From a virus: a DNA stretch of 64,000 nucleotides. Below are positions 1-64,000 of the stretch, piece by piece (the first letter of the stretch is position 1; every line of letters starts with the position of its first letter). The DNA lies in the IMG/VR virus record IMGVR_UViG_3300021963_000030. The stretch is one strand, 5' to 3'. The notes below the pieces were generated by a model. The model was not told the origin of the DNA, made no database searches, and saw only the letters and a program-made list of their open reading frames with translations. Position numbers and translations under genes: made by a program.

Positions 1-585
1 GATGCGTTCCTTAAGTTTGTCCACATTGTGTGTTTTCCACCTTCCATAGACGTTTCTGCTATGAATCCAATCATAATTTGGAGGTCCAACAAGACTGACA
101 CTATAGTTCGGCATTAGTGCGATATCCACATAATTGTCTCCTTGATATAGAAAACCAGTGGCTTGATAAATGGTTCCAGCATGACCAACCTCGCTATCAG
201 CATAACTCAAAATACACTTAATTTGAGGATATTCTGTGTTCAAATGTCTAAAACTTTCGGCTATACAGAAACTTTCTATGTTGCCACCATGACCGTCTTC
301 TATCCATAATCTGGTCAATTCAAAGACGTTATCGTTGGTCAATAGTGGACTAATACTGGTGCTGGAATTACGTCCTACAGCGTTACCATATACAAGAACT
401 CCAATCAATTTACTGTCAAAACCGCCGAAGAATGTGCTTTCTATGTAGTCTTTGGTATACACACCGTATGCTACAGAACAACTGGTCCACTTGTGTGTAT
501 AGTGGTTCTTTTCAATCAAATTACGTGCTACCGATTTGTTGATCGGTTTCAAATAAATTAATGATGTGTCACAATATTTTGACAT
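1..585 (-). CDS. Mom-like DNA adenine-modification acetyltransferase (GNAT fold); 3' end runs off the window
   Basis: Not in the ORF track. Translated by hand from ATG at 585: MSKYCDTSLIYLKPINKSVARNLIEKNHYTHKW...FELTRLWIEDG...ILSYADSEVGHAGTIYQATGFLYQG. It carries the ELxRL and SYAD-x3-GH-x-G-x-IYQA motifs of the Mu Mom family and is open to position 1. Confidence 0.75.
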   Translation of the reverse strand, partial: MSKYCDTSLIYLKPINKSVARNLIEKNHYTHKWTSCSVAYGVYTKDYIESTFFGGFDSKLIGVLVYGNAVGRNSSTSISPLLTNDNVFELTRLWIEDGHGGNIESFCIAESFRHLNTEYPQIKCILSYADSEVGHAGTIYQATGFLYQGDNYVDIALMPNYSVSLVGPPNYDWIHSRNVYGRWKTHNVDKLKERI

Positions 586-640
586 AATAGTATCATAAAT
601 GAGAGTGGTGAAATACACAAGTTTTTATAGTGACGATGGA

Positions 641-648
641 TATTTATA
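641..648 (+). promoter_or_regulatory. TATTTAT late-promoter-like motif
   Basis: tatttat, then 4 nt, then ATG(652); no Shine-Dalgarno. Confidence 0.45.
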
Positions 649-651
649 GGT

Positions 652-1578
652 ATGAGAAAACTATTTACACTATTTTTGGCTTCATTTTTATTGGTCGGAG
701 GATGCAAAACTTCTAACCAAGAGAAGGTTCAAAAGACAAAAGATGGTCTTGCAAATACCCGTGTTGAGATGGCAAAAAATGAAGGAGAGAAGTTACAACA
801 AGTTGCTACGTTAGCTAGTGGAACTGATTATTCTCTCAAATCGGTGACCAATCCTCCCGTTCAAGTCAAGACTGCTATTGACTTTAATAGTAGGATTTTG
901 AACATTACTGGCAACCCAAATATTGACGAATTGAACAAAATAAAGGAACTTACAGACCTTTTGAATAGTGAGGTGGAAAAGGAAAAACAAAAGGGTAGTA
1001 AATTACTCAAGGAACGAGATGATGAAATTTTGTCTCTTCAAATAAGACAAGAAGAGATTCAGAATGTGTATGAAGAACAAATAAAAGGTCTTGAAACACA
1101 GGCTTCTCAAGTGGCAAAAAAGGCAGATGCTTTGCAGGTTACTGTGGATGAAGTCAATAGTTGGATGGGTCTTGGTGGAGTGATGTATGGACTAAAAAGA
1201 TTCGTTACAATAGGGGTTACTGGCATATTGATATTCTTGATAGCATTCATAGTATTAAGATTTTTGGCCGCTGCAAATCCAATTGCTGGAGCTATTTTTA
1301 GTGTATTTGAACACATTGCTTCGTATGCGATATCGTTGATTAAGGGTATAGCTCCTAGATCTATAGACTTTAGTAATTTGACTTCTAGTCTAGAATTCAC
1401 CAGATACAAGACCACTTTGGATAGTGTTGTTGACACTATTGAAGTAATGAAAACTATAGAAAAAAAGACTGGTGTGACCTATACACTTAAAGATTTGGGA
1501 GTTGAATTGGATAAGAATTTGAATGACTCTGACAAGAGATTAATCGGAGAATTAAAACTCACAAACAAATACGAATAA
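652..1578 (+). CDS. Lipoprotein with coiled coil and internal transmembrane segment(s); spanin-like architecture
   Basis: Signal peptide with lipobox (LLVGG-C18), about 150 aa helical/coiled-coil region, hydrophobic stretch FVTIGVTGILIFLIAFIVLRFLAAANPIAGAIFSVF, soluble C-terminus. Confidence 0.5.
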   Translation: MRKLFTLFLASFLLVGGCKTSNQEKVQKTKDGLANTRVEMAKNEGEKLQQVATLASGTDYSLKSVTNPPVQVKTAIDFNSRILNITGNPNIDELNKIKELTDLLNSEVEKEKQKGSKLLKERDDEILSLQIRQEEIQNVYEEQIKGLETQASQVAKKADALQVTVDEVNSWMGLGGVMYGLKRFVTIGVTGILIFLIAFIVLRFLAAANPIAGAIFSVFEHIASYAISLIKGIAPRSIDFSNLTSSLEFTRYKTTLDSVVDTIEVMKTIEKKTGVTYTLKDLGVELDKNLNDSDKRLIGELKLTNKYE

Positions 1579-1590
1579 TATTTATATCAT

Positions 1591-2193
1591 ATGATCAAAT
1601 TTAATGACCTTCTTGAAAATGAGGAGCTTTGTTCAATGAAGCTGCTTGAAAATGTAGAAATTACTTCTTATCTGAAGTATCACCTTGACAAAGAACTTTC
1701 TCTCAACGAGTCCATTTTTAGAACCTACAGCGAGTCTTACTTTGATTTGATCAACGAAGTTCGTAAGTTATATTATGACAATCTAATTGAACTGTGTGAT
1801 GCGGATGCTGAATTGGTCGAGAGTGATTTGGGCCAAAAGGTCGTTGTTGAAGGTCGAGAAATTTATTTGGATGCTCCTCTTGAAATTGAAGAAGACTTGG
1901 TAATGGAGGCAAAACATCGTGGCAAGAATGTTACTCTCAATAGACCAATAAGAACTCCAGGTGGTCCTAAAAAGTATGCGGTATATGTGAAAGCTAAGAA
2001 TGGTAAAATCAAGAAAGTAACATTTGGTGATCCTAATTTGAGAGTGAGAGGTCGTAGTAAAGCTCGCCGTAAGAGTTTTGCTGCTAGACACAAATGCAGT
2101 CAAAAGAAAGACAGAACAACGGCTGGTTATTGGAGTTGTCGCAGTCATCGCATTCGTAGTTTGGGTAACAAAGGAAGGGGTAAATACTGGTAA
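1591..2193 (+). CDS. Hypothetical virion-internal protein with acidic N-half and very basic C-terminal H/C-motif domain
   Basis: Starts MIKFNDLLENEE (shared N-terminal motif). C-terminus KKYAVYVK...VTFGDP...RRKSFAARHKC...GYWSC is a basic domain I recognise from many large phages. Confidence 0.5.
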   Translation: MIKFNDLLENEELCSMKLLENVEITSYLKYHLDKELSLNESIFRTYSESYFDLINEVRKLYYDNLIELCDADAELVESDLGQKVVVEGREIYLDAPLEIEEDLVMEAKHRGKNVTLNRPIRTPGGPKKYAVYVKAKNGKIKKVTFGDPNLRVRGRSKARRKSFAARHKCSQKKDRTTAGYWSCRSHRIRSLGNKGRGKYW

Positions 2194-2197
2194 ATTT

Positions 2198-3502
2198 ATG
2201 GTAAAACTAATAGACATATTGGTAGAAAATCCAGACACGGTGTATTATAAGAAAAAGACTTATAATTACAACACTCCTGCGAACAAGTGTGCTTTCTTTA
2301 TTTACAAGGATAAAAAGACAAAGAAAGAGACTACGTTTGGATACAGTATTATCAAGAGGGAATTCTATTGCACCAATCCCGATGTGTTAAAAGAAATCAA
2401 AGAGTTGGAGAATGCACCCAAAATAAAAATGGGTTCTTCTGCCGATGATAACAGTCGATATTGGGCCCAGCGTGGTATAGAAGACATTAAAAATAGAAAC
2501 AACGGTGGTGGTCATTTAGCATTAGAAAACATACTATCTGGATTGGGTCGTTGGGTTACTGACGATGATCTCACTTTAAAGGGTAGAATATTTGAAGTGG
2601 ATGACACAGTTGATACTAGTCCTAAAACTGGTTCACCAAATTTAGATATACAGATCGAATCTACCATACCCAGTGGCAAAGCTATCATTGTAACCTTCTG
2701 GTCGTATAACAGAGATAATGTAGCACCATGGAAAGATCAAATAGATCATGTTGTTGAATTCAATAACTTTAAACCAGAAGAATGTCTGTATGAGTTGGGT
2801 AGTAGGGTGATGACATTTAGTGAGTTGTATGGTGGTAAAGAAGAACCCAAGAAGGAACCAACACCATCGACACCTAAACCACAATCTAATGATAGTGAGT
2901 CTGCAAAGTATTTTAAAGTTGGAGACAGAGTAAAATTGAAAGGTATGAAGATCTTTGGTGATGTTGTATCTATGGATGGCAATAATATCACTATAAAAAT
3001 AACTGACACCGATATGCCCACAGTTGCACCAAAAGATGTTGAGAAAACTATTTCTTACGTATTTTTGGAACCTGATAATACGCCAGCTGGATTATCATTA
3101 GAGAAAGTTATTGATGATAAGACACAAGAGTTTGTTGAAAAAAGAGGAAAACTTCATACAACAGGAGCGAAATTTACGCCTGCTGAAAAGGCTAATTTAG
3201 AAAAAGAAGTAGATAGTTTAGAAATCGAATTAAAAATGTTAAACAACTACTTGACGAACGGCGTGAAGATTTATACAGACGAATTGAAAAATTTAGTGAA
3301 TCGTTCTGTTCAACGTAAATTACACGATAAAGAAAAAGAAAAGCTTGACAGATACAGTTTAGCAGCTCAGGCTGAGAAACAGTATGGCATGCCGATTGCG
3401 CAAATACGTCAAAAATACAGAGGTGTGCCTTTGGATCAATTGGTAAAGAAAGAACATTTAATCCGTGAAATTGTTAGAAAATATGTTACTAAACGAAAAT
3501 AG
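2198..3502 (+). CDS. Multidomain hypothetical protein with KOW/SH3-like segment; putative head-internal protein
   Basis: Start moved to ATG 2198 (MVKLIDILVE) just after the upstream stop at 2193. Contains FKVGDRVKLKGMKIFGDVVSMDGNNITIKI (KOW-like) and a Pro-rich linker. Confidence 0.5.
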   Translation: MVKLIDILVENPDTVYYKKKTYNYNTPANKCAFFIYKDKKTKKETTFGYSIIKREFYCTNPDVLKEIKELENAPKIKMGSSADDNSRYWAQRGIEDIKNRNNGGGHLALENILSGLGRWVTDDDLTLKGRIFEVDDTVDTSPKTGSPNLDIQIESTIPSGKAIIVTFWSYNRDNVAPWKDQIDHVVEFNNFKPEECLYELGSRVMTFSELYGGKEEPKKEPTPSTPKPQSNDSESAKYFKVGDRVKLKGMKIFGDVVSMDGNNITIKITDTDMPTVAPKDVEKTISYVFLEPDNTPAGLSLEKVIDDKTQEFVEKRGKLHTTGAKFTPAEKANLEKEVDSLEIELKMLNNYLTNGVKIYTDELKNLVNRSVQRKLHDKEKEKLDRYSLAAQAEKQYGMPIAQIRQKYRGVPLDQLVKKEHLIREIVRKYVTKRK

Positions 3503-3998
3503 ACACGTTCAAAAAGGATGTCTAATGGCACAAGTGAGTCCTACTTATGGACCTCACGTTATTAGGCTTGGTAGAACCGCAATACCTCCTCAAATACTAT
3601 ATACCGATCCAAACGATCCTACGTATGGTTATGATGACGAACCACATGTTACTCTAAAATATGGCTTTGAGCCTGATTTGGATAGACTAAATGTTGCTCG
3701 TATATTAAAGGGTATCGGGCCATTTAATGTGGTTCTTAGAGCACTTAATTTGTTTGAAAATGACAAATTTGATGTGGTAAAGTTTGAGGTGGAAAAGTGT
3801 CCTATCTTAACAGAATTGAGACGTAGATGTGATGGATATCCTAACAGTGATAGTTATCCAGACTACAAACCTCATATGACCCTAGCTTATGTGAAGAAGG
3901 GCAGTTTCCCACATAAACGTGATAATCTTAATATAGCTTTACCAATTACAAGATTCAAATATAGTGGACCAAACGGAAAATACTTTATTAACCTATGA
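3465..3998 (+). CDS. 2H phosphoesterase (2'-5' RNA ligase / Acb1-like superfamily)
   Basis: Two HxT motifs, EPHVTLKYG and KPHMTLAYV, about 80 aa apart. Start is either GTG 3465 or ATG 3483. Confidence 0.8.
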   Translation: MKLLENMLLNENRHVQKGCLMAQVSPTYGPHVIRLGRTAIPPQILYTDPNDPTYGYDDEPHVTLKYGFEPDLDRLNVARILKGIGPFNVVLRALNLFENDKFDVVKFEVEKCPILTELRRRCDGYPNSDSYPDYKPHMTLAYVKKGSFPHKRDNLNIALPITRFKYSGPNGKYFINL

Positions 3999-4498
3999 TC
4001 AAATTTAAAGATATACTCAAAGAAGTTGCTAACGCCGATATTAATCAAATTGCCTCTTCTCTAGAATTTAAACCAGTAACCAAACAAAAGTTGGTGTATA
4101 AATACGTAGAAGACGGTAAGCCTGGTGAAATGCCTCCGATGACATACACTAAGGCTACGGTTCAACAGCCTGTTGTTACCGTTACTACCGATGGTAAGGA
4201 GACACAAAATACGGCAGAAGTGGGTGACATCATTTTCAGTGGTGCTACCGGCGAAAACTATGTAATCAAATCAGCTAAGTTACCAAAATTATATACTGGT
4301 AATGTTGGTGGTGATATCTATCCAGAACAGTCTCCAAGACAAGTTGCATTGTATACCGGAGAACCTGTGACATTCAAAGCTCCGTGGGGAGAAGATATGA
4401 TTATCAAACCAGGTGACTATTTGGTCAAAGATCCAGCTAATACTGGTTATTATAGAATTGCTAAAGTAGAATTTGAAAAGACATATAATCCTCTATGA
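3995..4498 (+). CDS. PGDYG-family-like protein with N-terminal targeting motif
   Basis: MIKFKDILKE start; duplicated GDII...GENYVIK and PWGEDMIIKPGDYLV...YRIAKVEFEKTY motifs; ATGA overlaps at both ends. Confidence 0.6.
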   Translation: MIKFKDILKEVANADINQIASSLEFKPVTKQKLVYKYVEDGKPGEMPPMTYTKATVQQPVVTVTTDGKETQNTAEVGDIIFSGATGENYVIKSAKLPKLYTGNVGGDIYPEQSPRQVALYTGEPVTFKAPWGEDMIIKPGDYLVKDPANTGYYRIAKVEFEKTYNPL

Positions 4499-5493
4499 TC
4501 AAGTTGATGGATTTATTGAAAGAAGGTGGTAAACTATTTGGTAGTAGAGCCAGTAGAGTTACTACTTCTGAGATGAACAGTATTTTTGATGAACTCAAGA
4601 ATCAACTGGGTAATGACTTTAGCAAGTTTGAGTTGAGTAAAGCACTACCATCCAAACAAGATCACGGTGATATTGATATTGTGTTGACTGGATCGTCTGG
4701 TGATATCAAGAACACGTTGTTATCTAATTTGGGTAATAAGGTGAAGGATTATAGTCGTAACGGAAATATCTATAGTGTTCTTTACAAGTCTGATTTGGGT
4801 AAGGATGTTCACGTAGACTTTTTGTATGCGGATACCGACGATGACTTTGACGCACAAAAGACTTATTTAGCTCTAGGAGACTTTAGTGGTATATTGGGTG
4901 TAATGGCCAGACAAAATGGTTACAAGTATGCTACTACAGGCTTTCAAAAGATTTATGTAGACAAGAGTGGTAGACATCACGATATACTAATAACCAAGAA
5001 TCTAAAAGACGGTTTGAAGATATTGGGTTACGGTGATGTATTAAACACATATGACAATATTCAGAACAATGATGATGTTGTGAAGTTTATTAGTAGCAGT
5101 CCATTGTTTGACAGTGACAACTATAAAGGTCAAACTATGAATCATAGTGATCGTAAGAGAGTCAGATCTGGTAGACCTAGCGCTGATTATATCCGTAAGT
5201 CATTAATAGGTTTAAATAAACATAGAACCATAGATGATCCAGATTATTTCTTGAAGAAGTTGTTTCCAGACAAGTATCAAGCTTATTTGGATAAGATCAA
5301 AGAAATAGAATCGTTTACCCCAGTCAAATCCAAATATGGTGGTGAATGGATTATGCAAAATTTTAATGTCAAACCTGGGCCAGTATTGGGTAAAATCAAA
5401 CAATTCTGGACACAAAAGTATGGCGATCAATTAGATAATGTCCCAGAAGATCAATTACGTAGCGACACTGATATGTATATTAAGTCTATATAA
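4495..5493 (+). CDS. Pol-beta superfamily nucleotidyltransferase (PolX/CCA-like) with N-terminal targeting motif
   Basis: MIKLMDLLKE start; catalytic signature HGDIDIV plus third Asp in VHVDFL; C-terminal NVKPGPVLGKIK resembles the tail of CCA/poly(A) polymerases. Confidence 0.7.
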   Translation: MIKLMDLLKEGGKLFGSRASRVTTSEMNSIFDELKNQLGNDFSKFELSKALPSKQDHGDIDIVLTGSSGDIKNTLLSNLGNKVKDYSRNGNIYSVLYKSDLGKDVHVDFLYADTDDDFDAQKTYLALGDFSGILGVMARQNGYKYATTGFQKIYVDKSGRHHDILITKNLKDGLKILGYGDVLNTYDNIQNNDDVVKFISSSPLFDSDNYKGQTMNHSDRKRVRSGRPSADYIRKSLIGLNKHRTIDDPDYFLKKLFPDKYQAYLDKIKEIESFTPVKSKYGGEWIMQNFNVKPGPVLGKIKQFWTQKYGDQLDNVPEDQLRSDTDMYIKSI

Positions 5494-5541
5494 GGACAAA
5501 CTTTGCTTTTATATTAAATGACGGTATGTATGATTTTTAAA

Positions 5542-5549
5542 TATTTATA
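5542..5549 (+). promoter_or_regulatory. TATTTAT late-promoter-like motif
   Basis: tatttat, then 8 nt, then ATG(5557). Confidence 0.45.
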
Positions 5550-5556
5550 TTAAACT

Positions 5557-8500
5557 ATGCCGAATAATATTATCATAACGCCTGGAAATAGAGAAATTAG
5601 TTTTCAAGATGGGTCTAACCCCGCAAGAAAATTAACAATTACAGGAAGTAATCTTTCATATGAATCAACAATAAGTGCGAGTAATTTTTATACACACAAT
5701 AGTAGTGGGAGATTTTATGGAAGTGCATCATATGCTGCGACCGCGAGTTATGCCGCTATATATTATAGCGGTAGTGTTGTTAGTTCTTCATATGCGGTGA
5801 CTGCTTCTTATGCACTAAATGGTGGTGGCGGCGGAACAAACTTAGTTACGGGATCAACATATCCAATAACAAGTAGCTACAGTATAAATGCAATTAGTGC
5901 TTCATACATTCCTACAAGTGCAAATATTACCGCAAGTTTAGCAGAAGACAGTATTTCTTCTTCTTATGCAGAGACGGCAAAAAGTGCAAGTTATGCTTTA
6001 ACTGCTTCGTATGCTTTGAACGGTGGAGGTGGCGGCCACAATGTAGTATTGGTCACAGGCAGTATAGCGACTCAGACAATCTTATATGATGTTGTTACTG
6101 GACAAGAGAACGTGATTTCGTCCGTTGGTGGCGCCATTGATTTATCACTAAATAAATGGAGTGTTTCTGTTCTAGAAGAGTGGGATGATGTGAGTGGTGA
6201 TCCATATTATGCAAGTTGTAGTTTATTGTTACATTGTAATGGAACCGACAATTCTATTTCATTTTCAGACAGCGGACCTAATAGTTTAACGGTTACATCA
6301 AACGGAGGCGCCAAAATAGTATCGGCTATTAACAAATTTGGTAGCGGAAGCGGATTCTTTGATGGAGTCAACGATTATCTCAGCGTTCCAAATAGTGTTG
6401 GTTTTAATTTTGGAACAGGAGATTTTACTATTGAATGTTGGATTCGTTCTTCAGATGTATCTGCTGCGAGACAACGAGGATTTTTTCAAACGTCAACTTC
6501 CCCTATAGGGTTAGCTACATATTTCAACACAGGTATAGCAATAATTCAAGGTGCTAATGCTTCTGGAGGACCGCTAAATGGTGGATTGTGTGCAAACGTT
6601 GCGGGGGTCAATGTGGGAAGCAACGCTGCATCAATAACAGCAAATACTTGGCATCATATTGCGCTTGTAAGACTGTCTGGAACTTCATCGTTGTATGTAG
6701 ATGGAACATCTATTGCATCTGTAATAACTCCGGGAAATTGTTCAGGAACATATGCGGCAGTTGGTGGATATTATAATACTTCATTTTTACATAGTGGTTA
6801 CATAGATGAACTTAGAATTCTGAAGGGGGTTGCTAGATACACAGGTAGTTTCACGCCACCAACAACTGAATTTGAAAATATCGCATATACTCAATATACA
6901 ACAAACTATATAGCCACTGTCGGAGGACTAAATGATACTGGCTCTGACTATGGTGTTCAAAAAATAAATAATAGTTCTCTTAAGATTAGAAAGATGTCGA
7001 ACACCAGTCAGCCTGTATCTGGGTCTCAAGCACTTAGTAACACTGTTGATAGAGTTTATGTTAATGTATTGGATTACACAAATGTAACATCAGCATCGAA
7101 TTCTACAAGCGCATCATATGCTCTAACCTCTTCATATGCTGGTTTGTCGCAAACTGCATCATATGTTAATTTAGCTCGTAGTGCTTCGTATGTTAGTCTT
7201 GCAAAAAGTGCTTCGTATGTTAATCTAGCTCGTAGTGCAAGTTATTATAGTGGAAATGTGGCAACCGCTTCTTACTCACCTTCTTCTGGTAATTCTATAA
7301 GTGCAAGTTATGCTTTAACTGCTTCGTATGCTTTGAACGGTGGTGGCGGCGGACACAATGTAGTATTGGTCACAGGCAGTATAGCAACCCAAACAATCTT
7401 ATATGATGTTGTTACTGGGCAAGAGAACACAATCACGGGTATCGATTTATCATTAAATAAGTGGAGTGTTTCTGTTCTGGAAGAGTGGGAATATACCACC
7501 GGCGACCCGTATTATGCAAGTTGTAGTTTATTACTACACTGTAACGGCACTAATAATTCGACAACATTCTCAGATAGCGGACCATATAACTTGACTGTTA
7601 CTTCGGTTGGTGGCGCAAAAATAGCATCAGCTATTAACAAATTCGGCAGTGGAAGCGGATTCTTTGATGGAGTCAACGATTATCTTTCTATTCCAGATCA
7701 TCCTGGTTTTAATTTTGGTTCTGGTGATTTTACAGTGGAATGTTGGCTTTATCCAACTGCCCATCCCGCAGTTGTTTATTTATTCGGTCAAACAAATGCT
7801 TCAGACGTTGCTCCTTTTGTTATTGCGCTTTCTAATGGTAGACCAAGTATAGCAGCATCAACAAATGGTTCAACATGGATTGTAAACGCAACGCTTGCAA
7901 CACCGTTAACACTTAATGCTTGGACACATTTAGCAGCAGTTAGATATGGTAATAAATGGAGTGTATATGTAAATGGTGTTGAAAACGTTGTAGCACCATC
8001 AACATCTGGAACTCTTTATGATTCTGTAAATGGGCTCGGAATAGGCGCTGACGGTCCAGGCGCCGGAGTTGTATCATATTATTATAAAGGATATATTGAT
8101 GAATTCAGAGTGTTGAAGGGGGTTGCTAGATATACAGGTAGTTTTACACCACCAACATCGGAATTTGATAATATCGCATATACTCAAACCTTAACAAACT
8201 ATGTAGCCACTGTAGGTGGTTTAAATGATACTGGGTCAGATTATGGTGTTCAAAAAATAAACAACAGTTCTCTTAAAATTAGAAAAATGTCTGACACCAG
8301 TCAACCTGTGTCAGGTTCTCAACCACTTAGTTCTACTGTTGATAGAGTTTATGTTAATGTGTTAGATTATACAAATGTAACGTCGGCATCAAACTCTACA
8401 AGTGCTTCTTATGCTTTGACTGCATCATACGCATCTAATGCTGGCTCTTTTTTGACAACCGGTTCGACATATCCAATAACTGCAAGTTGGAGTAATAATA

Positions 8501-10248
8501 GTGTAACATCTTCATATGTTATTACATCACAAACCGCAAGTTATTATGGCGGCAATGTAATCAGTTCCAGTTACAGTTTAAGTAGTTCGTATGCACCAAC
8601 AAATACAAATATCACTGCAAGTTGGTCGAGTAATGCAATATCATCTAGTTATGCTTTAACTGCTTCATATGTGTCGGGTGGTGGAGGCGGTCACAATGTA
8701 GTATTGGTCACAGGCAGTATAGCGACTCAGACAATACTGTATGATGTTGTTACTGGTCAAGAAAATATTATAACAGGTATTGATTTATCATTAAATAAGT
8801 GGAGTGTTTCTGTTCTGGAAGAGTGGGAATATACAACTGGTGATCCATATTATGCAAGTTGTAGTTTACTATTGCATTGCAATGGCACCAATAACTCAAC
8901 TACATTCTCAGATAGTGGGCCAAATAATTTAACCGTTACTTCGGTTGGGGGAACAAAAATAGCATCAGCTATTTATAAGTTTGGTAGTGGAAGTGCTTTT
9001 TTTGATGGAGTTAATGATTATATTTCCGTTCAAGACAACGCTGGTCTTAATTTTGGATCTGGTGATTTTACAATCGAATACTGGGAATATAGAACTTCGA
9101 CAGCAACTCAAAGTCCAATATTAAGTAGAAATACTGCAGTATATACCCCATATATGGTTGGATGGCGTGATTCTGCGGTAGGCCCTAATCTTGCATTGTA
9201 TATGAGTTCTACTGGAACTAATTGGAATGTCGCTTCAAATGTAAGTATGGGAAGTGTTGTATTTAATGCTTGGACTCATTATGCTGTTACACGACAAGGT
9301 AATACATTTAGAACTTTTCAAAACGGCACACTAATTTCTACATTTACATCGGCAGCTTCATTTCCAGCTGTATCTGGTCCGTTGCAGATAGGTAGATATG
9401 ATACCGTGTATTATTTTAAAGGTGGATATCTCGATGAACTTAGAATTCTAAAAGGTGTTGCTAGATATACAGGTAGTTTCACGCCTCCAACAGCAGAATT
9501 TGAGAATATCGCATACACGCAAAATTTGACAAACTACATGGCCACAGTCGGAGGACTAAATGATACTGGGTCAGATTATGGTGTTCAAAAAATAAACAAC
9601 AGTTCTCTTAAGATTAGAAAGATGTCGAACACCAGTCAGCCTGTGTCAGGTTCTCAACCACTTAGTAACACTGTTGATAGAGTTTATGTTAATGTATTGG
9701 ATTACACAAATGTAACATCCGCTTCTAATTCTACAAGTGCTTCTTATGCTTTGACATCAAGTTATTATGGCGGATCTGTTGAGACTGCTAGTTTTGCTTC
9801 TAACTCTGTTAGTAGTTCTTATGCTCTGACCTCTTCATATACACCGATTTATTTACTTGAAGCCTATGCTAGTGAGACTTATACTTTACCAGGTAGTTTT
9901 ACCGAAGATCCTTGTAGATACAGTTATATAAGCAATACAGTCAATGTATCAAGCAGTTGGTTCAACACAAGCACATATACATTCACACCACAAAAAGCAG
10001 GCTACTGGGAAATCACTGCCACTTATGATGTTTATAGAAATGCTGAGGCAAGTATGGTAATTAAGAAAAATACCAACATTGTAGCTTCAGCAGGATCTTT
10101 TAATTCGGTAGCTCAACAAATAACAAAAATTGTCTATCTGAATGGTTCAACTGATTATATAAAAATTTTCAATTATGGCGGAGCAGCACTTTCAAGATCA
10201 CAATATGACGCAAGGTCTTGGTTCCAAGCAAGATGGGTAGGCGAATAA
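5557..10248 (+). CDS. Large tail/head fibre protein with three LamG (concanavalin-A-like) lectin modules, S/T-rich SASYA linkers and a C1q-like C-terminus
   Basis: Three copies of SLLLHCNGT...FGSGS.FFDGVNDY...GDFT.E.W...W.H.A.VR...GY.DE.RI.KGVARYTGSF; many S(A/S)SYA.TASY repeats. Confidence 0.75.
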   Translation: MPNNIIITPGNREISFQDGSNPARKLTITGSNLSYESTISASNFYTHNSSGRFYGSASYAATASYAAIYYSGSVVSSSYAVTASYALNGGGGGTNLVTGSTYPITSSYSINAISASYIPTSANITASLAEDSISSSYAETAKSASYALTASYALNGGGGGHNVVLVTGSIATQTILYDVVTGQENVISSVGGAIDLSLNKWSVSVLEEWDDVSGDPYYASCSLLLHCNGTDNSISFSDSGPNSLTVTSNGGAKIVSAINKFGSGSGFFDGVNDYLSVPNSVGFNFGTGDFTIECWIRSSDVSAARQRGFFQTSTSPIGLATYFNTGIAIIQGANASGGPLNGGLCANVAGVNVGSNAASITANTWHHIALVRLSGTSSLYVDGTSIASVITPGNCSGTYAAVGGYYNTSFLHSGYIDELRILKGVARYTGSFTPPTTEFENIAYTQYTTNYIATVGGLNDTGSDYGVQKINNSSLKIRKMSNTSQPVSGSQALSNTVDRVYVNVLDYTNVTSASNSTSASYALTSSYAGLSQTASYVNLARSASYVSLAKSASYVNLARSASYYSGNVATASYSPSSGNSISASYALTASYALNGGGGGHNVVLVTGSIATQTILYDVVTGQENTITGIDLSLNKWSVSVLEEWEYTTGDPYYASCSLLLHCNGTNNSTTFSDSGPYNLTVTSVGGAKIASAINKFGSGSGFFDGVNDYLSIPDHPGFNFGSGDFTVECWLYPTAHPAVVYLFGQTNASDVAPFVIALSNGRPSIAASTNGSTWIVNATLATPLTLNAWTHLAAVRYGNKWSVYVNGVENVVAPSTSGTLYDSVNGLGIGADGPGAGVVSYYYKGYIDEFRVLKGVARYTGSFTPPTSEFDNIAYTQTLTNYVATVGGLNDTGSDYGVQKINNSSLKIRKMSDTSQPVSGSQPLSSTVDRVYVNVLDYTNVTSASNSTSASYALTASYASNAGSFLTTGSTYPITASWSNNSVTSSYVITSQTASYYGGNVISSSYSLSSSYAPTNTNITASWSSNAISSSYALTASYVSGGGGGHNVVLVTGSIATQTILYDVVTGQENIITGIDLSLNKWSVSVLEEWEYTTGDPYYASCSLLLHCNGTNNSTTFSDSGPNNLTVTSVGGTKIASAIYKFGSGSAFFDGVNDYISVQDNAGLNFGSGDFTIEYWEYRTSTATQSPILSRNTAVYTPYMVGWRDSAVGPNLALYMSSTGTNWNVASNVSMGSVVFNAWTHYAVTRQGNTFRTFQNGTLISTFTSAASFPAVSGPLQIGRYDTVYYFKGGYLDELRILKGVARYTGSFTPPTAEFENIAYTQNLTNYMATVGGLNDTGSDYGVQKINNSSLKIRKMSNTSQPVSGSQPLSNTVDRVYVNVLDYTNVTSASNSTSASYALTSSYYGGSVETASFASNSVSSSYALTSSYTPIYLLEAYASETYTLPGSFTEDPCRYSYISNTVNVSSSWFNTSTYTFTPQKAGYWEITATYDVYRNAEASMVIKKNTNIVASAGSFNSVAQQITKIVYLNGSTDYIKIFNYGGAALSRSQYDARSWFQARWVGE
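5983..9760 (+). repeat. Three long intragenic direct repeats of about 1.1 kb (approx. 5983-7130, 7300-8420, 8647-9760)
   Basis: 44-nt identical block agtgcaagttatgctttaactgcttcgtatgctttgaacggtgg at 5983 and 7300; flanks are near-identical while LamG cores diverge. Confidence 0.9.
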
Positions 10249-10274
10249 TTATTTTAAGGTTCCGACAAAACATC

Positions 10275-11444
10275 ATGATACGATTCAAAGACATCATTTC
10301 TGAACTTAGACGCAATCCAGAGTTAAATCCCAAAATTGCCGCATTGGATGCGTTGAGTAAGTATAAGGATGATCCTTCTTATTTTATCACGTTCACCACC
10401 ATTGAAAAAGTTGGGCTAAACCCAAGAAGTCCATTTTCTACACCTGTTGGTTTGTATGCGTATAAACTCAAGGATGTGTATGGTGAATTAGAGAGTAAGA
10501 ATTATTTGTTTGGTGTAGACCGTCCATTTGTCAACGTCATACAATTGACCACAGATCGTGTATTAGATTTGGAAAATTACAACAACAAAAGTTCTGACTT
10601 ACAAAAACTACGAAAGATCTATGAGAGTGAAACTGGTAAGTCATTTGATGATGTGTTGAAAGAGTTTGACAGTAATAATCATTTGTTGTATCCAGTTGAT
10701 ACTGATGGTAAGTATGTGTATGGTTTGATGAATTTTATATCAAACGGAGTTGAGGGTAGAACTGGACCAGTAAAGAAGTCAATGGTCTATTTCAACAAGT
10801 TGCTTAGAAAAATGGGTTATGATGTGGTAATTGATCGAACTGGAACGGTTCATTTATTACAACCATCTCAGGCTGTTTTCTTGGTTCCCTCGTCGTATAA
10901 ATTTGTCGAGAAGATTATCAATAAGTCTTATTCTGGAAACGAGCCTGTATCAGCAAACACTTACTGGCACGTTGGTGTTAACCCCACAGTTGACAATGTT
11001 ATCTTAAAACGTGAAGGAGATACTTACAAAGTATTATTGATCAAACGTAAGAACAAAGTGGAATTCGGTAAGTGGGCATTGCCTGGCGGGTTTATTGATA
11101 CAAATGCTAAAAAAGGTGAGCCTTGGCAGCCTGGTAGAGAAACTCCAAGACAAGCTGCTATCAGAGAGTTGCACGAAGAAACTGGATTATACATTGAGTC
11201 TATTTCAAATTTGTTGAAACAGATTGGTGTGTATGAAGGTAATCATCGTGACCCAAGAGATACAAAAACTTCATGGTCAAAGTCTCATGCATTTGGTCTT
11301 GTATTGCCAGATGGGTTTAATACAAGTTCCGTAAAAGCAAGAGATGATGCTTCCGATGCACAGTGGTTTGATATAAAAGCACTTCCTACACTAGCATTTG
11401 ACCATTCCACAATTATTGGAGACGCACTACCTAAATTGATATAG
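10275..11444 (+). CDS. Fusion: N-terminal putative ADP-ribosyltransferase-fold domain plus C-terminal Nudix hydrolase (ADP-ribose pyrophosphatase type)
   Basis: Start moved to ATG 10275 (MIRFKDIISE). Nudix box WALPGGF...ETPRQAAIRELHEETGL, RDPR, DDASDAQWF, LAFDH as in NadM/NrtR-type Nudix domains. The N-domain call is weaker (TPVGLYAY; MGYDVVID...QPSQAVF). Confidence 0.75.
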   Translation: MIRFKDIISELRRNPELNPKIAALDALSKYKDDPSYFITFTTIEKVGLNPRSPFSTPVGLYAYKLKDVYGELESKNYLFGVDRPFVNVIQLTTDRVLDLENYNNKSSDLQKLRKIYESETGKSFDDVLKEFDSNNHLLYPVDTDGKYVYGLMNFISNGVEGRTGPVKKSMVYFNKLLRKMGYDVVIDRTGTVHLLQPSQAVFLVPSSYKFVEKIINKSYSGNEPVSANTYWHVGVNPTVDNVILKREGDTYKVLLIKRKNKVEFGKWALPGGFIDTNAKKGEPWQPGRETPRQAAIRELHEETGLYIESISNLLKQIGVYEGNHRDPRDTKTSWSKSHAFGLVLPDGFNTSSVKARDDASDAQWFDIKALPTLAFDHSTIIGDALPKLI

Positions 11445-11452
11445 TATTTATA
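11445..11452 (+). promoter_or_regulatory. TATTTAT late-promoter-like motif
   Basis: tatttat, then 5 nt, then ATG(11457). Confidence 0.45.
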
Positions 11453-11456
11453 ACAT

Positions 11457-12392
11457 ATGGCAACTACTCCTACACCCACTGATATAGCTAATGCTCAGAC
11501 TAATTTGAACAACATGATTACGTTCAATACTCAGTTTTACTCTTATGGTAATTCTAAGATATTGAATGCTTATGCCTTATTACAACAAACAGACAATTCA
11601 GATCTAGGTCTACAAATTGGTCTAGATTTACTTACAAGTGCAATGGCTGCTTTGGGTGGTTGTGCTGGATTTGGAGGAGCATTAGCTGGTAACTTTGTTG
11701 CTGCTATGGTGGCTCAATATGCTACGGTAACACCACCATGTTTGGCTGGAGAATTTGCTGATCTTATTAGTAGATTTGAACAAACGTCATTACAATGTGG
11801 TAGTGACCTACAAGAACTATATGCTAATACTTCTGGATCGTGGAACAATACTTATAGTGGTCAATTGATTACTCCATTTGGAACAACAACTATATCGGGA
11901 TCAGTATCAGACTTAGCTACTCCAAATTTGTTTCCAAGTCAAGATGATCCACTGTTTAATGACTTGCTTGAAACTGCTACATATGCTTTGGATCAATCTA
12001 TTTGGTCAGTATTGTTACCAAGATTTTGTATTACATCATACCAACCTTCTACTGAGTATCCATCTTCTCAGTATACAGAACAAGATATGGAGAATAATGC
12101 TACAGCATTCTATTCAGCACATCCAGCTTATTACAATACTTGGGTATATGAATCCGCTAATAAATCTAAGAATGATGCTTATTGGTTGACTCAAAGTAAT
12201 TTAGGAACTGGTTATTCAATGACAAGTGATGGTAGTTTGAATAGTCAAGCTTGTGATTATTTATTTATCGATGCTTATGATGGTGTGATTATAAATCCAG
12301 CTGGGTTATTTAATAGAGAGTTTGTGTTTACCAGTATGAATATTCCTCAAAAGACTCATACATTTCCATCACCAACTCCACCTCCACCATGA
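11457..12392 (+). CDS. Hypothetical acidic protein with Gly/Ala-rich hydrophobic hairpin
   Basis: Very few Lys/Arg; segment GLDLLTSAMAALGGCAGFGGALAGNFVAAMVAQY; Pro-rich termini. Confidence 0.45.
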   Translation: MATTPTPTDIANAQTNLNNMITFNTQFYSYGNSKILNAYALLQQTDNSDLGLQIGLDLLTSAMAALGGCAGFGGALAGNFVAAMVAQYATVTPPCLAGEFADLISRFEQTSLQCGSDLQELYANTSGSWNNTYSGQLITPFGTTTISGSVSDLATPNLFPSQDDPLFNDLLETATYALDQSIWSVLLPRFCITSYQPSTEYPSSQYTEQDMENNATAFYSAHPAYYNTWVYESANKSKNDAYWLTQSNLGTGYSMTSDGSLNSQACDYLFIDAYDGVIINPAGLFNREFVFTSMNIPQKTHTFPSPTPPPP

Positions 12393-12395
12393 TTT

Positions 12396-13196
12396 ATGAA
12401 CTTACTTGAATTACTAAAAAAACACAGATTGATAGAAGGTGTAGATGATCCGTCTACACTCAAATGTATATTCATGGCTGGTGGGCCTGGTAGTGGCAAA
12501 AGCACCGTGGCAAGAGAATTGTTCGATTTACCAGATGATTCGTCTGTTAACCAGTATGGTTTGAAGGTTATCAATAGTGACAATGAGTTTGAACAGATGC
12601 TTCATCAAATGAAGATTTCTACAGACTTGAGTAAGTTGAGTCCTGAGGAGTTTGAACGATTGACGGTTGGTCCACAATCTACTAGAGAAAAAGCAAAGAG
12701 AATAACCAGAAAGAAATTGGACATGTATAGAAGGGCCAAGTTGGGTCTCATCATAGATGGAACTGGTGATAGTATACAATCTATTCAGTTGAAGAAACGT
12801 GTTATGGAACAACACGGATATGATTGTTATATGGTATTTGTTAATACTAGTTTGCAAGTTGCAATGGAACGAAATGCGAAAAGAGATCGTAAGATACCTG
12901 AGGATTTATTGACACAGATGTGGTTTAGTTGTCAAAACAATTTGGGTCATTTTCAAAATATCTTTGGAAACAATTTTAAGATTGTTGATCGAACAAAGAG
13001 TGGAGAACCAATTGATAAAAGTGTGTTAAGGAGTGTAATTAATTTCTTGAAAAGTCCAATCAGAAACCCAATTGGTAGACGTTGGATTCAAAACTATTAT
13101 ACTGATGTCAAGAGGGTTGATGGTGCTACTCGGTCTGATGACGATTCTGATATTGAGCCACCTTCTATTGAACCGATGCGTCCTAGAAGAGTATGA
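12396..13196 (+). CDS. P-loop kinase (zeta-toxin / polynucleotide-kinase-like)
   Basis: Walker A MAGGPGSGKS, INSD, LIIDGTG, lid motif AMERNAKRDRKIPE; N-terminus MNLLELLKKHRLIE. Confidence 0.75.
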   Translation: MNLLELLKKHRLIEGVDDPSTLKCIFMAGGPGSGKSTVARELFDLPDDSSVNQYGLKVINSDNEFEQMLHQMKISTDLSKLSPEEFERLTVGPQSTREKAKRITRKKLDMYRRAKLGLIIDGTGDSIQSIQLKKRVMEQHGYDCYMVFVNTSLQVAMERNAKRDRKIPEDLLTQMWFSCQNNLGHFQNIFGNNFKIVDRTKSGEPIDKSVLRSVINFLKSPIRNPIGRRWIQNYYTDVKRVDGATRSDDDSDIEPPSIEPMRPRRV

Positions 13197-13459
13197 TGCC
13201 CTATAAAGAAACTAGTCTTGGACAGAATCAATATATTCGTGAATTTGATTCGAATGTAAATAGTCACGAACTAGAGTGGCATTTAGACAGAGAAGATCGT
13301 TTAATTGAGGTTGTGGAGAACAATGGAGGATGGGAGGTTCAATTAGATAATAATCTTCCTTGTTTGCTTGACAAATCAATATTTATACCTAAAGAAACGT
13401 ATCACAGAGTCATCAAGGGCTCTGGAAAACTTATAGTCAAGATTACAAAAAATGTATGA
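13193..13459 (+). CDS. Small cupin-fold protein
   Basis: LEWHLDREDR...GWEVQLD...IFIPKETYHRVIKGSGKLIVKI matches cupin motifs 1 and 2. Confidence 0.6.
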   Translation: MMPYKETSLGQNQYIREFDSNVNSHELEWHLDREDRLIEVVENNGGWEVQLDNNLPCLLDKSIFIPKETYHRVIKGSGKLIVKITKNV

Positions 13460-13590
13460 ATGAAAAGGTCCAAAATACTCTTCAGAAGATTCTTAAAGCC
13501 AAGAAGTTGAAAGAAGAGTCAATTAAAAAACAACAACAAAAAAAGGTTGTTGTGTCAGACTATAGGTTGCTAGCACAATCATTTCTATGA
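13456..13590 (+). CDS. Small basic hypothetical protein (44 aa)
   Basis: Not in the ORF track: MNEKVQNTLQKILKAKKLKEESIKKQQQKKVVVSDYRLLAQSFL; ATGA overlaps with both neighbours. Confidence 0.55.
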   Translation: MNEKVQNTLQKILKAKKLKEESIKKQQQKKVVVSDYRLLAQSFL

Positions 13591-14315
13591 TCAAAAAACT
13601 AAGAGTATTTGATTTTGATGATACACTTTTTCATACATCTGGTAAAGTAATACTTACAAAAGGTGATGGAAAGGTGATCAGAATGTCAGCAGCTGAGTAT
13701 GCTGTGTATCCCCCACAACCGGGTGACAAGTTTGATTATTCTGAATTTCAAGCAGTTGTAGATCCCGTTGTTATTAGGTCTGTGGCAAAACGTTTCTATA
13801 AGATTGTGACTGCCGGTAATCAAGGTCGATTAACGGTAATATTAACTGCTCGTGGACCATCAAGTATTCCTCATATACAAGAAGTTTTACAAAAATACTT
13901 TAGGGTTGATATTCCAGTAATAGCTGTTGGAACTAGTGATCCTATGGCTAAAGCTAATTGGATTAAGGATAAAGTTGAAAACGAAGGATACAATGATGTG
14001 TTCTTTATCGATGATAGTCCCAAGAATATTAAAGCAGTTTATACTACAATTAAAAATCTTCCGATTAAGTATAAAATTGTTGATTTGAGTGGTCCTAGAA
14101 AACTTGAGGGCAATAATTTGACTGTTGGTGACGCAGATGTGTTATCTGAATCGTCCAGTGGTGAAATAAACAATGAATTTTCTGGTGATATTCTTGACAA
14201 TGTTAGGGTTCAATTGAATCAAGACGGTGATATTAGTTTGGTTGAATTGAGATTTAAAAATAGTTATAAATCCCTAATAATTGAAGGTGATTATTTGACC
14301 ATGACAATAGAGTAG
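13587..14315 (+). CDS. HAD-superfamily phosphatase (RNA-repair-type HAD)
   Basis: Motif I FDFDDTL, motif II ILTAR, motif III K (PMAKANW), motif IV FIDDSPKN. Confidence 0.75.
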   Translation: MIKKLRVFDFDDTLFHTSGKVILTKGDGKVIRMSAAEYAVYPPQPGDKFDYSEFQAVVDPVVIRSVAKRFYKIVTAGNQGRLTVILTARGPSSIPHIQEVLQKYFRVDIPVIAVGTSDPMAKANWIKDKVENEGYNDVFFIDDSPKNIKAVYTTIKNLPIKYKIVDLSGPRKLEGNNLTVGDADVLSESSSGEINNEFSGDILDNVRVQLNQDGDISLVELRFKNSYKSLIIEGDYLTMTIE

Positions 14316-14343
14316 ATTTTAGCACTAATATCGAATCACTCGA

Positions 14344-14351
14344 TATTTATA
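14344..14351 (+). promoter_or_regulatory. TATTTAT late-promoter-like motif
   Basis: tatttat, then 5 nt, then ATG(14356). Confidence 0.45.
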
Positions 14352-14355
14352 TTTA

Positions 14356-15591
14356 ATGAGTGCTAATTTAGACCAAGATAGAGTAAGGTGGCCTGGTTCA
14401 GGCAGTGCGGTCAATACTGCAAGTGTTCCATTTGGTTATTATCTAGACGAACAAAATTGTTCTGTCAGCGAAACGACCTTTGAGAATGACTGTAGTAGTA
14501 GCGCAATGTGGGCTGCCAAACGATTAGGTTATCCGATTGTTGATATTGAAATGATCGATGCCAACTTCTATGCATGTTTTGAAGAAGCAGTATTGGAGTA
14601 TAATCGTGTAATCAACGAATTTAACATCGTTAACAACTTGGTCAACGTTCAAGGATTGCCACAAGATCAATTTCCAAACTTGACTGGTATGAGTGTCAAG
14701 GGTAGTGGTTTGCCATTTGTTGTTCAATTGAGTAAACAATATGGTAGTGAAGCATTGGTTGGTGGCGAAGTTGAATTGAAACGTGCTTCTTTCTTGGCAA
14801 CTGGATCTGCAAGTTTTGGTGGTCCACAAGATAGTCATCAAGTCTTTGATTTGAATGTAATAATTGGCGATCAGATTGAACATTTGACTGGATCACGAAT
14901 TGAAGTTCGCAGAGTATTTCACCATCGTCCACCAGCAGTCGCTCGTATTTATGACCCATTCAGTATGACTGGTATGAGTTATAGTAACGTTCTAAGCGAA
15001 ATGGGGTTCAGTGCGTATAGTCCGGCAACTCAGTTCTTGATGACTCCAATTTTTGAAGATTTGGAACGTATACAAGCAATTGAATTCAACGACATGGTTC
15101 GTAAGAGTGCTTATGGTTTTCAAATCACCGGTGATAACATGTTGAGAATTTTCCCAATTCCAACACATGATTTTCGAGTTTATATCGATTATTATATTGA
15201 GAGTGATAAAAATATAACAAACTTTTTTAGTGGATCAAACTATGAATACATCAGTGATCCAAGCGATGTCCCATATGAATATTGTCAATATTGTAAAATT
15301 AATCAAGCAGGTAAACAGTGGATTAAAAAGTATTTCTTGGCTCTCTGTAAGGAAACACTTGGTCGTATTCTTCAAAAGTATAGCACTGTTCCAATTCCAG
15401 GTGGCGAAGTTACCTTGGACGGTGCTGAGTTACGTGCTGAAGCTAAGGAAGAAATAAGCAATCTTCTTGAGAAATTGAGAGATATGTTGGATAAGTCTCT
15501 GAGAGTAAATCAACTTGAAAGTAAAGACAAGGAATCCGAAGCAATGAGTAAAATGTTAGGAAGGGTTCCAGTTCACATTTATATAGGATAA
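14356..15591 (+). CDS. Neck/head-completion protein (T4 gp13-like)
   Basis: KRLGYPIVDIEM at the N-terminus; WIKKYFLALCKETLGRIL.KY..VPIPGGEVTLDG.ELR.EAKEEI at the C-terminus; first of three neck genes. Confidence 0.65.
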   Translation: MSANLDQDRVRWPGSGSAVNTASVPFGYYLDEQNCSVSETTFENDCSSSAMWAAKRLGYPIVDIEMIDANFYACFEEAVLEYNRVINEFNIVNNLVNVQGLPQDQFPNLTGMSVKGSGLPFVVQLSKQYGSEALVGGEVELKRASFLATGSASFGGPQDSHQVFDLNVIIGDQIEHLTGSRIEVRRVFHHRPPAVARIYDPFSMTGMSYSNVLSEMGFSAYSPATQFLMTPIFEDLERIQAIEFNDMVRKSAYGFQITGDNMLRIFPIPTHDFRVYIDYYIESDKNITNFFSGSNYEYISDPSDVPYEYCQYCKINQAGKQWIKKYFLALCKETLGRILQKYSTVPIPGGEVTLDGAELRAEAKEEISNLLEKLRDMLDKSLRVNQLESKDKESEAMSKMLGRVPVHIYIG

Positions 15592-15594
15592 TCT

Positions 15595-16167
15595 ATGGCA
15601 GCACCAGTAACACCACAGTGGCCACAGCAAAATCCCGCTTTTCCTCAATACTGGACGAACGGTCGTAAAGATATTGGTATATACGGCACAAACTATTTGC
15701 CTGGTAGATATTTTAGCAGTCGTGACATGAACTTACTTGGTTCTGTCAATGCTGAATTGGTTGGTGATATTATTGAATGTGTTGTTCAATTGTTTAAGGT
15801 CGCAGTTACCGAGACAAAGGTCAACATTTATGGTGAGTCTTCATCCGAAACGGGCAAGGCGTTTTATCCGGGTATTAATATGACCGCTTTGATTCAACGT
15901 GAAGACATTACTGGAGACGACAATCAAGGATTTGGACCAGATCGCAATCAAAGTGTAGTATATAAGTTTCGTGAACGTGATTGTATCATCACTGGTTTCT
16001 TTCCAGAAATTGGTGATATCGTATTATACAATGAACGTTTCTATGAAGTTGACAATGTAATTCAAGAACAATTTTTAGGTGGTCATCCAGATAAGTCTTG
16101 GAGCTTTATCTGCAATACACACTACAGCAGACTTAGTAAGTTGAATGTAGTAGAAAGACAAACATAA
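15595..16167 (+). CDS. Neck / head-closure protein (T4 gp14-like)
   Basis: T..NIYGES, FPEIGDIVLYNERFYEV; synteny between gp13-like and gp15-like genes. Confidence 0.6.
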   Translation: MAAPVTPQWPQQNPAFPQYWTNGRKDIGIYGTNYLPGRYFSSRDMNLLGSVNAELVGDIIECVVQLFKVAVTETKVNIYGESSSETGKAFYPGINMTALIQREDITGDDNQGFGPDRNQSVVYKFRERDCIITGFFPEIGDIVLYNERFYEVDNVIQEQFLGGHPDKSWSFICNTHYSRLSKLNVVERQT

Positions 16168-16170
16168 TTT

Positions 16171-17604
16171 ATGTCGTGGAAAGGTAATCCAACTGGTAAG
16201 AGTCAAAATGGACAAGGAATTAATCCGGCTCCAAACATCAAGCAAAATAATTCAAATTTGTCTGATGTTAGAAAGCCATTTGTTCAAAATGAAGACACGG
16301 GCGCAGTAATGCCTGACGATAATACTGCGATTCCGTTGGTGGGTCCGTATAAAAAAGAATTTGCAGTTCGTCGTGATCAAGACAAGACTGAGAATTTCAG
16401 TGTAACTTTACTTGACATCGATACAACCATTATTAATCACATGTCACAACGAGTTGATTTGAGTGTGATGGATAATGGAACGTTGGTAAAAGTTCCGGTA
16501 TTGTATGCAAGTCCAGAACGTTGGAATGCTGTTAAACGTGATGGATTTTTACGTGATAACCAAGGTAAAATACTATTGCCTGCTATTTTGATCAAAAGAG
16601 CAAGTGTTAGTAACAATAAAGATTTAATGACTCTCAATCGTTATTTGTCATATCAAGTTGTTGCTCAATTTGATCAAAAAAACAAGTATGACAAGTTCAA
16701 CATTTTGAATTTGGGTAATCCATTCAGAAACAAACCAACAAAACAGATCTATAACGTTACATTGCCTGATCACGTTACTATAACTTACGAATGTATTTTG
16801 TGGACTGACTATGTTGATCAGAACAATAAACTTTTGGAAAAGATCAATTTTGCTACACATGATTATTGGGGAGTTGGTGATTTTAGATTTAGAACCCGTG
16901 TCGATGATTATACAAACACTGTAGAATTGGGTGCTGGTGAAGATAGAAACGTTAAAACCACCTTTAACTTGGTGGTAAATGCTTATTTATTACCAAAAAC
17001 AATCGATGGTGTTAAATCAACTACACAAAAGACATTCACAACCAGAAAGATTGTGGTTTCTGATTATGCTGTTAACGGTGAACAAATGGCGCAGGTCGAA
17101 GCGTCTGGTATAAGAAGTCCATATTCTTATTTGAAGGACGTTGGTGTGAAGTATAATTCTACAACCAGAACGCCTGATCTAGATAAGGATGATAAGCCAG
17201 CAATTACTGAAAAGGTATTGTTTAGACCGGCTCCAAAGAAAACGTCAGATTATGGAGAAAACGGTTGGTTGGCATACGATCAATTTTATATTTATGTATA
17301 TCGTAAACCGCTGGGTTGGGTCAGAAGAGCTATAGCCACATTTGATTTTGACGCAAATACGGGTGCTTATATCAGTGGAACAGATTGTGAAGGTAACCCC
17401 GTTTATTCTAACGGAGTTCGTCCAATTAACACAGCTTTTAGAGTGTTTCAACGATTCCCTGATAGATATTATCATCAAGTTCCGTATAAATCATCTGACT
17501 ATGGTGAAGACGGTTGGATAAGCTATGATGGCAATTATTTTTACATATATTCTTACAATGAATGGCGTCGTGTTCCGATTGCTATGGTGGACGAAACATT
17601 TTAA
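16171..17604 (+). CDS. Tail terminator / sheath stabiliser (T4 gp15-like) with duplicated C-terminal fibre-type motif
   Basis: KVPVLYASPERW, LPAILIKR, PDHVTITYECILWT, NKLLEKI; two SDYGE.GW..YD..Y.Y.Y...W.R..IA repeats. Confidence 0.65.
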   Translation: MSWKGNPTGKSQNGQGINPAPNIKQNNSNLSDVRKPFVQNEDTGAVMPDDNTAIPLVGPYKKEFAVRRDQDKTENFSVTLLDIDTTIINHMSQRVDLSVMDNGTLVKVPVLYASPERWNAVKRDGFLRDNQGKILLPAILIKRASVSNNKDLMTLNRYLSYQVVAQFDQKNKYDKFNILNLGNPFRNKPTKQIYNVTLPDHVTITYECILWTDYVDQNNKLLEKINFATHDYWGVGDFRFRTRVDDYTNTVELGAGEDRNVKTTFNLVVNAYLLPKTIDGVKSTTQKTFTTRKIVVSDYAVNGEQMAQVEASGIRSPYSYLKDVGVKYNSTTRTPDLDKDDKPAITEKVLFRPAPKKTSDYGENGWLAYDQFYIYVYRKPLGWVRRAIATFDFDANTGAYISGTDCEGNPVYSNGVRPINTAFRVFQRFPDRYYHQVPYKSSDYGEDGWISYDGNYFYIYSYNEWRRVPIAMVDETF

Positions 17605-17627
17605 TTGAATATATCTGGTATTGTTCA

Positions 17628-17635
17628 TATTTATA
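17628..17635 (+). promoter_or_regulatory. TATTTAT late-promoter-like motif
   Basis: Intergenic, 13 nt before ATG(17648). Confidence 0.4.
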
Positions 17636-17647
17636 TTAGACTAAGAT

Positions 17648-19057
17648 ATGATTTTTCAAGAAAAGGATTTACTATTAAGCCGTAGAAGTGGCAGTTCATT
17701 TGTTGAACAGATTATTCGTCCACAAACTGCGTCTTTGGTAGCTTTTGATAATAACAAATTTCCGATTGTAGTTCCGTCTGCGTCGATTCAAGTTGAGTCT
17801 GCTTCATATGCTCTAAGTGCTTCGTATGCTTTGAACGGTGGCGGTGGTGGTGGAGTAAATCCTGCATTGGTGTTGGTTCAAAATGGTTCTGGTGTTACTC
17901 TTAATAAAGGACAAGTAGTTAGTGTAATCGGAAGTAACTTGTCTTCTCAGTTGGTTGTTGATTTAGCAGTTTCTAAAATACATACTCCAGGTTCAAATAT
18001 TACTAGTGATATTTTGGGTGTGGTCAATGATACGATTGCTGCTGGATTGACTGGTTATATTTTGACGACCGGATATTTGTCTGGTATAAATACCGCAACT
18101 GGTTTTTCTTTGGGTGACGAACTGTATGTGAGTCCATCGGTTTCTGGTTCTTTTACAAGTATCAAACCACAGGCACCAAGAGACGTTGTTAAAGTGGGTT
18201 ATATTGCTGGTGTAAATGACACTACCGGTTCAATATTTGTAAATGTTAAACAACCTACTACAATAGATGAAATTAGTAATGTAAGTAGTAGTGCTTCTCC
18301 AGCTGACGGCGCACTCTTAGTCTATAATGCCGCAGAGGGAGTTTGGGAAGACAAGGCTAGTGGTCTGGTATTGAGTGGTAGTTTGAGTGCTAGTAATGCT
18401 GATGTTGGTAGTTTGATGGCCGGCACCGCGTTGGTCCAAGATGTTCTTACTGTTAACGATCTTAATGTTCTAAACAACCTAACTGTTGAAAATGATGCGA
18501 CTGTTGGACGAGATTTGGTTGTTGAAAGACAAATAATTGCTAGTGGTTCATCTGCTCCGTTTCGTGTTGTAAGTAGTATTAATGGAACCAACGTATTTTA
18601 TGTAACTGGAAGTAGAGTTGGTATAAATGACGTAATGGACCCTCAATTTAATCTTGAGGTCCAAGGTTCGTTTGCTGCTTCTACAAAATCGTTCGTTATT
18701 GATCACCAAGAGATGCCCGACAAGAGATTGGTTCACGCTACTCTTGAAGGTCCAGAACACGCCGTATTCGTTCGTGGTAGATCAGAATCGTTGACTATTG
18801 AATTGCCGGATTATTGGGTTTGGTTGATTGACTCTGATACAATCACTGTTCATTTGACTGGAATCGGGTCGTCAGACGTTTATTATGTGGAGAAGATAGA
18901 AGGTAATAAGGTTTATATTGGTGTTTCTAGAAATACAAGCTTTTTTAACAAACTATTTAGCGCACCAAAAGTTAATTTTTATTATATGGTAAATGCTGAA
19001 CGTAAGGATGTTGATAAACTCAAAGTTATTATTGACAAAGAGGTGGGTAGAATATAA
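17648..19057 (+). CDS. Fibre/decoration protein with C-terminal intramolecular-chaperone-like domain
   Basis: SASYALNGGGGGG joint; G.L.GINT..F..GD.LYVS segment; C-terminal GSFAASTKSFVIDH...KRLVHATLEGPE..VFVRG. Confidence 0.6.
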   Translation: MIFQEKDLLLSRRSGSSFVEQIIRPQTASLVAFDNNKFPIVVPSASIQVESASYALSASYALNGGGGGGVNPALVLVQNGSGVTLNKGQVVSVIGSNLSSQLVVDLAVSKIHTPGSNITSDILGVVNDTIAAGLTGYILTTGYLSGINTATGFSLGDELYVSPSVSGSFTSIKPQAPRDVVKVGYIAGVNDTTGSIFVNVKQPTTIDEISNVSSSASPADGALLVYNAAEGVWEDKASGLVLSGSLSASNADVGSLMAGTALVQDVLTVNDLNVLNNLTVENDATVGRDLVVERQIIASGSSAPFRVVSSINGTNVFYVTGSRVGINDVMDPQFNLEVQGSFAASTKSFVIDHQEMPDKRLVHATLEGPEHAVFVRGRSESLTIELPDYWVWLIDSDTITVHLTGIGSSDVYYVEKIEGNKVYIGVSRNTSFFNKLFSAPKVNFYYMVNAERKDVDKLKVIIDKEVGRI

Positions 19058-19093
19058 TTAAAGTTTAAATACGGGCAACCGTATATATTGTAT

Positions 19094-19375
19094 ATGAGTG
19101 AAAATGTTATAAAATTTACCGAAGCAGAAATGCAACAAATTGCGCAACTTCAAGGCAAGTATCAACAAAAGATATTTGAACTTGGTCAACTTGAGCTTGC
19201 CAGAATTGATTTGGAACAACAACTATCTGATCTATCAAACAACAAACAAAAGTTACTTGGGGATTGGACTGGAATTCAAAAGGAAGAAAATGACATTCTT
19301 CAACAGTTGAGCCAAAAGTATGGTGATGGTGTTTTGAGTCTGAAAGATGGAACTTTTAAGCCTGCTGCTAAATAA
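19094..19375 (+). CDS. Small coiled-coil protein (possible fibre assembly chaperone)
   Basis: Heptad-rich; ends KYGDGVLSLKDGTF; directly follows the fibre gene. Confidence 0.45.
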   Translation: MSENVIKFTEAEMQQIAQLQGKYQQKIFELGQLELARIDLEQQLSDLSNNKQKLLGDWTGIQKEENDILQQLSQKYGDGVLSLKDGTFKPAAK

Positions 19376-19393
19376 TTCACATATTTATATTAT

Positions 19394-19576
19394 GTGAAAG
19401 TTAGGTTTGAGCAGTATGACGATGAAGTCTACTACGAACCCATAAACTCAGAAAATAATGGGTCTGTGGACGAAGACTTCATCTCTGTATTCGAAAAATT
19501 ATTCCAGTCTGATAAAATAAAATTAGACATTTCTGTGGGTATTGGAGTAAAATTTCTTGACATTCTGAATATATAA
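19394..19576 (+). CDS. Small acidic hypothetical protein
   Basis: GTG start 5 nt after TATTTAT (19382). Confidence 0.4.
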   Translation: MKVRFEQYDDEVYYEPINSENNGSVDEDFISVFEKLFQSDKIKLDISVGIGVKFLDILNI

Positions 19577-19584
19577 AGTATAAG
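19557..19584 (+). promoter_or_regulatory. Sigma70-like promoter
   Basis: TTGACA-N16-TATAAG. Confidence 0.45.
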
Positions 19585-19618
19585 CGCAGCAAGCTTTGCT
19601 GCTTTAAATGCTTAATAT

Positions 19619-19942
19619 ATGAATGCTAAAATTAAAAATTACAATAAGCGCAACAAGCAACGCAGCATCAGCAAAGCGCAGCAATTAAGCATAGAAACTT
19701 ATTTAAAGCAGATCATTCCTATTCACTTTTCTTATATCAAAAATGCTGACGGTCTTTGTTATAATCCAAATCTCAAAAACTCTAGAATTCTCATAAGAAA
19801 AAGATTATTGACTAGAAGACGGTTGAATGTATTAATTGAAGAAGTAACACACGCATTTTTTTGGGATTTGCCAGAATATAAAGTCAGAAAGTTTAGCGCA
19901 CAACTTGGTCGTGTAATATACTCTCTGTTTCTTAAAAAGTGA
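19619..19942 (+). CDS. Small basic protein with degenerate zincin motif
   Basis: RILIRKRL...LIEEVTHAFFW resembles HExxH with the first His replaced by Glu. Confidence 0.4.
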   Translation: MNAKIKNYNKRNKQRSISKAQQLSIETYLKQIIPIHFSYIKNADGLCYNPNLKNSRILIRKRLLTRRRLNVLIEEVTHAFFWDLPEYKVRKFSAQLGRVIYSLFLKK

Positions 19943-19956
19943 CATATTTATTATAA

Positions 19957-21117
19957 ATGGTCCAAAGTAAATACAAAATTTATGTTGATATGGATGGGGT
20001 TCTTTCAGACTGGGAAAAACAGTTTGAAAGATTGTTTGGAGTTCCAGTATCAACCTATGAAGCAGAACACGGCAAAGATAAACGTTACGAATTGGTTCAC
20101 AAGAACAGTCCAAACTTTTATGCTACAATGCCATGGATGAAAGACGGCAAAGTATTGTATGACTTTATCAAAGAGTTTCCAACAGAAATACTTAGTCACG
20201 CAACGGATTCAGCATGTAAAGAAGGAAAAGAGATTTGGTTAAAAGCACATAACGTAACGTTGAAACCAAACTTAGTTCCCAATAGAGAAGATAAAGCAAA
20301 GTTTGCAACTCCAGAATCAATATTGATAGATGACCGTGAAGACAATGTAAATGAGTTTGTTCAAGCAGGTGGTATCGGAATACTACACACCAATGCGACA
20401 GATACAATCAACAAACTCAAAGAAATCCTCGGAGTCAAACAATCATTTAGAATATACAACAGTATTCTGAACCCAGAGTTATGGGAAGATGATGCACTCA
20501 AGCCAGACGTTCTAAGTAAAATGTTGAAGATTGCCACATCATTTTACAAAGATACTGAATTGACTGCTCCAATTGAAGACATATATTTCTTGGGAAGCAC
20601 AGCTGGTTACAACTGGACTCCAACAAGTGATATTGATCTACACATTCTTATTGACTTTTCTAAGATCGATGAAAACAAAGAATTAGTCAAGAAGTTGGTT
20701 GACGGTTACAAAAACAAATGGAACGAACAACACGACATCAGTATAGGCAATCACCCAGTTGAAGTTTATATACAAGATGTCAATGACGTAAATCGTAGTC
20801 AAGCAGTATACAGTATTCTTCATAACAAGTGGATAAAAAAACCATCATATGAAGACATACAAATCGACAAAGAGTCAATAAAAACCAAATACAAAGACTT
20901 GGTGACCAAAATAAACAAAGCTGTCGAAGAACAAAATTTATCTAAAATGAAAGAGTTGGTTCAACGTATTTACAACATGCGTGAAGCCGGTTTGAGTTCA
21001 GGTGGTGAATACAGCACAGAAAACCTTGTATTCAAACTTCTTAGAGCAAGTGGATTCATCAGTAAACTAAGAATAAACATCACAAATCTTACTGATAAAG
21101 AACTCAACAAATTATAA
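19957..21117 (+). CDS. Fusion of HAD 5'(3')-nucleotidase and Pol-beta-type nucleotidyltransferase
   Basis: N-domain YVDMDGVLSD...ILS...K...LIDDREDNV; C-domain FLGSTAGYN...SDIDLH...VEVYIQD plus helical EYSTENLVFKLLR; TATTTAT 5 nt upstream. Confidence 0.75.
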   Translation: MVQSKYKIYVDMDGVLSDWEKQFERLFGVPVSTYEAEHGKDKRYELVHKNSPNFYATMPWMKDGKVLYDFIKEFPTEILSHATDSACKEGKEIWLKAHNVTLKPNLVPNREDKAKFATPESILIDDREDNVNEFVQAGGIGILHTNATDTINKLKEILGVKQSFRIYNSILNPELWEDDALKPDVLSKMLKIATSFYKDTELTAPIEDIYFLGSTAGYNWTPTSDIDLHILIDFSKIDENKELVKKLVDGYKNKWNEQHDISIGNHPVEVYIQDVNDVNRSQAVYSILHNKWIKKPSYEDIQIDKESIKTKYKDLVTKINKAVEEQNLSKMKELVQRIYNMREAGLSSGGEYSTENLVFKLLRASGFISKLRINITNLTDKELNKL

Positions 21118-21178
21118 AAAAAATTACAAATATTGAATCTTAATCATATTTATATCTAGGACATAAAGGAATAACACT

Positions 21179-21670
21179 ATGGCAGAATTACTAAATCCAT
21201 CGGAAATTTTTTACACAGCGTTTGAGCCAAAAGTTCAAAATCGCTTTATCTTGTATTGTGACGGTATCCCTTCATTTATCATCAAGAAGACAGACCGTCC
21301 AAAACTAACACAAGCAGCCAAGGAACTTGACCACATCAACATCAGAACCTTCTACAAGGGTAAGAGTATCTGGGGTCAAGTAACTATGGAGTTGTATGAC
21401 CCAATCGTTCCATCCGGTGCGCAAGCAGTAATGGAGTGGGTCCGTCTTCACCACGAATCCGTAACTGGTCGTGATGGTTATCAAGACTTTTACAAGAAAG
21501 ACTTGACCATCAACGTTCTAGGTCCAGTCGGTGACAAGGTAGAAGAGTGGACACTCAAGGGATCATTCATCACCGAAGCTACTTTCAACTCACTAGACTG
21601 GTCAAACGACGGTGAAGCAATGAAGATCAACTTGACTATCCAACCAGACTACTGTATCCTCCAATACTAA
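21179..21670 (+). CDS. Tail tube protein (T4 gp19-like)
   Basis: EPKVQNRFIL...RP...KGK..W..VTMELYDPI...V.EW...YKKD...LGPVGD.VEEWTLKG.F....F..LDW. Confidence 0.85.
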   Translation: MAELLNPSEIFYTAFEPKVQNRFILYCDGIPSFIIKKTDRPKLTQAAKELDHINIRTFYKGKSIWGQVTMELYDPIVPSGAQAVMEWVRLHHESVTGRDGYQDFYKKDLTINVLGPVGDKVEEWTLKGSFITEATFNSLDWSNDGEAMKINLTIQPDYCILQY

Positions 21671-21692
21671 TTCTTGTTCATTTATGTCCTTT

Positions 21693-21724
21693 AAACCCTC
21701 CGTCAAAAAAGCGGAGGGTTTTTT
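21693..21724 (+). terminator. Rho-independent terminator after tail tube gene
   Basis: aaaccctccg / cggagggttt stem followed by a T-run. Confidence 0.85.
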
Positions 21725-21745
21725 GTTTTATGTATATTTATTGAT

Positions 21746-22537
21746 ATGAACAATAAAGTAACCGTGCTACTACCCGGCGGTTTCAAACCACCTCATGCCG
21801 GGCATTTGGGATTAGCTAACAAATTTGCTAGTCGATCTGATGTTGGTAAAGTAATAGTGATGGTAGGACCAAGTGAACGTGATGGAGTTAACCGTCAACA
21901 GAGTGTAGCAATATGGAACCTTTTGCCCACAAACCCCAAGGTAGAGGTTGTGCCGGTCAACGATGACAGTCCTATGAACGCAGCATTTGGATATGTTTTC
22001 AATCTACCAAAAGACAGCAATGAAACAATTGCTTTAGCAGCCAGCGCAAAGAGTCCAGAAGATGCTAAACGTAGTAAAATATTCAAAGCAGCTGTAGACC
22101 GTTACAAAACCAAACCAACGAAGGACGGAGCTACTGCACCTCAAGGTGTGACAGTAATTGAAATGACCGATGATGCTCCTACTATTTATCAAGGTAGAGA
22201 CGATGATAAAAACGGTCAAAGTATTAGTGCTAGCACATTGAGAGGTGATTTGGCAAACGGAAACTTTCAGAATTTTCAGACCAATTACCCAGGCGTAAAA
22301 ACTGGTGTGGTCAAGAGTATTTATAACATTTTAACCAAAAAGAAATCTATGGACGAAACAAAAAAACAAAAGATTAAAGCATTGATCAAGAAAATCCTCA
22401 GAGAAGAAGACAGTTTCATGGATGCTTTGGTAGGACCAGAATCTAAGTTTAAAGACGCAATCAATAAGATTAATGTTAGAGCTGGTATTTTAACAAAAGC
22501 TGCTCAAGATGCTCAAAAGAAGATAAAGCCAAAATAA
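21746..22537 (+). CDS. HIGH-motif (cytidylyl/adenylyl-transferase, NMNAT/PPAT-like) nucleotidyltransferase
   Basis: LLPGGFKPPHAGH; ISASTLR (SxS/T-xxR motif); TATTTAT 4 nt upstream. Confidence 0.7.
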   Translation: MNNKVTVLLPGGFKPPHAGHLGLANKFASRSDVGKVIVMVGPSERDGVNRQQSVAIWNLLPTNPKVEVVPVNDDSPMNAAFGYVFNLPKDSNETIALAASAKSPEDAKRSKIFKAAVDRYKTKPTKDGATAPQGVTVIEMTDDAPTIYQGRDDDKNGQSISASTLRGDLANGNFQNFQTNYPGVKTGVVKSIYNILTKKKSMDETKKQKIKALIKKILREEDSFMDALVGPESKFKDAINKINVRAGILTKAAQDAQKKIKPK

Positions 22538-22582
22538 AAATACCCAAAAATATATAATGGGTTCTATGTATTGTTATAATTT

Positions 22583-23389
22583 ATGAGTGACGAAATCGTT
22601 TTACAAAGAACAGTTGCAAACAAACAACAAACTGCGTTTCCAACTGAAACCATAGATCTTCCTAGTAAAGGTCATTTCTACCCACCAGGCAGTCCTCTGT
22701 CAAAAGGAACCATCGAACTTAAGTTGATGACTGCTAAGGAAGAAGATATTCTTACAAGTCCTAACCTACTCAAGAAAGGACTCGCAATCGACAAGCTTTT
22801 GGAATCACTCATCGTTGACAAAAATATCAAGATCAATGAACTTTTGTTGGGTGATAAGAATGCTGTTATCTTTGCGGTTCGTCGTCTTGCTTATGGTGAC
22901 AATTATGGTCCTGTAGATATCACATGTCCAAAGTGTCAAACTGTTAATAGACTTAATATTGATTTGAGTCAGATCAAAGAAAAAGAACTTGATGAGTCAA
23001 AGTATCAACCAGGCGTAAATGAATTTGAGTTTACACTTCCATATTCAAAGGCAGTGATTAAATTCAGATTACTCACGGATTCTGATGAAAAAGAAATTGA
23101 ACGTGACTCAGTAGCCCTTGCCAAGTTAAACAACAAGTCATCGTCCGAAGTTACATCACGTTTGAAGAAATCTGTTATTGAATTTAACGGAGAGACTGAT
23201 CCAGTTAAACTAAAGGCTATGGTTGATAACATGCAGAGTCGCGATAGTTTAGCTCTACGTCAATATATTCGTGAGGTCACACCCGACATCAATGCTACAT
23301 TTGATTTCTCTTGTAAAGAATGTGGTAACGAAGAAAGGGCAGCAGTGCCAATGACTGTCCAATTTTTTTGGCCTGACTCAAGAGTATAA
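22583..23389 (+). CDS. Baseplate hub assembly / tail assembly chaperone (T4 gp26-like)
   Basis: IDLPSKG.FY, MTAKEEDIL, LLLGDKNAVIFAVR..AYG, CPKC and CKEC Zn motifs, ends QFFWP; directly upstream of tape measure. Confidence 0.75.
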   Translation: MSDEIVLQRTVANKQQTAFPTETIDLPSKGHFYPPGSPLSKGTIELKLMTAKEEDILTSPNLLKKGLAIDKLLESLIVDKNIKINELLLGDKNAVIFAVRRLAYGDNYGPVDITCPKCQTVNRLNIDLSQIKEKELDESKYQPGVNEFEFTLPYSKAVIKFRLLTDSDEKEIERDSVALAKLNNKSSSEVTSRLKKSVIEFNGETDPVKLKAMVDNMQSRDSLALRQYIREVTPDINATFDFSCKECGNEERAAVPMTVQFFWPDSRV

Positions 23390-23597
23390 AGTTTACATCC
23401 AACAAGTTATATTCGACCTCTGTTATCACGGTAATGGAGGATTCTTCCCAACAGAGGTCTATAGTCTACCTGTATACCTACGTAACTTCTATTACAAGAA
23501 ACTAATAGAAGCTAAAGAAAAAGAAGCAGAAGCTCAAAAACAATCGTCAAACCCATCACAAAAGACTGGGAAAATAGATAGACCTACTTTTAAATAG
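23363..23597 (+). CDS. Start-less 75-aa extension (gp51/gpT-like) of the upstream chaperone, reachable by +1 (or -2) frameshift at T7
   Basis: +1 frame after TGA reads ...FFGLTQEYKVYIQQVIFDLCYHGNGGFFPTEVYSLPVYLRNFYYKKLIEAKEKEAE...PTFK*. It has no ATG/GTG/TTG. TTTTTTT at 23363-23369. Confidence 0.7.
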
Positions 23598-23623
23598 GTA
23601 GATATTTATTAATATATTGACGT

Positions 23624-26275
23624 ATGGCAGATTATAAAGCAGACATTCGCAATCTTCGTAGTGAACTTGATGGCGCAGCTACCAAGTTCAACAAAGACCT
23701 TAACGATGGAATGAAAAAGTTGGGGTCATTAGCAAAAAGTGCTGATGAACTTGGACAAAAAATGCAAAGTGTTGTAGACCCAGCAATGTTGATGGATAAA
23801 GCATTGTCACAGATGGGAGTCAGATATGAAGCACTAAAAACACAAGCACAAAATTATAAAAATGTTCAACAAAAAGCAATATCTGATATATTTGCAATAA
23901 ATGAACAAATTAAAGAACGAAACGCACTAGATGCTAAAGCTAGATCGGGTGTTACACTAACAGCCTCGGAACAACTCCGTCTTCAAAAATTACAATCAGA
24001 TAATTTAGAAACACAAAAATTATCAATTGGAAAAATTGCAAATGAAGCAAGTCGTAATGCAAAAGCAGCAGACGATAATGCAAAGGCTCTTGAGAAACAA
24101 CAACAAACTCTTTCTAAAATACAAGCTGTATATACAACCATAATGTCTCTTGGTGAGAAGTATGACAAGATGTTGAGTGAAGAGGCCAAGGCTCAAGGCA
24201 CCACCAAGGATGAGATTGATAGTCAATACAACACTATTCAGAAGATTAATAGTGAGGTTGGAAAAAATCTTGCAAGTAATCAAGAAATTTTAAAGGCAAT
24301 AACTTCCGCAAGGAAAGAATATGCCCTGACGGAAAGTCAACTCGGAAATATAGGTAAAGAAGCGGCAAACATCAGTCGTTTCACTGGTTTGTCTGTAGAT
24401 GAATCTGTTAAGTTCCAAAACAGTTTGGCTGAAATTGGAGGCACATCACATACCGCTCAAGAAAACATGACTGCTATTGCTCAGTATGCAGCACAAGCAG
24501 CTGGTGTTCCAATTGGTATGGTAATGAAAGATGTTGCCAATGCAAGTAGTGCGGTAAGAACAATATTTAGAGGAAACACAGCCGAGTTAATTAAACAAGC
24601 AGCTGAAGCAAGAAAACTTGGAACCAACCTTGACTCTGCTGCAAAATCAGCTGAAGCTTTATTAAACTTTGAATCGTCAATTGGTGCTGAGTTAAAAGCA
24701 GCTGCTTTGTTGGGTCAAAATTTGAATTTCAATGAATCACGTAGATTGGCGTTTGCGGGAGATTTGATTGGTGCGGAAAAGGCTCTTCAAAAAGAAATTG
24801 AACGAGTTGGTGATCTTAACAAACTAAACTACAATCAACGTAAGGCTTTGTCTGAAGCAACCGGTAAAGATTTTTCAGAACTACAAAAAATTCAGACTCA
24901 AAGAAAAGACATGTTGGAAGCAGAAAGAATGTTTCCAGAAGAAGCCAAGAAGATGAAGAAGGCTCAAGAAGAACTTGCTGCTCTACAAAAGAAGGGACCA
25001 GAAGCAAGGAAAAAAGAACTTGAGCTTATGATGCAACAAAAGACAGCAGAGGCCGAATCTGCTAAGTTGGCACAAGCAAAAGAAGCAGCATTGTTAAATC
25101 TTGGCAAGATTCTCAAACCTGTATATGATATAATACTTGGTATACAAACCTATTTTTTCCAAGCTATAGCCGCAATATTATCATTCAAAGCATCATGGAC
25201 ACAGGTGTTAGGTGCTATTGCAATTGGTGCGACTGTAATATTGACCGCATTCTTTACATTAAAATATGGGTTATCAAAGGTGCTTGACTTTCTTGGTAAC
25301 ATGTTTGGTAAAGCAGCACAATCTGCGGGTGAAGGATTGGGTAAAGGTCTTGAGGGCATATCAAAAGGAATCACTGCTTTAGGAACAGCAGTCGGCGCAC
25401 TCAAGTGGAGTGACATGGCAAAACTAGCAGCTCTATTAGTATTGATTACTGGAGCAGCAATAGGACTAGGATATGCTATGAGTATGTTGGGACAAACAAG
25501 TGCAACACAAATACTAGCATTCACAGCAGCACTAGTAATACTTGGAGCTGGACTAGCAGGTATCGCATTGTTGATGACACCGCCATCACCACTTGGAGCT
25601 GGTTTATTAATCTTTGCTGGAGCATTAGCAATTACATCACTTGCTGCTATTGGATTTGCCAAGGCTATACAAATGGTAACACCAGCACTTGACAAAATTG
25701 GAACAATCATACTTGGGCTAGGAAATATAGTTGCGGGTGTTGTGAAGAATGCGTTTCAAACCATGTATAACGTATTTGTAAAACTACCAGATGTGGTATC
25801 TAAAGTTGCTGGTCCACTAGCCACGTTAGCTCTTGTTTCGCCTGGACTGATAGTGGCAGCTGCTGGTGTAAGCGCATTGACGGTATCACTTGGATTGTTA
25901 ACAACTGCTTTGGTTTTGTTTCCAACCAGTGAGTTAACCAGAGTAACAACACAGTTGAGTTTATTGGCAATGTCAGCAACCGGAATTAGAGTTGCTGCAT
26001 CAGCACTAAAAGATCTTAGTGGTATAGAGTTGCCAAAGATTGAGTTTGGTGGAGTAGCCGCTTTGGCCGCAGTATCTGCTGCTGGGTCTGCCGCAAAGAG
26101 CCAAGAAACACAAGAACTTAAACAAGGACTTGAAGTTGTCGCTCAAAAGATTGAAACTTTGACCAACATGATGGCAAGTGGCGGTATCGCAGTCAACTTG
26201 GATGGACAAAAAGTTAACTATGCTTTGGCAAAATCTTCTAATAATAGAGGATCTCTTGGTCAAGCAACCTTCTAA
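23624..26275 (+). CDS. Tape measure protein
   Basis: 883 aa, helical and Ala-rich, long hydrophobic Gly/Ala stretch in the C-half; LLNFESSIGAELKAAALLGQNLN motif; position between chaperone and baseplate genes. Confidence 0.8.
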   Translation: MADYKADIRNLRSELDGAATKFNKDLNDGMKKLGSLAKSADELGQKMQSVVDPAMLMDKALSQMGVRYEALKTQAQNYKNVQQKAISDIFAINEQIKERNALDAKARSGVTLTASEQLRLQKLQSDNLETQKLSIGKIANEASRNAKAADDNAKALEKQQQTLSKIQAVYTTIMSLGEKYDKMLSEEAKAQGTTKDEIDSQYNTIQKINSEVGKNLASNQEILKAITSARKEYALTESQLGNIGKEAANISRFTGLSVDESVKFQNSLAEIGGTSHTAQENMTAIAQYAAQAAGVPIGMVMKDVANASSAVRTIFRGNTAELIKQAAEARKLGTNLDSAAKSAEALLNFESSIGAELKAAALLGQNLNFNESRRLAFAGDLIGAEKALQKEIERVGDLNKLNYNQRKALSEATGKDFSELQKIQTQRKDMLEAERMFPEEAKKMKKAQEELAALQKKGPEARKKELELMMQQKTAEAESAKLAQAKEAALLNLGKILKPVYDIILGIQTYFFQAIAAILSFKASWTQVLGAIAIGATVILTAFFTLKYGLSKVLDFLGNMFGKAAQSAGEGLGKGLEGISKGITALGTAVGALKWSDMAKLAALLVLITGAAIGLGYAMSMLGQTSATQILAFTAALVILGAGLAGIALLMTPPSPLGAGLLIFAGALAITSLAAIGFAKAIQMVTPALDKIGTIILGLGNIVAGVVKNAFQTMYNVFVKLPDVVSKVAGPLATLALVSPGLIVAAAGVSALTVSLGLLTTALVLFPTSELTRVTTQLSLLAMSATGIRVAASALKDLSGIELPKIEFGGVAALAAVSAAGSAAKSQETQELKQGLEVVAQKIETLTNMMASGGIAVNLDGQKVNYALAKSSNNRGSLGQATF

Positions 26276-26280
26276 TCTGA

Positions 26281-26288
26281 TATTTATA
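26281..26288 (+). promoter_or_regulatory. TATTTAT late-promoter-like motif
   Basis: tatttat, then 5 nt, then ATG(26293). Confidence 0.45.
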
Positions 26289-26292
26289 TACA

Positions 26293-28893
26293 ATGGCAAA
26301 TAGTCAAACATTCGTAGAAGGATTAACTAGTGGTGGTGACCAAATCACTACACTAGCCAATATTCAAGGTGCTGGTCTAAAACTACCAGCAGCAACTGCA
26401 GATTTTATTAATATAAGATCTCCAGGCAAAATTCGTGCGTTGTTTGAAACAAACGGTAATGCTGAAAGACTATATTCTGTAAACAAACCAGAAGATGTTG
26501 GTCTAGCAGACGTATTAAGAACAAGATTTGACTATAAGAACCCAAATCAAGGTCAACGATCAAAGGTAACTGGACTAGTCAGAGCAGCTGCTCAAGACGC
26601 AAATTTAGTTAGAAAGTTTTTAGGTTCAACCAAAGGAACTCAATTCATAGTCAAACAATTGATATTACAAGGTTATCAAGCCTTTGACGAAACCAAGGTA
26701 TACAATCCAGGTTCACCTTTGATTGCTGCTTTAAGACCCGCATCATTTGGTTTACTAGACAGACCAACAAGACATCTAGACACCAGTAACGTCATTGGTG
26801 GTATTATCAACGGTGTTGGTCTAGGAAGTGTAGTGTCCACAGTTGGAGCCTTGGTTGGCGGTGCTCCACCACAACCACCTCCACCACGTTCGTCTGTTGC
26901 TAGCACTGCAAGTAACGGATTGGGATTAAGCACGTTGACCAGTTTTGTTGGTGGCGGTGATAGATCCAGTGAAGTTGTAGCACCAATTGCGAGAGGTGAC
27001 GTTAAGGGTCTATTGAGAGGTAATACTGCAACAAACGCATACAACGCAGACAGATACACCAGATTGGTAAATCAAGGTGGTGGATCATTCTTTGGTAGAT
27101 TGTTTACGGGTATAGGTAAGTTCATCCAGAACAATACTGCTATTGGTGGTATTCTTCCCCCAAAACAACCATGGGCTGCCAAGTTTCGTGCTGACGAAGA
27201 AACATATGATTTGTATTTGAATGCCGGAAAACTCTTTGATCCAACTTCAACTGGAATCAAGGGTGGTGGTATTTTGAGTGGATTGTTGAATTCTATTGGA
27301 TTTGGAAAAAGAGCAAATTATTCACAAAAAGTAACACAGAGGTTTTACAATAAATCCAAGAATCAACCAAATCTTTCTAGATTAACAATTACTGGTAATC
27401 TATACAAGTCAAGTCAACCTTCTACAATTTCGTCAATGACTGGCGAAGTTGGTGTATACAATGGATCTGAACCTTTCTTGGTCAATCAAATCACCACAGA
27501 AAAGAACGACAATTCTGTAACGGGTGATACGTTGAAGTATGGTAAATTAGTTACCAGAGGTTATTATGGTGAACAAGAAAGAAGTGACCAACTTCTCAAT
27601 TATAAGGCACTGTTGGATGGAACCAAAAACTTCAACGACACATTTGTTGATGAACAAACATTAACAGTTGAAAAACTTAATTTGACGTTAAATGCTGCTA
27701 TAAACAGCATTCGTGGATCTAACAACGAAAAATACAGTATAAATTCAGAAGGAAAGAGAAATCTAGATCCTCTACAATTTGCGAAATTTGGTTCAGACAA
27801 GATCGGCATGGATTATCTCAAAGATCTTAATGCTAGCAATTTGAATTCAACATCTGTTCAAGAAAACAACACATACCAAGGAAGATTCCGTAGAAACGAA
27901 TCTGCTGGTGTTAGAGTGCCTACAAGACTTGGTGAGGGTCCAAATGATAGATACATTCGACCAACAAACAATGTAGATTATGTCAATGCACTTGAGGTGT
28001 TGAGACCAGATCAATTTGATAAACTATATGCTAACACAGACAAGTTTGGTGTATATGGTCCAGACATAATCAAGTTTTATTTCTATGATATCATTAACAA
28101 GAAATATATTCCATTCAATGCTACTGTTAAGTCTATAAATGACAACAATAATGCAACGTGGGAAACGATTGAATATCTTGGTCGTGCTGATAAGTTGTAT
28201 TATTACAAAGGATTCACACGTAGTGTCAGTTTCAATTTTACAGTGAATGCTCACAGTGTTAAAGAATTGATGCCTATGTGGAACAGAATCAACTACTTGG
28301 TTGGGTTGACTCGACCTGCTAATTATACACTACAACAGTTTGGTGGATTTATGGTATCACCCATGGTCCAATTGACTTTGGGAGATTTCTATAAAAATCA
28401 CAATGTGGTAATCAATAGTTGTAATGTAACGATCCCAGAAGATGCTGGGTGGGAAACTATTCCAGAAGAAGCACAAAAGGATGGTAAAAATTGGTATTAT
28501 GGTCCAAACGGGGCTATATCTTGGGACAGTGCAAACACGTTACTTAACAGTTCGATTGATCAAAGAAAAGCAAATTCAACGGGTCGTGTAGCTCAATTTC
28601 CAAGAACAGCAGATATTCAAATTGAAATGAATGTTCTTGAAAAAGATCTTCCACGAACTGGTAGAGCAATTTGGGGTGATGCTCCTGTCAAGAGTGTAAG
28701 CCTTGAACAATTTGCAGCAGACGTTGAAGCTAGAACTGGTCAAAAACTAGATATTCAAAGAATGAGAAATGATGGAATCACCAGAGTTGATAGTTATGAT
28801 GATGTTCTAAGTGGTGCAAATACGTTTTCTATATACATGAGATATGATAATGATTTGGCAGCTTCTCAACAACCAGCCACAGCTACACCTTAA
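26293..28893 (+). CDS. Baseplate tail-tube initiator (gp48/gp54-like domain in C-half)
   Basis: KFYFYD...IPF.ATVKSI.D...ATW...EYLGRADKLY.YKGF.RSVSFNF...P.VQLTLGD.Y....V.I.S. Confidence 0.6.
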   Translation: MANSQTFVEGLTSGGDQITTLANIQGAGLKLPAATADFINIRSPGKIRALFETNGNAERLYSVNKPEDVGLADVLRTRFDYKNPNQGQRSKVTGLVRAAAQDANLVRKFLGSTKGTQFIVKQLILQGYQAFDETKVYNPGSPLIAALRPASFGLLDRPTRHLDTSNVIGGIINGVGLGSVVSTVGALVGGAPPQPPPPRSSVASTASNGLGLSTLTSFVGGGDRSSEVVAPIARGDVKGLLRGNTATNAYNADRYTRLVNQGGGSFFGRLFTGIGKFIQNNTAIGGILPPKQPWAAKFRADEETYDLYLNAGKLFDPTSTGIKGGGILSGLLNSIGFGKRANYSQKVTQRFYNKSKNQPNLSRLTITGNLYKSSQPSTISSMTGEVGVYNGSEPFLVNQITTEKNDNSVTGDTLKYGKLVTRGYYGEQERSDQLLNYKALLDGTKNFNDTFVDEQTLTVEKLNLTLNAAINSIRGSNNEKYSINSEGKRNLDPLQFAKFGSDKIGMDYLKDLNASNLNSTSVQENNTYQGRFRRNESAGVRVPTRLGEGPNDRYIRPTNNVDYVNALEVLRPDQFDKLYANTDKFGVYGPDIIKFYFYDIINKKYIPFNATVKSINDNNNATWETIEYLGRADKLYYYKGFTRSVSFNFTVNAHSVKELMPMWNRINYLVGLTRPANYTLQQFGGFMVSPMVQLTLGDFYKNHNVVINSCNVTIPEDAGWETIPEEAQKDGKNWYYGPNGAISWDSANTLLNSSIDQRKANSTGRVAQFPRTADIQIEMNVLEKDLPRTGRAIWGDAPVKSVSLEQFAADVEARTGQKLDIQRMRNDGITRVDSYDDVLSGANTFSIYMRYDNDLAASQQPATATP

Positions 28894-28895
28894 TT

Positions 28896-29186
28896 ATGAG
28901 ATATCAATTTACACCAGTTGAAAAACGTTGGGATGGAAACAGAGTATATTCTACAACATATTATCCAGTTATACAACCCGACACCACAGATATTTATATT
29001 ACTGCTAGTGACGAAGATTATTTGGATAGTCTAGCTAAAAAATATTATGGTAACGAAAGTTATTGGTGGGTTATTGCAAATGCCAACAATTTGGGTAACG
29101 GCCGACTATCTATACCTGTAGGCAAACAAATCAGAATACCGGGTAATTTACCACAAATAATGCAATCATTGAAGAATGCTAATTAA
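28896..29186 (+). CDS. Baseplate wedge subunit, LysM-like (T4 gp53-like)
   Basis: DYLDSLAKKYYGNESYWWVIANAN...IPVGKQIRIP. Confidence 0.75.
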   Translation: MRYQFTPVEKRWDGNRVYSTTYYPVIQPDTTDIYITASDEDYLDSLAKKYYGNESYWWVIANANNLGNGRLSIPVGKQIRIPGNLPQIMQSLKNAN

Positions 29187-29191
29187 GTTAT

Positions 29192-32100
29192 ATGGCAACA
29201 ACACCAAATGTTCAGAATCAACCTACATGGGCTAAGCCACAACCAAATGACATCCGTGAAGTAGATGTAAAATGGTGGGAGGCACAAAATATTCCATGGC
29301 AGTTGGTTCGTGAACTTCAACGTCGTAGAAACAACACTAACATTGGTCAAAGTGGTAACACAACCACTGTGATTAATTTTGAAAACGAACATGCTACCTA
29401 CAGAGGTCCAATGACTCCGTGGGTCCGTGCTTTTTCAAACGGAACTGGACAAATTGGAAGTCCAACTGTTCCAGTGAGTAAGTATCTTTTCAAAAATGGA
29501 GCATTGCCAAAATATGATGGATTTATATTAAGCGGCGGTGATGGTTTTGGAAATGCTTATGGATTTACTAAAAAAGGAAATGTTTTGGTCGAGGACAAAG
29601 CTATAATAGGATACCAAGCAAATGGTGAACCTCATTATATTGATCCTAAATATAGAACCAACACGTATTACGATGCGGGTGTCCATTGCCCAGAGGGAGT
29701 AAAGTTTCCACAAAATTCAGTAGTTCCATCTGTTCTTCCACCACCTGGTATTACATCAATCAATGTCAAAACAAACAAAGACATGATGGCCAATGCTACA
29801 ATCAACTGGAAATGCTACAGCTTGGCTCAGTTGGAGTATATGATGCCATTTTGGTTGAGTCCAAAGATCAATGTATTCTTGGAATTTGGGTGGAACTTGT
29901 TTAATATTGATTCGTTAGTTCCACTTGTTGATACCAACGAGTGTTATAAACTAATTCTACGTCCCGAGTTGGCACTTGAACGTTATTATAAATCTTTTGG
30001 TAATTATGGACTAATTACTGGAATTATATCCAAGTATAATTTTTCAACAGACGATGGTTTTGTTTACAATTGCACAACTGAACTAATTTCGAGACAAGCA
30101 ATGTATGCGGGGTATCGTGCTGATAATCCAACTGTATCTCAAGGTCAAAATGAAGGCGAAACAAAGGAGTATGTAAACTTAAAAGACTTCTTTTCAAACT
30201 ATCTTCAATTTACAAAACAAATTGTTGAAGATAGAGGTAACTTTATCAATTACATTTTGAAGAATGCAGAACGTCTTAAGAAGATAGTAAATAAAGACTC
30301 CAAGGATGCCAAGAAATCAGCTGCTCAGTCTCAGCAAATTGGATTACCACCAATAGACAATAGTGGATCTCCAATATTTTATAATGGGTTGCCAGAAAAT
30401 CGAGTATTCATGGGTCGTATACAAGACGTTTACAAAAAAGCAAAGATTCCTAAAAAACCAGAAGCATCATTGAGTGCTGGTCAAATGGATGCTCAACGAG
30501 CCAGTGCAAATTTTGCGGGTGGTTTGGGTGGAATAGGTTTGATGCCTAGACCACAGTTGCCTTTACCAAAACCAGCAATCACAGAAGCAATTCCTTATGG
30601 TTCAACACCTACCAAAGGACCTGCTAGATTTGCAAATAATGGTATTATATCGTTTGCAGATAAATCTACTGATTTTGATTACGAAGATGGATCAAACGAT
30701 GAAGCGTGGTATCAACTTGATTTTGTTTTTGAAATAATCAATTTGTTTTGTTCTGAACCAAAAACAAAAAATAACAAAATTGATATTTCTCAAATTATCA
30801 TTGGGGGTCATCCAAATTTGATATCATGTGATCCAAACGTATTGATTCCAAACTCAATAGCGCCAAAAATCAATATAGGAAGAACTCCGGCAGTGCGTGG
30901 TCAAAGAATAACTGATGGATATTTGGAAAGTTTAGATGCTAATAATAATTTATTTGTTGACCAGTTTTATTGGATTGATTTCAACAAAGAAATTGTTAAT
31001 GGACAGAAAGAAGAAAAAGCAGCTGCTGATAAACTAAAAGCAAATTCTTTGGAAGCTGAATGTGTTACCAAAAGAACATCACCTTTGTGGAAAGCAGCAT
31101 TAAAAGCACAAAATACATTCAAGACAAGAGGATCTCCAAGGGATGATTTGGACGTAATGGTCAATTGGTTATACTACAATATTGGTGGATCATCAAGTGC
31201 GGCATTTCCATTCAGAGAACCTAAGACTGTAGGAAATAGAACTTATCAAGCACATTACTATGGTTATTTGAAAAACATCTATATTAGTAAATCCAGATTG
31301 ATTGAAATTGGTAAAGACCAAGAGTTGAAAACATTGGAACAAATTGTCAATAAAATTCTCAACATTGTAAACGAATCAGTTGATAACTTCTGGAACTTAC
31401 AAGTGGTAAAGAGTGAAACTGGTGGGTTATCGATCATTGACAAAAACTTGTCTTTACCAAGAAAATCTCCAATCTATAAATTTGACATTGGTTCAACATC
31501 TGGTGTAATCAAAAAAATTGATTTTCAAGTAAATCTAACGAATGAACAAGTCAATTCTGTATTATACGGAAGTGGACAAAATGCTGCAAACGATCAAGCT
31601 AGTAAAATTACTGAGATTGCGAACAGCATGGATATTAGTTTGAAAGAAAAGGTGGACAAAATTACCCAGATTAAAACTGGATTGCCAAGTTTGAATTATG
31701 CGGATCGATTTGATGACCGTCAGTTATTGGATGTGGTAAACAAAAAACTGGAAGAGATATCAGCAGAACTTAAGGAACAACAAAGTAAACCACCTGCTGA
31801 ACAAAATCAAACTGTTCCGCATGGTCCTATTATTAATAAAAATGAAGAAATAAGAAGATTGCAAACACAAGGTAAGCAAGATGAAAAAGTCTTGGTTATG
31901 CGTGTTAGAGCTTTGAAAAAAGGAGAAGATCCATATGGTCCAACCGAAGAAACTGCTGGTAAATTTAATCCACTCGTTGAAAATGTTACAACTACCACAG
32001 CTAATTTTGGATGGGTATATTTGAATTTGCCTCCGACGATGAAGGGTAAATTACGAGAAATGTTAGATGATAGTGATACTACTAACAACACATCAAAGTA

Positions 32101-32332
32101 TTCTGGTCCAGCAGATAATTTTACTTTGACTTTGACGTTTGATGGAATATTTGGATTTAGAATGTTTCAACACATAGCTATTGCAAATCTTCCAAAACCA
32201 TATGTTCCGGGCAACGTGATATTTATGATCAATGAAGTGGATCATCAAATAAATGCTGGTAAATGGGAGACCGTCGTAACAGCAATGTTGAGATGTTGTC
32301 CAGACCAAGAATATGAATTTATAAATGTATGA
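29192..32332 (+). CDS. Baseplate hub protein (gp27/gp44-like, large insertions)
   Basis: PPPGITSINVK...ATINWKC...QLE....FW.SP.INVFLEFGW; C-terminal LTFDGIFG.RMF...F.INEVDH.I..GKWET.V. Confidence 0.55.
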   Translation: MATTPNVQNQPTWAKPQPNDIREVDVKWWEAQNIPWQLVRELQRRRNNTNIGQSGNTTTVINFENEHATYRGPMTPWVRAFSNGTGQIGSPTVPVSKYLFKNGALPKYDGFILSGGDGFGNAYGFTKKGNVLVEDKAIIGYQANGEPHYIDPKYRTNTYYDAGVHCPEGVKFPQNSVVPSVLPPPGITSINVKTNKDMMANATINWKCYSLAQLEYMMPFWLSPKINVFLEFGWNLFNIDSLVPLVDTNECYKLILRPELALERYYKSFGNYGLITGIISKYNFSTDDGFVYNCTTELISRQAMYAGYRADNPTVSQGQNEGETKEYVNLKDFFSNYLQFTKQIVEDRGNFINYILKNAERLKKIVNKDSKDAKKSAAQSQQIGLPPIDNSGSPIFYNGLPENRVFMGRIQDVYKKAKIPKKPEASLSAGQMDAQRASANFAGGLGGIGLMPRPQLPLPKPAITEAIPYGSTPTKGPARFANNGIISFADKSTDFDYEDGSNDEAWYQLDFVFEIINLFCSEPKTKNNKIDISQIIIGGHPNLISCDPNVLIPNSIAPKINIGRTPAVRGQRITDGYLESLDANNNLFVDQFYWIDFNKEIVNGQKEEKAAADKLKANSLEAECVTKRTSPLWKAALKAQNTFKTRGSPRDDLDVMVNWLYYNIGGSSSAAFPFREPKTVGNRTYQAHYYGYLKNIYISKSRLIEIGKDQELKTLEQIVNKILNIVNESVDNFWNLQVVKSETGGLSIIDKNLSLPRKSPIYKFDIGSTSGVIKKIDFQVNLTNEQVNSVLYGSGQNAANDQASKITEIANSMDISLKEKVDKITQIKTGLPSLNYADRFDDRQLLDVVNKKLEEISAELKEQQSKPPAEQNQTVPHGPIINKNEEIRRLQTQGKQDEKVLVMRVRALKKGEDPYGPTEETAGKFNPLVENVTTTTANFGWVYLNLPPTMKGKLREMLDDSDTTNNTSKYSGPADNFTLTLTFDGIFGFRMFQHIAIANLPKPYVPGNVIFMINEVDHQINAGKWETVVTAMLRCCPDQEYEFINV

Positions 32333-32715
32333 TTCAAGATGCAGATACCAGTTTAGTCGATAGTTTAGGTCTTGGAAACTTTGATCTATTTTTTCCAAGC
32401 ACATATTTGCCTACACCACGTAAGGCTGATTACGAGTATGGTTTCATCACCAGATATTTTATTGGCAAACGAAATCAACAGATCATCATAGAAACAAATG
32501 CTCGAGATTATAACGCCACAGATGGGTCTTTTTTTGTTAAAGGAAAGATAGATTGGCAAATAAGTGGAAGAAAGAATAATTTATACAAAGATCAAATCTT
32601 GATTGATTCTGGCGTTCAAGAATATAATTTGGTTCAAATAAACAGTTTGAAAAAAACACTACCAGGTATTGAGATAGTGTTATCAAACCCGCTTCAGTTT
32701 TGGCAAGGGTATTAA
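32329..32715 (+). CDS. Hypothetical protein (baseplate-associated)
   Basis: ATGA overlap with hub gene; DYEYGFITRYF...IDWQISG. Confidence 0.45.
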   Translation: MIQDADTSLVDSLGLGNFDLFFPSTYLPTPRKADYEYGFITRYFIGKRNQQIIIETNARDYNATDGSFFVKGKIDWQISGRKNNLYKDQILIDSGVQEYNLVQINSLKKTLPGIEIVLSNPLQFWQGY

Positions 32716-32722
32716 AATATAT

Positions 32723-32750
32723 TTGACAGCGACACAACATGGTGTATAGT
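32723..32750 (+). promoter_or_regulatory. Sigma70-like promoter, probably leaderless
   Basis: TTGACA-N16-TATAGT, 7 nt before GTG(32758). Confidence 0.6.
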
Positions 32751-32757
32751 CTATGTC

Positions 32758-34071
32758 GTGTCACAGTCATCTAAAATATACTTGAAGTTAATCTTCAGAG
32801 ATACAAACCTTCATCCGTCGCAGGACAAGGTGATTGCGGCTTTTGTCTACGATTATCAGACCAAACAGACGGAGTATTTCAACTTTGAGCATCCAGATGT
32901 AGTTGCAAATTCTACATTCAAGTCGTTCAAAAAAACATTGTTGGATAAAAAAGTTTATGTCAATAACAAAAAACGATACAAGTATCATATTCCAAATGTT
33001 GACTTGTATGACGTAAATCTGTTTTCGTTTCTCAAAGACGGTGAAGTGGTAGAAATGCCTAACCACTTGTATACTACACAGTTACATATGACTCACAACA
33101 AGTTGAATCATGTAAACCTTGTGGTGCCATATGTTGTTCATCAAAATGTATTTGACGCAGAAGTGGATTTGATCGATCAATATGAAGATGAAAACACAGA
33201 CTCATATTGTTTCAAGTTCTTCAACAACATCGTCACAGATACACTGTTTGAAGTGGAACGTAATGGTATTCATGTCAATACTCCTCAGTTTAAAGCATGT
33301 TTTCCAAATGCACGGGTTGCAACTAGTGAAGATGGAAGTAATGATACCGTATACAGTGAATATTACATCTATAATCCCACTGGCAGACCTAGTAACAAGT
33401 TCGATAGTGTAAACTACGTTGCTCTAAACAAAGAGGATGGTTGTAGAGAAAGTTTCACATCAAGATATCCAACTGGTAAATTGATGATGGTAGACTTTAC
33501 TGGATTTCATCCATACTTGGTTGCGCAACTGATTCAATACAAGGTTCCAGACGAAGAAACCATTTATGAACATCTTGCGAAACAGTATTATAATATCGAT
33601 GTTGTAGACGCAAATACATTGTCCAAGTCTAAGAAACAGACGATGGTCAATTTGTATGGTCAGATATCGGATAAACATATACAAATTCCTTATTTCACAA
33701 AGGTAGAAGAACTCAAGAACAAGTATTGGGAAGAGTTCACCAACAAAGGATATGTAAAGACTCCTATTTACAAACGTAAGATCAATCAACATCATATTAT
33801 TGATCCCAACAAAAATAAGTTGTTTGCATACATAATCCAAGCAACCGAGACGGAGTATGGACTAAACAGTTTGGGTAATGTGTTGAAATATGTAGCGGGT
33901 AAGCCAATCATACCCATATTATACATTTATGATAGTATTCTGTTTGACATTGATAGTAGTGTAAAACCCGAAGAAATCAACGATGTTGTGGATATTATTA
34001 GAAATAAACGGTTCAAGGTAAAGGTTTATGAAGGAAATAATTACAATGAAATGACATTAGTCTCAAGTTAA
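32758..34071 (+). CDS. Minimal family-A DNA polymerase-like protein
   Basis: TGRPSN...Y.AL; motif A RESF...MVDFTGFHPYL; motif B KQTMVNLYG; motif C ILYIYDSILFD; only 437 aa. Confidence 0.7.
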   Translation: MSQSSKIYLKLIFRDTNLHPSQDKVIAAFVYDYQTKQTEYFNFEHPDVVANSTFKSFKKTLLDKKVYVNNKKRYKYHIPNVDLYDVNLFSFLKDGEVVEMPNHLYTTQLHMTHNKLNHVNLVVPYVVHQNVFDAEVDLIDQYEDENTDSYCFKFFNNIVTDTLFEVERNGIHVNTPQFKACFPNARVATSEDGSNDTVYSEYYIYNPTGRPSNKFDSVNYVALNKEDGCRESFTSRYPTGKLMMVDFTGFHPYLVAQLIQYKVPDEETIYEHLAKQYYNIDVVDANTLSKSKKQTMVNLYGQISDKHIQIPYFTKVEELKNKYWEEFTNKGYVKTPIYKRKINQHHIIDPNKNKLFAYIIQATETEYGLNSLGNVLKYVAGKPIIPILYIYDSILFDIDSSVKPEEINDVVDIIRNKRFKVKVYEGNNYNEMTLVSS

Positions 34072-34086
34072 ACATATTTATAATTG

Positions 34087-35958
34087 ATGAAGTTCAACTC
34101 AATTATAAACGATGTTTGTTGTGACAGTCGTATAAAAGATGGCGTGTTGAGGCTCGAATTGCCTGAACACGTTTTTGTGTTACAAGAATACTTGGAGAAG
34201 GCTGGGTTTTCGATTGAAACGGTAGTCAACAAGACAGCTAAGTTATTTGAAGCAGGTCGCTTTCCAGAACGTCAAGCATATAATAAAGATGGTATATTGG
34301 TTACATTTCCAAGCAAAGAATATCGTGATCGTGCCGTAGATAAAGGAACACACTTTGCAGAGAACCCGAAGAAAAATACAGGAACTTTGTTTTCACCCAC
34401 TGACACTGGAGGATTGTCAACCGCTGATATTGAGAAAACCGACACTGGTGAAGAAAAAGCAGACTCAGATAAATCTGACACAGTATCTCTTGACAAGGAG
34501 TTGAACAAGAAAGTAACTGGTGATGACAAACAAGATGATCGTAGCACCAAAGAAAAGGTTCAAGATGCGGAAGCTGTATCTTCAATCCTTACTGGCGGAA
34601 CTCCGTTGATTAACCAACAAGTAGATGAATGTGATGATTGTGGTTGTGACGAGTGTGACAAAGAAGAATACACCATTGCCGAAGCAAAGAGATATGGTTT
34701 TTACAACAAAGGAATGTTGTGGTATGACTCTGATGGAAATTTGATTGGAGAACAAGTTTATAAGGAAAGTGTTGGACCAGTAATAATTGCTGAAGCAACT
34801 AAATGTAATGCTCAAAAAATGGAGTATTACATAAATGATGAAATTGGTGGAAAAAACAGCGGTGATACAGTTGCTAAACAAATTGCTGGTAAACTAAAGA
34901 AACAAGGTATAACTAAATCCACTGCTCTTGGAGATTTATCGTGTGATATCACAAACCCACTATTCACACAATTAAATGCTACTTCAAAGACCGATTTGAT
35001 TTTTGAAGGAAAGAAACGAATGAGAGCCAGTTTGAAAGCAAAAGGTGCTCAAATTTGTAGTGCGCAAAATGCCGAAGTAAACTCTGTGGTATCTGCTATA
35101 TTACAAGACACAGGTGAAGATAAAAAAGTAATGGAACAAGTTTCTGCATTCATCATTGATGGCTTACAAAAGAAGTTTTACATTGGACTCAAAGATGAAG
35201 TAAAAGAGAAACTACACAAATCATTGACATCCGCAATCAAGGGTGAAAAGAGTGTGCAAGAAATTAAAAAAGAAGTTAGTGATTTGGAAAGTATCATCAT
35301 ACAAAACAAACAATTTGTTAAAAGTGGTGTCATACCTGTGGATGTCGAAAAGGTAATGTTGACATTAAACAGTGTATTTGTTGGTCCTCATAGAAAACTT
35401 TTGATTGAAGAATTAGCAACAGGTAAACGTAGATTCCAACAAGGAAAGGCAGACTTTAGTGCCGATTGTATTGCTGATCACATGATGACATGGGATTGTA
35501 ATGCAGAATATCACTTGTATACAGTTTCTAAATTTATTGCTGATAACGATACCAACATATCATTTAGATTTTCAAACCGTGGTGGAGTTCGTGGTATTTC
35601 TATTCGTGGCGACATTAAACTAGAAGAAGTCAAGTTGGATGAAGGTATGATGGATATGTTGAAAGGTGTCGGCACCGCATTAACCGATTACTTTAGTGAT
35701 GTCTGGACCAGAATTAAATCACTAAGCGGCGAACTTAAAGAATTTTTTACTAAAGCGTGGGAGAATATCAAATCTGGGTTGCAGAGCTTATATGAGATGT
35801 TATTGCGATTCGCAAGATACCTAAAAGCGCTGGTAGTTGAAGGATGGGAACGATTCACAGAATTTTTAGGATTTGAGGGACATGCTGATGGTGCTTGGAA
35901 GTGGGAAATGCCAATATCATCGCAACAATCTCCTGTTGCTGAACCTACATTAACATGA
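34087..35958 (+). CDS. Large hypothetical virion protein with possible PD-(D/E)xK nuclease-like core
   Basis: ATG 5 nt after TATTTAT(34075); acidic linker; TSKTDLIF...RASLKAKGAQ segment. Confidence 0.4.
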   Translation: MKFNSIINDVCCDSRIKDGVLRLELPEHVFVLQEYLEKAGFSIETVVNKTAKLFEAGRFPERQAYNKDGILVTFPSKEYRDRAVDKGTHFAENPKKNTGTLFSPTDTGGLSTADIEKTDTGEEKADSDKSDTVSLDKELNKKVTGDDKQDDRSTKEKVQDAEAVSSILTGGTPLINQQVDECDDCGCDECDKEEYTIAEAKRYGFYNKGMLWYDSDGNLIGEQVYKESVGPVIIAEATKCNAQKMEYYINDEIGGKNSGDTVAKQIAGKLKKQGITKSTALGDLSCDITNPLFTQLNATSKTDLIFEGKKRMRASLKAKGAQICSAQNAEVNSVVSAILQDTGEDKKVMEQVSAFIIDGLQKKFYIGLKDEVKEKLHKSLTSAIKGEKSVQEIKKEVSDLESIIIQNKQFVKSGVIPVDVEKVMLTLNSVFVGPHRKLLIEELATGKRRFQQGKADFSADCIADHMMTWDCNAEYHLYTVSKFIADNDTNISFRFSNRGGVRGISIRGDIKLEEVKLDEGMMDMLKGVGTALTDYFSDVWTRIKSLSGELKEFFTKAWENIKSGLQSLYEMLLRFARYLKALVVEGWERFTEFLGFEGHADGAWKWEMPISSQQSPVAEPTLT

Positions 35959-36350
35959 TTCAAAAACAACTACTTTGCACATTTTCAGATAGCAACAAAT
36001 ATTTGTCGGTCGTAGAAGACATCAAAAAAACCTACGAAATGGCAGATAACAAAATCTTCGTGTTTGCTAATGAAAAAAATCTTCGGGAAATATACCTAAC
36101 ATTCAATATTGTCAAAAATGTTGATTCTAAGATCAAGTATCCAAACACCATAAGCGTTCATAGAAAGAAACAAACTAACACGCTTTATACTCTCAATGCG
36201 ATGAACAGATTGATTGAAGATGAGAACAATGGTGTGTTTGATAAAACGTTTCAATTGAACTGGGAATTGTATCAAAACAGCATCATTTTGATAGCTGATC
36301 CTGGTGTAAAAATTGTTGGATTAAAGTTGTTTTCTGTGCTTTCGTGGTGA
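35955..36350 (+). CDS. Conserved hypothetical protein upstream of SSB
   Basis: QLLCTF...KIFVF...TFN...TI.VHRKKQTNTLYTLNA.N.LI; ATGA overlap. Confidence 0.55.
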   Translation: MIQKQLLCTFSDSNKYLSVVEDIKKTYEMADNKIFVFANEKNLREIYLTFNIVKNVDSKIKYPNTISVHRKKQTNTLYTLNAMNRLIEDENNGVFDKTFQLNWELYQNSIILIADPGVKIVGLKLFSVLSW

Positions 36351-36364
36351 TATGTATTTATACC

Positions 36365-36393
36365 TTGACGGTCTTCTGCACATCGTGTAGAGT
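36365..36393 (+). promoter_or_regulatory. Sigma70-like promoter for ssb
   Basis: TTGACG-N17-TAGAGT with TG extension. Confidence 0.5.
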
Positions 36394-36404
36394 GTTGTCA
36401 TGGT

Positions 36405-36487
36405 GATTCGTTACGAATCTTAATTTAAGTGAATTAAGACTACTTAACTAATTAACCGTTAAACTAATTAAATAATTAAACTAATTA
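36405..36487 (+). promoter_or_regulatory. Putative SSB autoregulatory translational operator
   Basis: Hairpin gattcg-tta-cgaatc (36405-36419) followed by an AT-rich leader with AACTAATTA at 36446, 36462 and 36479. Confidence 0.55.
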
Positions 36488-37371
36488 TGGCACTAAATAT
36501 ATCGCAGTTAAAGAGTCGCTTGAACTCCCTTTCAAGCCAAGGTTCTGGAAACAGTAAGAAGAATGACGTTCTCTGGAAGCCTAATCCCGGTAAGCAAGTT
36601 GTTCGTATTGTTCCCTATAAGTTCAATCCCGAGAATCCGTTTATCGAACTCAAGTTCCACTATAACATCAATGGTAAGACCTATTTGTCTCCTGACAGCT
36701 TTGGTCGTCCAGATCCTATCGTGGAGTTTGCTAATCGTCTCAAGAAGACTGGTTCTAAGGAAGATTGGCAGATGGGTCGTAAGATGGAACCCAAGATGCG
36801 CACATTCGCTCCGGTGATCGTTCGTGGTCAAGAGAGTGAAGGTGTCAAGTTCTGGGGATTCGGCAAGACCGTGTATCAAGAGCTTGTTTCTGTGTGTCTT
36901 GATCCAGAGTATGGTGATATTACTGATCCCGCCAATGGTCGTGACATTACTATCGAATTCAAGACTGCCGAAGAGACTGGTAAGAGTTTCCCAGAAACCA
37001 CAGTTCGTGTGAAGCCAAACGTCACTCCGGCTGTTGATCCTAAGAATCCTCAACTTATTGAGTCTCTTAAGAATCAGACCAACATCCTAGACTTGTTCCC
37101 AGAGTTGTCTTATGATGAACTCAAGGACGTTATGGATAAGTGGTTGAATCCAGAGACCGCAGGTGAAGTTGAAGTTCCTGCCGGAACCGAGACTGACGAG
37201 GCTGTTGCCGAAGCTCCCGCCAAGGTTGTTCAGGCAGCTATCGCATCTAAGCCTACTGTCGCACCAAAGGCAGAAGCTAAGAAGGCTCCGTTTGTTTCTC
37301 CTACGGCAAAGAAGTCAGCTGGTCAATCTACTGATGTAGAGAAGGCTTTTGACGATTTGTTCAACTCCTAA
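36487..37371 (+). CDS. Single-stranded DNA-binding protein (T4 gp32-like)
   Basis: WKP..G...VRI.P, FHY, DPI.E, GVKFW.FGK..Y, DITD...GRD; acidic tip AFDDLFNS. Confidence 0.85.
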   Translation: MALNISQLKSRLNSLSSQGSGNSKKNDVLWKPNPGKQVVRIVPYKFNPENPFIELKFHYNINGKTYLSPDSFGRPDPIVEFANRLKKTGSKEDWQMGRKMEPKMRTFAPVIVRGQESEGVKFWGFGKTVYQELVSVCLDPEYGDITDPANGRDITIEFKTAEETGKSFPETTVRVKPNVTPAVDPKNPQLIESLKNQTNILDLFPELSYDELKDVMDKWLNPETAGEVEVPAGTETDEAVAEAPAKVVQAAIASKPTVAPKAEAKKAPFVSPTAKKSAGQSTDVEKAFDDLFNS

Positions 37372-37382
37372 AAACAATAAAT

Positions 37383-37417
37383 AAAGCCGGTGGAGTTTTT
37401 TATACCCCACCGGCTTT
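37383..37417 (+). terminator. Terminator hairpin after ssb
   Basis: aaagccggtgg / ccaccggcttt 11-bp stem. Confidence 0.7.
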
Positions 37418-37432
37418 CTAGTTATACACGTT

Positions 37433-38575
37433 ATGGCAAAAAAATCAAGTAGCGGACAAGATTCCAATAGAGACGATTTAATCGATTTACTCCAAACTGA
37501 GCTTAACAAGGCTAATAAGGATGGAGGAAAGATTGCGTATAAGTTGGATGAACAAGATAATCCCGCTGATATCACAGATTGGATCAGCACGGGTTCATCT
37601 ATTTTGGATTTAGCAATCAGCAATAGACCTCACGGTGGATTGCCGGTTGGTAAAATGGTGGAATTCAACGGCCTAGAAGGCACTGGTAAGAGTCTTGTCA
37701 GTGCGCATGTCGTGGCCGATACTCAGAGAAAGGGTGGTGTAGCAGTTATTATCGATACCGAGAATGCTGCTGCCCCTGAGTTCTGGAAGAGCCTTGGTGT
37801 AAATCTATCTAAACTTCTGTATGTTCAATGTGAAACCGTCGAGGACATTTTTGAACAGATGGAGAAGATGATTGCAATTGTGAGAAAGTCCAACAAGGAT
37901 CGTATTCTTACAATCATCGTTGACTCTGTGGCAGCTGCTTCTACAAAGGCAGAACTAGAGAGTGAACATGGCAAGGATGGTTATGCAACTGGTAAGAGTA
38001 TTATTATCAGTAAGGCTATGAGAAAGATTACCAACATGATTGGAAAACAGAAGGTTCTCACTGTTTTCACCAATCAACTACGTCAAAATCTGAATGCTAT
38101 GGCATTTGGTGACAAGTATGTGGTGAGTGGTGGTAAGGCTCTGGCATATCATTGTAGTGTTCGTGTTCGTCTTAACAATACTGGTAAGCTCAAGAAGGGT
38201 GAGGAAATCATCGGTAATGAGTGTAAGGCAGTTGTTGTTAAGAATCGTATGGGTCCGCCCAATCGTCTCGCCAATTTCGATATCTACTATGATAGTGGAA
38301 TTGCCGACTATAGCAGTTGGATTAAAGTTCTCAAGGACAACAATCTGATCAAACAAGGTGGTGCATATTATACCTATCAAAAGGATGATGGCACCGAGTG
38401 GAAGTTTCAATCTAAGGATTTTATTTCCACACTACAAACTGAAACAAAGCTCAAGGAAGAAATTTACTTGAAGATTTGTGACGCAGTTGTTATGAAATAC
38501 AAAGACCCAAACAGCAAGATTGTAGAAGACGCAGAAGTGTCCTCTGATGAAGAAGACGCCGGTGCTGAAGAATAA
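37433..38575 (+). CDS. uvsX: RecA/UvsX recombinase
   Basis: ISTGS..LD.AI...GGLP.G...E..GLEGTGKS, IDTENA, VDSVAA, FTNQLR, SGGKAL.YH.SVR, KNR.GPP. Confidence 0.92.
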   Translation: MAKKSSSGQDSNRDDLIDLLQTELNKANKDGGKIAYKLDEQDNPADITDWISTGSSILDLAISNRPHGGLPVGKMVEFNGLEGTGKSLVSAHVVADTQRKGGVAVIIDTENAAAPEFWKSLGVNLSKLLYVQCETVEDIFEQMEKMIAIVRKSNKDRILTIIVDSVAAASTKAELESEHGKDGYATGKSIIISKAMRKITNMIGKQKVLTVFTNQLRQNLNAMAFGDKYVVSGGKALAYHCSVRVRLNNTGKLKKGEEIIGNECKAVVVKNRMGPPNRLANFDIYYDSGIADYSSWIKVLKDNNLIKQGGAYYTYQKDDGTEWKFQSKDFISTLQTETKLKEEIYLKICDAVVMKYKDPNSKIVEDAEVSSDEEDAGAEE

Positions 38576-38577
38576 TC

Positions 38578-39645
38578 ATGAGTGGATTTACTTCCAACGA
38601 GAAGAAAAGATTGTTCTCTCTGTTTGAGAACATCAAAGAGGATGTTGGGGTTAGTGGCCTTCAAAAAACCACCAACTCCGACATCCTCATCGTAGACGGT
38701 CTAAATACCTTTATTAGATCGTTTATGGCGGTTCCATCTATGAATGACGATGGAATGCACACGGGTGGCATCGCTGGATTCTTGAAGAGTGTTGGTTATG
38801 CCATCAAACTCTTGAATCCTACCCGTGTTATTGTTGTATTTGATGGTAACGGCGGAAGCCAGAAACGTCGTAAGATTTATCCAGAATACAAAAAGGGACG
38901 TAAGACTCGTATCAAGTTCAACAGAACCTACGATGAAATGTCTAGTAGTGACATTGAACAAAAGAATCTCAAGATGGAACTTTTGAGGTTGGTCAATTAT
39001 CTTGAAGTATTACCAATTACAGTAATGGCAATTGATAATATTGAGGCAGATGATACTATTGCTTACTTGGCTGAACAAACATTCAAGGATAGTAATGTTA
39101 CCATCATGTCTTCTGACAAAGATTTCCTACAGTTGGCTAGTGACAAAATCAAAATTTGGAGTCCTACCAAGAAGAAGATCTTTGGCTGCAAAGAAATTGT
39201 AGACGAGTATGGTATCACTTGTAATAACTTTATCTTCTATAGGTCTATGGAAGGTGATGATAGTGATAATATTCCAGGCATCAATGGTGCCGGGTTAAAA
39301 ACCATTTTGAAGTGTTTTCCGTTTTTGGCAGACGAACGTCAAACTTCGTTGCAAGAAATCTACAATTATGCCGAAAACAACAAGAGCAAGTATAAGCTCT
39401 ATGAAAAAGTATTGAGTGAGAAATTGACTCTTGAAAGAAACTATGAGTTAATGCAGTTGAAAGACACGCAGATTCAGTCTTTCACTCAACTACGTATCGA
39501 GGAAATTATCCAAAAGCCAGTTCCCCATATTAATAAACTGGCCTTCAGCAAGTTGATCAATGAGGATAAGATGTGGAGTAACCTACCTAACTACATGGTA
39601 TGGTTGAATGAGACTTGGGGCAAGGTCAACAGTTTTGTAATCTAA
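38578..39645 (+). CDS. rnh: 5'-3' exonuclease / RNase H (FEN family)
   Basis: LIVDGLN, VFDG, YK.GR, IEADDTIA, SSDKDFLQL, GD.SDNIPGI.G.G.KT. Confidence 0.88.
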   Translation: MSGFTSNEKKRLFSLFENIKEDVGVSGLQKTTNSDILIVDGLNTFIRSFMAVPSMNDDGMHTGGIAGFLKSVGYAIKLLNPTRVIVVFDGNGGSQKRRKIYPEYKKGRKTRIKFNRTYDEMSSSDIEQKNLKMELLRLVNYLEVLPITVMAIDNIEADDTIAYLAEQTFKDSNVTIMSSDKDFLQLASDKIKIWSPTKKKIFGCKEIVDEYGITCNNFIFYRSMEGDDSDNIPGINGAGLKTILKCFPFLADERQTSLQEIYNYAENNKSKYKLYEKVLSEKLTLERNYELMQLKDTQIQSFTQLRIEEIIQKPVPHINKLAFSKLINEDKMWSNLPNYMVWLNETWGKVNSFVI

Positions 39646-39658
39646 CAAGTATAATAAG

Positions 39659-39687
39659 TTGTAGATGCTACGCATGTAGTGTAGCAT
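39659..39687 (+). promoter_or_regulatory. Sigma70-like promoter for helicase, overlapped by an inverted repeat
   Basis: TTGTAG-N17-TAGCAT; atgctac/gtagcat arms at 39665-39687. Confidence 0.4.
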
Positions 39688-39711
39688 TGTATTTCAACAA
39701 GAAAGTAACAC

Positions 39712-41097
39712 ATGAGCGAAAAAGTAATTATCGACAACCTAAAGAAATTCGGAAGTGAATTCCAAATCAAATGTATCTCTGGATTGGTATCCGACCGTCC
39801 ATTCATCGAACGACTCGCAGACATTGTAGAAGCAGAATTCTTTGAGAATGAAGCACATCGTTGGATTGTCAAGGAAAGTATCAGTTACTTCAACGAGTAT
39901 CGTGATCTACCTTCACTCAATGTATTTAAGGTGAGACTTGAGACCGTTTCCAACGAAGCTCTCAAGGCAAGTATCGTCAATAACCTCAAAGTCGTTTATC
40001 AAAAGATGAACGATGGTGATTTGGTCTTCATCAAGGAACAGTTTCTTGAATTCTGTAAGAATCAGAAGTTGAAGAATGCCATCAACGAAGCAGTTGACCT
40101 TTTGGTGACTGGTGAGTATGAGAAGATCAAGAGCAAGGTTGACGAGGCTCTCAAGGCGGGTATGGAACGTAATCTTGGTCATTCATACGAAGAAGACGTT
40201 GAGAAACGTATGACTGTGATGGCTCGTAATTCAATCAAGACCAATTGGGATGTGATTGATGCACTAATGGATGGTGGTCTTGGACCCGGCGAACTTGGTA
40301 TTATTACGGCTTGTGCCGGTAGTGGTAAGAGTTGGGTCTTGAGTAAGATCGGTGCAGAGGCGATGAAGCAAGGCAAGAATGTTCTTCACTTCACTTTGGA
40401 GTTGAATGAAAACTATGTGGGGCTTCGTTATGACTCATGTTTCACGGGTATTGACTTCCAGAATATTCGTAACAATGTATCAGTTGTTAAGGAAAAGATT
40501 GGTCAAGTGCCTGGTAAGTTGAAAATTAAGTATTTTCCTATCAAAACTGTGTCTGCTCATAGTTTGAAGTCACATTGTGAACGTATTCAGACGTTGGGAA
40601 CTAAGATTGACATGATTATTGTTGACTACGCTGATATTCTACGTCCTATTCATAGTGAACGTAACAGTAATAGTTATCAAGAAGCTGGTGGTATTTATGA
40701 AGAACTTCGTAGTATTGCCGGTGAACTTCAAGTTCCTATTTGGAGTGCTTCACAAAGTAACCGTGCCGCAATGGATGAAGATATTATTCAGGCAAATAAC
40801 ATCGCAGACAGTTATCGTAAGATTATGACGGCTGACTTTGTTATGTCACTAAGTCGTAAAGTTACCGATAAAGTCAACAATACTGCACGATTTCACATTA
40901 TCAAGAATCGATTTGGTCCTGATGGTTTGACATTCCCAAGCAAAATGAATGCAGGATGTGGTCAGATCGAAATATTCAGTGAATCTTCTAGAGAAGGTAT
41001 GGCACTTCAGAACGAAATGATGGATGGTGAAAACCAAGTCAAAAAGATTTTGAAGAATAAATGGAATGCCCATACAAGCGACGATGATGAGGAATAA
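39712..41097 (+). CDS. DnaB-like replicative helicase (T4 gp41-like)
   Basis: GGLGPGELG...AGSGKS, FTLELNE, IVDYAD, SASQSNR, IADSYRK...AD, IIKNRFG. Confidence 0.9.
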   Translation: MSEKVIIDNLKKFGSEFQIKCISGLVSDRPFIERLADIVEAEFFENEAHRWIVKESISYFNEYRDLPSLNVFKVRLETVSNEALKASIVNNLKVVYQKMNDGDLVFIKEQFLEFCKNQKLKNAINEAVDLLVTGEYEKIKSKVDEALKAGMERNLGHSYEEDVEKRMTVMARNSIKTNWDVIDALMDGGLGPGELGIITACAGSGKSWVLSKIGAEAMKQGKNVLHFTLELNENYVGLRYDSCFTGIDFQNIRNNVSVVKEKIGQVPGKLKIKYFPIKTVSAHSLKSHCERIQTLGTKIDMIIVDYADILRPIHSERNSNSYQEAGGIYEELRSIAGELQVPIWSASQSNRAAMDEDIIQANNIADSYRKIMTADFVMSLSRKVTDKVNNTARFHIIKNRFGPDGLTFPSKMNAGCGQIEIFSESSREGMALQNEMMDGENQVKKILKNKWNAHTSDDDEE

Positions 41098-41105
41098 TCC
41101 ATAGT

Positions 41106-41171
41106 GTGCCGTTATAAAAAACCTGACAAAAAAAGTTTCAAAAAGTTTCGTCAGAGAGTTTATAACGGCAC
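41106..41171 (+). other. Long interrupted inverted repeat upstream of nrdA
   Basis: gtgccgttataaa / tttataacggcac (13 bp), inner ctgac/gtcag stem, loop containing aaaaagtttc twice. Confidence 0.8.
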
Positions 41172-41210
41172 TTCCCAGTCATAATTATTTATCACCATTG
41201 TAACAAATTT

Positions 41211-43508
41211 ATGAACAAAGAGATTTTTATTAAAAAGCGTAACGGTAAGGTAGAAAAATTCAGTGCAGACAAAATCAATAAGGTCTTGCAATGGGCTACT
41301 GAAGATGTTAAGGGAGTTAGCTTTGAAGAAGTAGCAATGAATGCACACTTGTCGTTCTTTGATGGAATGACCACTAAGGATATTCATGCCATGTTGATCG
41401 AAGCAGCTGCAAATTTGATTAGTGAAGAAAAGTCTAACTATCAATATGTTGCTTCTAGACTTTTGAACTATAGTCTGAGAAAAGAAGTTTGGGGAGGTAA
41501 GAATCCACCCAAGTTGTATGATCTTGTCAAGGCAAATATAGAACATCTTGTATATGATGACCAAATCCTAGATTGGTATAGTAAGCAAGAGTTTGACAAG
41601 TTGGACGAGTATCTTAAACATGATCGTGATTTCAACTTCACATATGCTGGTATCAAACAATTGTGTGACAAATACCTTGTGCAAAATAGGTCTGTCAAAA
41701 AGTTGTATGAGACTCCTCAGTTTGCATACATGTTGATCGCAATGACGTTCTTTAAGGACTATAAAGAAGGTCGTTTGGATTTGGTCAAGAAGGCTTACAA
41801 TTACTTCAGTAAGCACAAGATCAATCTACCAACTCCTATCATGGCTGGTGTGAGAACTCCTATGAAGAGTTATGCTTCATGTTCTCTATTCACAGTTGAC
41901 GATACCCTCAAGAGTATTTTTAGTAACAACAGTGCAGTTGGTTATGCTACTGCAAGTCGTTATGGCATTGGTCTTAACTTGAGTCGTTTGCGTGCTACAA
42001 ACGCACCTATTCGTAACGGTGAAGTTATTCACACTGGTCCAATTCCATTTGCCAAGGCATTTGAGTCTACTGTAAAGAGCTGTCATCAGAATGGTATTCG
42101 TGGTGGAAGTGCAACCGTGAACTTTGCTTGGTTCCATTATGATATTATGGACATTCTTGTATTGAAGAACAATGCTGGAACTGATGACAACCGTGTTCGT
42201 AAGTTGGACTATTGTATTGGTCTTGACAAGTTGATCTTTGAACGTTTCTTGCAAAACAAGGACGTTACATTGTTCAGTTACCATGAATGTGCTTCACTTT
42301 GGAATAGTTTTGGCTTTGCTGATTTTAAGGAGAAGTATGAAAAGGCTGAGGCTAATAAGAATATTAAGTTCAAGAAGAAGGTGTCTGCCCGTGATTTGAT
42401 GATGCTTTTGGCAAAGGAACGTCTTGAGACTGGTCGTATTTATACTATGTTTGTTGACCATGCTAATGATCACGGCAGTTGGTTGGAACAAGTAGATACA
42501 AGTAATCTGTGTCTTGAAGTTAATCATCCTTTGATTCCTATCGAAGATGTCAATGATAAGAATGGTGAAATTGGCGTTTGTATTCTCGCTGCCGTTAACT
42601 GGATGGAAATCAAGGACGATGAAGAAATGAAGAGCGTTTGTGATGTTATTGTCAGAATGTTGGATTCTCTCATTGAACATCAAAACTACTTTGTGCCTGC
42701 TGCTGAAAACTTTGCCAAGAAACGTCGTAGTCTCGGCGTTGGTGTAAGTAACTTGGCTGCTTATCTTGCCCGTGAAGGTGTCAAGTATTGGGACAAGAAG
42801 GCTCCTAACCTTGTTGCCAAGATGATGGAGAAGCAGAGTTTCTATTTGATTGAAGCGTCCATTCAGATGGCAAAGGAACTTGGTAAGTGTGAGAAGTTTG
42901 ACAAAACAAAGTTTAGTCAAGGTGTGCTTCCAATTGATACTTATAAGAAGGATGTTGATGAATTTATCACAGAGAAGCTTCATTGTGATTGGGAAGCTCT
43001 TCGTGAGGAAATCAAGAAGTATGGAATGCGTCATTCTACGTTGACTGCTTGTATGCCTGTGGAATCAAGTAGTGTTATTCAGAGTTCTACCAATGGTATT
43101 GAACCACCTCGTAGTTTGATTAGTTTTAAGGGAAGTAAGAGCAACATCTTGCCAGTGGTTGTGCCGGGTATTGATAAGTTTAAGGAACACTATACTTTTG
43201 CTTTTGATATGCCAAACAACGAAGGATATCTCAAGGTAGCAGCTGCTATTCAGAAGTTTACTGATATGAGCATCAGCACTAACACATATTACATACCTTC
43301 TAGATATCCTAACAACAAGGTTCCAGTTCAAGAGGTCATTAAAGATATGATGTTGGCCTACAAGTATGGAATTAAGAATTTGTATTACGCAAATACTGAC
43401 GATGGCGACAAACAGACCGCCATGGAACACAAAAAGGTCGAGGCAACCAAGCCAGAGCCAAAGATCGAACAAGAAAGTGGTTGTGCTAGTGGCGCATGCG
43501 CCCTATAA
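41211..43508 (+). CDS. nrdA: Ribonucleotide reductase class Ia alpha subunit with ATP cone
   Basis: IKKRNG ATP cone, PTPIMAG, SCS, TSNLCLE, CILAAVN, MPVESSS, STNGIEP, C-terminal CASGAC. Confidence 0.96.
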   Translation: MNKEIFIKKRNGKVEKFSADKINKVLQWATEDVKGVSFEEVAMNAHLSFFDGMTTKDIHAMLIEAAANLISEEKSNYQYVASRLLNYSLRKEVWGGKNPPKLYDLVKANIEHLVYDDQILDWYSKQEFDKLDEYLKHDRDFNFTYAGIKQLCDKYLVQNRSVKKLYETPQFAYMLIAMTFFKDYKEGRLDLVKKAYNYFSKHKINLPTPIMAGVRTPMKSYASCSLFTVDDTLKSIFSNNSAVGYATASRYGIGLNLSRLRATNAPIRNGEVIHTGPIPFAKAFESTVKSCHQNGIRGGSATVNFAWFHYDIMDILVLKNNAGTDDNRVRKLDYCIGLDKLIFERFLQNKDVTLFSYHECASLWNSFGFADFKEKYEKAEANKNIKFKKKVSARDLMMLLAKERLETGRIYTMFVDHANDHGSWLEQVDTSNLCLEVNHPLIPIEDVNDKNGEIGVCILAAVNWMEIKDDEEMKSVCDVIVRMLDSLIEHQNYFVPAAENFAKKRRSLGVGVSNLAAYLAREGVKYWDKKAPNLVAKMMEKQSFYLIEASIQMAKELGKCEKFDKTKFSQGVLPIDTYKKDVDEFITEKLHCDWEALREEIKKYGMRHSTLTACMPVESSSVIQSSTNGIEPPRSLISFKGSKSNILPVVVPGIDKFKEHYTFAFDMPNNEGYLKVAAAIQKFTDMSISTNTYYIPSRYPNNKVPVQEVIKDMMLAYKYGIKNLYYANTDDGDKQTAMEHKKVEATKPEPKIEQESGCASGACAL

Positions 43509-43526
43509 TGAGGAAGGAAGATAAAC

Positions 43527-44588
43527 ATGAAAACCGTATTAAACAAATATAACATCGACGTAACTAAGAACCCAATGTTCCTTGGAGAGGATCTTTCTCT
43601 TCAACGTTATGATAAACAGAAGTATCCAAAGTTCTATGATTTGTATGATCAACAGTTGAACTTTTTCTGGCGACCACAAGAGGTTTCACTTGTTAAGGAT
43701 ATTGCAGACTATAAGAATCTATCTGACGAAGAACGATTTGTTTTTGATAGCAACCTTAAGTTTCAGACTATGACTGACAGTATGTTGAGTCGTAGTATTC
43801 ACCAAATGATGAAACATGTCACCAATCCAGAATTGGAGATTTGTATGAACACTTGGAGTTTCTTTGAAACCATTCATAGCAATTCCTACACTTATATTCT
43901 CAACAATGTTTACCCAGATGCTACCAAGTTCTTTGACAGTATTCTTGAAGATAAAGAAATTGTCAAGAGGGCTAAGGCTATTAGTGAAAAGTATGATGCT
44001 TTGTTGGCAACTGACAAGGATGATATTCGTCAACAGATCTTTGATGCTATTTTGGCTACCCAAATCACTGAAGGTCTTGTGTTTTATGTATCGTTTGCTT
44101 GTTCCTTTTATTTCGGATATCGTGGTAAGATGGAAGGTAATGCAAAGATTATCAAGTTTATTAGTCGTGATGAAAACCTTCACGTTGCTATTACTCAAAA
44201 TATTATCAAACATCTATCTGAAAACAAGGACGAAGGTTTCCAAGATATTATCAAAAAGTCTGAAGACAAGATCTACGAAGCCTACAGAATTGCCGTAGAG
44301 GCAGAAAAGGATTGGGCTAACTATTTGTTCAGTAAGGGTAATCTTGTTGGTCTCACCAATGATAGTCTAAATACCTACATTGAGTGGCTCTGTAACAACC
44401 GTTTACAAAGTATTGGATATAAGAAGTTGTATCCTAACGCTAAAACGAATCCTTTGGCTGGTTGGTTGGATAGTTATTATGATAGTAAGAAGCTCCAAGT
44501 TGCTCCTCAAGAAACTGAGTTGAGCAGCTATGTAAAGGGTGTGGATAACACCATTTCAGAGGATGCTTTTGCTGGATTTAAGTTATAA
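43527..44588 (+). CDS. nrdB: Ribonucleotide reductase class Ia beta subunit
   Basis: FFWRPQEV, DSM, ETIHSNSY (radical Tyr), EGLVFY, DENLH, APQETELSSY. Confidence 0.96.
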   Translation: MKTVLNKYNIDVTKNPMFLGEDLSLQRYDKQKYPKFYDLYDQQLNFFWRPQEVSLVKDIADYKNLSDEERFVFDSNLKFQTMTDSMLSRSIHQMMKHVTNPELEICMNTWSFFETIHSNSYTYILNNVYPDATKFFDSILEDKEIVKRAKAISEKYDALLATDKDDIRQQIFDAILATQITEGLVFYVSFACSFYFGYRGKMEGNAKIIKFISRDENLHVAITQNIIKHLSENKDEGFQDIIKKSEDKIYEAYRIAVEAEKDWANYLFSKGNLVGLTNDSLNTYIEWLCNNRLQSIGYKKLYPNAKTNPLAGWLDSYYDSKKLQVAPQETELSSYVKGVDNTISEDAFAGFKL

Positions 44589-44640
44589 ATAATATGTCAC
44601 TTTTTATGAGTGACGTATATTTATATGATAGACTTACCAT

Positions 44641-45282
44641 ATGAACTATAGAGATCAACTGAAAAAAGCTGTTAAAAAGATAGTAAGAGAGGTCATTGAG
44701 GAAAAGCCTACCGCGGTCAGCAAGACTTGGGCTGAAATGATGGAATCTTTGTCTAAAGAAATCAAGAAGCCTATTACCTTTGATGATGCTGGAAACTATA
44801 ATGTTTGTGAGTGTGAACCACATCGCATTAGCATTCGTCCTATAGTTCACGATATCTTTGACCTACAATATTTCAAAGATGGTGTAGAACGTCAAAAGGT
44901 ATTGTTTGTTCCATTCGACGAAGTAAAGAAGTATGTAAAAGAGTGGTTGAATTCGAAGGAACCAAATTATGTTGACACTTGTTACGAAAGAACAGTTGAT
45001 AACAGCAAGGATAAACAAGGTGGTAAGAAAGCAGACAATCAGGCTGAAGAACAAAACTTAGTTAATCCAGAAAAAGATAACAAGGTGGTAAAGTCTATCA
45101 AGGCCAAGCCTATGAATGATGCTAAGGACGATCCAACTGAACCAATGCGTCCAGTTGATAAGTTTGAAAAGCAATCAGATCATAAGTCCAAGAAACCATC
45201 ATACGAAACACCAAAACTACCAAAGAGTCTACAAAAGTTGGTAGTCAAGTATACCAAAGGTGGTAAAGCTCGTAAAAAGTAA
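44641..45282 (+). CDS. Hypothetical late protein, Lys-rich tail
   Basis: TATTTAT at 44618; N-terminal LKKAVKKIVREVIEE amphipathic motif. Confidence 0.45.
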   Translation: MNYRDQLKKAVKKIVREVIEEKPTAVSKTWAEMMESLSKEIKKPITFDDAGNYNVCECEPHRISIRPIVHDIFDLQYFKDGVERQKVLFVPFDEVKKYVKEWLNSKEPNYVDTCYERTVDNSKDKQGGKKADNQAEEQNLVNPEKDNKVVKSIKAKPMNDAKDDPTEPMRPVDKFEKQSDHKSKKPSYETPKLPKSLQKLVVKYTKGGKARKK

Positions 45283-45294
45283 ATAATCATCGTT

Positions 45295-45657
45295 ATGCCA
45301 GAGGGTGAATTCAATCCCAACAGTTACGATGCGGTATTATCTTCTATTAATACCCAATTGCAGATAATGAATACTACTCTGGCAAAAATGCAGACCGATG
45401 AAAGTGAAAATAATAAAGCAATACAAGAAAAGATAGAAAAAGTTGAAAAACAAATTGACGAGAAGATCGGTGATCTAAACGAAAATTTGACAAAAAGCAT
45501 AACCGAAGTAAATAATAAAGTTATTGCACTTGAATATTTCAGATATTATCTAGCTGGTCTTGTAACTGCTGCATCCGCAATTGGAGGAGCTATTTTTTCA
45601 TTTATATTTACTAAGTGGTTTGGCGGTGGTGGTCCTCCAGCATCACCATCTGCTTGA
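45295..45657 (+). CDS. Coiled coil plus single C-terminal TM protein (XhlA/holin-like)
   Basis: Heptads to about aa 80, then YLAGLVTAASAIGGAIFSFIF. Confidence 0.45.
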   Translation: MPEGEFNPNSYDAVLSSINTQLQIMNTTLAKMQTDESENNKAIQEKIEKVEKQIDEKIGDLNENLTKSITEVNNKVIALEYFRYYLAGLVTAASAIGGAIFSFIFTKWFGGGGPPASPSA

Positions 45658-45716
45658 ATAACAAAAATTAAGCACCGTCTAATCTTCGTTAGTCCAAATT
45701 ATAACAAAGGATAAAT

Positions 45717-46073
45717 ATGAATAAAGCGGTAATGGGTGTTGTTCTTGCTTCAATATTGACAACACAAGCAGTTAAGGCGGGAGACAGAGAATGGGCGGTA
45801 GTAGGCAAAGTCTTGACAGGTGTAGCGGCAGTGCATGTTATTGATAGAATTGTAAATCCTCCAACTCAAGTGATTTATGTTCAACAACCAGTAGTAGTGC
45901 AACAGCCTGTAGTGGTTCAACAGCCAGTGGTCCAACAAGTGGTGGTTCAACCCACACCAGTAGTTTATGTGCAACCAGCACCCGTGGTTTATTATTCTAC
46001 TCCGGTTGTAACAGTTTATCCAGGCTGTCCAACGCCGGTATATCATAGACGACATCATCACTGGCATCGATAA
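45717..46073 (+). CDS. Secreted Pro/Val/Gln-rich small protein, host-like
   Basis: Signal peptide ...QAVKA-GDREWAVVGKVLTG; QQPVVV repeats; His/Arg-rich end; AAAGGA RBS and its own terminator. Confidence 0.55.
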   Translation: MNKAVMGVVLASILTTQAVKAGDREWAVVGKVLTGVAAVHVIDRIVNPPTQVIYVQQPVVVQQPVVVQQPVVQQVVVQPTPVVYVQPAPVVYYSTPVVTVYPGCPTPVYHRRHHHWHR

Positions 46074-46095
46074 TTTAAATAAAAATATCAAAATG

Positions 46096-46123
46096 AACCG
46101 CTGACAAAATCAGCGGTTTTTTT
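46096..46123 (+). terminator. Rho-independent terminator
   Basis: aaccgctga-caaaa-tcagcggtt plus T-run. Confidence 0.85.
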
Positions 46124-46132
46124 ATTTGGGTG

Positions 46133-46160
46133 TTGACATACAAAAAGTATGTGGTAGGAT
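46133..46160 (+). promoter_or_regulatory. Sigma70-like promoter for the MoxR-VWA operon
   Basis: TTGACA-N16-TAGGAT. Confidence 0.6.
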
Positions 46161-46162
46161 AG

Positions 46163-47158
46163 ATGGTGTTGAGATCATCTATGAAAAACAAAAATACACA
46201 CATGAATTTGACCACTACGGCGAATTTTGATATCAAGAAGTTCCTTGAAACTTGCAAGGATCTTCGTCCGTCCAGTTTGATTATGGACGATACCAAGTGG
46301 AAGTATATGGTTCGGTCCACTATCCGTGGCAAGAACATTCTTCTTCTTGGACCCACTGGTTGCGGTAAGACTCTTGCCGCTCAGACTGTTGCTAAGGTTG
46401 TTGGTAAGGAGAATAAGTTCTTCTATTTCAACCTTGGCGCCACGCAGGACGCTCGTGCTTCTCTGATTGGTAATACCCACTTCGATAAGTCTTCTGGAAC
46501 CTTCTTCAAGGAGTCTAGTTTTGTGAAGGCTATTCGCACTCCTAACGCCATCATTCTTCTTGACGAAATTAGTCGTAGTCATCACGATGGTGTCAATATT
46601 CTTATGACTGTTCTTGATGACCTACAACGTTATCTCCGTCTTGATGAGAAGGAAGACAGTGAGATTGTCAAGGTTGCTGATGGTGTTACCTTTATTGCTA
46701 CTGCCAACGTGGGCAACGAATACACCGCTACCCGTGTTATGGACCGTGCTTTGCTTTCACGTTTCCCCGTCAAGATTGAGATGACTCCTCTTGACCGTGA
46801 GAGTGAATTCAATTTGCTTAAGAGCCGTTTCGATATCACCGATGCCGACAAGTTGGATCTACTCAACTCTGTTTGCGATATCGCTGACCATACTCGTAAG
46901 CAAGTCAAGTTGGAGGACAGTAAGATTACCAACTTCTTGCCCACTCGTTCTACCGTCGAAATTGCTGAACTTATTGTTGATGGATTTAATTTGCTTGAAA
47001 TTGCCGAGACTACCATTTATCCTAACTTTAGTGAAGATGGTGGAGTTGACAGTGAACGCATTTACATGAAGCAGCTTGTTCAGAAGTATATCAAGACTGA
47101 TGCTAAAAGCAATCTGTTCAATGACCCTATCAAGGAATCTAATCAGGTTCCCTTTTAA
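46163..47158 (+). CDS. MoxR-family AAA+ ATPase (CobS/NirQ-like); true start may be 46181 or later
   Basis: GPTGCGKT, ILLDEISR, FIATANVG.EY...MDRALLSRF. Confidence 0.85.
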   Translation: MVLRSSMKNKNTHMNLTTTANFDIKKFLETCKDLRPSSLIMDDTKWKYMVRSTIRGKNILLLGPTGCGKTLAAQTVAKVVGKENKFFYFNLGATQDARASLIGNTHFDKSSGTFFKESSFVKAIRTPNAIILLDEISRSHHDGVNILMTVLDDLQRYLRLDEKEDSEIVKVADGVTFIATANVGNEYTATRVMDRALLSRFPVKIEMTPLDRESEFNLLKSRFDITDADKLDLLNSVCDIADHTRKQVKLEDSKITNFLPTRSTVEIAELIVDGFNLLEIAETTIYPNFSEDGGVDSERIYMKQLVQKYIKTDAKSNLFNDPIKESNQVPF

Positions 47159-47190
47159 TAGTAACAATTAACAAATAACCGACTTAATTT

Positions 47191-49281
47191 ATGGCTAAGC
47201 AACACAGCGACTTCTGGATGGAGGATTATGATCTTGATTGGGATTTTACCGAAGATTCCGATGATCTGGATCTTTCCAACGCCCAGACTGAGAAGACTGC
47301 ACAGTTGATTAGGTTGGCAGCTGCACGTAGAGCTATTTCTAACTACGTGTCTATTCTCACCAACAAGACGATTCCCGTCATGTTTAATGATCAAAACGTT
47401 AGCATGACAGATGGAAAGACTGTTTATATTGGTGCTGATGTAAATGAAAAGGGTAACTTTGATGTGGCTGTCGGATTGGCGCTGCATGAGGGCAGCCATA
47501 TCTGTTACTCTGATTTTGATTTGTATAAGACCCTTTGGCAAAAGGTTCCTAGGGAGATTTATGACTACGCAGCTAAACTTAACATTTCTAAGGAAGAAGT
47601 GGCGAATGTCTGTAAGACGCTTTTCAACATTATCGAAGACCGATATATTGACTACACCGTTTACAAAAATGCGCCTGGATACCGAGGATACTACGAGGCG
47701 CTTTACGACAAGTATTTCAATGCTAGTGTGATCGACGACGGTCTTAAGAGTGATTTGTATCGCAATCTCAACGTAGAGTCATATTTGTATCGTATTGTCA
47801 ACATTACCAACAAGCATACTGATTTGGATGCTTTGCCTGGTTTGTATGATATTGCCAAGACTCTGAATTTGTCTAACATTGCCCGTCTTAAGACTGGTAT
47901 GGATCGACTTGAGTGTGCATTTACTATCGCAACTATTTTGTTCAAGAATATTAATGAAGCTGATCCTACGGTAAAGATTCAGATTCAGAGTGATATGCTT
48001 GCCGCTGGAGATGGCGAAGAAAAGAAGCCTTCCGAGAATAACAAGAAGAATGTCGAAAACAGTTCTGATAAGAAGTCCGAAGATGATGTTCTTGGTGGCG
48101 ACACTACCGCTGTAGAGACCACTAATGATGTTAATGATAAGGATAATATTGGTGACGATCCGAAGATTTCTGATACTAAAAAGTCTAAGATCTCCAAGGC
48201 CTTTCAGAAGCAAAAGGAGTTCATTTCGGGATCTCTAAAGAAAAAGAAGGTCACCAAGAAGGATAATCAGATTCTTAATACATTGGAACGTAGTCAGATT
48301 GATCTGGTTGACGTTGGACATGAGTATGTTGTTAGTCAAAACAGTGTTGGCGCTATCGAATGTATTTTGGTCAAGAACCTTACTAGGGAACTTGCTACTT
48401 CTGAAGAGTTTCCTCTTGGACCGTCTCGTTCATTTTATGGATATAAAGATCCAAGTGCTATTCCTCAGGTCATGGACCTACAGAAGGTTATTGACCAAGG
48501 TATTTGTCTTGGTGTAAAGATTGGCAAGCGTCTTCAGTTTCGTAACGAGGTGAATATTGAGAAGTTCTCTCGTAGGGAAACTGGTAGGCTTGACAAGCGT
48601 ATCATTCATGAGTTGGGTTTTGATGCAGAAAACATCTTTTACACCACGGCGACTTCCAAGTATAAGAAGATGCAGTTCCATATTAGTGTGGATGCTAGTG
48701 CAAGTATGAGGGGTCCGAAGTGGCGTAAGACTATGCTTCTTTGCACTTCTATTGCCAAGGCTGCTAGTATGTTGGAGAACATCCATGTTACTATTAGTTT
48801 TAGGGCTACCATGGACAAGTTGCCGTATGTGGTAATTGCTTATGATTCTAAGAGGGACAAGATTTCTAAGATCAAGAACCTTTTTGCTTATATTCATCCA
48901 GAAGGATTGACTCCAGAGGGATTGAGTTTCGAGGCAATCATGCGTGAAATTCCGCAGGCGGACCACAACTCTGAGAGTTACTTTATCAATATCTCTGATG
49001 GCGAACCTTGTTTTTCGTTCAATGGCGAGAGCGTGGAACAACCTATCGGATATAGTGGTAATGATGCTGCTCTGCATACTAGGAAGCAGGTCAACAAGAT
49101 TCGTGCTCTTAACTACAAGGTAATTTCTTACTTTATCAGTGAAAGCACCGATTCGGCTCAACAGTTGAGTGCATTGTTTAAGACCATGTATGGAAAGGAC
49201 AGTGTGTTTATTAATGTTGAGAATATCAATCAGATTGTTAACACGCTCAATAAAAAGATGTTGGAAAGTGTTGACGTATAA
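47191..49281 (+). CDS. VWA-domain partner of MoxR with N-terminal HExxH metallopeptidase-like domain
   Basis: ALHEGSHI...NIIEDRYID; acidic linker; MIDAS VDASASM, GLTPEG, NISDGEP. Confidence 0.8.
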   Translation: MAKQHSDFWMEDYDLDWDFTEDSDDLDLSNAQTEKTAQLIRLAAARRAISNYVSILTNKTIPVMFNDQNVSMTDGKTVYIGADVNEKGNFDVAVGLALHEGSHICYSDFDLYKTLWQKVPREIYDYAAKLNISKEEVANVCKTLFNIIEDRYIDYTVYKNAPGYRGYYEALYDKYFNASVIDDGLKSDLYRNLNVESYLYRIVNITNKHTDLDALPGLYDIAKTLNLSNIARLKTGMDRLECAFTIATILFKNINEADPTVKIQIQSDMLAAGDGEEKKPSENNKKNVENSSDKKSEDDVLGGDTTAVETTNDVNDKDNIGDDPKISDTKKSKISKAFQKQKEFISGSLKKKKVTKKDNQILNTLERSQIDLVDVGHEYVVSQNSVGAIECILVKNLTRELATSEEFPLGPSRSFYGYKDPSAIPQVMDLQKVIDQGICLGVKIGKRLQFRNEVNIEKFSRRETGRLDKRIIHELGFDAENIFYTTATSKYKKMQFHISVDASASMRGPKWRKTMLLCTSIAKAASMLENIHVTISFRATMDKLPYVVIAYDSKRDKISKIKNLFAYIHPEGLTPEGLSFEAIMREIPQADHNSESYFINISDGEPCFSFNGESVEQPIGYSGNDAALHTRKQVNKIRALNYKVISYFISESTDSAQQLSALFKTMYGKDSVFINVENINQIVNTLNKKMLESVDV

Positions 49282-49299
49282 CAACTCGTCTGATATAAT
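49271..49299 (+). promoter_or_regulatory. Sigma70-like promoter
   Basis: TTGACG-N17-TATAAT; AAAGGA RBS before 49357. Confidence 0.6.
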
Positions 49300-49356
49300 T
49301 TAAAACAGGTAAACTATACCTAAACTACAAACATAAATAACAAGAAAGGATAAAAC

Positions 49357-49728
49357 ATGAAAAAGACTGATCGTAAGAATAAGACTAACCTCGTTGTCAA
49401 TTGGCCGAAGAATATCTTCACTATTGAGGAGTTGAACGAGAAGAACCCTGACTTTGTGAATATCACATTACGTGTTCGACTCAAGAAGGCTATTACCGAC
49501 AATGCGGTGTCCGAAGTTGGATATCTACACAATGGTAAGGGACGCCCTCGTTTGGTGTTGGCTTGTGCTCCTATTACGCAAGAGCATATTGCCGAGGCAA
49601 AGAGTAAGGGTGTTGTATTGAAGGATGGATTGAGTGTCAACGTTTTGAGTGTCAATGCTTCTAAGGAAGAGTCCGTTGCCACAGTTATTGAGTCAACCAA
49701 GTCACAGAGTGTTACTATGACTGTGTAA
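49357..49728 (+). CDS. Small basic protein, possible winged-helix DNA binder
   Basis: FTIEEL...VNITLRVRLKKAI...GKGRPRLVL. Confidence 0.4.
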   Translation: MKKTDRKNKTNLVVNWPKNIFTIEELNEKNPDFVNITLRVRLKKAITDNAVSEVGYLHNGKGRPRLVLACAPITQEHIAEAKSKGVVLKDGLSVNVLSVNASKEESVATVIESTKSQSVTMTV

Positions 49729-49736
49729 TAGTTGAT

Positions 49737-49976
49737 TTAAATATTGTGTGACCAAAGCGGACTGAGCTTAAGCTCTCCGCTTTTTTCTTTTGAATAATAG
49801 AATATAGAAGCATCTTTCATATGTTTCTTGATATTCTTAACTACACCTTCACACATATTCCAACTACCATAATAAATTGGTTCATCCATTTGACTATCAA
49901 AGATGCTGTATGATCTTTGACTTGTTTCAAATACAAAGAATGTTTGTTCTTTTGGATTGATCTTTTTGAACTTCAT
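49737..49976 (-). CDS. Small hypothetical protein
   Basis: 79-aa ORF convergent with 49357 and divergent from 49995. Confidence 0.5.
   Translation of the reverse strand: MKFKKINPKEQTFFVFETSQRSYSIFDSQMDEPIYYGSWNMCEGVVKNIKKHMKDASIFYYSKEKSGELKLSPLWSHNI
49754..49786 (+). terminator. Terminator hairpin in convergent region
   Basis: aaagcgga-ctgagcttaagctc-tccgcttt plus T-run. Confidence 0.75.
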
Positions 49977-49994
49977 GTTATACTATCTATAAAT

Positions 49995-51176
49995 ATGGCA
50001 GACATCTCAGAATTTTTTGGCGGAATAGAAGAATTTGATTACGAGGGAAATAAGAAGAAACTTATTGATAACCTCAATTATCTTAAGTCAATGTCTGTAG
50101 AAGAACAAACCTTCTATAAGAAGTGGATTGAACTACAAGAATTGACACACTATTCTGGTAAGGCAGCAATTGCTAAGAATAAGATTTGGACTCCAGCAGA
50201 TCTTAATAATGAAAAAAAGACGATTGCGGAGATTGAAAGTATTAATCCAACTGTAGTTCATGTTACAAATGATGCTTTGGATACTGAGTGGGTAATGTTG
50301 AGAACGTTTGTTCATACCATGGCATATGACCAAACACCAGGCAGATTCATCAAACTACTAATCAGCGACGGTAATAAAGATAATCCCAGATACCTAGGAG
50401 TAATTAGTATGTCTAGTGATGTTATTACCATTACCGACCGTGATAATTATATCGGTTGGACTCCAGATGCCAAGTTGAAAGGTAAGAAATTGAATAATAG
50501 TGCAATTGGTAGTTGTATTATGTCTACGCAACCGTTTGGCTATAACTTCTTGGGTGGTAAGTTGATTGCGGGACTTGTAACTGGCGAAACGGTTAGAAAT
50601 CTTTGGAAACAGTTGTATGGTCAAACACTAGCTGGTATTACCACAACCAGTCTATATGGTAGTTATAGTATGTATAACAGTCTTAAGTGGTGGCACAAGT
50701 GCGGGTCTAGTAGTGGTAAAATGACCATTAAGCCAGATGATGACATCTACAAGGTGTGGCATAATTGGATCAAAGAGAACAAGGCTGATAAATATAAACA
50801 AGCCATGACTCAACGTGAAGGTGTTAGTGGACCCGTGACTGGTGCCAAGAACAGAGTGTTGAGCATGATTTTCTCTCAATGTGAAATTAAAGCATCCGAA
50901 TATGTTCATGGTTACGAACGTGGAACCTACTATGCTTGTCCCTATCGTAATAGTAGAGAATTCTTGAAAGGTGAAATTGAAGAATCAAAGTTGGACCCCA
51001 ACCCAATTTACAACGAAAAGTTTATTATTGATTGGTGGAGACAAAAGGCAATTGCACGATATCAAACTCTCAAGAATGAGAAACGATTGAAGGGAGATAT
51101 TCTATATTACAACAAAATGATTGGAATGTCGTATGAAGACTCAAAAAAACTTTACTTTGGTGAGGTAGGAAGATGA
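49995..51176 (+). CDS. DUF4338 / Druantia DruA-like protein
   Basis: Start moved to ATG 49995 (MADISEFF). RYLGVI...DRDNYIGW...LNN..IG...QPFGYNFLGGKL...YG...AGITTTSLYG..SMYN matches my recollection of DUF4338. Confidence 0.65.
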   Translation: MADISEFFGGIEEFDYEGNKKKLIDNLNYLKSMSVEEQTFYKKWIELQELTHYSGKAAIAKNKIWTPADLNNEKKTIAEIESINPTVVHVTNDALDTEWVMLRTFVHTMAYDQTPGRFIKLLISDGNKDNPRYLGVISMSSDVITITDRDNYIGWTPDAKLKGKKLNNSAIGSCIMSTQPFGYNFLGGKLIAGLVTGETVRNLWKQLYGQTLAGITTTSLYGSYSMYNSLKWWHKCGSSSGKMTIKPDDDIYKVWHNWIKENKADKYKQAMTQREGVSGPVTGAKNRVLSMIFSQCEIKASEYVHGYERGTYYACPYRNSREFLKGEIEESKLDPNPIYNEKFIIDWWRQKAIARYQTLKNEKRLKGDILYYNKMIGMSYEDSKKLYFGEVGR

Positions 51177-51204
51177 GATTTTTACTATTTATTATGGTAA
51201 AGAC

Positions 51205-51621
51205 ATGGGAAAAAGTAAAAATCCGTCCGTCAATTATACATTTGCAGATAGATATCAAAAATTTATATCTAAGCTGACGCAATTTGCCAAGTCTGCTAGA
51301 ACAACCACAGAAAAAGATACTTCTCCCGATGGCGTATTCACTGGTGAACCTGGTGATTTGTTGGTAAAAAATGATAACTTAATTTGGTATAGAGACAATT
51401 CAGACGCCGATTTTAATTCATTATCAGATCAATTTCCCGATCTTACCAAAAAAACTCAATACGTTTTAACCCAAGGCATCAATAAAAAGGCGTCTTGGGT
51501 TAAAACAGCTGCTGGCCCTACCACTTGGAAACTTCTTGGATACTTCTGTCCAATATTAGGTGTTGATTGTTGTGCTACTGGTTCGTTTAGTGGAAGTCAA
51601 AGCGGTAGTGGTAGCTTCTAA
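51205..51621 (+). CDS. Hypothetical late protein
   Basis: TATTTAT at 51186; PDGVFTGEPGDL...SWVK...TTW resembles a fibre N-terminal motif. Confidence 0.4.
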   Translation: MGKSKNPSVNYTFADRYQKFISKLTQFAKSARTTTEKDTSPDGVFTGEPGDLLVKNDNLIWYRDNSDADFNSLSDQFPDLTKKTQYVLTQGINKKASWVKTAAGPTTWKLLGYFCPILGVDCCATGSFSGSQSGSGSF

Positions 51622-51649
51622 TTGACTTTGATCACGCTCATGGTATACT
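51622..51649 (+). promoter_or_regulatory. Sigma70-like promoter, probably leaderless
   Basis: TTGACT-N16-TATACT, 7 nt before ATG(51657). Confidence 0.6.
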
Positions 51650-51656
51650 AATTATC

Positions 51657-52568
51657 ATGAGAAAAAGTCTGTGTTGTATATCCCTAAAACTGCAAGAACG
51701 TGGTATCAAAGCAAATACCATGACAAAATCTAGGTTTCTTGCACTAGAACGTGTCGATTCACTGGAAATTCTTAGTAAACGTGTATTGAACAACGTTATT
51801 GTTACAAAAGAAACTATCAAGTATTGTATCAATAAAGGTTGGAACTACCGTGTAAGCAGTGATTTATTTCCTCTAAAAACTCTTCCAGAGGCTAATCTTG
51901 ACTTTGATTGTCTTCCAGATAAAGATAAAATTGATCAAGCATTTGATGAATGTGTTGTTCTTATCAAAAATAGTAAGATTCGTTGTAGCACACATCCTGA
52001 CCAGTTTGTGGTTCCAGCTAGTGCAAATTCGACTGTAGCACAAAAGTCTATTGTGGAATTGACCTATCATGCGGATGTAATGGACCGTTTGGGTCTTCCT
52101 CGTTCGTATAATGCGCCTATAAACATCCATATGAACTGTTATAAAGGAGACCTCAAAGCTACGGCAAAACGGTTTATAGAGGTGTTTAGACAGCTTCCTG
52201 ATGGTGTTAAGAGCCGTTTGGTCTTAGAGAACGAAGACAAGCCCAACAGTTGGAATGTCAAACAACTGTATGATTATATTTATCAAGAAACCGGAATCCC
52301 AATTACGTATGATAATCTGCATTTCAGATGCAATACTGGTGGATTGACTGCCAAGGATGCGGTGACACTGTGTAAGTCTACATGGGGTAGTTACGTTCCT
52401 CTATTTCATTTCAGCGACAACGATGTCAAGAATCGTAATCCTCGTGCGCATGCGGACTATCCTACTGTGTTTCCCGATGAATATATTGGTGAAAATATCG
52501 ATTTGGACTTTGAGTTCAAGGCAAAGGACTATGCGATTGAATTTTTTGAACATAAACTCCAAAAATAA
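51657..52568 (+). CDS. uvsE: UV-damage endonuclease (UvsE/UVDE)
   Basis: YRVSSDLFP, RCSTHPDQF, INIH, RLVLENEDK, TYD.LH, LFHFS, RAHADY, EFKAKD.A. Confidence 0.92.
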   Translation: MRKSLCCISLKLQERGIKANTMTKSRFLALERVDSLEILSKRVLNNVIVTKETIKYCINKGWNYRVSSDLFPLKTLPEANLDFDCLPDKDKIDQAFDECVVLIKNSKIRCSTHPDQFVVPASANSTVAQKSIVELTYHADVMDRLGLPRSYNAPINIHMNCYKGDLKATAKRFIEVFRQLPDGVKSRLVLENEDKPNSWNVKQLYDYIYQETGIPITYDNLHFRCNTGGLTAKDAVTLCKSTWGSYVPLFHFSDNDVKNRNPRAHADYPTVFPDEYIGENIDLDFEFKAKDYAIEFFEHKLQK

Positions 52569-52583
52569 AAAAAGTAGAAGTTG

Positions 52584-52611
52584 TTGACTTCTTCAAACTG
52601 TGTGTTAAGAT
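52584..52611 (+). promoter_or_regulatory. Sigma70-like promoter
   Basis: TTGACT-N16-TAAGAT followed by an A-rich leader. Confidence 0.5.
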
Positions 52612-52674
52612 TATTTCAAGTTGGTGATGAACTAACGAAACAAAAACAAAAAAACAAAAGAAAGAAAAATAAAT

Positions 52675-52878
52675 ATGTATACTCGTAAGAATGCTCGTAA
52701 CAAGACTAACTTCGTCGGCCACAATACCACTGGTGTTGAGCTTTATCTCTCCACCCCCGTCGCCGGTGCTAAGAAGGCTTCCCGCCTCACCCTCCGTGCT
52801 GGTGATACCCGTCTTGACTTGAACGGTCGCCAGATCAAGGCTCTCCGTGAGGTTCTCGCTGCTGGTTACAATGCCTAA
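52675..52878 (+). CDS. Small basic hypothetical protein with high-expression-type codons
   Basis: 67 aa; C/T-ending codons; A-rich leader. Confidence 0.6.
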   Translation: MYTRKNARNKTNFVGHNTTGVELYLSTPVAGAKKASRLTLRAGDTRLDLNGRQIKALREVLAAGYNA

Positions 52879-52881
52879 TCA

Positions 52882-53175
52882 ATGACATTAGGAACAACAA
52901 CGTTGATTGTTGGAATGTGGCTGCTGTCGATGGCAGCCACATTTTTTCTTTATATTAGTCTTCGTAAGCAAATCAACAATCTTAAACAAAATCTAGAAAA
53001 TACGAAGAACGAATCAAACAAGTTATTTACTACAATAACTGAAGCATTTGAATTGTTGTCTGGTGAACGCAGTAGGATGATAAAAGATGTTGAAGAACTG
53101 AAACGACGTATTAGAATGTATGGCAATGAAACGAAAAGGCAAGGCTTCCAAAGAAGAAACCGTGGTCAAGAATAG
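52882..53175 (+). CDS. N-terminal TM plus coiled-coil protein
   Basis: LIVGMWLLSMAATFFLYI then heptads. Confidence 0.5.
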   Translation: MTLGTTTLIVGMWLLSMAATFFLYISLRKQINNLKQNLENTKNESNKLFTTITEAFELLSGERSRMIKDVEELKRRIRMYGNETKRQGFQRRNRGQE

Positions 53176-53614
53176 AGGATTGTTTGATCATGTTAAACAC
53201 ATTCGACAAGTCCAAAAACCAGATTATTATGATTCATTGAATGAGACTGAACGTAAGTCATTCAGTAAGTATATGATTCTGCGGGTCTTGAGTATGGACC
53301 CAAATGTTATTGAAGAAATATCTTTGATATCAAAATACATGGAGGTCTTGCCTGAGAAGCAATTGTATACGCTGTTGATTCAATGTCTTCCCAAGGACTT
53401 TAAGTTTTATCCATATATCAAGAAGTCTACAAAAGATCCCAATCAGACTATTATTGATTGTATTTCGAAAAAATTTAAAGTGGGTAGCCGTGATTCCACA
53501 GATTATTACAACCTACTTATTTCGACCGAGGGTGGTATCAAAGAACTACATTCATTGGTAACATCATTCGGCTATTCAGAAACAGAAGCAGAGGAACTAT
53601 TTACGAAAGAATAA
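53120..53614 (+). CDS. Clamp-loader small subunit (T4 gp62-like)
   Basis: LFDH...I...FSKYMI.R.LSM...LY..LI..LPK..KFYPYIK...I...F. Confidence 0.6.
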   Translation: MAMKRKGKASKEETVVKNRGLFDHVKHIRQVQKPDYYDSLNETERKSFSKYMILRVLSMDPNVIEEISLISKYMEVLPEKQLYTLLIQCLPKDFKFYPYIKKSTKDPNQTIIDCISKKFKVGSRDSTDYYNLLISTEGGIKELHSLVTSFGYSETEAEELFTKE

Positions 53615-53618
53615 AAAT

Positions 53619-54281
53619 ATGAAAGTTATAGGTGTATCAGGTATTGCCAGAAGCGGAAAAGACTTATTTACCACAGTCGCACAAGATATTCTTGAAAAGG
53701 AATATAAACTCAAAACAGAACGTCGTGCTCTCGCATACGAATTAAAGAGTGACCTTAAGGATCTTATTCGTGACAAAACGGGTATTGATGTATTTACAGA
53801 AGATACCGCACAGAAAAACATTATTCGTCCACTGTTGGTTGCTTATGGCGACGTAATGAGAAAGACTAGTGAAGGCAAATATTGGACAACCAAGGTAGAA
53901 AAACACATCGCAAAGTCTAAGGCGGATGTATTATTCGTCACAGATATTCGATACGATCATTATCCAGAGGATGAATGCACTTGGCTTCAACGTAAGATGG
54001 CCGGCAAGTTGGTTCATGTAACTCGTTATCAGTTAACTCAAGCACCATCTAAACGTAGAATTACTACAGCTAAACCAGTTAAGGTTTATGAAGCAGCTCC
54101 AAACGAACATGAATTGTTTAATGACCCCAAAGTGAAGAAGCGTGCTGATTATGCTTTTGAATGGGAAGATATGTCTCAACAGTGCAAAACCAAAGAAGAA
54201 CTGTTGGCAAACACTTACATTAGACAACAAGTTATGGATGCTTTGGTTGCAATAAAGATTATAATCAACCCAGCAAGTTAA
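53619..54281 (+). CDS. Deoxynucleoside monophosphate kinase
   Basis: IGVSGIARSGKD, ALA..LK, R.LL...G...R...W, VTDIRY.HY..DE. Confidence 0.8.
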   Translation: MKVIGVSGIARSGKDLFTTVAQDILEKEYKLKTERRALAYELKSDLKDLIRDKTGIDVFTEDTAQKNIIRPLLVAYGDVMRKTSEGKYWTTKVEKHIAKSKADVLFVTDIRYDHYPEDECTWLQRKMAGKLVHVTRYQLTQAPSKRRITTAKPVKVYEAAPNEHELFNDPKVKKRADYAFEWEDMSQQCKTKEELLANTYIRQQVMDALVAIKIIINPAS

Positions 54282-54559
54282 CGTAATTTTAGTTTCAAAA
54301 TAGTATGATGCGAGTTGTGGTTAAACACAATTTCCGCATCATTTGTTTTTGTGCGCATATATTCTGCAAGAGTATTTTGGTTATTCTTGATAAACTGAAC
54401 GTATATTGTGTTACACTCTTGAGATTTTTCTACTTTTCTAGTTTTGTTACATGAACATATTCTACCAAGACTAGATATACACTCACCCAGATTTATTGCA
54501 ATTGGGTTGTTGTCGTTCTTGATTAAGTTATAGAATGATTGATAGTCACCGATAATCAT
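54278..54559 (-). CDS. Small Cys-containing hypothetical protein
   Basis: End of the minus-strand operon; ICSC motif. Confidence 0.45.
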   Translation of the reverse strand: MIIGDYQSFYNLIKNDNNPIAINLGECISSLGRICSCNKTRKVEKSQECNTIYVQFIKNNQNTLAEYMRTKTNDAEIVFNHNSHHTILKLKLR

Positions 54560-54933
54560 AGTAGTTTACGTATAATCAAATAGATAAACAAACTGCAAAT
54601 ATAGTTAATTGGAAACAATAACAATGTATAGATCTGATGATAACCAGATCCAAATACTAATAAACCAACTGTCACTAGTGTTGACCAAAAACATAGACAA
54701 ATTGGACACGATATTAACTTGGTAAAGTAACTTGGATAATTACTATACAAAAAGTTAGGATAGTTTGACATTACGTCAACTTCTGCTTTGTATTTAGTAA
54801 ATTCATCTATTCTGAATAACCATTTTGTGTTGGTTAATGTAGCTATGGTTGTAACGATATCACTTTCAAACCAAACTACCAACATAAATGATATCCAACA
54901 AATTAGAGGAATGTCAAGATCAGCGAGGTTCAT
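54556..54933 (-). CDS. Membrane protein with CxxC (DUF1360-like)
   Basis: Hydrophobic helices; KLISCPICLCFW. Confidence 0.5.
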   Translation of the reverse strand: MNLADLDIPLICWISFMLVVWFESDIVTTIATLTNTKWLFRIDEFTKYKAEVDVMSNYPNFLYSNYPSYFTKLISCPICLCFWSTLVTVGLLVFGSGYHQIYTLLLFPINYICSLFIYLIIRKLL

Positions 54934-55727
54934 ACGTTTTTATTTAGTTGTTTTTCATTACTATCCAACACACTTTTTAGTATTTCTAGATTAACACCAA
55001 CCTTGTCACCCAACTTAACAAGCGCTTTGGTATCTTTTGGAAAACACTTACCACCAAAACCACGTTCACCAGTAAATACAGCCGTATGTGATTTGGTTGT
55101 TCTTGGGTCCAATAACCATAGATCACGGACTTCATAGTAGTTTGTGCCTAACTTCTCACATAGGTCATAAATCTCATTACAATATGCAACCTTCATGGCC
55201 AATTGTGTATTGGTCACATACTTCGCTAGTTCAGCATTGAGTGGTTCTGTAACCCTATAAGTTTTGCTTGGACCAGTAATTGGTGTATAAATTTCGATCA
55301 TTTTATAACACAAATCTTTTTTACCACCAAAGATAAAGAACGGTGTTTGTTTGACATCGGTCGTGAATCCGTCTGGAGTCCAATACTTGGATTCACCAGC
55401 AAATTCTGGACTAAACACAATTTCTTTATTATAGGTCTTGATCAATCTATCAGTTGTTCCAATTTCAACCGTAGATTTTAATAGTATCAATGGTGTATTT
55501 AACCATGTGATTGTTTCTTCAACAATGCTTGTGTTACAACTACCATCTTTGTTTTCTGGTGTTGGCACACATATTACTCCTAGATCACACTTGTTGATTT
55601 CATCTTTTGTGACTGAGTTTTCGAGTGCTGGGTCATAAATTTTTACGTTATAGTGACCCTTAAAAAAGTTATGAAACGCTTTACCAACGTAACCATAACC
55701 AATTATTCCTATTGTAAACTTGTTCAT
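54930..55727 (-). CDS. UDP-glucose/GDP-mannose dehydrogenase family, lacking the C-terminal domain
   Basis: Start at ATG 55727 (ATGA overlap). GIIGYGYVG, ICVPTP, KST, FSPEF, AEL.KY..N..LA.K..Y.NE, GFGGKCFPKD. Confidence 0.85.
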   Translation of the reverse strand: MNKFTIGIIGYGYVGKAFHNFFKGHYNVKIYDPALENSVTKDEINKCDLGVICVPTPENKDGSCNTSIVEETITWLNTPLILLKSTVEIGTTDRLIKTYNKEIVFSPEFAGESKYWTPDGFTTDVKQTPFFIFGGKKDLCYKMIEIYTPITGPSKTYRVTEPLNAELAKYVTNTQLAMKVAYCNEIYDLCEKLGTNYYEVRDLWLLDPRTTKSHTAVFTGERGFGGKCFPKDTKALVKLGDKVGVNLEILKSVLDSNEKQLNKNV

Positions 55728-56926
55728 ACTAATTTTTCTAGATACCACTTATCATTGATATCTATAAGTCCTTTGCTATAATCTTTCAAATTTTTTACTT
55801 TTAACTTGAATATATCAAATTCCACATTACCTATTTGACCGCTATCTTCAAGCATCAATTGAAGCATATTGAAGAATTCAAAGTTTTGAGTAGTCAACTT
55901 GTTTCCATCAAATTCAACGATGATGTCATTAACTTTTTGATCATCGTATCCCTTTAACTTTTTCTTCAGATTAAACTTGGTATTCTTTTGTTCTACGTTA
56001 ATATAACGTTCATAAGGAACGTCTGTATAAATTGTGTCACACCATGGCTCCAAAAGCATTAACTTATATTCATCACAGTTGACTACTACAAATCCAACAT
56101 CATAACGTTTAGGCACAATTGGTTTCATAGTGTCATTATGTTTTACAAAATGACCCCACTTACGAATAAAGTTTCTGGCACTGCGATTGTTTTGTGCCAA
56201 CCACTCATCACTTTCTTTACCAACTGTAGTCAATGTAGGATTGTATCTGCTACCTCTGCATGTCATGTGATATACACAACCCTCCCACGTTTGAACAAAT
56301 TTGTAACCGTTCAACAAGAATCGATTGAATATGTCACTGTCCTCTTTGCTTTGAGGAGCATACAAATCGTCATGACCACCAATTGATTGAAAGTCTTTCT
56401 TGTAAATTGCCCACGGAGCAAAGATACCTTCAGTAGTCTTATCACGCCTGCTGATTTTGCTTTCATTGAACCACTTCAAAAAGTTTTCTTCAGCAAACAA
56501 TTCTGGTTCAGTTGCAAAATCCATCACAATCTTTTCTGGTCCAGGTGGATGTAACGGAGGTTCGATTCGGGTCAAACTCACAACTGTGCCTGGTTGTATG
56601 TGCTTTTCAACATATTTATCAAAATTAGGACAAGCATACATGTCTGCATGATAAATCATGACCACATCGTTAGTAGCAACAGTGTTAATTAAACGATCAT
56701 ATAAAATGGTGTGTCCGAGTCTTGTAGGACCGTCATTACGAATGAATTTGAAGTATGGGTCTGTCTTACTAATTTCAGCACACCACTCACTTGTTCCATC
56801 GTTGCTAAAGTCATCTGCCACACATACTTCGTGTTGTTTATGACTTAGATTTTTTCTCAAAGCAGCATATGCCCACTTGAGATATTTTAGGTTGTTTCGG
56901 GACGGAATGATAAAACTAATATTCAT
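55724..56926 (-). CDS. GT-A (GT2) glycosyltransferase with C-terminal extra domain
   Basis: ISFIIPSRN, ADDFSNDGT, YHADM, F..IGGHD..Y.P...ED.D. Confidence 0.85.
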   Translation of the reverse strand: MNISFIIPSRNNLKYLKWAYAALRKNLSHKQHEVCVADDFSNDGTSEWCAEISKTDPYFKFIRNDGPTRLGHTILYDRLINTVATNDVVMIYHADMYACPNFDKYVEKHIQPGTVVSLTRIEPPLHPPGPEKIVMDFATEPELFAEENFLKWFNESKISRRDKTTEGIFAPWAIYKKDFQSIGGHDDLYAPQSKEDSDIFNRFLLNGYKFVQTWEGCVYHMTCRGSRYNPTLTTVGKESDEWLAQNNRSARNFIRKWGHFVKHNDTMKPIVPKRYDVGFVVVNCDEYKLMLLEPWCDTIYTDVPYERYINVEQKNTKFNLKKKLKGYDDQKVNDIIVEFDGNKLTTQNFEFFNMLQLMLEDSGQIGNVEFDIFKLKVKNLKDYSKGLIDINDKWYLEKLV

Positions 56927-56950
56927 ATGGTATACATAGATTTTTATATT

Positions 56951-57817
56951 TTAGATGTATTGCGTAGTTTCAACAAAATTACCTCCAAGTGGGAATTGTC
57001 GTTGTAATGTAATATTCTTGGTATATTTTGAAATAGTGTCGTTCATACCACTTTGATTTCCTATATTAACTAATGCTCTGGTCTTTATGTAGAGTTGAAT
57101 TCTTAGAGGTAACATACTCATATCTAACACTTTGTTTATATTCGCAAAGTTTGTGTTCTCTATAGGTTTTGAAGTCCAATAATAATAAGGCAGATCATAC
57201 AGTTTGAGATATTTCAATAACTTGTCATCGGACTGATAGTCGTATCTATTTGATAACAATAATGTCCCAAATGGGTTATCGCCTGTAAATCCACTGATGA
57301 TTTTGTCTCCCAAACCTATTTCAGATTTGCTAAAATATAACTCTGGCAGAACATCGTCTAGGTCGTGATCTTTAAACTGCCAGAATTTCAATATTTGTTT
57401 TGCTAGAGGTTCATCGGGCAAATCAGTATTGTAGATTCTGTAATGATCATGAAATATATCCCCATCACAACTATCAACATAACCATCTACATATGGGTTA
57501 TTAGCAAATATATCTTTGACCACGCTAAATGGCTTGTTGGTCAATGCAGATGGATTTAAAATGTCTGCAAATAACTTAAACATTAGTGCTTCTGATGGTA
57601 AATACACTTTACAGTTTGGATATTTCTTTTTGAGCTTACGTGGTAGTGCTGATATGATTCCCCAATCACCAATACCAAAACAAGTTCGTAATATGACGAA
57701 TTCTTGTTTTGATAGATAATCATCGGGAATGTATCTAGCATCGTTTTGAGGAAATCCCAAAGCGTCACATTCATGAACATTTATTCTTCGATTATTAAGT
57801 ATTCTCCAAAATATCAT
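56951..57817 (-). CDS. GT-B glycosyltransferase, GT9 (heptosyltransferase)-like
   Basis: GIGDWGII.ALPRKLKKKYPNC.V; IGNQSG. Confidence 0.6.
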   Translation of the reverse strand: MIFWRILNNRRINVHECDALGFPQNDARYIPDDYLSKQEFVILRTCFGIGDWGIISALPRKLKKKYPNCKVYLPSEALMFKLFADILNPSALTNKPFSVVKDIFANNPYVDGYVDSCDGDIFHDHYRIYNTDLPDEPLAKQILKFWQFKDHDLDDVLPELYFSKSEIGLGDKIISGFTGDNPFGTLLLSNRYDYQSDDKLLKYLKLYDLPYYYWTSKPIENTNFANINKVLDMSMLPLRIQLYIKTRALVNIGNQSGMNDTISKYTKNITLQRQFPLGGNFVETTQYI

Positions 57818-58766
57818 TGCACATGTCTCTCCATTGTTTTAACCAAACTTGTTCGGTGTAATATTTTTGATAATTTGATTTGGTAGTTTCTATACATTGA
57901 TTGTAAAACTCTTTATCATCTCTCAAACGAATTGCTAACTTATTAGCACTTTCAATATCACCAACATCCACACTCAAGTCTGGATGTAAAATTTGTTGGG
58001 TATCTAATCCTTTATATCCAATACATGGTATACCCCAATATGAACAATTCAATGCGAACGTTCCCGCAACTCTGGGTCTCATCAAATGAACACCATAACT
58101 AAACTTAGACAATGCGATCATCCAATCAGTCCACTCTAAGAATGGTAAATGGTTTAGGTTAGGAGTGTGTTCTTCATTTTCAATTCTACGTCCCATGCTT
58201 GGAACCCAGATTGGTTTATTAAAGTTTCTAGCCACAAAGTAACTATCTATGCCGCTATACCAACTACAGAAGTTGCCGCCTATAATAACCTCACCATTGC
58301 GTGCCGGTGTTATATTCTTGGCTTTTAATCCATCATCTACAATCAACGTTTGAATGGTATACGTCTTCTTTTTGTATATACCACTGTAGTATGGAACGTC
58401 GGTCTTACTATGCGCAAACAATACGTCCATAGACCCAACAAAGTTTAGATATCGAATTTGGTCAATATATTTGTAGTCTTGATAATACCAATGACTACCT
58501 TCTTGCATGTGTCCAATCTTCTTACACAACTTTCTAGCATTTGTCAATAACAACTCTAAATTGAGGTTGGTAATATCTTTTGGTAAAATTATTACACCCA
58601 AATCATATTGTTGTGATATCTGATTTCTATCTGCCATTGCAAGACCATACACGTTGATAATGTCGGAGTCAGATGCTGCTGGCCACGCTGATACCACACT
58701 TAAATTGTTGACGGTTCTTGAAACTTTACCGTTAATATTGATTGGACTTATAAAGCAAGTGTTCAT
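57795..58766 (-). CDS. Putative GT-B glycosyltransferase
   Basis: C-half WTDWM..LS...GVHLM...AGTF..NC...GIPCIG...Q..LHP.L; operon context. Confidence 0.6.
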   Translation of the reverse strand: MNTCFISPININGKVSRTVNNLSVVSAWPAASDSDIINVYGLAMADRNQISQQYDLGVIILPKDITNLNLELLLTNARKLCKKIGHMQEGSHWYYQDYKYIDQIRYLNFVGSMDVLFAHSKTDVPYYSGIYKKKTYTIQTLIVDDGLKAKNITPARNGEVIIGGNFCSWYSGIDSYFVARNFNKPIWVPSMGRRIENEEHTPNLNHLPFLEWTDWMIALSKFSYGVHLMRPRVAGTFALNCSYWGIPCIGYKGLDTQQILHPDLSVDVGDIESANKLAIRLRDDKEFYNQCIETTKSNYQKYYTEQVWLKQWRDMCNDILENT

Positions 58767-58767
58767 T

Positions 58768-59409
58768 TTACGGAGTTCCCATATTTTCTTCAGCAGTAAA
58801 GTTCTTCATGTATCGTTCATTACTCTCACGTTGTTTCTCAATCGTTTTTTCATGAACAATAGCATAATCTTTTTGAGGAGGAATAATTGTATAACTGTCA
58901 TGACCCTCAACACGTTCATGCAATCGCTTTTTGTAACGAATATTTGGCTTCCTCTTATACAATCGTGACTGATAGTCTGGAAAATTTACCATACCTTCGA
59001 CCATTTTCCAACCCCATTTATCTATATCCGATTGTTCTACACCCGTGAAATAATTGCATCTTGGCAACCAAATGACATCATTAACATCATTTTGTTTGAT
59101 AAGCAATTCTATATGTTCTAACAATAGATCTGTTGGATATTCGTCTCCGTCTAATTGAAATATCCACTCACCACTACACGAATCAATACCAAAGTTCTTT
59201 TGTGCTCCATAATTGTTGTTAAGTCTATGAAGTCGCAGTTGTATGTGATTACTGTATTTCTCAAATATCTCCAGTGTTTTTGGATTGGTAGAATGATCAT
59301 CAATCACGACAATTTCTTGATTTGATTTGAGTGAAGAAACTAGCTTGGACAATAACTTATCCAAGCTGTCAGTTTCGTTGTGGGTAGTAATTAGATATGA
59401 TAAGAACAT
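58768..59409 (-). CDS. GT-A (GT2) glycosyltransferase, KdtX/LgtF-like
   Basis: IDDHST, QKNFGI..CSGEWIFQLDGDE, PDYQSRL, LHERV. Confidence 0.85.
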   Translation of the reverse strand: MFLSYLITTHNETDSLDKLLSKLVSSLKSNQEIVVIDDHSTNPKTLEIFEKYSNHIQLRLHRLNNNYGAQKNFGIDSCSGEWIFQLDGDEYPTDLLLEHIELLIKQNDVNDVIWLPRCNYFTGVEQSDIDKWGWKMVEGMVNFPDYQSRLYKRKPNIRYKKRLHERVEGHDSYTIIPPQKDYAIVHEKTIEKQRESNERYMKNFTAEENMGTP

Positions 59410-59410
59410 A

Positions 59411-60730
59411 TTAGATCTTTAATGTAGGCAATCCGCCGGATGCATCTGGAGAAATTGCGTTGAACTTTGGAAGAACAAACTTATTTTCAACTGCGAATTT
59501 GGGAACATATTGATCCAAGATAGCCCACAGTTTCTTGTCCATTGCATCCATACTAAACTTCTCGGCATTTTCTTGACGAAGTAGTTCTGCATTTTCAAAT
59601 ATCTTCTTTGGCTTATTGTGGAACATTTCCTTGATTTTGTTCTCAGCCAATCCATAAGACACCTTGAACCACTTACTTTCTTTGATAATCCATTGATTGA
59701 CTGACTTTTTATCAACGTCAACCAACTGACCTTGAAGAAGAGTAGCATACTTTGGATTCATAAAGTCGAGATGGCCACTCCAGTCTGGTGCGAGAACTGG
59801 TTTACCACTCAATGTTTGTAACAATAGTGGGTGACCATAACCTTCACCGTGAGTAAATGAAATGTGAACCTTTACCTTTGGATGGTTGAACAAAGCATTC
59901 ATTTCAACGTCGGTCAATTCACCGTGTAACAAATAGATGTTTGGAATTTGTCCCTTGAATGTCGAGGTAATTTTATTGATATTGTTTATAATCTCAAACC
60001 TATCCATGGTCGAGAAACCAACACCCGAAGTCTTAAGAATGAGACATGGCTTGTTTGGAGTATTGTTATTGAAAGCTTCACAAAAGGTTTTTACAAGGTT
60101 TGCAATGTCCTTTCGATCTGCAAACAATCCACTGTGGGTCCACTGACCAACAAACAAATAGGCAAACTCTTCTGGAATAACAGATAATGCTTCATCAACT
60201 GATGCAACACGTTCGTCTGTCTTTTTGTAGATTCTTGTATCAGCACCCCAGAAACATACTTCGATTGGTTTCTTTACTGCAATATCTTCACGTTTGCCAT
60301 CAGGCGTTTGTTTCAACATCTTGGTATTTACCAACACATCCTTAGAATGTTTGGACAACGCAATCGTCAAATCGGTTCGGTTTACACCCTCAATAAATTC
60401 ACCAGACGCAACCGTAGTTTCGATACCAGCCGTCATACCAATATTATACTTACCAACACGTTGAAACTCGTTGGGAATACTCAATTGGATAAACAAATCT
60501 GGTTGCTTTTGAAGAGGTTGCAACAGAAACCTGGTTGTAAGGTTTTGATCTTCTGGATCGGTCAATTCTTCAATATATCGTTTTGGTTGACAATTACCCC
60601 ATCTAGTAGGTGCAATCTTTACATCGTATTTGTCATAACGAACAATACTCTTAGCAACAGCTGTTGCCCAGTCACCATACCCGCTTCGATTAAAGACGGG
60701 TCCAGAAATTAAACATAGTGGTTTACTCAT
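59411..60730 (-). CDS. GT-B (GT4-like) glycosyltransferase
   Basis: Start at ATG 60730 (MSKPL). SGYG, FVGQW, RKDI..L, THGEGYGHPLL...LSGKPV.A..WSGHLDF. Confidence 0.85.
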   Translation of the reverse strand: MSKPLCLISGPVFNRSGYGDWATAVAKSIVRYDKYDVKIAPTRWGNCQPKRYIEELTDPEDQNLTTRFLLQPLQKQPDLFIQLSIPNEFQRVGKYNIGMTAGIETTVASGEFIEGVNRTDLTIALSKHSKDVLVNTKMLKQTPDGKREDIAVKKPIEVCFWGADTRIYKKTDERVASVDEALSVIPEEFAYLFVGQWTHSGLFADRKDIANLVKTFCEAFNNNTPNKPCLILKTSGVGFSTMDRFEIINNINKITSTFKGQIPNIYLLHGELTDVEMNALFNHPKVKVHISFTHGEGYGHPLLLQTLSGKPVLAPDWSGHLDFMNPKYATLLQGQLVDVDKKSVNQWIIKESKWFKVSYGLAENKIKEMFHNKPKKIFENAELLRQENAEKFSMDAMDKKLWAILDQYVPKFAVENKFVLPKFNAISPDASGGLPTLKI

Positions 60731-60731
60731 A

Positions 60732-61307
60732 TTATCTATTAAATTGTTGTTGTTCACGTTCACCAATCACTTGACTATACTTCTTTGCAGGAGTTGGAAC
60801 CCCGCCTAGTTTATTGTATAATTCTTCCATCTTGGACATTTGTTTGGATGCTTGGTCTACAGTTTCACGTTTGTTGTCACTACTACCAAATCCACCATCA
60901 CCACGTTGCGTCGCGGTCAAATCATCAACTTCAGCGAATCCACCTTGAACTGTTCCATGTGCTTCAAAAATGATTTGAGCAATAGCTGTTTCTTTGCCAT
61001 CCTTGATGATTGGTAGTTGAACCGGTTTGTCTCCAAGATTGATTAGAGCTACCAAGATTTCGCCACGATAATCACTATCAATAACACCGGCAAGAACGTC
61101 GAGGCCATGTTTTACAGCAAGTCCACTACGAGGTGCAACTCGACCATAAAATCCCTCTGGAATAGCCAAAGCAATATCTGTTTTGAATGCCTTACGTTCA
61201 CCAGGCTTTAATTCATACGATTCTGTAGTGTATAGATCATAACCAGCTGCACCAACACTACCCTTACTAGGAATTACAGCTTTATCAGATAGTTTCTTAA
61301 TATTCAT
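60732..61307 (-). CDS. dut: Trimeric dUTPase
   Basis: AAGYDL, PRSGLA, GVIDSDYRGE, IAQ, RG.GGFGSS. Confidence 0.96.
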   Translation of the reverse strand: MNIKKLSDKAVIPSKGSVGAAGYDLYTTESYELKPGERKAFKTDIALAIPEGFYGRVAPRSGLAVKHGLDVLAGVIDSDYRGEILVALINLGDKPVQLPIIKDGKETAIAQIIFEAHGTVQGGFAEVDDLTATQRGDGGFGSSDNKRETVDQASKQMSKMEELYNKLGGVPTPAKKYSQVIGEREQQQFNR

Positions 61308-62272
61308 TGAATTTCCTTTTTGATAGATTCAACATCAATCTTGTGCATGTCAAATCCAAGTTTACCTTGAGGCAAATTGTCCATATTGAACTCTTCACTA
61401 TAACTGAATATACCAAACTTCTTGGGTGGTGTAAAGTTATCAATAGTAAAATCCATTGCTTTAATAAACTCACGACACATATGTTCAGAATTGATACCAC
61501 CTTCGTTTAGTGCCCAACGTCTACCTTCAGCACCATATGATTCACGCTTTTCTGGACCAACCAAATACCAATACATGATAGCCTCTGAGATATCTTTATA
61601 ATCGGTAAAATCATCCATGATATAAGGTGTTGGAGGACTACCTTGTAGTGTTTGAATCTTGGTCCATATTGGCTTAGCCCAAACTCCATGTTTCTTGTAT
61701 TTACCAGTAACATTGGTGCCAAATTCCAAATTAAACTCATATGGATTACCATCGTTGTCTACCAATCCAAGTTGATCTTGTAGACCACCAGTGACCGTGG
61801 CGATTACTGGGGTTCCACACATAATAGCTTCAGCAATACTCAAACCAAATCCTTCATTGGAACTTACGTTTGCTACTACGTCACAAATATTGTAAAATGC
61901 AACCATGTCTTCTGGAGTTCTTCGACTTTCGTCAATGACCACAGTGTAGTTAGGACAAATAGCTTCAATAACTGCTAACAAGTTGGTTCCTTGATCACAC
62001 ACCTTGTCGGTATGCATTAACAAAGCACACTCACTCGCTTGTTCTGGAGTCAAATGATCACAAAAGTTTTTGAATGCCAATATTAAATTAGCGGGATGCT
62101 TTCTATGAGTATTTCTACTGTTGAATCCTACAACAAACTTATAGTTGCGATCACCAAAGAACTCTTTCTTTAGTTTGGTCACCAAGTTGTTATTCTTTGG
62201 AAGTGTAGTAAATACCTTCGAATTGATTCCGTGGGGAACGTAGTGTAGTAGATGTTTTCCTTTTACTGGCAT
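61304..62272 (-). CDS. GT4-like glycosyltransferase, C-terminal Rossmann half
   Basis: YVPHGIN..VF, NSRN..RK.P, YN.CDV..NVSSNEGFGLS.AEA..CGTPVIA..TGGL.DQ. Confidence 0.85.
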   Translation of the reverse strand: MPVKGKHLLHYVPHGINSKVFTTLPKNNNLVTKLKKEFFGDRNYKFVVGFNSRNTHRKHPANLILAFKNFCDHLTPEQASECALLMHTDKVCDQGTNLLAVIEAICPNYTVVIDESRRTPEDMVAFYNICDVVANVSSNEGFGLSIAEAIMCGTPVIATVTGGLQDQLGLVDNDGNPYEFNLEFGTNVTGKYKKHGVWAKPIWTKIQTLQGSPPTPYIMDDFTDYKDISEAIMYWYLVGPEKRESYGAEGRRWALNEGGINSEHMCREFIKAMDFTIDNFTPPKKFGIFSYSEEFNMDNLPQGKLGFDMHKIDVESIKKEIQ

Positions 62273-62808
62273 ATAATTTTTCCTTCCTTGTCAAAGTCTC
62301 CTTGAATACTGGTGCAAAACTCTGGTCCCAATACCCACTTATTAAGATTATCTGTTTGTTTACTAATTGCGAACAACGCATCACAACTCTTGTAGAATGG
62401 ACGATTCCACATTGGATATGGCAAATCATCCCAAATATCCAAATATGTAAGTGGAATCTTGCTTCGGATTTGATTCTCAATTAAATACAACCATGCCCAA
62501 TAACGAGGATCTGTAAAGTGTAGAATTGCATCAGGCTTCTCAGCTCCAATTACTCCAAACAATGTTTCTTCGTTACCATAACCATCAACTGGATACAACT
62601 TCAAATAAGCATCCTTTAGACCTGTCATTTTATTCGAAGCATCACACATATCTACAACCTTGCCACCTTCTGGATGTTTGATAGCACCAGCAATCTGAAC
62701 CCAATCATAGTGGTGTAATGTTCCTAATACTAACTCTCTGCTCATAGTAGCAACGCCACTATGCATTCGCAAATCATCACTCAATAAGAGTATTTTTTTC
62801 TTCTTCAT
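62263..62808 (-). CDS. GT4-like glycosyltransferase, N-terminal Rossmann half (split from the previous ORF)
   Basis: KILLLSDD.R.HSGV, KPDAILHFTDP, IWDD.P.P..N..FY.SCD.L.AISKQ; no C-terminal domain. Confidence 0.8.
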   Translation of the reverse strand: MKKKKILLLSDDLRMHSGVATMSRELVLGTLHHYDWVQIAGAIKHPEGGKVVDMCDASNKMTGLKDAYLKLYPVDGYGNEETLFGVIGAEKPDAILHFTDPRYWAWLYLIENQIRSKIPLTYLDIWDDLPYPMWNRPFYKSCDALFAISKQTDNLNKWVLGPEFCTSIQGDFDKEGKIICQ

Positions 62809-63029
62809 GGTTTTTTATCCTTGGATTTTGAAAGTTGAAACGGCTGATTATAGCTAAGCTGTTGAACGACACTCTCGCTAATTTCATTACGAAAAGTGTC
62901 ATCCTCAATATACTTTTCAAGACACTTATTTACAAAGTCTTGAAACGATATACGTGCTCGCACATTTATTTCCTTGAACTGAGTATATAACTCGTTGTCA
63001 AGTTTTACTGTAGTAACAAATTGTTCCAT
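62805..63029 (-). CDS. Ribbon-helix-helix-like small regulator
   Basis: TTVKLDNELYTQFKEI...SFQDFVNKCLEKY. Confidence 0.6.
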   Translation of the reverse strand: MEQFVTTVKLDNELYTQFKEINVRARISFQDFVNKCLEKYIEDDTFRNEISESVVQQLSYNQPFQLSKSKDKKP

Positions 63030-63077
63030 AACATATTAACATATATACATATGTGAATATGCCAGGTTTGTTAATTT

Positions 63078-63962
63078 TTATTTGGTAGCTTTGCCGTCAC
63101 ATGCTTTCTTGTAGTGGATACAATACTTGCAGTTCTTTTTCGCATTGCCTGGAATCTTAGGATACTGATTATCCACATTATAAGATCCATCAGGTTTGAA
63201 CCCATGATCCAAGAATTCAATGAAGTTATTGATAGATTCTTTGATATGATTTGAGCTATGCGGTGGGATAAACACCTGAATTCTGCTTTGAGGGAAACTT
63301 ACATTCTCAAGCAACTTACGTTTAACAATGAAGAATTCAACGTCAATTGACTCCAACGGAACATTGAATTTCTTACTGTATACGCTTTTATACAAATGAA
63401 GCTGGGCATACTTACTCTCATCTTCTTTCTGGTATTTATTCCAACCTTGGGTGCTTGTCTTGAAGTCAATGATACGGTATTTCTCTTTGTTTACTTCTTT
63501 GAGAACAATATCAATAAACCCGACAAACTCCACGTTGTTTTTCAGAGGAATTTCCAACGGAACTTCAATACCAATCAGTTCATAATCCTTTGCAGGAAAA
63601 TACTTGAGTCGATTAGCAGTCTTACAGAATGTATTGATAATGTCTTGACCATCAAAACAAAAATCGGTGAACTCTTCTTCGTTATAATCTTCAGGCTTCA
63701 ACTTTTTGATTTCCTCGTTGAATTTATCCAAAAAGATTTTATTGAGATTGAGTGAATCAGCCTCAGTTACGCTTTTCTTATAGAGAATATCCAGATAGGT
63801 TTGAAACACATGATGAATTGCGGTTCCAAATGTGGTATTAATGTTATCATCTCTAACCCTAAGATTCTTGACATAATCCAAATACCATTTATGAGGACAT
63901 TTCAAAAACGTTGAGTATTGACTAAAACTTACTCTATTCTTTTTTATTTCTTGATCAGACAT
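63078..63962 (-). CDS. Cas4/RecB-like PD-(D/E)xK exonuclease
   Basis: Start probably ATG 63962 (MSDQEI). SFSQ...KCPHKW, FGTAIH, E...GFIDIV...IIDFKT, CKYC...C. Confidence 0.85.
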   Translation of the reverse strand: MSDQEIKKNRVSFSQYSTFLKCPHKWYLDYVKNLRVRDDNINTTFGTAIHHVFQTYLDILYKKSVTEADSLNLNKIFLDKFNEEIKKLKPEDYNEEEFTDFCFDGQDIINTFCKTANRLKYFPAKDYELIGIEVPLEIPLKNNVEFVGFIDIVLKEVNKEKYRIIDFKTSTQGWNKYQKEDESKYAQLHLYKSVYSKKFNVPLESIDVEFFIVKRKLLENVSFPQSRIQVFIPPHSSNHIKESINNFIEFLDHGFKPDGSYNVDNQYPKIPGNAKKNCKYCIHYKKACDGKATK

Positions 63963-63968
63963 GTTATC

Positions 63969-63996
63969 ATGATACACTATAACCTACAACTGTCAA
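63969..63996 (-). promoter_or_regulatory. Sigma70-like promoter of the minus-strand operon, probably leaderless
   Basis: Reverse complement TTGACA-N16-TATCAT, 6 nt before ATG(63962). Confidence 0.55.
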
Positions 63997-64000
63997 TTTA

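Follow-up and report, generated by a model that had tools for sequence, protein, structure and literature searches.

A phage protein with a CTS-like tag that joins an ART-like domain to a Nudix hydrolase, probably a head-packaged effector directed at NAD or ADP-ribose

T4 Alt aside, we know of few head-packaged ADP-ribosyltransferases (ARTs) or virion-borne Nudix enzymes that have been linked to a recognisable packaging signal. Proteins of both kinds were predicted earlier from comparative genomics (PMC5512222, PMC9503650). The question of what such a protein might do is raised by a gene on a 64,000-nucleotide stretch of DNA from a large uncultured phage (IMG/VR record IMGVR_UViG_3300021963_000030, hereafter the window), whose product appears to join both activities behind a short N-terminal tag. 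A preliminary description, made from the sequence alone, proposed an injected protein like T4 Alt that writes ADP-ribose marks and trims them with a built-in pyrophosphatase. The analysis described here suggests that the gene probably encodes a head-packaged effector directed at NAD or ADP-ribose.

The gene, its surroundings and its Nudix domain

The gene (10275..11444, + strand) encodes P0001, a protein of 389 amino acids followed by a stop codon. It is a genuine ORF: it is present in the ORF list, and its start codon, the ATG at 10275, is shared by all 25 full-length homologues, which have 58-99% identity and the same architecture as P0001. The sequence motifs on which the preliminary description had built are all found in the translation: YFITF(T) at aa 36-41, (S)TPVGLYAY at 55-63, VIQL at 88-91, VLDL at 96-99, MGYDVVID at 180-187 and QPSQAVFLVP at 196-205. 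The window has a single copy of the RNPE-type motif and no paralogue of the gene.

The gene sits between a fibre-like gene and genes for adaptor, tail-tube and baseplate proteins, and is within a late fibre/tail block. The upstream feature comprises a ATATTTATA motif and the gene for the fibre-like protein, which has 1563 amino acids and LamG repeats (5541..10248, + strand; three matches to Laminin_G_3, E 3.5e-47). No ATATTTATA motif was found between that gene and position 10275, which makes co-transcription of the pair probable. The helicase of the window's phage has 42% identity to that of Microcystis phage Mel-JY01. By this protein, the phage is not closely related to T4, and its nearest cultured relatives are non-T4 myoviruses.

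The C-terminal half of P0001 (aa 238-385; 10986..11429, + strand) is, by sequence and predicted fold, an ADP-ribose-type Nudix hydrolase of the NrtR/NadM/NUDT9 kind with an intact Nudix box, as had been proposed. It is matched by the Pfam NUDIX model (E 2.8e-16, aa 238-377), and the PDB sequence search returns NUDT9, NrtR and NadM. The best NCBIfam matches are NrtR and NadM-Nudix, with scores far under the equivalog cut-offs, which place the domain in a clade and do not imply orthology. The best Foldseek matches are 2fml, 3gz8 (an NrtR-ADPR complex), NUDT9, the NUDT9-H domain of TRPM2/chanzyme and NadM, with E from 1e-11 to 1e-8, and RDPR and AFDH motifs line up with 3i9x and 2fml. The Nudix box itself (aa 272-304; 11088..11186, + strand; aligned to 3i9x) reads E289-x7-R297-E298-L-H-E301-E302-T-G304-L. 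Its catalytic residues are invariant in 19 homologues, and an 11-residue insertion, AKKGEPWQPGR, lies between the Nudix-box Gly and E289. Nudix enzymes of the NrtR/NadM/NUDT9 type are known to act on free ADPR, as opposed to protein-linked ADP-ribose (ADPr). The full-length AF2 model of P0001 (pTM 0.52) has no confident interface between the Nudix domain and the N-terminal domain.

The N-terminal domain and its family

The N-terminal 222 amino acids are matched by no model in Pfam, PHROGs or NCBIfam when the whole protein is searched, and hmmscan of P0001 at E<=1 returns NUDIX alone, with no Pfam ART or toxin model. An ART-superfamily-like domain is suggested instead for aa 27-222 (10353..10940, + strand) by an AF2 model of the N-domain (pLDDT 85.3, pTM 0.81) and by its fold matches. 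The modelled beta core is made of strands at aa 36-41, 59-64, 85-91, 96-98, 184-187, 199-202 and 208-215. This core is interrupted by a helical insertion (aa 101-180; 10575..10814, + strand), with helices at 105-120, 124-138, 144-160 and 166-179; in the fold search, the insertion aligns to helical bundles that are unrelated to it.

In a Foldseek search of the PDB, the best match is cyanophage A4 gp27 (9k3a_B, E 3.6e-5), followed by AcrIF11, MbcT, RES, tankyrase, ParT and DT-like toxins. VIA-align likewise gives A4 gp27 a Z of 8.8, and about 18 of its best 50 rows are ART-fold chains that span aa ~32-220, among them MbcT, NatT, ParT, PARP1/2/3/4/13/16, AcrIF11, DT and Tpt1. The Z-scores of these chains (4.4-5.9) are modest and inside the range that VIA-align calls common, such that their weight lies in the consistency of the match list. 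Phage proteins annotated as ART-PolyVal are found by Foldseek in BFVD (E 6e-6 to 1e-3), and the neighbours of the domain in the ESM Atlas bear PF18760 or PF26151. Several of these lines share a single AF2 model. Profile-profile comparison by hhalign adds a match between the family (271 sequences) and ART-PolyVal (43 sequences) at E 3.8e-4 and 36% probability over 37 columns (LGYDG..VFxP), and a second hhalign comparison gives E 1.1e-3 and 21% probability; at 20-36% probability and only ~40 columns, support of this kind is weak. A forced global hhalign register, in which GIIH is set against YHGT, was non-significant, and the local match, which is structurally consistent, was preferred. True ART-PolyVal genes are also interleaved with members of the window's family on one 295-kb contig, and two of them, one at 92 bits and one weak, flank a family member on the same contig. 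The ART fold read from the sequence by the preliminary description is thus supported computationally by searches of the PDB and BFVD, language-model neighbours, gene interleaving and the weak profile match. The domain appears to be distantly related, as a sister, to the ART-PolyVal/AcrIF11 group.

The N-domain belongs to a family of ~3,800 clusters, almost only from phage or metagenome DNA, which neither Pfam nor PHROGs covers with a model. When PDB sequences were searched with the family profile, the matches were chance ones only. In tblastn searches of 50,697 phage records, P0001 and a typical member, P0036, gave nothing beyond Nudix matches or a weak match in a megaphage, and the family HMM found no match in the nearest cultured relatives (Mel-JY01, immuto and LR756508). 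A scan of GTDB genomes with the signature motif gave one match, on a 1-kb MAG contig; the family is therefore treated as essentially phage-only, with the qualification that divergent cellular copies could escape a motif-seeded scan. Family genes form tandem arrays, with as many as 9 paralogues side by side, and their C-termini are highly variable (144 clusters from 290 C-termini); the domain is most often joined to repeat modules (DUF4116/HEAT/Ank) or to enzymes (Nudix, GNAT, NMNAT-like, HAD). Such partners are what one would expect if a catalytic head stays constant while the parts for targeting or accessory functions vary.

The family signature comprises RRNPExNPK, KxGxNP, TPxGxYxYP and GIIHxxEPxQAVF. 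The first of these is the RRNPELNPK motif of P0001 (aa 12-20; 10308..10334, + strand), just past the putative cleavage site of the tag. In 241 distant members, R12 is conserved in 93% and N14, P15, N18 and P19 in 81-88%, figures that are biased by the seeding of the profile and of part of the sampled loci on this motif. A full-text literature search for RRNPE gave nothing relevant.

A candidate active-site segment, GTVHLLQPSQAVFLVP (aa 190-205; 10842..10889, + strand), is suggested by family frequencies and by hhalign, which aligns it to the LG[FY]DG...VFxP segment of ART-PolyVal with E from 4e-4 to 1e-3. It contains H193, Q196, Q199, which opens strand 5, and V204, which is aligned to Asp in one ART-PolyVal-like ORF and is S, D, T or H in the family. 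The near-invariant polar residues of the 241 distant members are K45, T56, Y61, Y63, D187, H193 (94%), E196 (97%), Q199 (97%) and N216; Y61 and Y63, both on strand 2, reach 98-99%, and Glu196 lies three residues ahead of Q199. Position 39 on strand 1 is S in 80%, T in 14% and H in 5% of the family, and is T39 in P0001. The active-site triad of ARTs is H-Y-[EDQ] or R-S-E, on strands 1, 2 and 5; its putative counterpart in P0001, made up of T39, Y61, Q196 and Q199, is mapped from secondary structure and a forced alignment. Within the window's clade, the ART core is conserved at 77%, above the Nudix domain (70%), and within the N-domain conservation is lowest in the helical insertion (63.5%). With its near-invariant polar residues and a core conserved above the Nudix domain, the N-domain looks functional from its sequence.

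The preliminary description had also pointed to Gln in place of the usual catalytic Glu, and this holds: position 196, Glu in 97% of the distant family, is Gln in 28 of the 30 members of the window's clade, with Glu kept by the other 2/30. Activity as a classical writer is made doubtful by this replacement.

The N-terminal tag and probable head packaging

P0001 begins with the decapeptide MIRFKDIISE (10275..10304, + strand), which resembles a capsid-targeting sequence (CTS) of the T4 type and has I-S-E (L/I-x-E) at residues 8-10. The CTS of T4 is MKTYQEFIAE (PMC8442874). It is sufficient by itself for targeting, for which residues 4 and 7 matter; residues 8 and 10 serve processing, and the gp21 protease cuts after L/I-x-E (PMC9026906). 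The decapeptide of P0001 likewise has a hydrophobic residue at each of positions 4 and 7, and its residues 8-10 fit L/I-x-E; residue by residue, the two share an aromatic at 4, hydrophobic residues at 7 and 8, and Glu at 10. In the six-frame translation of the window, the pattern M[IV][KR][FL]xD[IL][IL]xE is found only at five ORF starts, all on the + strand (1591, 2198, 3995, 4495 and 10275), and it is preserved across synonymous codon differences. In the AF2 model the decapeptide (pLDDT ~62) lies outside the ART core.

The same signal appears beyond the window. The N-terminal logo of the family has the spacing of the CTS, with L/I/V at -4 in 133/152 members and Glu at -2 in 138/152. CTS-like tags are also found on 37 of 1622 non-family neighbour proteins, vs none of 1292 in an internal control window. 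The window has no protease, portal or capsid gene. A prohead protease of the gp21 type (Peptidase_S77) is encoded by a syntenic relative, G006 (105 bits), and also by Mel-JY01, the immuto phage, LR756508 and G003. A polyvalent protein of 2058 aa that bears SLT and PBECR5 also contains domains of the family. In proteins where the domain is internal (P0028 and P0121) the tag residues are conserved, and could accordingly belong to the fold. No cultured phage with virion proteomics was found to carry the N-domain family.

The tag is therefore confirmed as T4-CTS-like, and the idea of a tagged, injected protein is favoured by its gp21 motif, the proteases of relatives and the late, structural context; the likeness to Alt does not extend to the R-S-E family. 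From these data we infer that P0001 would be packaged, cleaved and injected.

A proposed role and the alternatives

Our preferred reading, held tentatively and at a little under an even chance, is that of a three-part phage effector, in which a CTS-type decapeptide, an ART-like domain and an ADPR-type Nudix domain are packaged and injected together to act on NAD or ADPr. The protein would be produced late, alongside the fibre and tail genes. The tag would bring it into the prohead, where a gp21-type protease would trim it after Glu10, and the trimmed protein would be injected along with the DNA. Once inside the host, the ART-like domain may recognise NAD+ or ADP-ribose, or else a molecule that is ADP-ribosylated or derived from ADPr; the Nudix domain would next split the pyrophosphate. 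The outcome would be a first-strike enzyme against host responses based on NAD or ADPr. Because the near-invariant Glu196 is Gln here, the ART-like domain is expected mainly to bind or present its ligand, or to have an altered chemistry, rather than to act as a classical transferase. The substrate and the biological role of P0001 are proposed on this basis.

A broader claim is possible but rather unlikely: that the family is an unrecognised, very large class of CTS-tagged, head-packaged effectors, that the T4-like route is general, and that the window's Nudix-fused, Glu-to-Gln variant is a specialised, injected destroyer of immune signals or marks derived from NAD/ADPr. Under this class-wide reading, a constant ART-derived catalytic or ligand-binding head with an S/T-Y-(E)xxQ site would be paired with a hypervariable partner, either targeting repeats or an accessory enzyme. 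The genes would be kept as tandem arrays of up to nine paralogues.

The N-domain could instead lack enzymatic activity, keep its ART-like fold and serve the head interior or the ejection apparatus as a structural or packaging module that carries variable payloads, with the Nudix domain as the only active part here. This is unlikely, though it would account for the best fold match, to the pre-ejectosome protein A4 gp27 (Z 8.8), for the delivery-domain logic of a constant N-part with hypervariable C-parts (144 clusters/290 C-termini), and for the loss of Glu196 in the window's clade and of the canonical His. The roughly ten polar residues that are near-invariant in 241 distant members, however, would be more usual in an active or ligand site than in a scaffold. 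Among the partners, binding repeats, not payload enzymes, are the most frequent, and a 200-aa carrier is unneeded where the T4 decapeptide alone suffices (PMC9026906).

A true writer that trims its own mark, as first proposed, is quite improbable, and less likely than a role in binding or degrading NAD or ADPr. Here, the ART-like domain would place ADP-ribose on a protein or nucleic acid of the host, which the Nudix domain would trim to phosphoribose, for an outcome like that of SidE or a mark irreversible to macrodomain erasers. Of that proposal, the ART-like fold and its fusion to an ADPR-type Nudix stand, and it is helped by the retention of Glu196 in two clade members and by AcrIF11, a small phage ART of the same fold group that is a specific writer (PMC12421852). 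The family Glu is Gln in 28/30 clade members vs 97% Glu in the family, the strand-1 His of ART-PolyVal (or an Arg) is absent, as is any Pfam ART match, the Nudix domain is of a type known for free rather than protein-linked ADPr, and the geometry between the domains is not confidently predicted (pTM 0.52).

RNA end-healing, in which the N-domain would remove 2'-phosphates with NAD+ in the manner of KptA/Tpt1 and the Nudix domain would dispose of ADP-ribose cyclic phosphate, has nearby genes as possible partners: a 2H/LigT-like phosphoesterase (3465-3998), an AAA_33 P-loop kinase (12396-13196), a DxDxT HAD phosphatase (13587-14315) and an NT5C + Pol-beta nucleotidyltransferase (NTase; 19957-21117). 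The kinase and NT5C/NTase recur beside family genes on other loci, a homologue of the HAD is fused to the family N-domain in L023 and L104, Tpt1 is among the fold matches (Z 4.5), and Bodo saltans virus has a KptA-Nudix fusion (PMC9503650). This role is nevertheless very improbable: the mouse Tpt1 match (78 residues) is weaker and shorter than those to RES, ParT, PARP and AcrIF11, hmmscan of P0001 at E<=1 gives no KptA match, the window yielded no RNA ligase, a housekeeping repair enzyme would not be expected in tandem arrays of as many as 9 paralogues that bear repeat-type C-termini, and the recurrent neighbours are tagged as well, such that co-clustering may mean shared packaging and not a shared pathway.

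What is new here is a family outside any Pfam or PHROG model and a testable T4-like CTS signal, ending in L/I-x-E, that is common to the family and to unrelated neighbouring enzymes. The natural Glu-to-Gln variant fused to a Nudix domain allows a direct test of writing vs binding vs feeding ADP-ribose to the hydrolase. If the preferred reading is true, the tag could reveal the injected proteins of uncultured large phages by sequence alone; if the class-wide reading is true, the T4 capsid-targeting system reaches far past the relatives of T4 as a general injection route.

Comparison with known systems

ART-PolyVal (PF18760) comprises ARTs of the Tox-ART-HYD2 clade in phage polyvalent proteins (PMC5512222). 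The window's family shares with it an ART-like fold with helical elaboration, occurrence on phage DNA, an N-terminal position with variable C-termini, multiple paralogues per genome, presence in giant virion polyvalent proteins and a local LG[YF]DG...VFxP segment. The families differ in that the strand-1 His of YHGT is replaced by Ser/Thr in the window's family, which has its own signature and a CTS-like N-terminus; the VVYHGT His is invariant in 26 ART-PolyVal sequences, and P0001 has T39. On five family-bearing contigs, the PF18760 HMM matched only separate, true ART-PolyVal genes and no family member.

Within the group, experiments have validated AcrIF11, a phage/plasmid mono-ART that ADP-ribosylates Csy1 (PMC12421852). 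It resembles the window's domain as a small, phage-borne ART fold (PDB 6KYF; Foldseek E 0.046, VIA-align Z 4.9 over 123 residues), and PF26151 lies on the language-model neighbour clusters of that domain. It differs in that there is no sequence match, in that it stands alone at 130-160 aa without tag, helical insert or Nudix domain, and in that no counterpart of its catalytic Asp/Glu loop residues is seen in P0001.

Cyanophage A4 gp27 (PDB 9K3A chain B), the best structural match of the N-domain (168 residues and rmsd 5.8 in VIA-align), is an ejection protein of the virion that resides in the core of the head, with which Pf-WMP3 gp26 is grouped. The structure paper gives it no ART function (9K3A). 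The matching domain is part of a podovirus protein of >1700 aa and has 8% identity.

T4 Alt and the T4 internal proteins have in common with P0001 a propeptide at the N-terminus whose cleavage motif is L/I-x-E, a late or structural context and delivery with the DNA, which for P0001 is predicted. Alt is an ART of the R-S-E (Alt/VIP2) class with a 7-residue propeptide. Neither homology to Alt/VIP2 nor an Alt-like protein was found among the fold or sequence matches of P0001.

Legionella SidE pairs an ART-fold domain with an enzyme that acts on the resulting ADPr. The KptA-Nudix protein of Bodo saltans virus similarly unites an ART-fold domain and such an enzyme in one polypeptide (PMC9503650). 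P0001 differs from both, as it has neither a KptA signature nor a SidE-type phosphodiesterase domain. Lastly, NrtR, NadM-Nudix and NUDT9 are the best sequence and fold matches of the Nudix domain, whose catalytic REx2EE is intact in P0001. The partner of the Nudix domain in NrtR and NadM is a DNA-binding domain or an NMN adenylyltransferase, whereas in P0001 it is an ART-like domain, and the Nudix box of P0001 is set apart from all three by its 11-residue insertion.

Domains of the 10275-11444 protein

The ART-like/Nudix gene (10275-11444, + strand) is an ORF of 389 aa. All 25 full-length metagenome homologues (58-99% identity) begin at the MI[KR][LF]K position. A longer reading from a TTG at 10218 overlaps the preceding gene and is used by 0 of the 25 homologues. 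Every motif quoted for this protein in the preliminary description was found in its place in the translation.

Residues 1-235 have no match among the Pfam, PHROG and NCBIfam models. A metagenome scan returned distant relatives of the N-domain (23-37% identity), 24 of which formed the alignment for an AF2 model that is confident (pLDDT 85.3, pTM 0.81). With Foldseek against the PDB, the top match to this model is chain B of the cyanophage A4 pre-ejectosome (E 3.6e-5), followed by AcrIF11, MbcT, Xre-RES, tankyrases, ParT, diphtheria-toxin homologues and PARPs. VIA-align, which is independent of Foldseek, aligns A4 chain B at Z 8.8 over 168 residues. ART-fold chains make up about 18 of its best 50 entries and align over aa ~32-220; the remaining rows match only within a helical insert at aa ~100-180. 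The Z values of the ART chains (MbcT 5.9, NatT 5.7, ParT 5.2, RCD1/PARP1 5.1, AcrIF11 4.9, Tpt1 4.5, DT 4.4) taken singly lie in the tool's 'common' range, such that the weight rests on the recurrence of one superfamily. Among predicted viral structures, the annotated matches are 'ART-PolyVal-like' or 'PolyVal ADP-ribosyltransferase' (E 6e-6 to 1e-3), and large polyvalent proteins, a MuF fusion and Pf-WMP3 gp26 match as well. A language-model search, in which the fold is not used, finds viral clusters with 20-29% of members bearing PF18760 (ART-PolyVal) or PF26151 (AcrIF11). The ART fold first read from sequence motifs thus recurs in Foldseek, VIA-align and predicted viral structures, and the N-domain very probably belongs to the ART superfamily.

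Residues ~1120-1610 of 9K3A chain B (cyanophage A4 gp27) and BFVD entry A5HL40 (Pf-WMP3 gp26) appear to hold an ART-PolyVal-like domain in a large ejection protein of A4-like cyanopodophages, of which the structure paper makes no mention.

The C-terminal part (aa 238-377) matches Pfam NUDIX at E 2.8e-16. Its closest curated models (NCBIfam) are the ADPR-responsive repressor NrtR and bifunctional NMN adenylyltransferase/Nudix proteins, and NUDT9, NrtR and NadM are among the closest solved sequences. The full-length AF2 model has pLDDT 80-95 over this part, and its best Foldseek matches (E 1e-11 to 1e-8) are 2fml, the NrtR Nudix-ADP-ribose complex (3gz8), NUDT9, the NUDT9-H domain of the TRPM2 chanzyme and NadM ADPR pyrophosphatases. 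The Nudix box is interrupted by an 11-residue insertion; the window's clade shows no variation at E289, R297, E298, E301 and E302. Therefore, the assignment to the ADP-ribose type is confirmed at clade level, and the substrate would presumably be of the ADPR type.

The N-domain family and its candidate active site

When 1.84 billion cluster representatives were searched with a profile, 3,800 proteins matched at E<=1e-3, including 1,620 at E<=1e-30. IMG/VR yielded 200 matches, whereas 185,579 species genomes, scanned with the motif as seed, yielded one, on a 1-kb MAG contig. Most often the family domain begins at residue 1, in proteins of 210-520 aa, but it is found within giant proteins as well. 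One of these, P0119 (2058 aa), combines two family domains with PBECR5, an SLT lytic transglycosylase and Nudix, a classical architecture of the virion 'polyvalent proteins' described by Iyer et al. (PMC5512222). Many contigs carry tandem paralogues: L052 has nine (8621-19433, on a 167-kb IMG/VR contig), all differing in their C-terminal parts, L099 has four, and several others have three, with arrays of three to four at L039, L053, L054, L057, L095/L109 and L099/L100. The C-termini are hypervariable (290 fall into 144 BLAST clusters). The largest cluster consists of DUF4116/HEAT-like 'KNPSEEVQLAAV' repeats, and further partners are Ank, GNAT, NMNAT-like (CTP_transf_like), HAD and Nudix domains. 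The CTP_transf_like (NMN-adenylyltransferase-type) fusion, seen in P0121 (837 aa) and in one A3 alignment member, ties the family to NAD metabolism in a second, independent way. L077, from a syntenic relative of the window, has the ART-like domain within a 1081-aa protein (8942-12187, +); the remainder of that protein is a homologue of window ORF 15595-16167 of the tail-proximal block, and homologues of window ORFs 14356, 16171 and 19088 are adjacent.

Residue frequencies from 241 distant members outline a candidate active site: K45 (99%), G47 (99%), P50 (99%), T56 (97%), P57 (100%), Y61 (99%), Y63 (98%), D187 (99%), H193 (94%), E196 (97%), Q199 (97%) and N216 (92%), with Ser (80%), Thr (14%) or His (5%) at strand-1 position 39. 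The preliminary description had remarked on Gln where the catalytic Glu is expected, and position 196 is indeed Gln in 28 of 30 members of the window's clade, which departs from the family also by P64K, P78L, W149Y and W173F. Despite these departures the ART core is more conserved within the clade than the Nudix domain (77% against 70%). Therefore, the domain is under selection, though probably with altered chemistry.

Tagged starts and gene order

The pattern M[IV][KR][FL]xD[IL][IL]xE occurs in a six-frame search of the window solely at the starts of five ORFs: 10275 and four other, unrelated ones, MIKFNDLLEN (1591-1620, +), MVKLIDILVE (2198-2227, +), MIKFKDILKE (3995-4024, +) and MIKLMDLLKE (4495-4524, +). 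Together they form a tagged-gene cluster upstream of the tail module; annotations among the four are a phrog_7595 C-terminus, a PGDYG-like domain and a weak 'DNA polymerase' PHROG match. The tag is kept at the protein level, with codons differing synonymously. Its spacing agrees with that of the T4 capsid-targeting sequence (CTS), MKTYQEFIAE (PMC8442874), in which residues 4 and 7 serve targeting and 8 and 10 processing, the prohead protease gp21 cleaving after L/I-x-E (PMC9026906). The same spacing precedes RRNPE in the family logo (Met -11, F/L -8, F/Y/I -5, L/I/V -4 in 133/152, Glu -2 in 138/152, Ala -1), supporting the earlier description of the protein as tagged, with the caveat that tag-like residues are retained even where the family domain is internal. 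Unrelated neighbours on other contigs start MKTFKQFLIE, MKSFKQFLLE, MIRFKQFLNE and similar, and CTS-like starts are found in 37 of 1622 non-family proteins, while an internal control window gives 0 of 1292. A gp21-type Peptidase_S77 is encoded by the syntenic relative G006, by two megaphage-size records and by the cultured phages closest to the window in their helicase, Microcystis phage Mel-JY01 and the Flavobacterium 'immuto' phages.

Directly upstream of 10275 lies a LamG-repeat fibre-like gene (1563 aa), and downstream of 11444 lie genes for an adaptor-like protein, tail tube, baseplate hub and baseplate wedge, with replication and nucleotide genes further on (36-45 kb). The motif ATATTTATA, which is the T4 late-promoter core in reverse complement, has 13 sites in the window, with 12 on the + strand, where 1.5 sites in all would be expected (for example 640-648, 1578-1586, 5541-5549, 14343-14351, 26280-26288 and 34074-34082). 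At those gene starts that were checked, 3-12 nt separate its end from the ATG, with up to ~25 nt at two sites. The motif may act as a promoter of near-leaderless mRNAs or as a translation-initiation element; no start-proximal copy lies between the LamG gene and 10275. Between the tail-tube and baseplate-hub genes, 21746-22537 (+) weakly matches phrog_395 'cytidyltransferase' (E 3.8e-7, no stretch passing alone), a PHROG whose Nudix end matches the 10275-11444 protein, and may be a further NAD-related enzyme within the tail module. At the left edge, on the opposite strand, 1-618 (-) encodes a Mom-like DNA modification protein (phrog_1384, E 1.5e-36).

Proposed role and relation to known ART systems

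In the best-supported reading, the product is probably a late-made, CTS-tagged, injected two-domain effector. The protein would be made late with its CTS-type tag and probably injected; the ART-derived domain would recognise NAD/ADPr chemistry, and the ADPR-type Nudix would then cleave what is recognised. We infer its packaging, tag cleavage, substrate and role. The Alt-like injected writer first proposed keeps its ART-like fold and its tag, but the missing Glu makes a classical writer less likely, and the protein belongs to neither Alt/VIP2 nor SidE nor, by HMM, to ART-PolyVal or KptA.

It is improbable that the enzyme serves RNA repair, as a KptA/Tpt1-like 2'-phosphotransferase whose product the Nudix clears, working with neighbouring 2H, kinase, HAD and NT5C/NTase genes. 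The 2H phosphoesterase (LigT-Acb1-like; 3465-3998, +) matches 2_5_RNA_ligase2 (E 5.6e-11) and weakly resembles anti-CBASS Acb1 (E 2.5e-5), so may be either an RNA end-healing enzyme or a degrader of cyclic-nucleotide signals. Also nearby are an AAA_33/Zeta-toxin-like P-loop kinase (12396-13196), a DxDxT HAD-like gene (13587-14315), NT5C and a Pol-beta nucleotidyltransferase. Kinase and NT5C/NTase homologues recur beside family genes elsewhere (kinases at L008:39-797, L009:21-800 and L004:1747-2541), and at L023:2276-3454 and L104:9926-11104 the family domain and a homologue of the HAD-like protein (E 4.6e-10) form one polypeptide, a Rosetta-stone link between the two. These neighbours, their recurrence and the fusions favour RNA repair (PMC9503650); co-clustering of tagged, packaged enzymes can account for them as well, because kinase homologues bear the tag: those of L008 and L009 start with strong CTS-like tags (MIRFKQFLNE, MQRFKSFLHE), and the window's own kinase start is weakly tag-like (MNLLELLKKH).

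ART-PolyVal proteins share the family's habit of an N-terminal domain with a variable tail and several copies per contig. On a complete 295-kb phage contig (G004, the contig of L053), a family member lies between a true ART-PolyVal gene (L129:1039-2043, -; 92 bits) and a weak one (L130:1462-1917, -). The former adjoins an ORF that by eye is NAD-dependent-ligase-like. Profile-profile comparison of the two groups gives a local match only, LG[YF]DG...VFxP (E 4e-4, probability 36%). The family is therefore called a distant sister group of ART-PolyVal, outside ART-PolyVal itself. Iyer et al. (PMC5512222) ascribe an H-Y-D active site to the ART-PolyVal clade. A His in VVYHGT is invariant in ART-PolyVal, whereas the family mostly has Ser at the corresponding strand-1 position 39.
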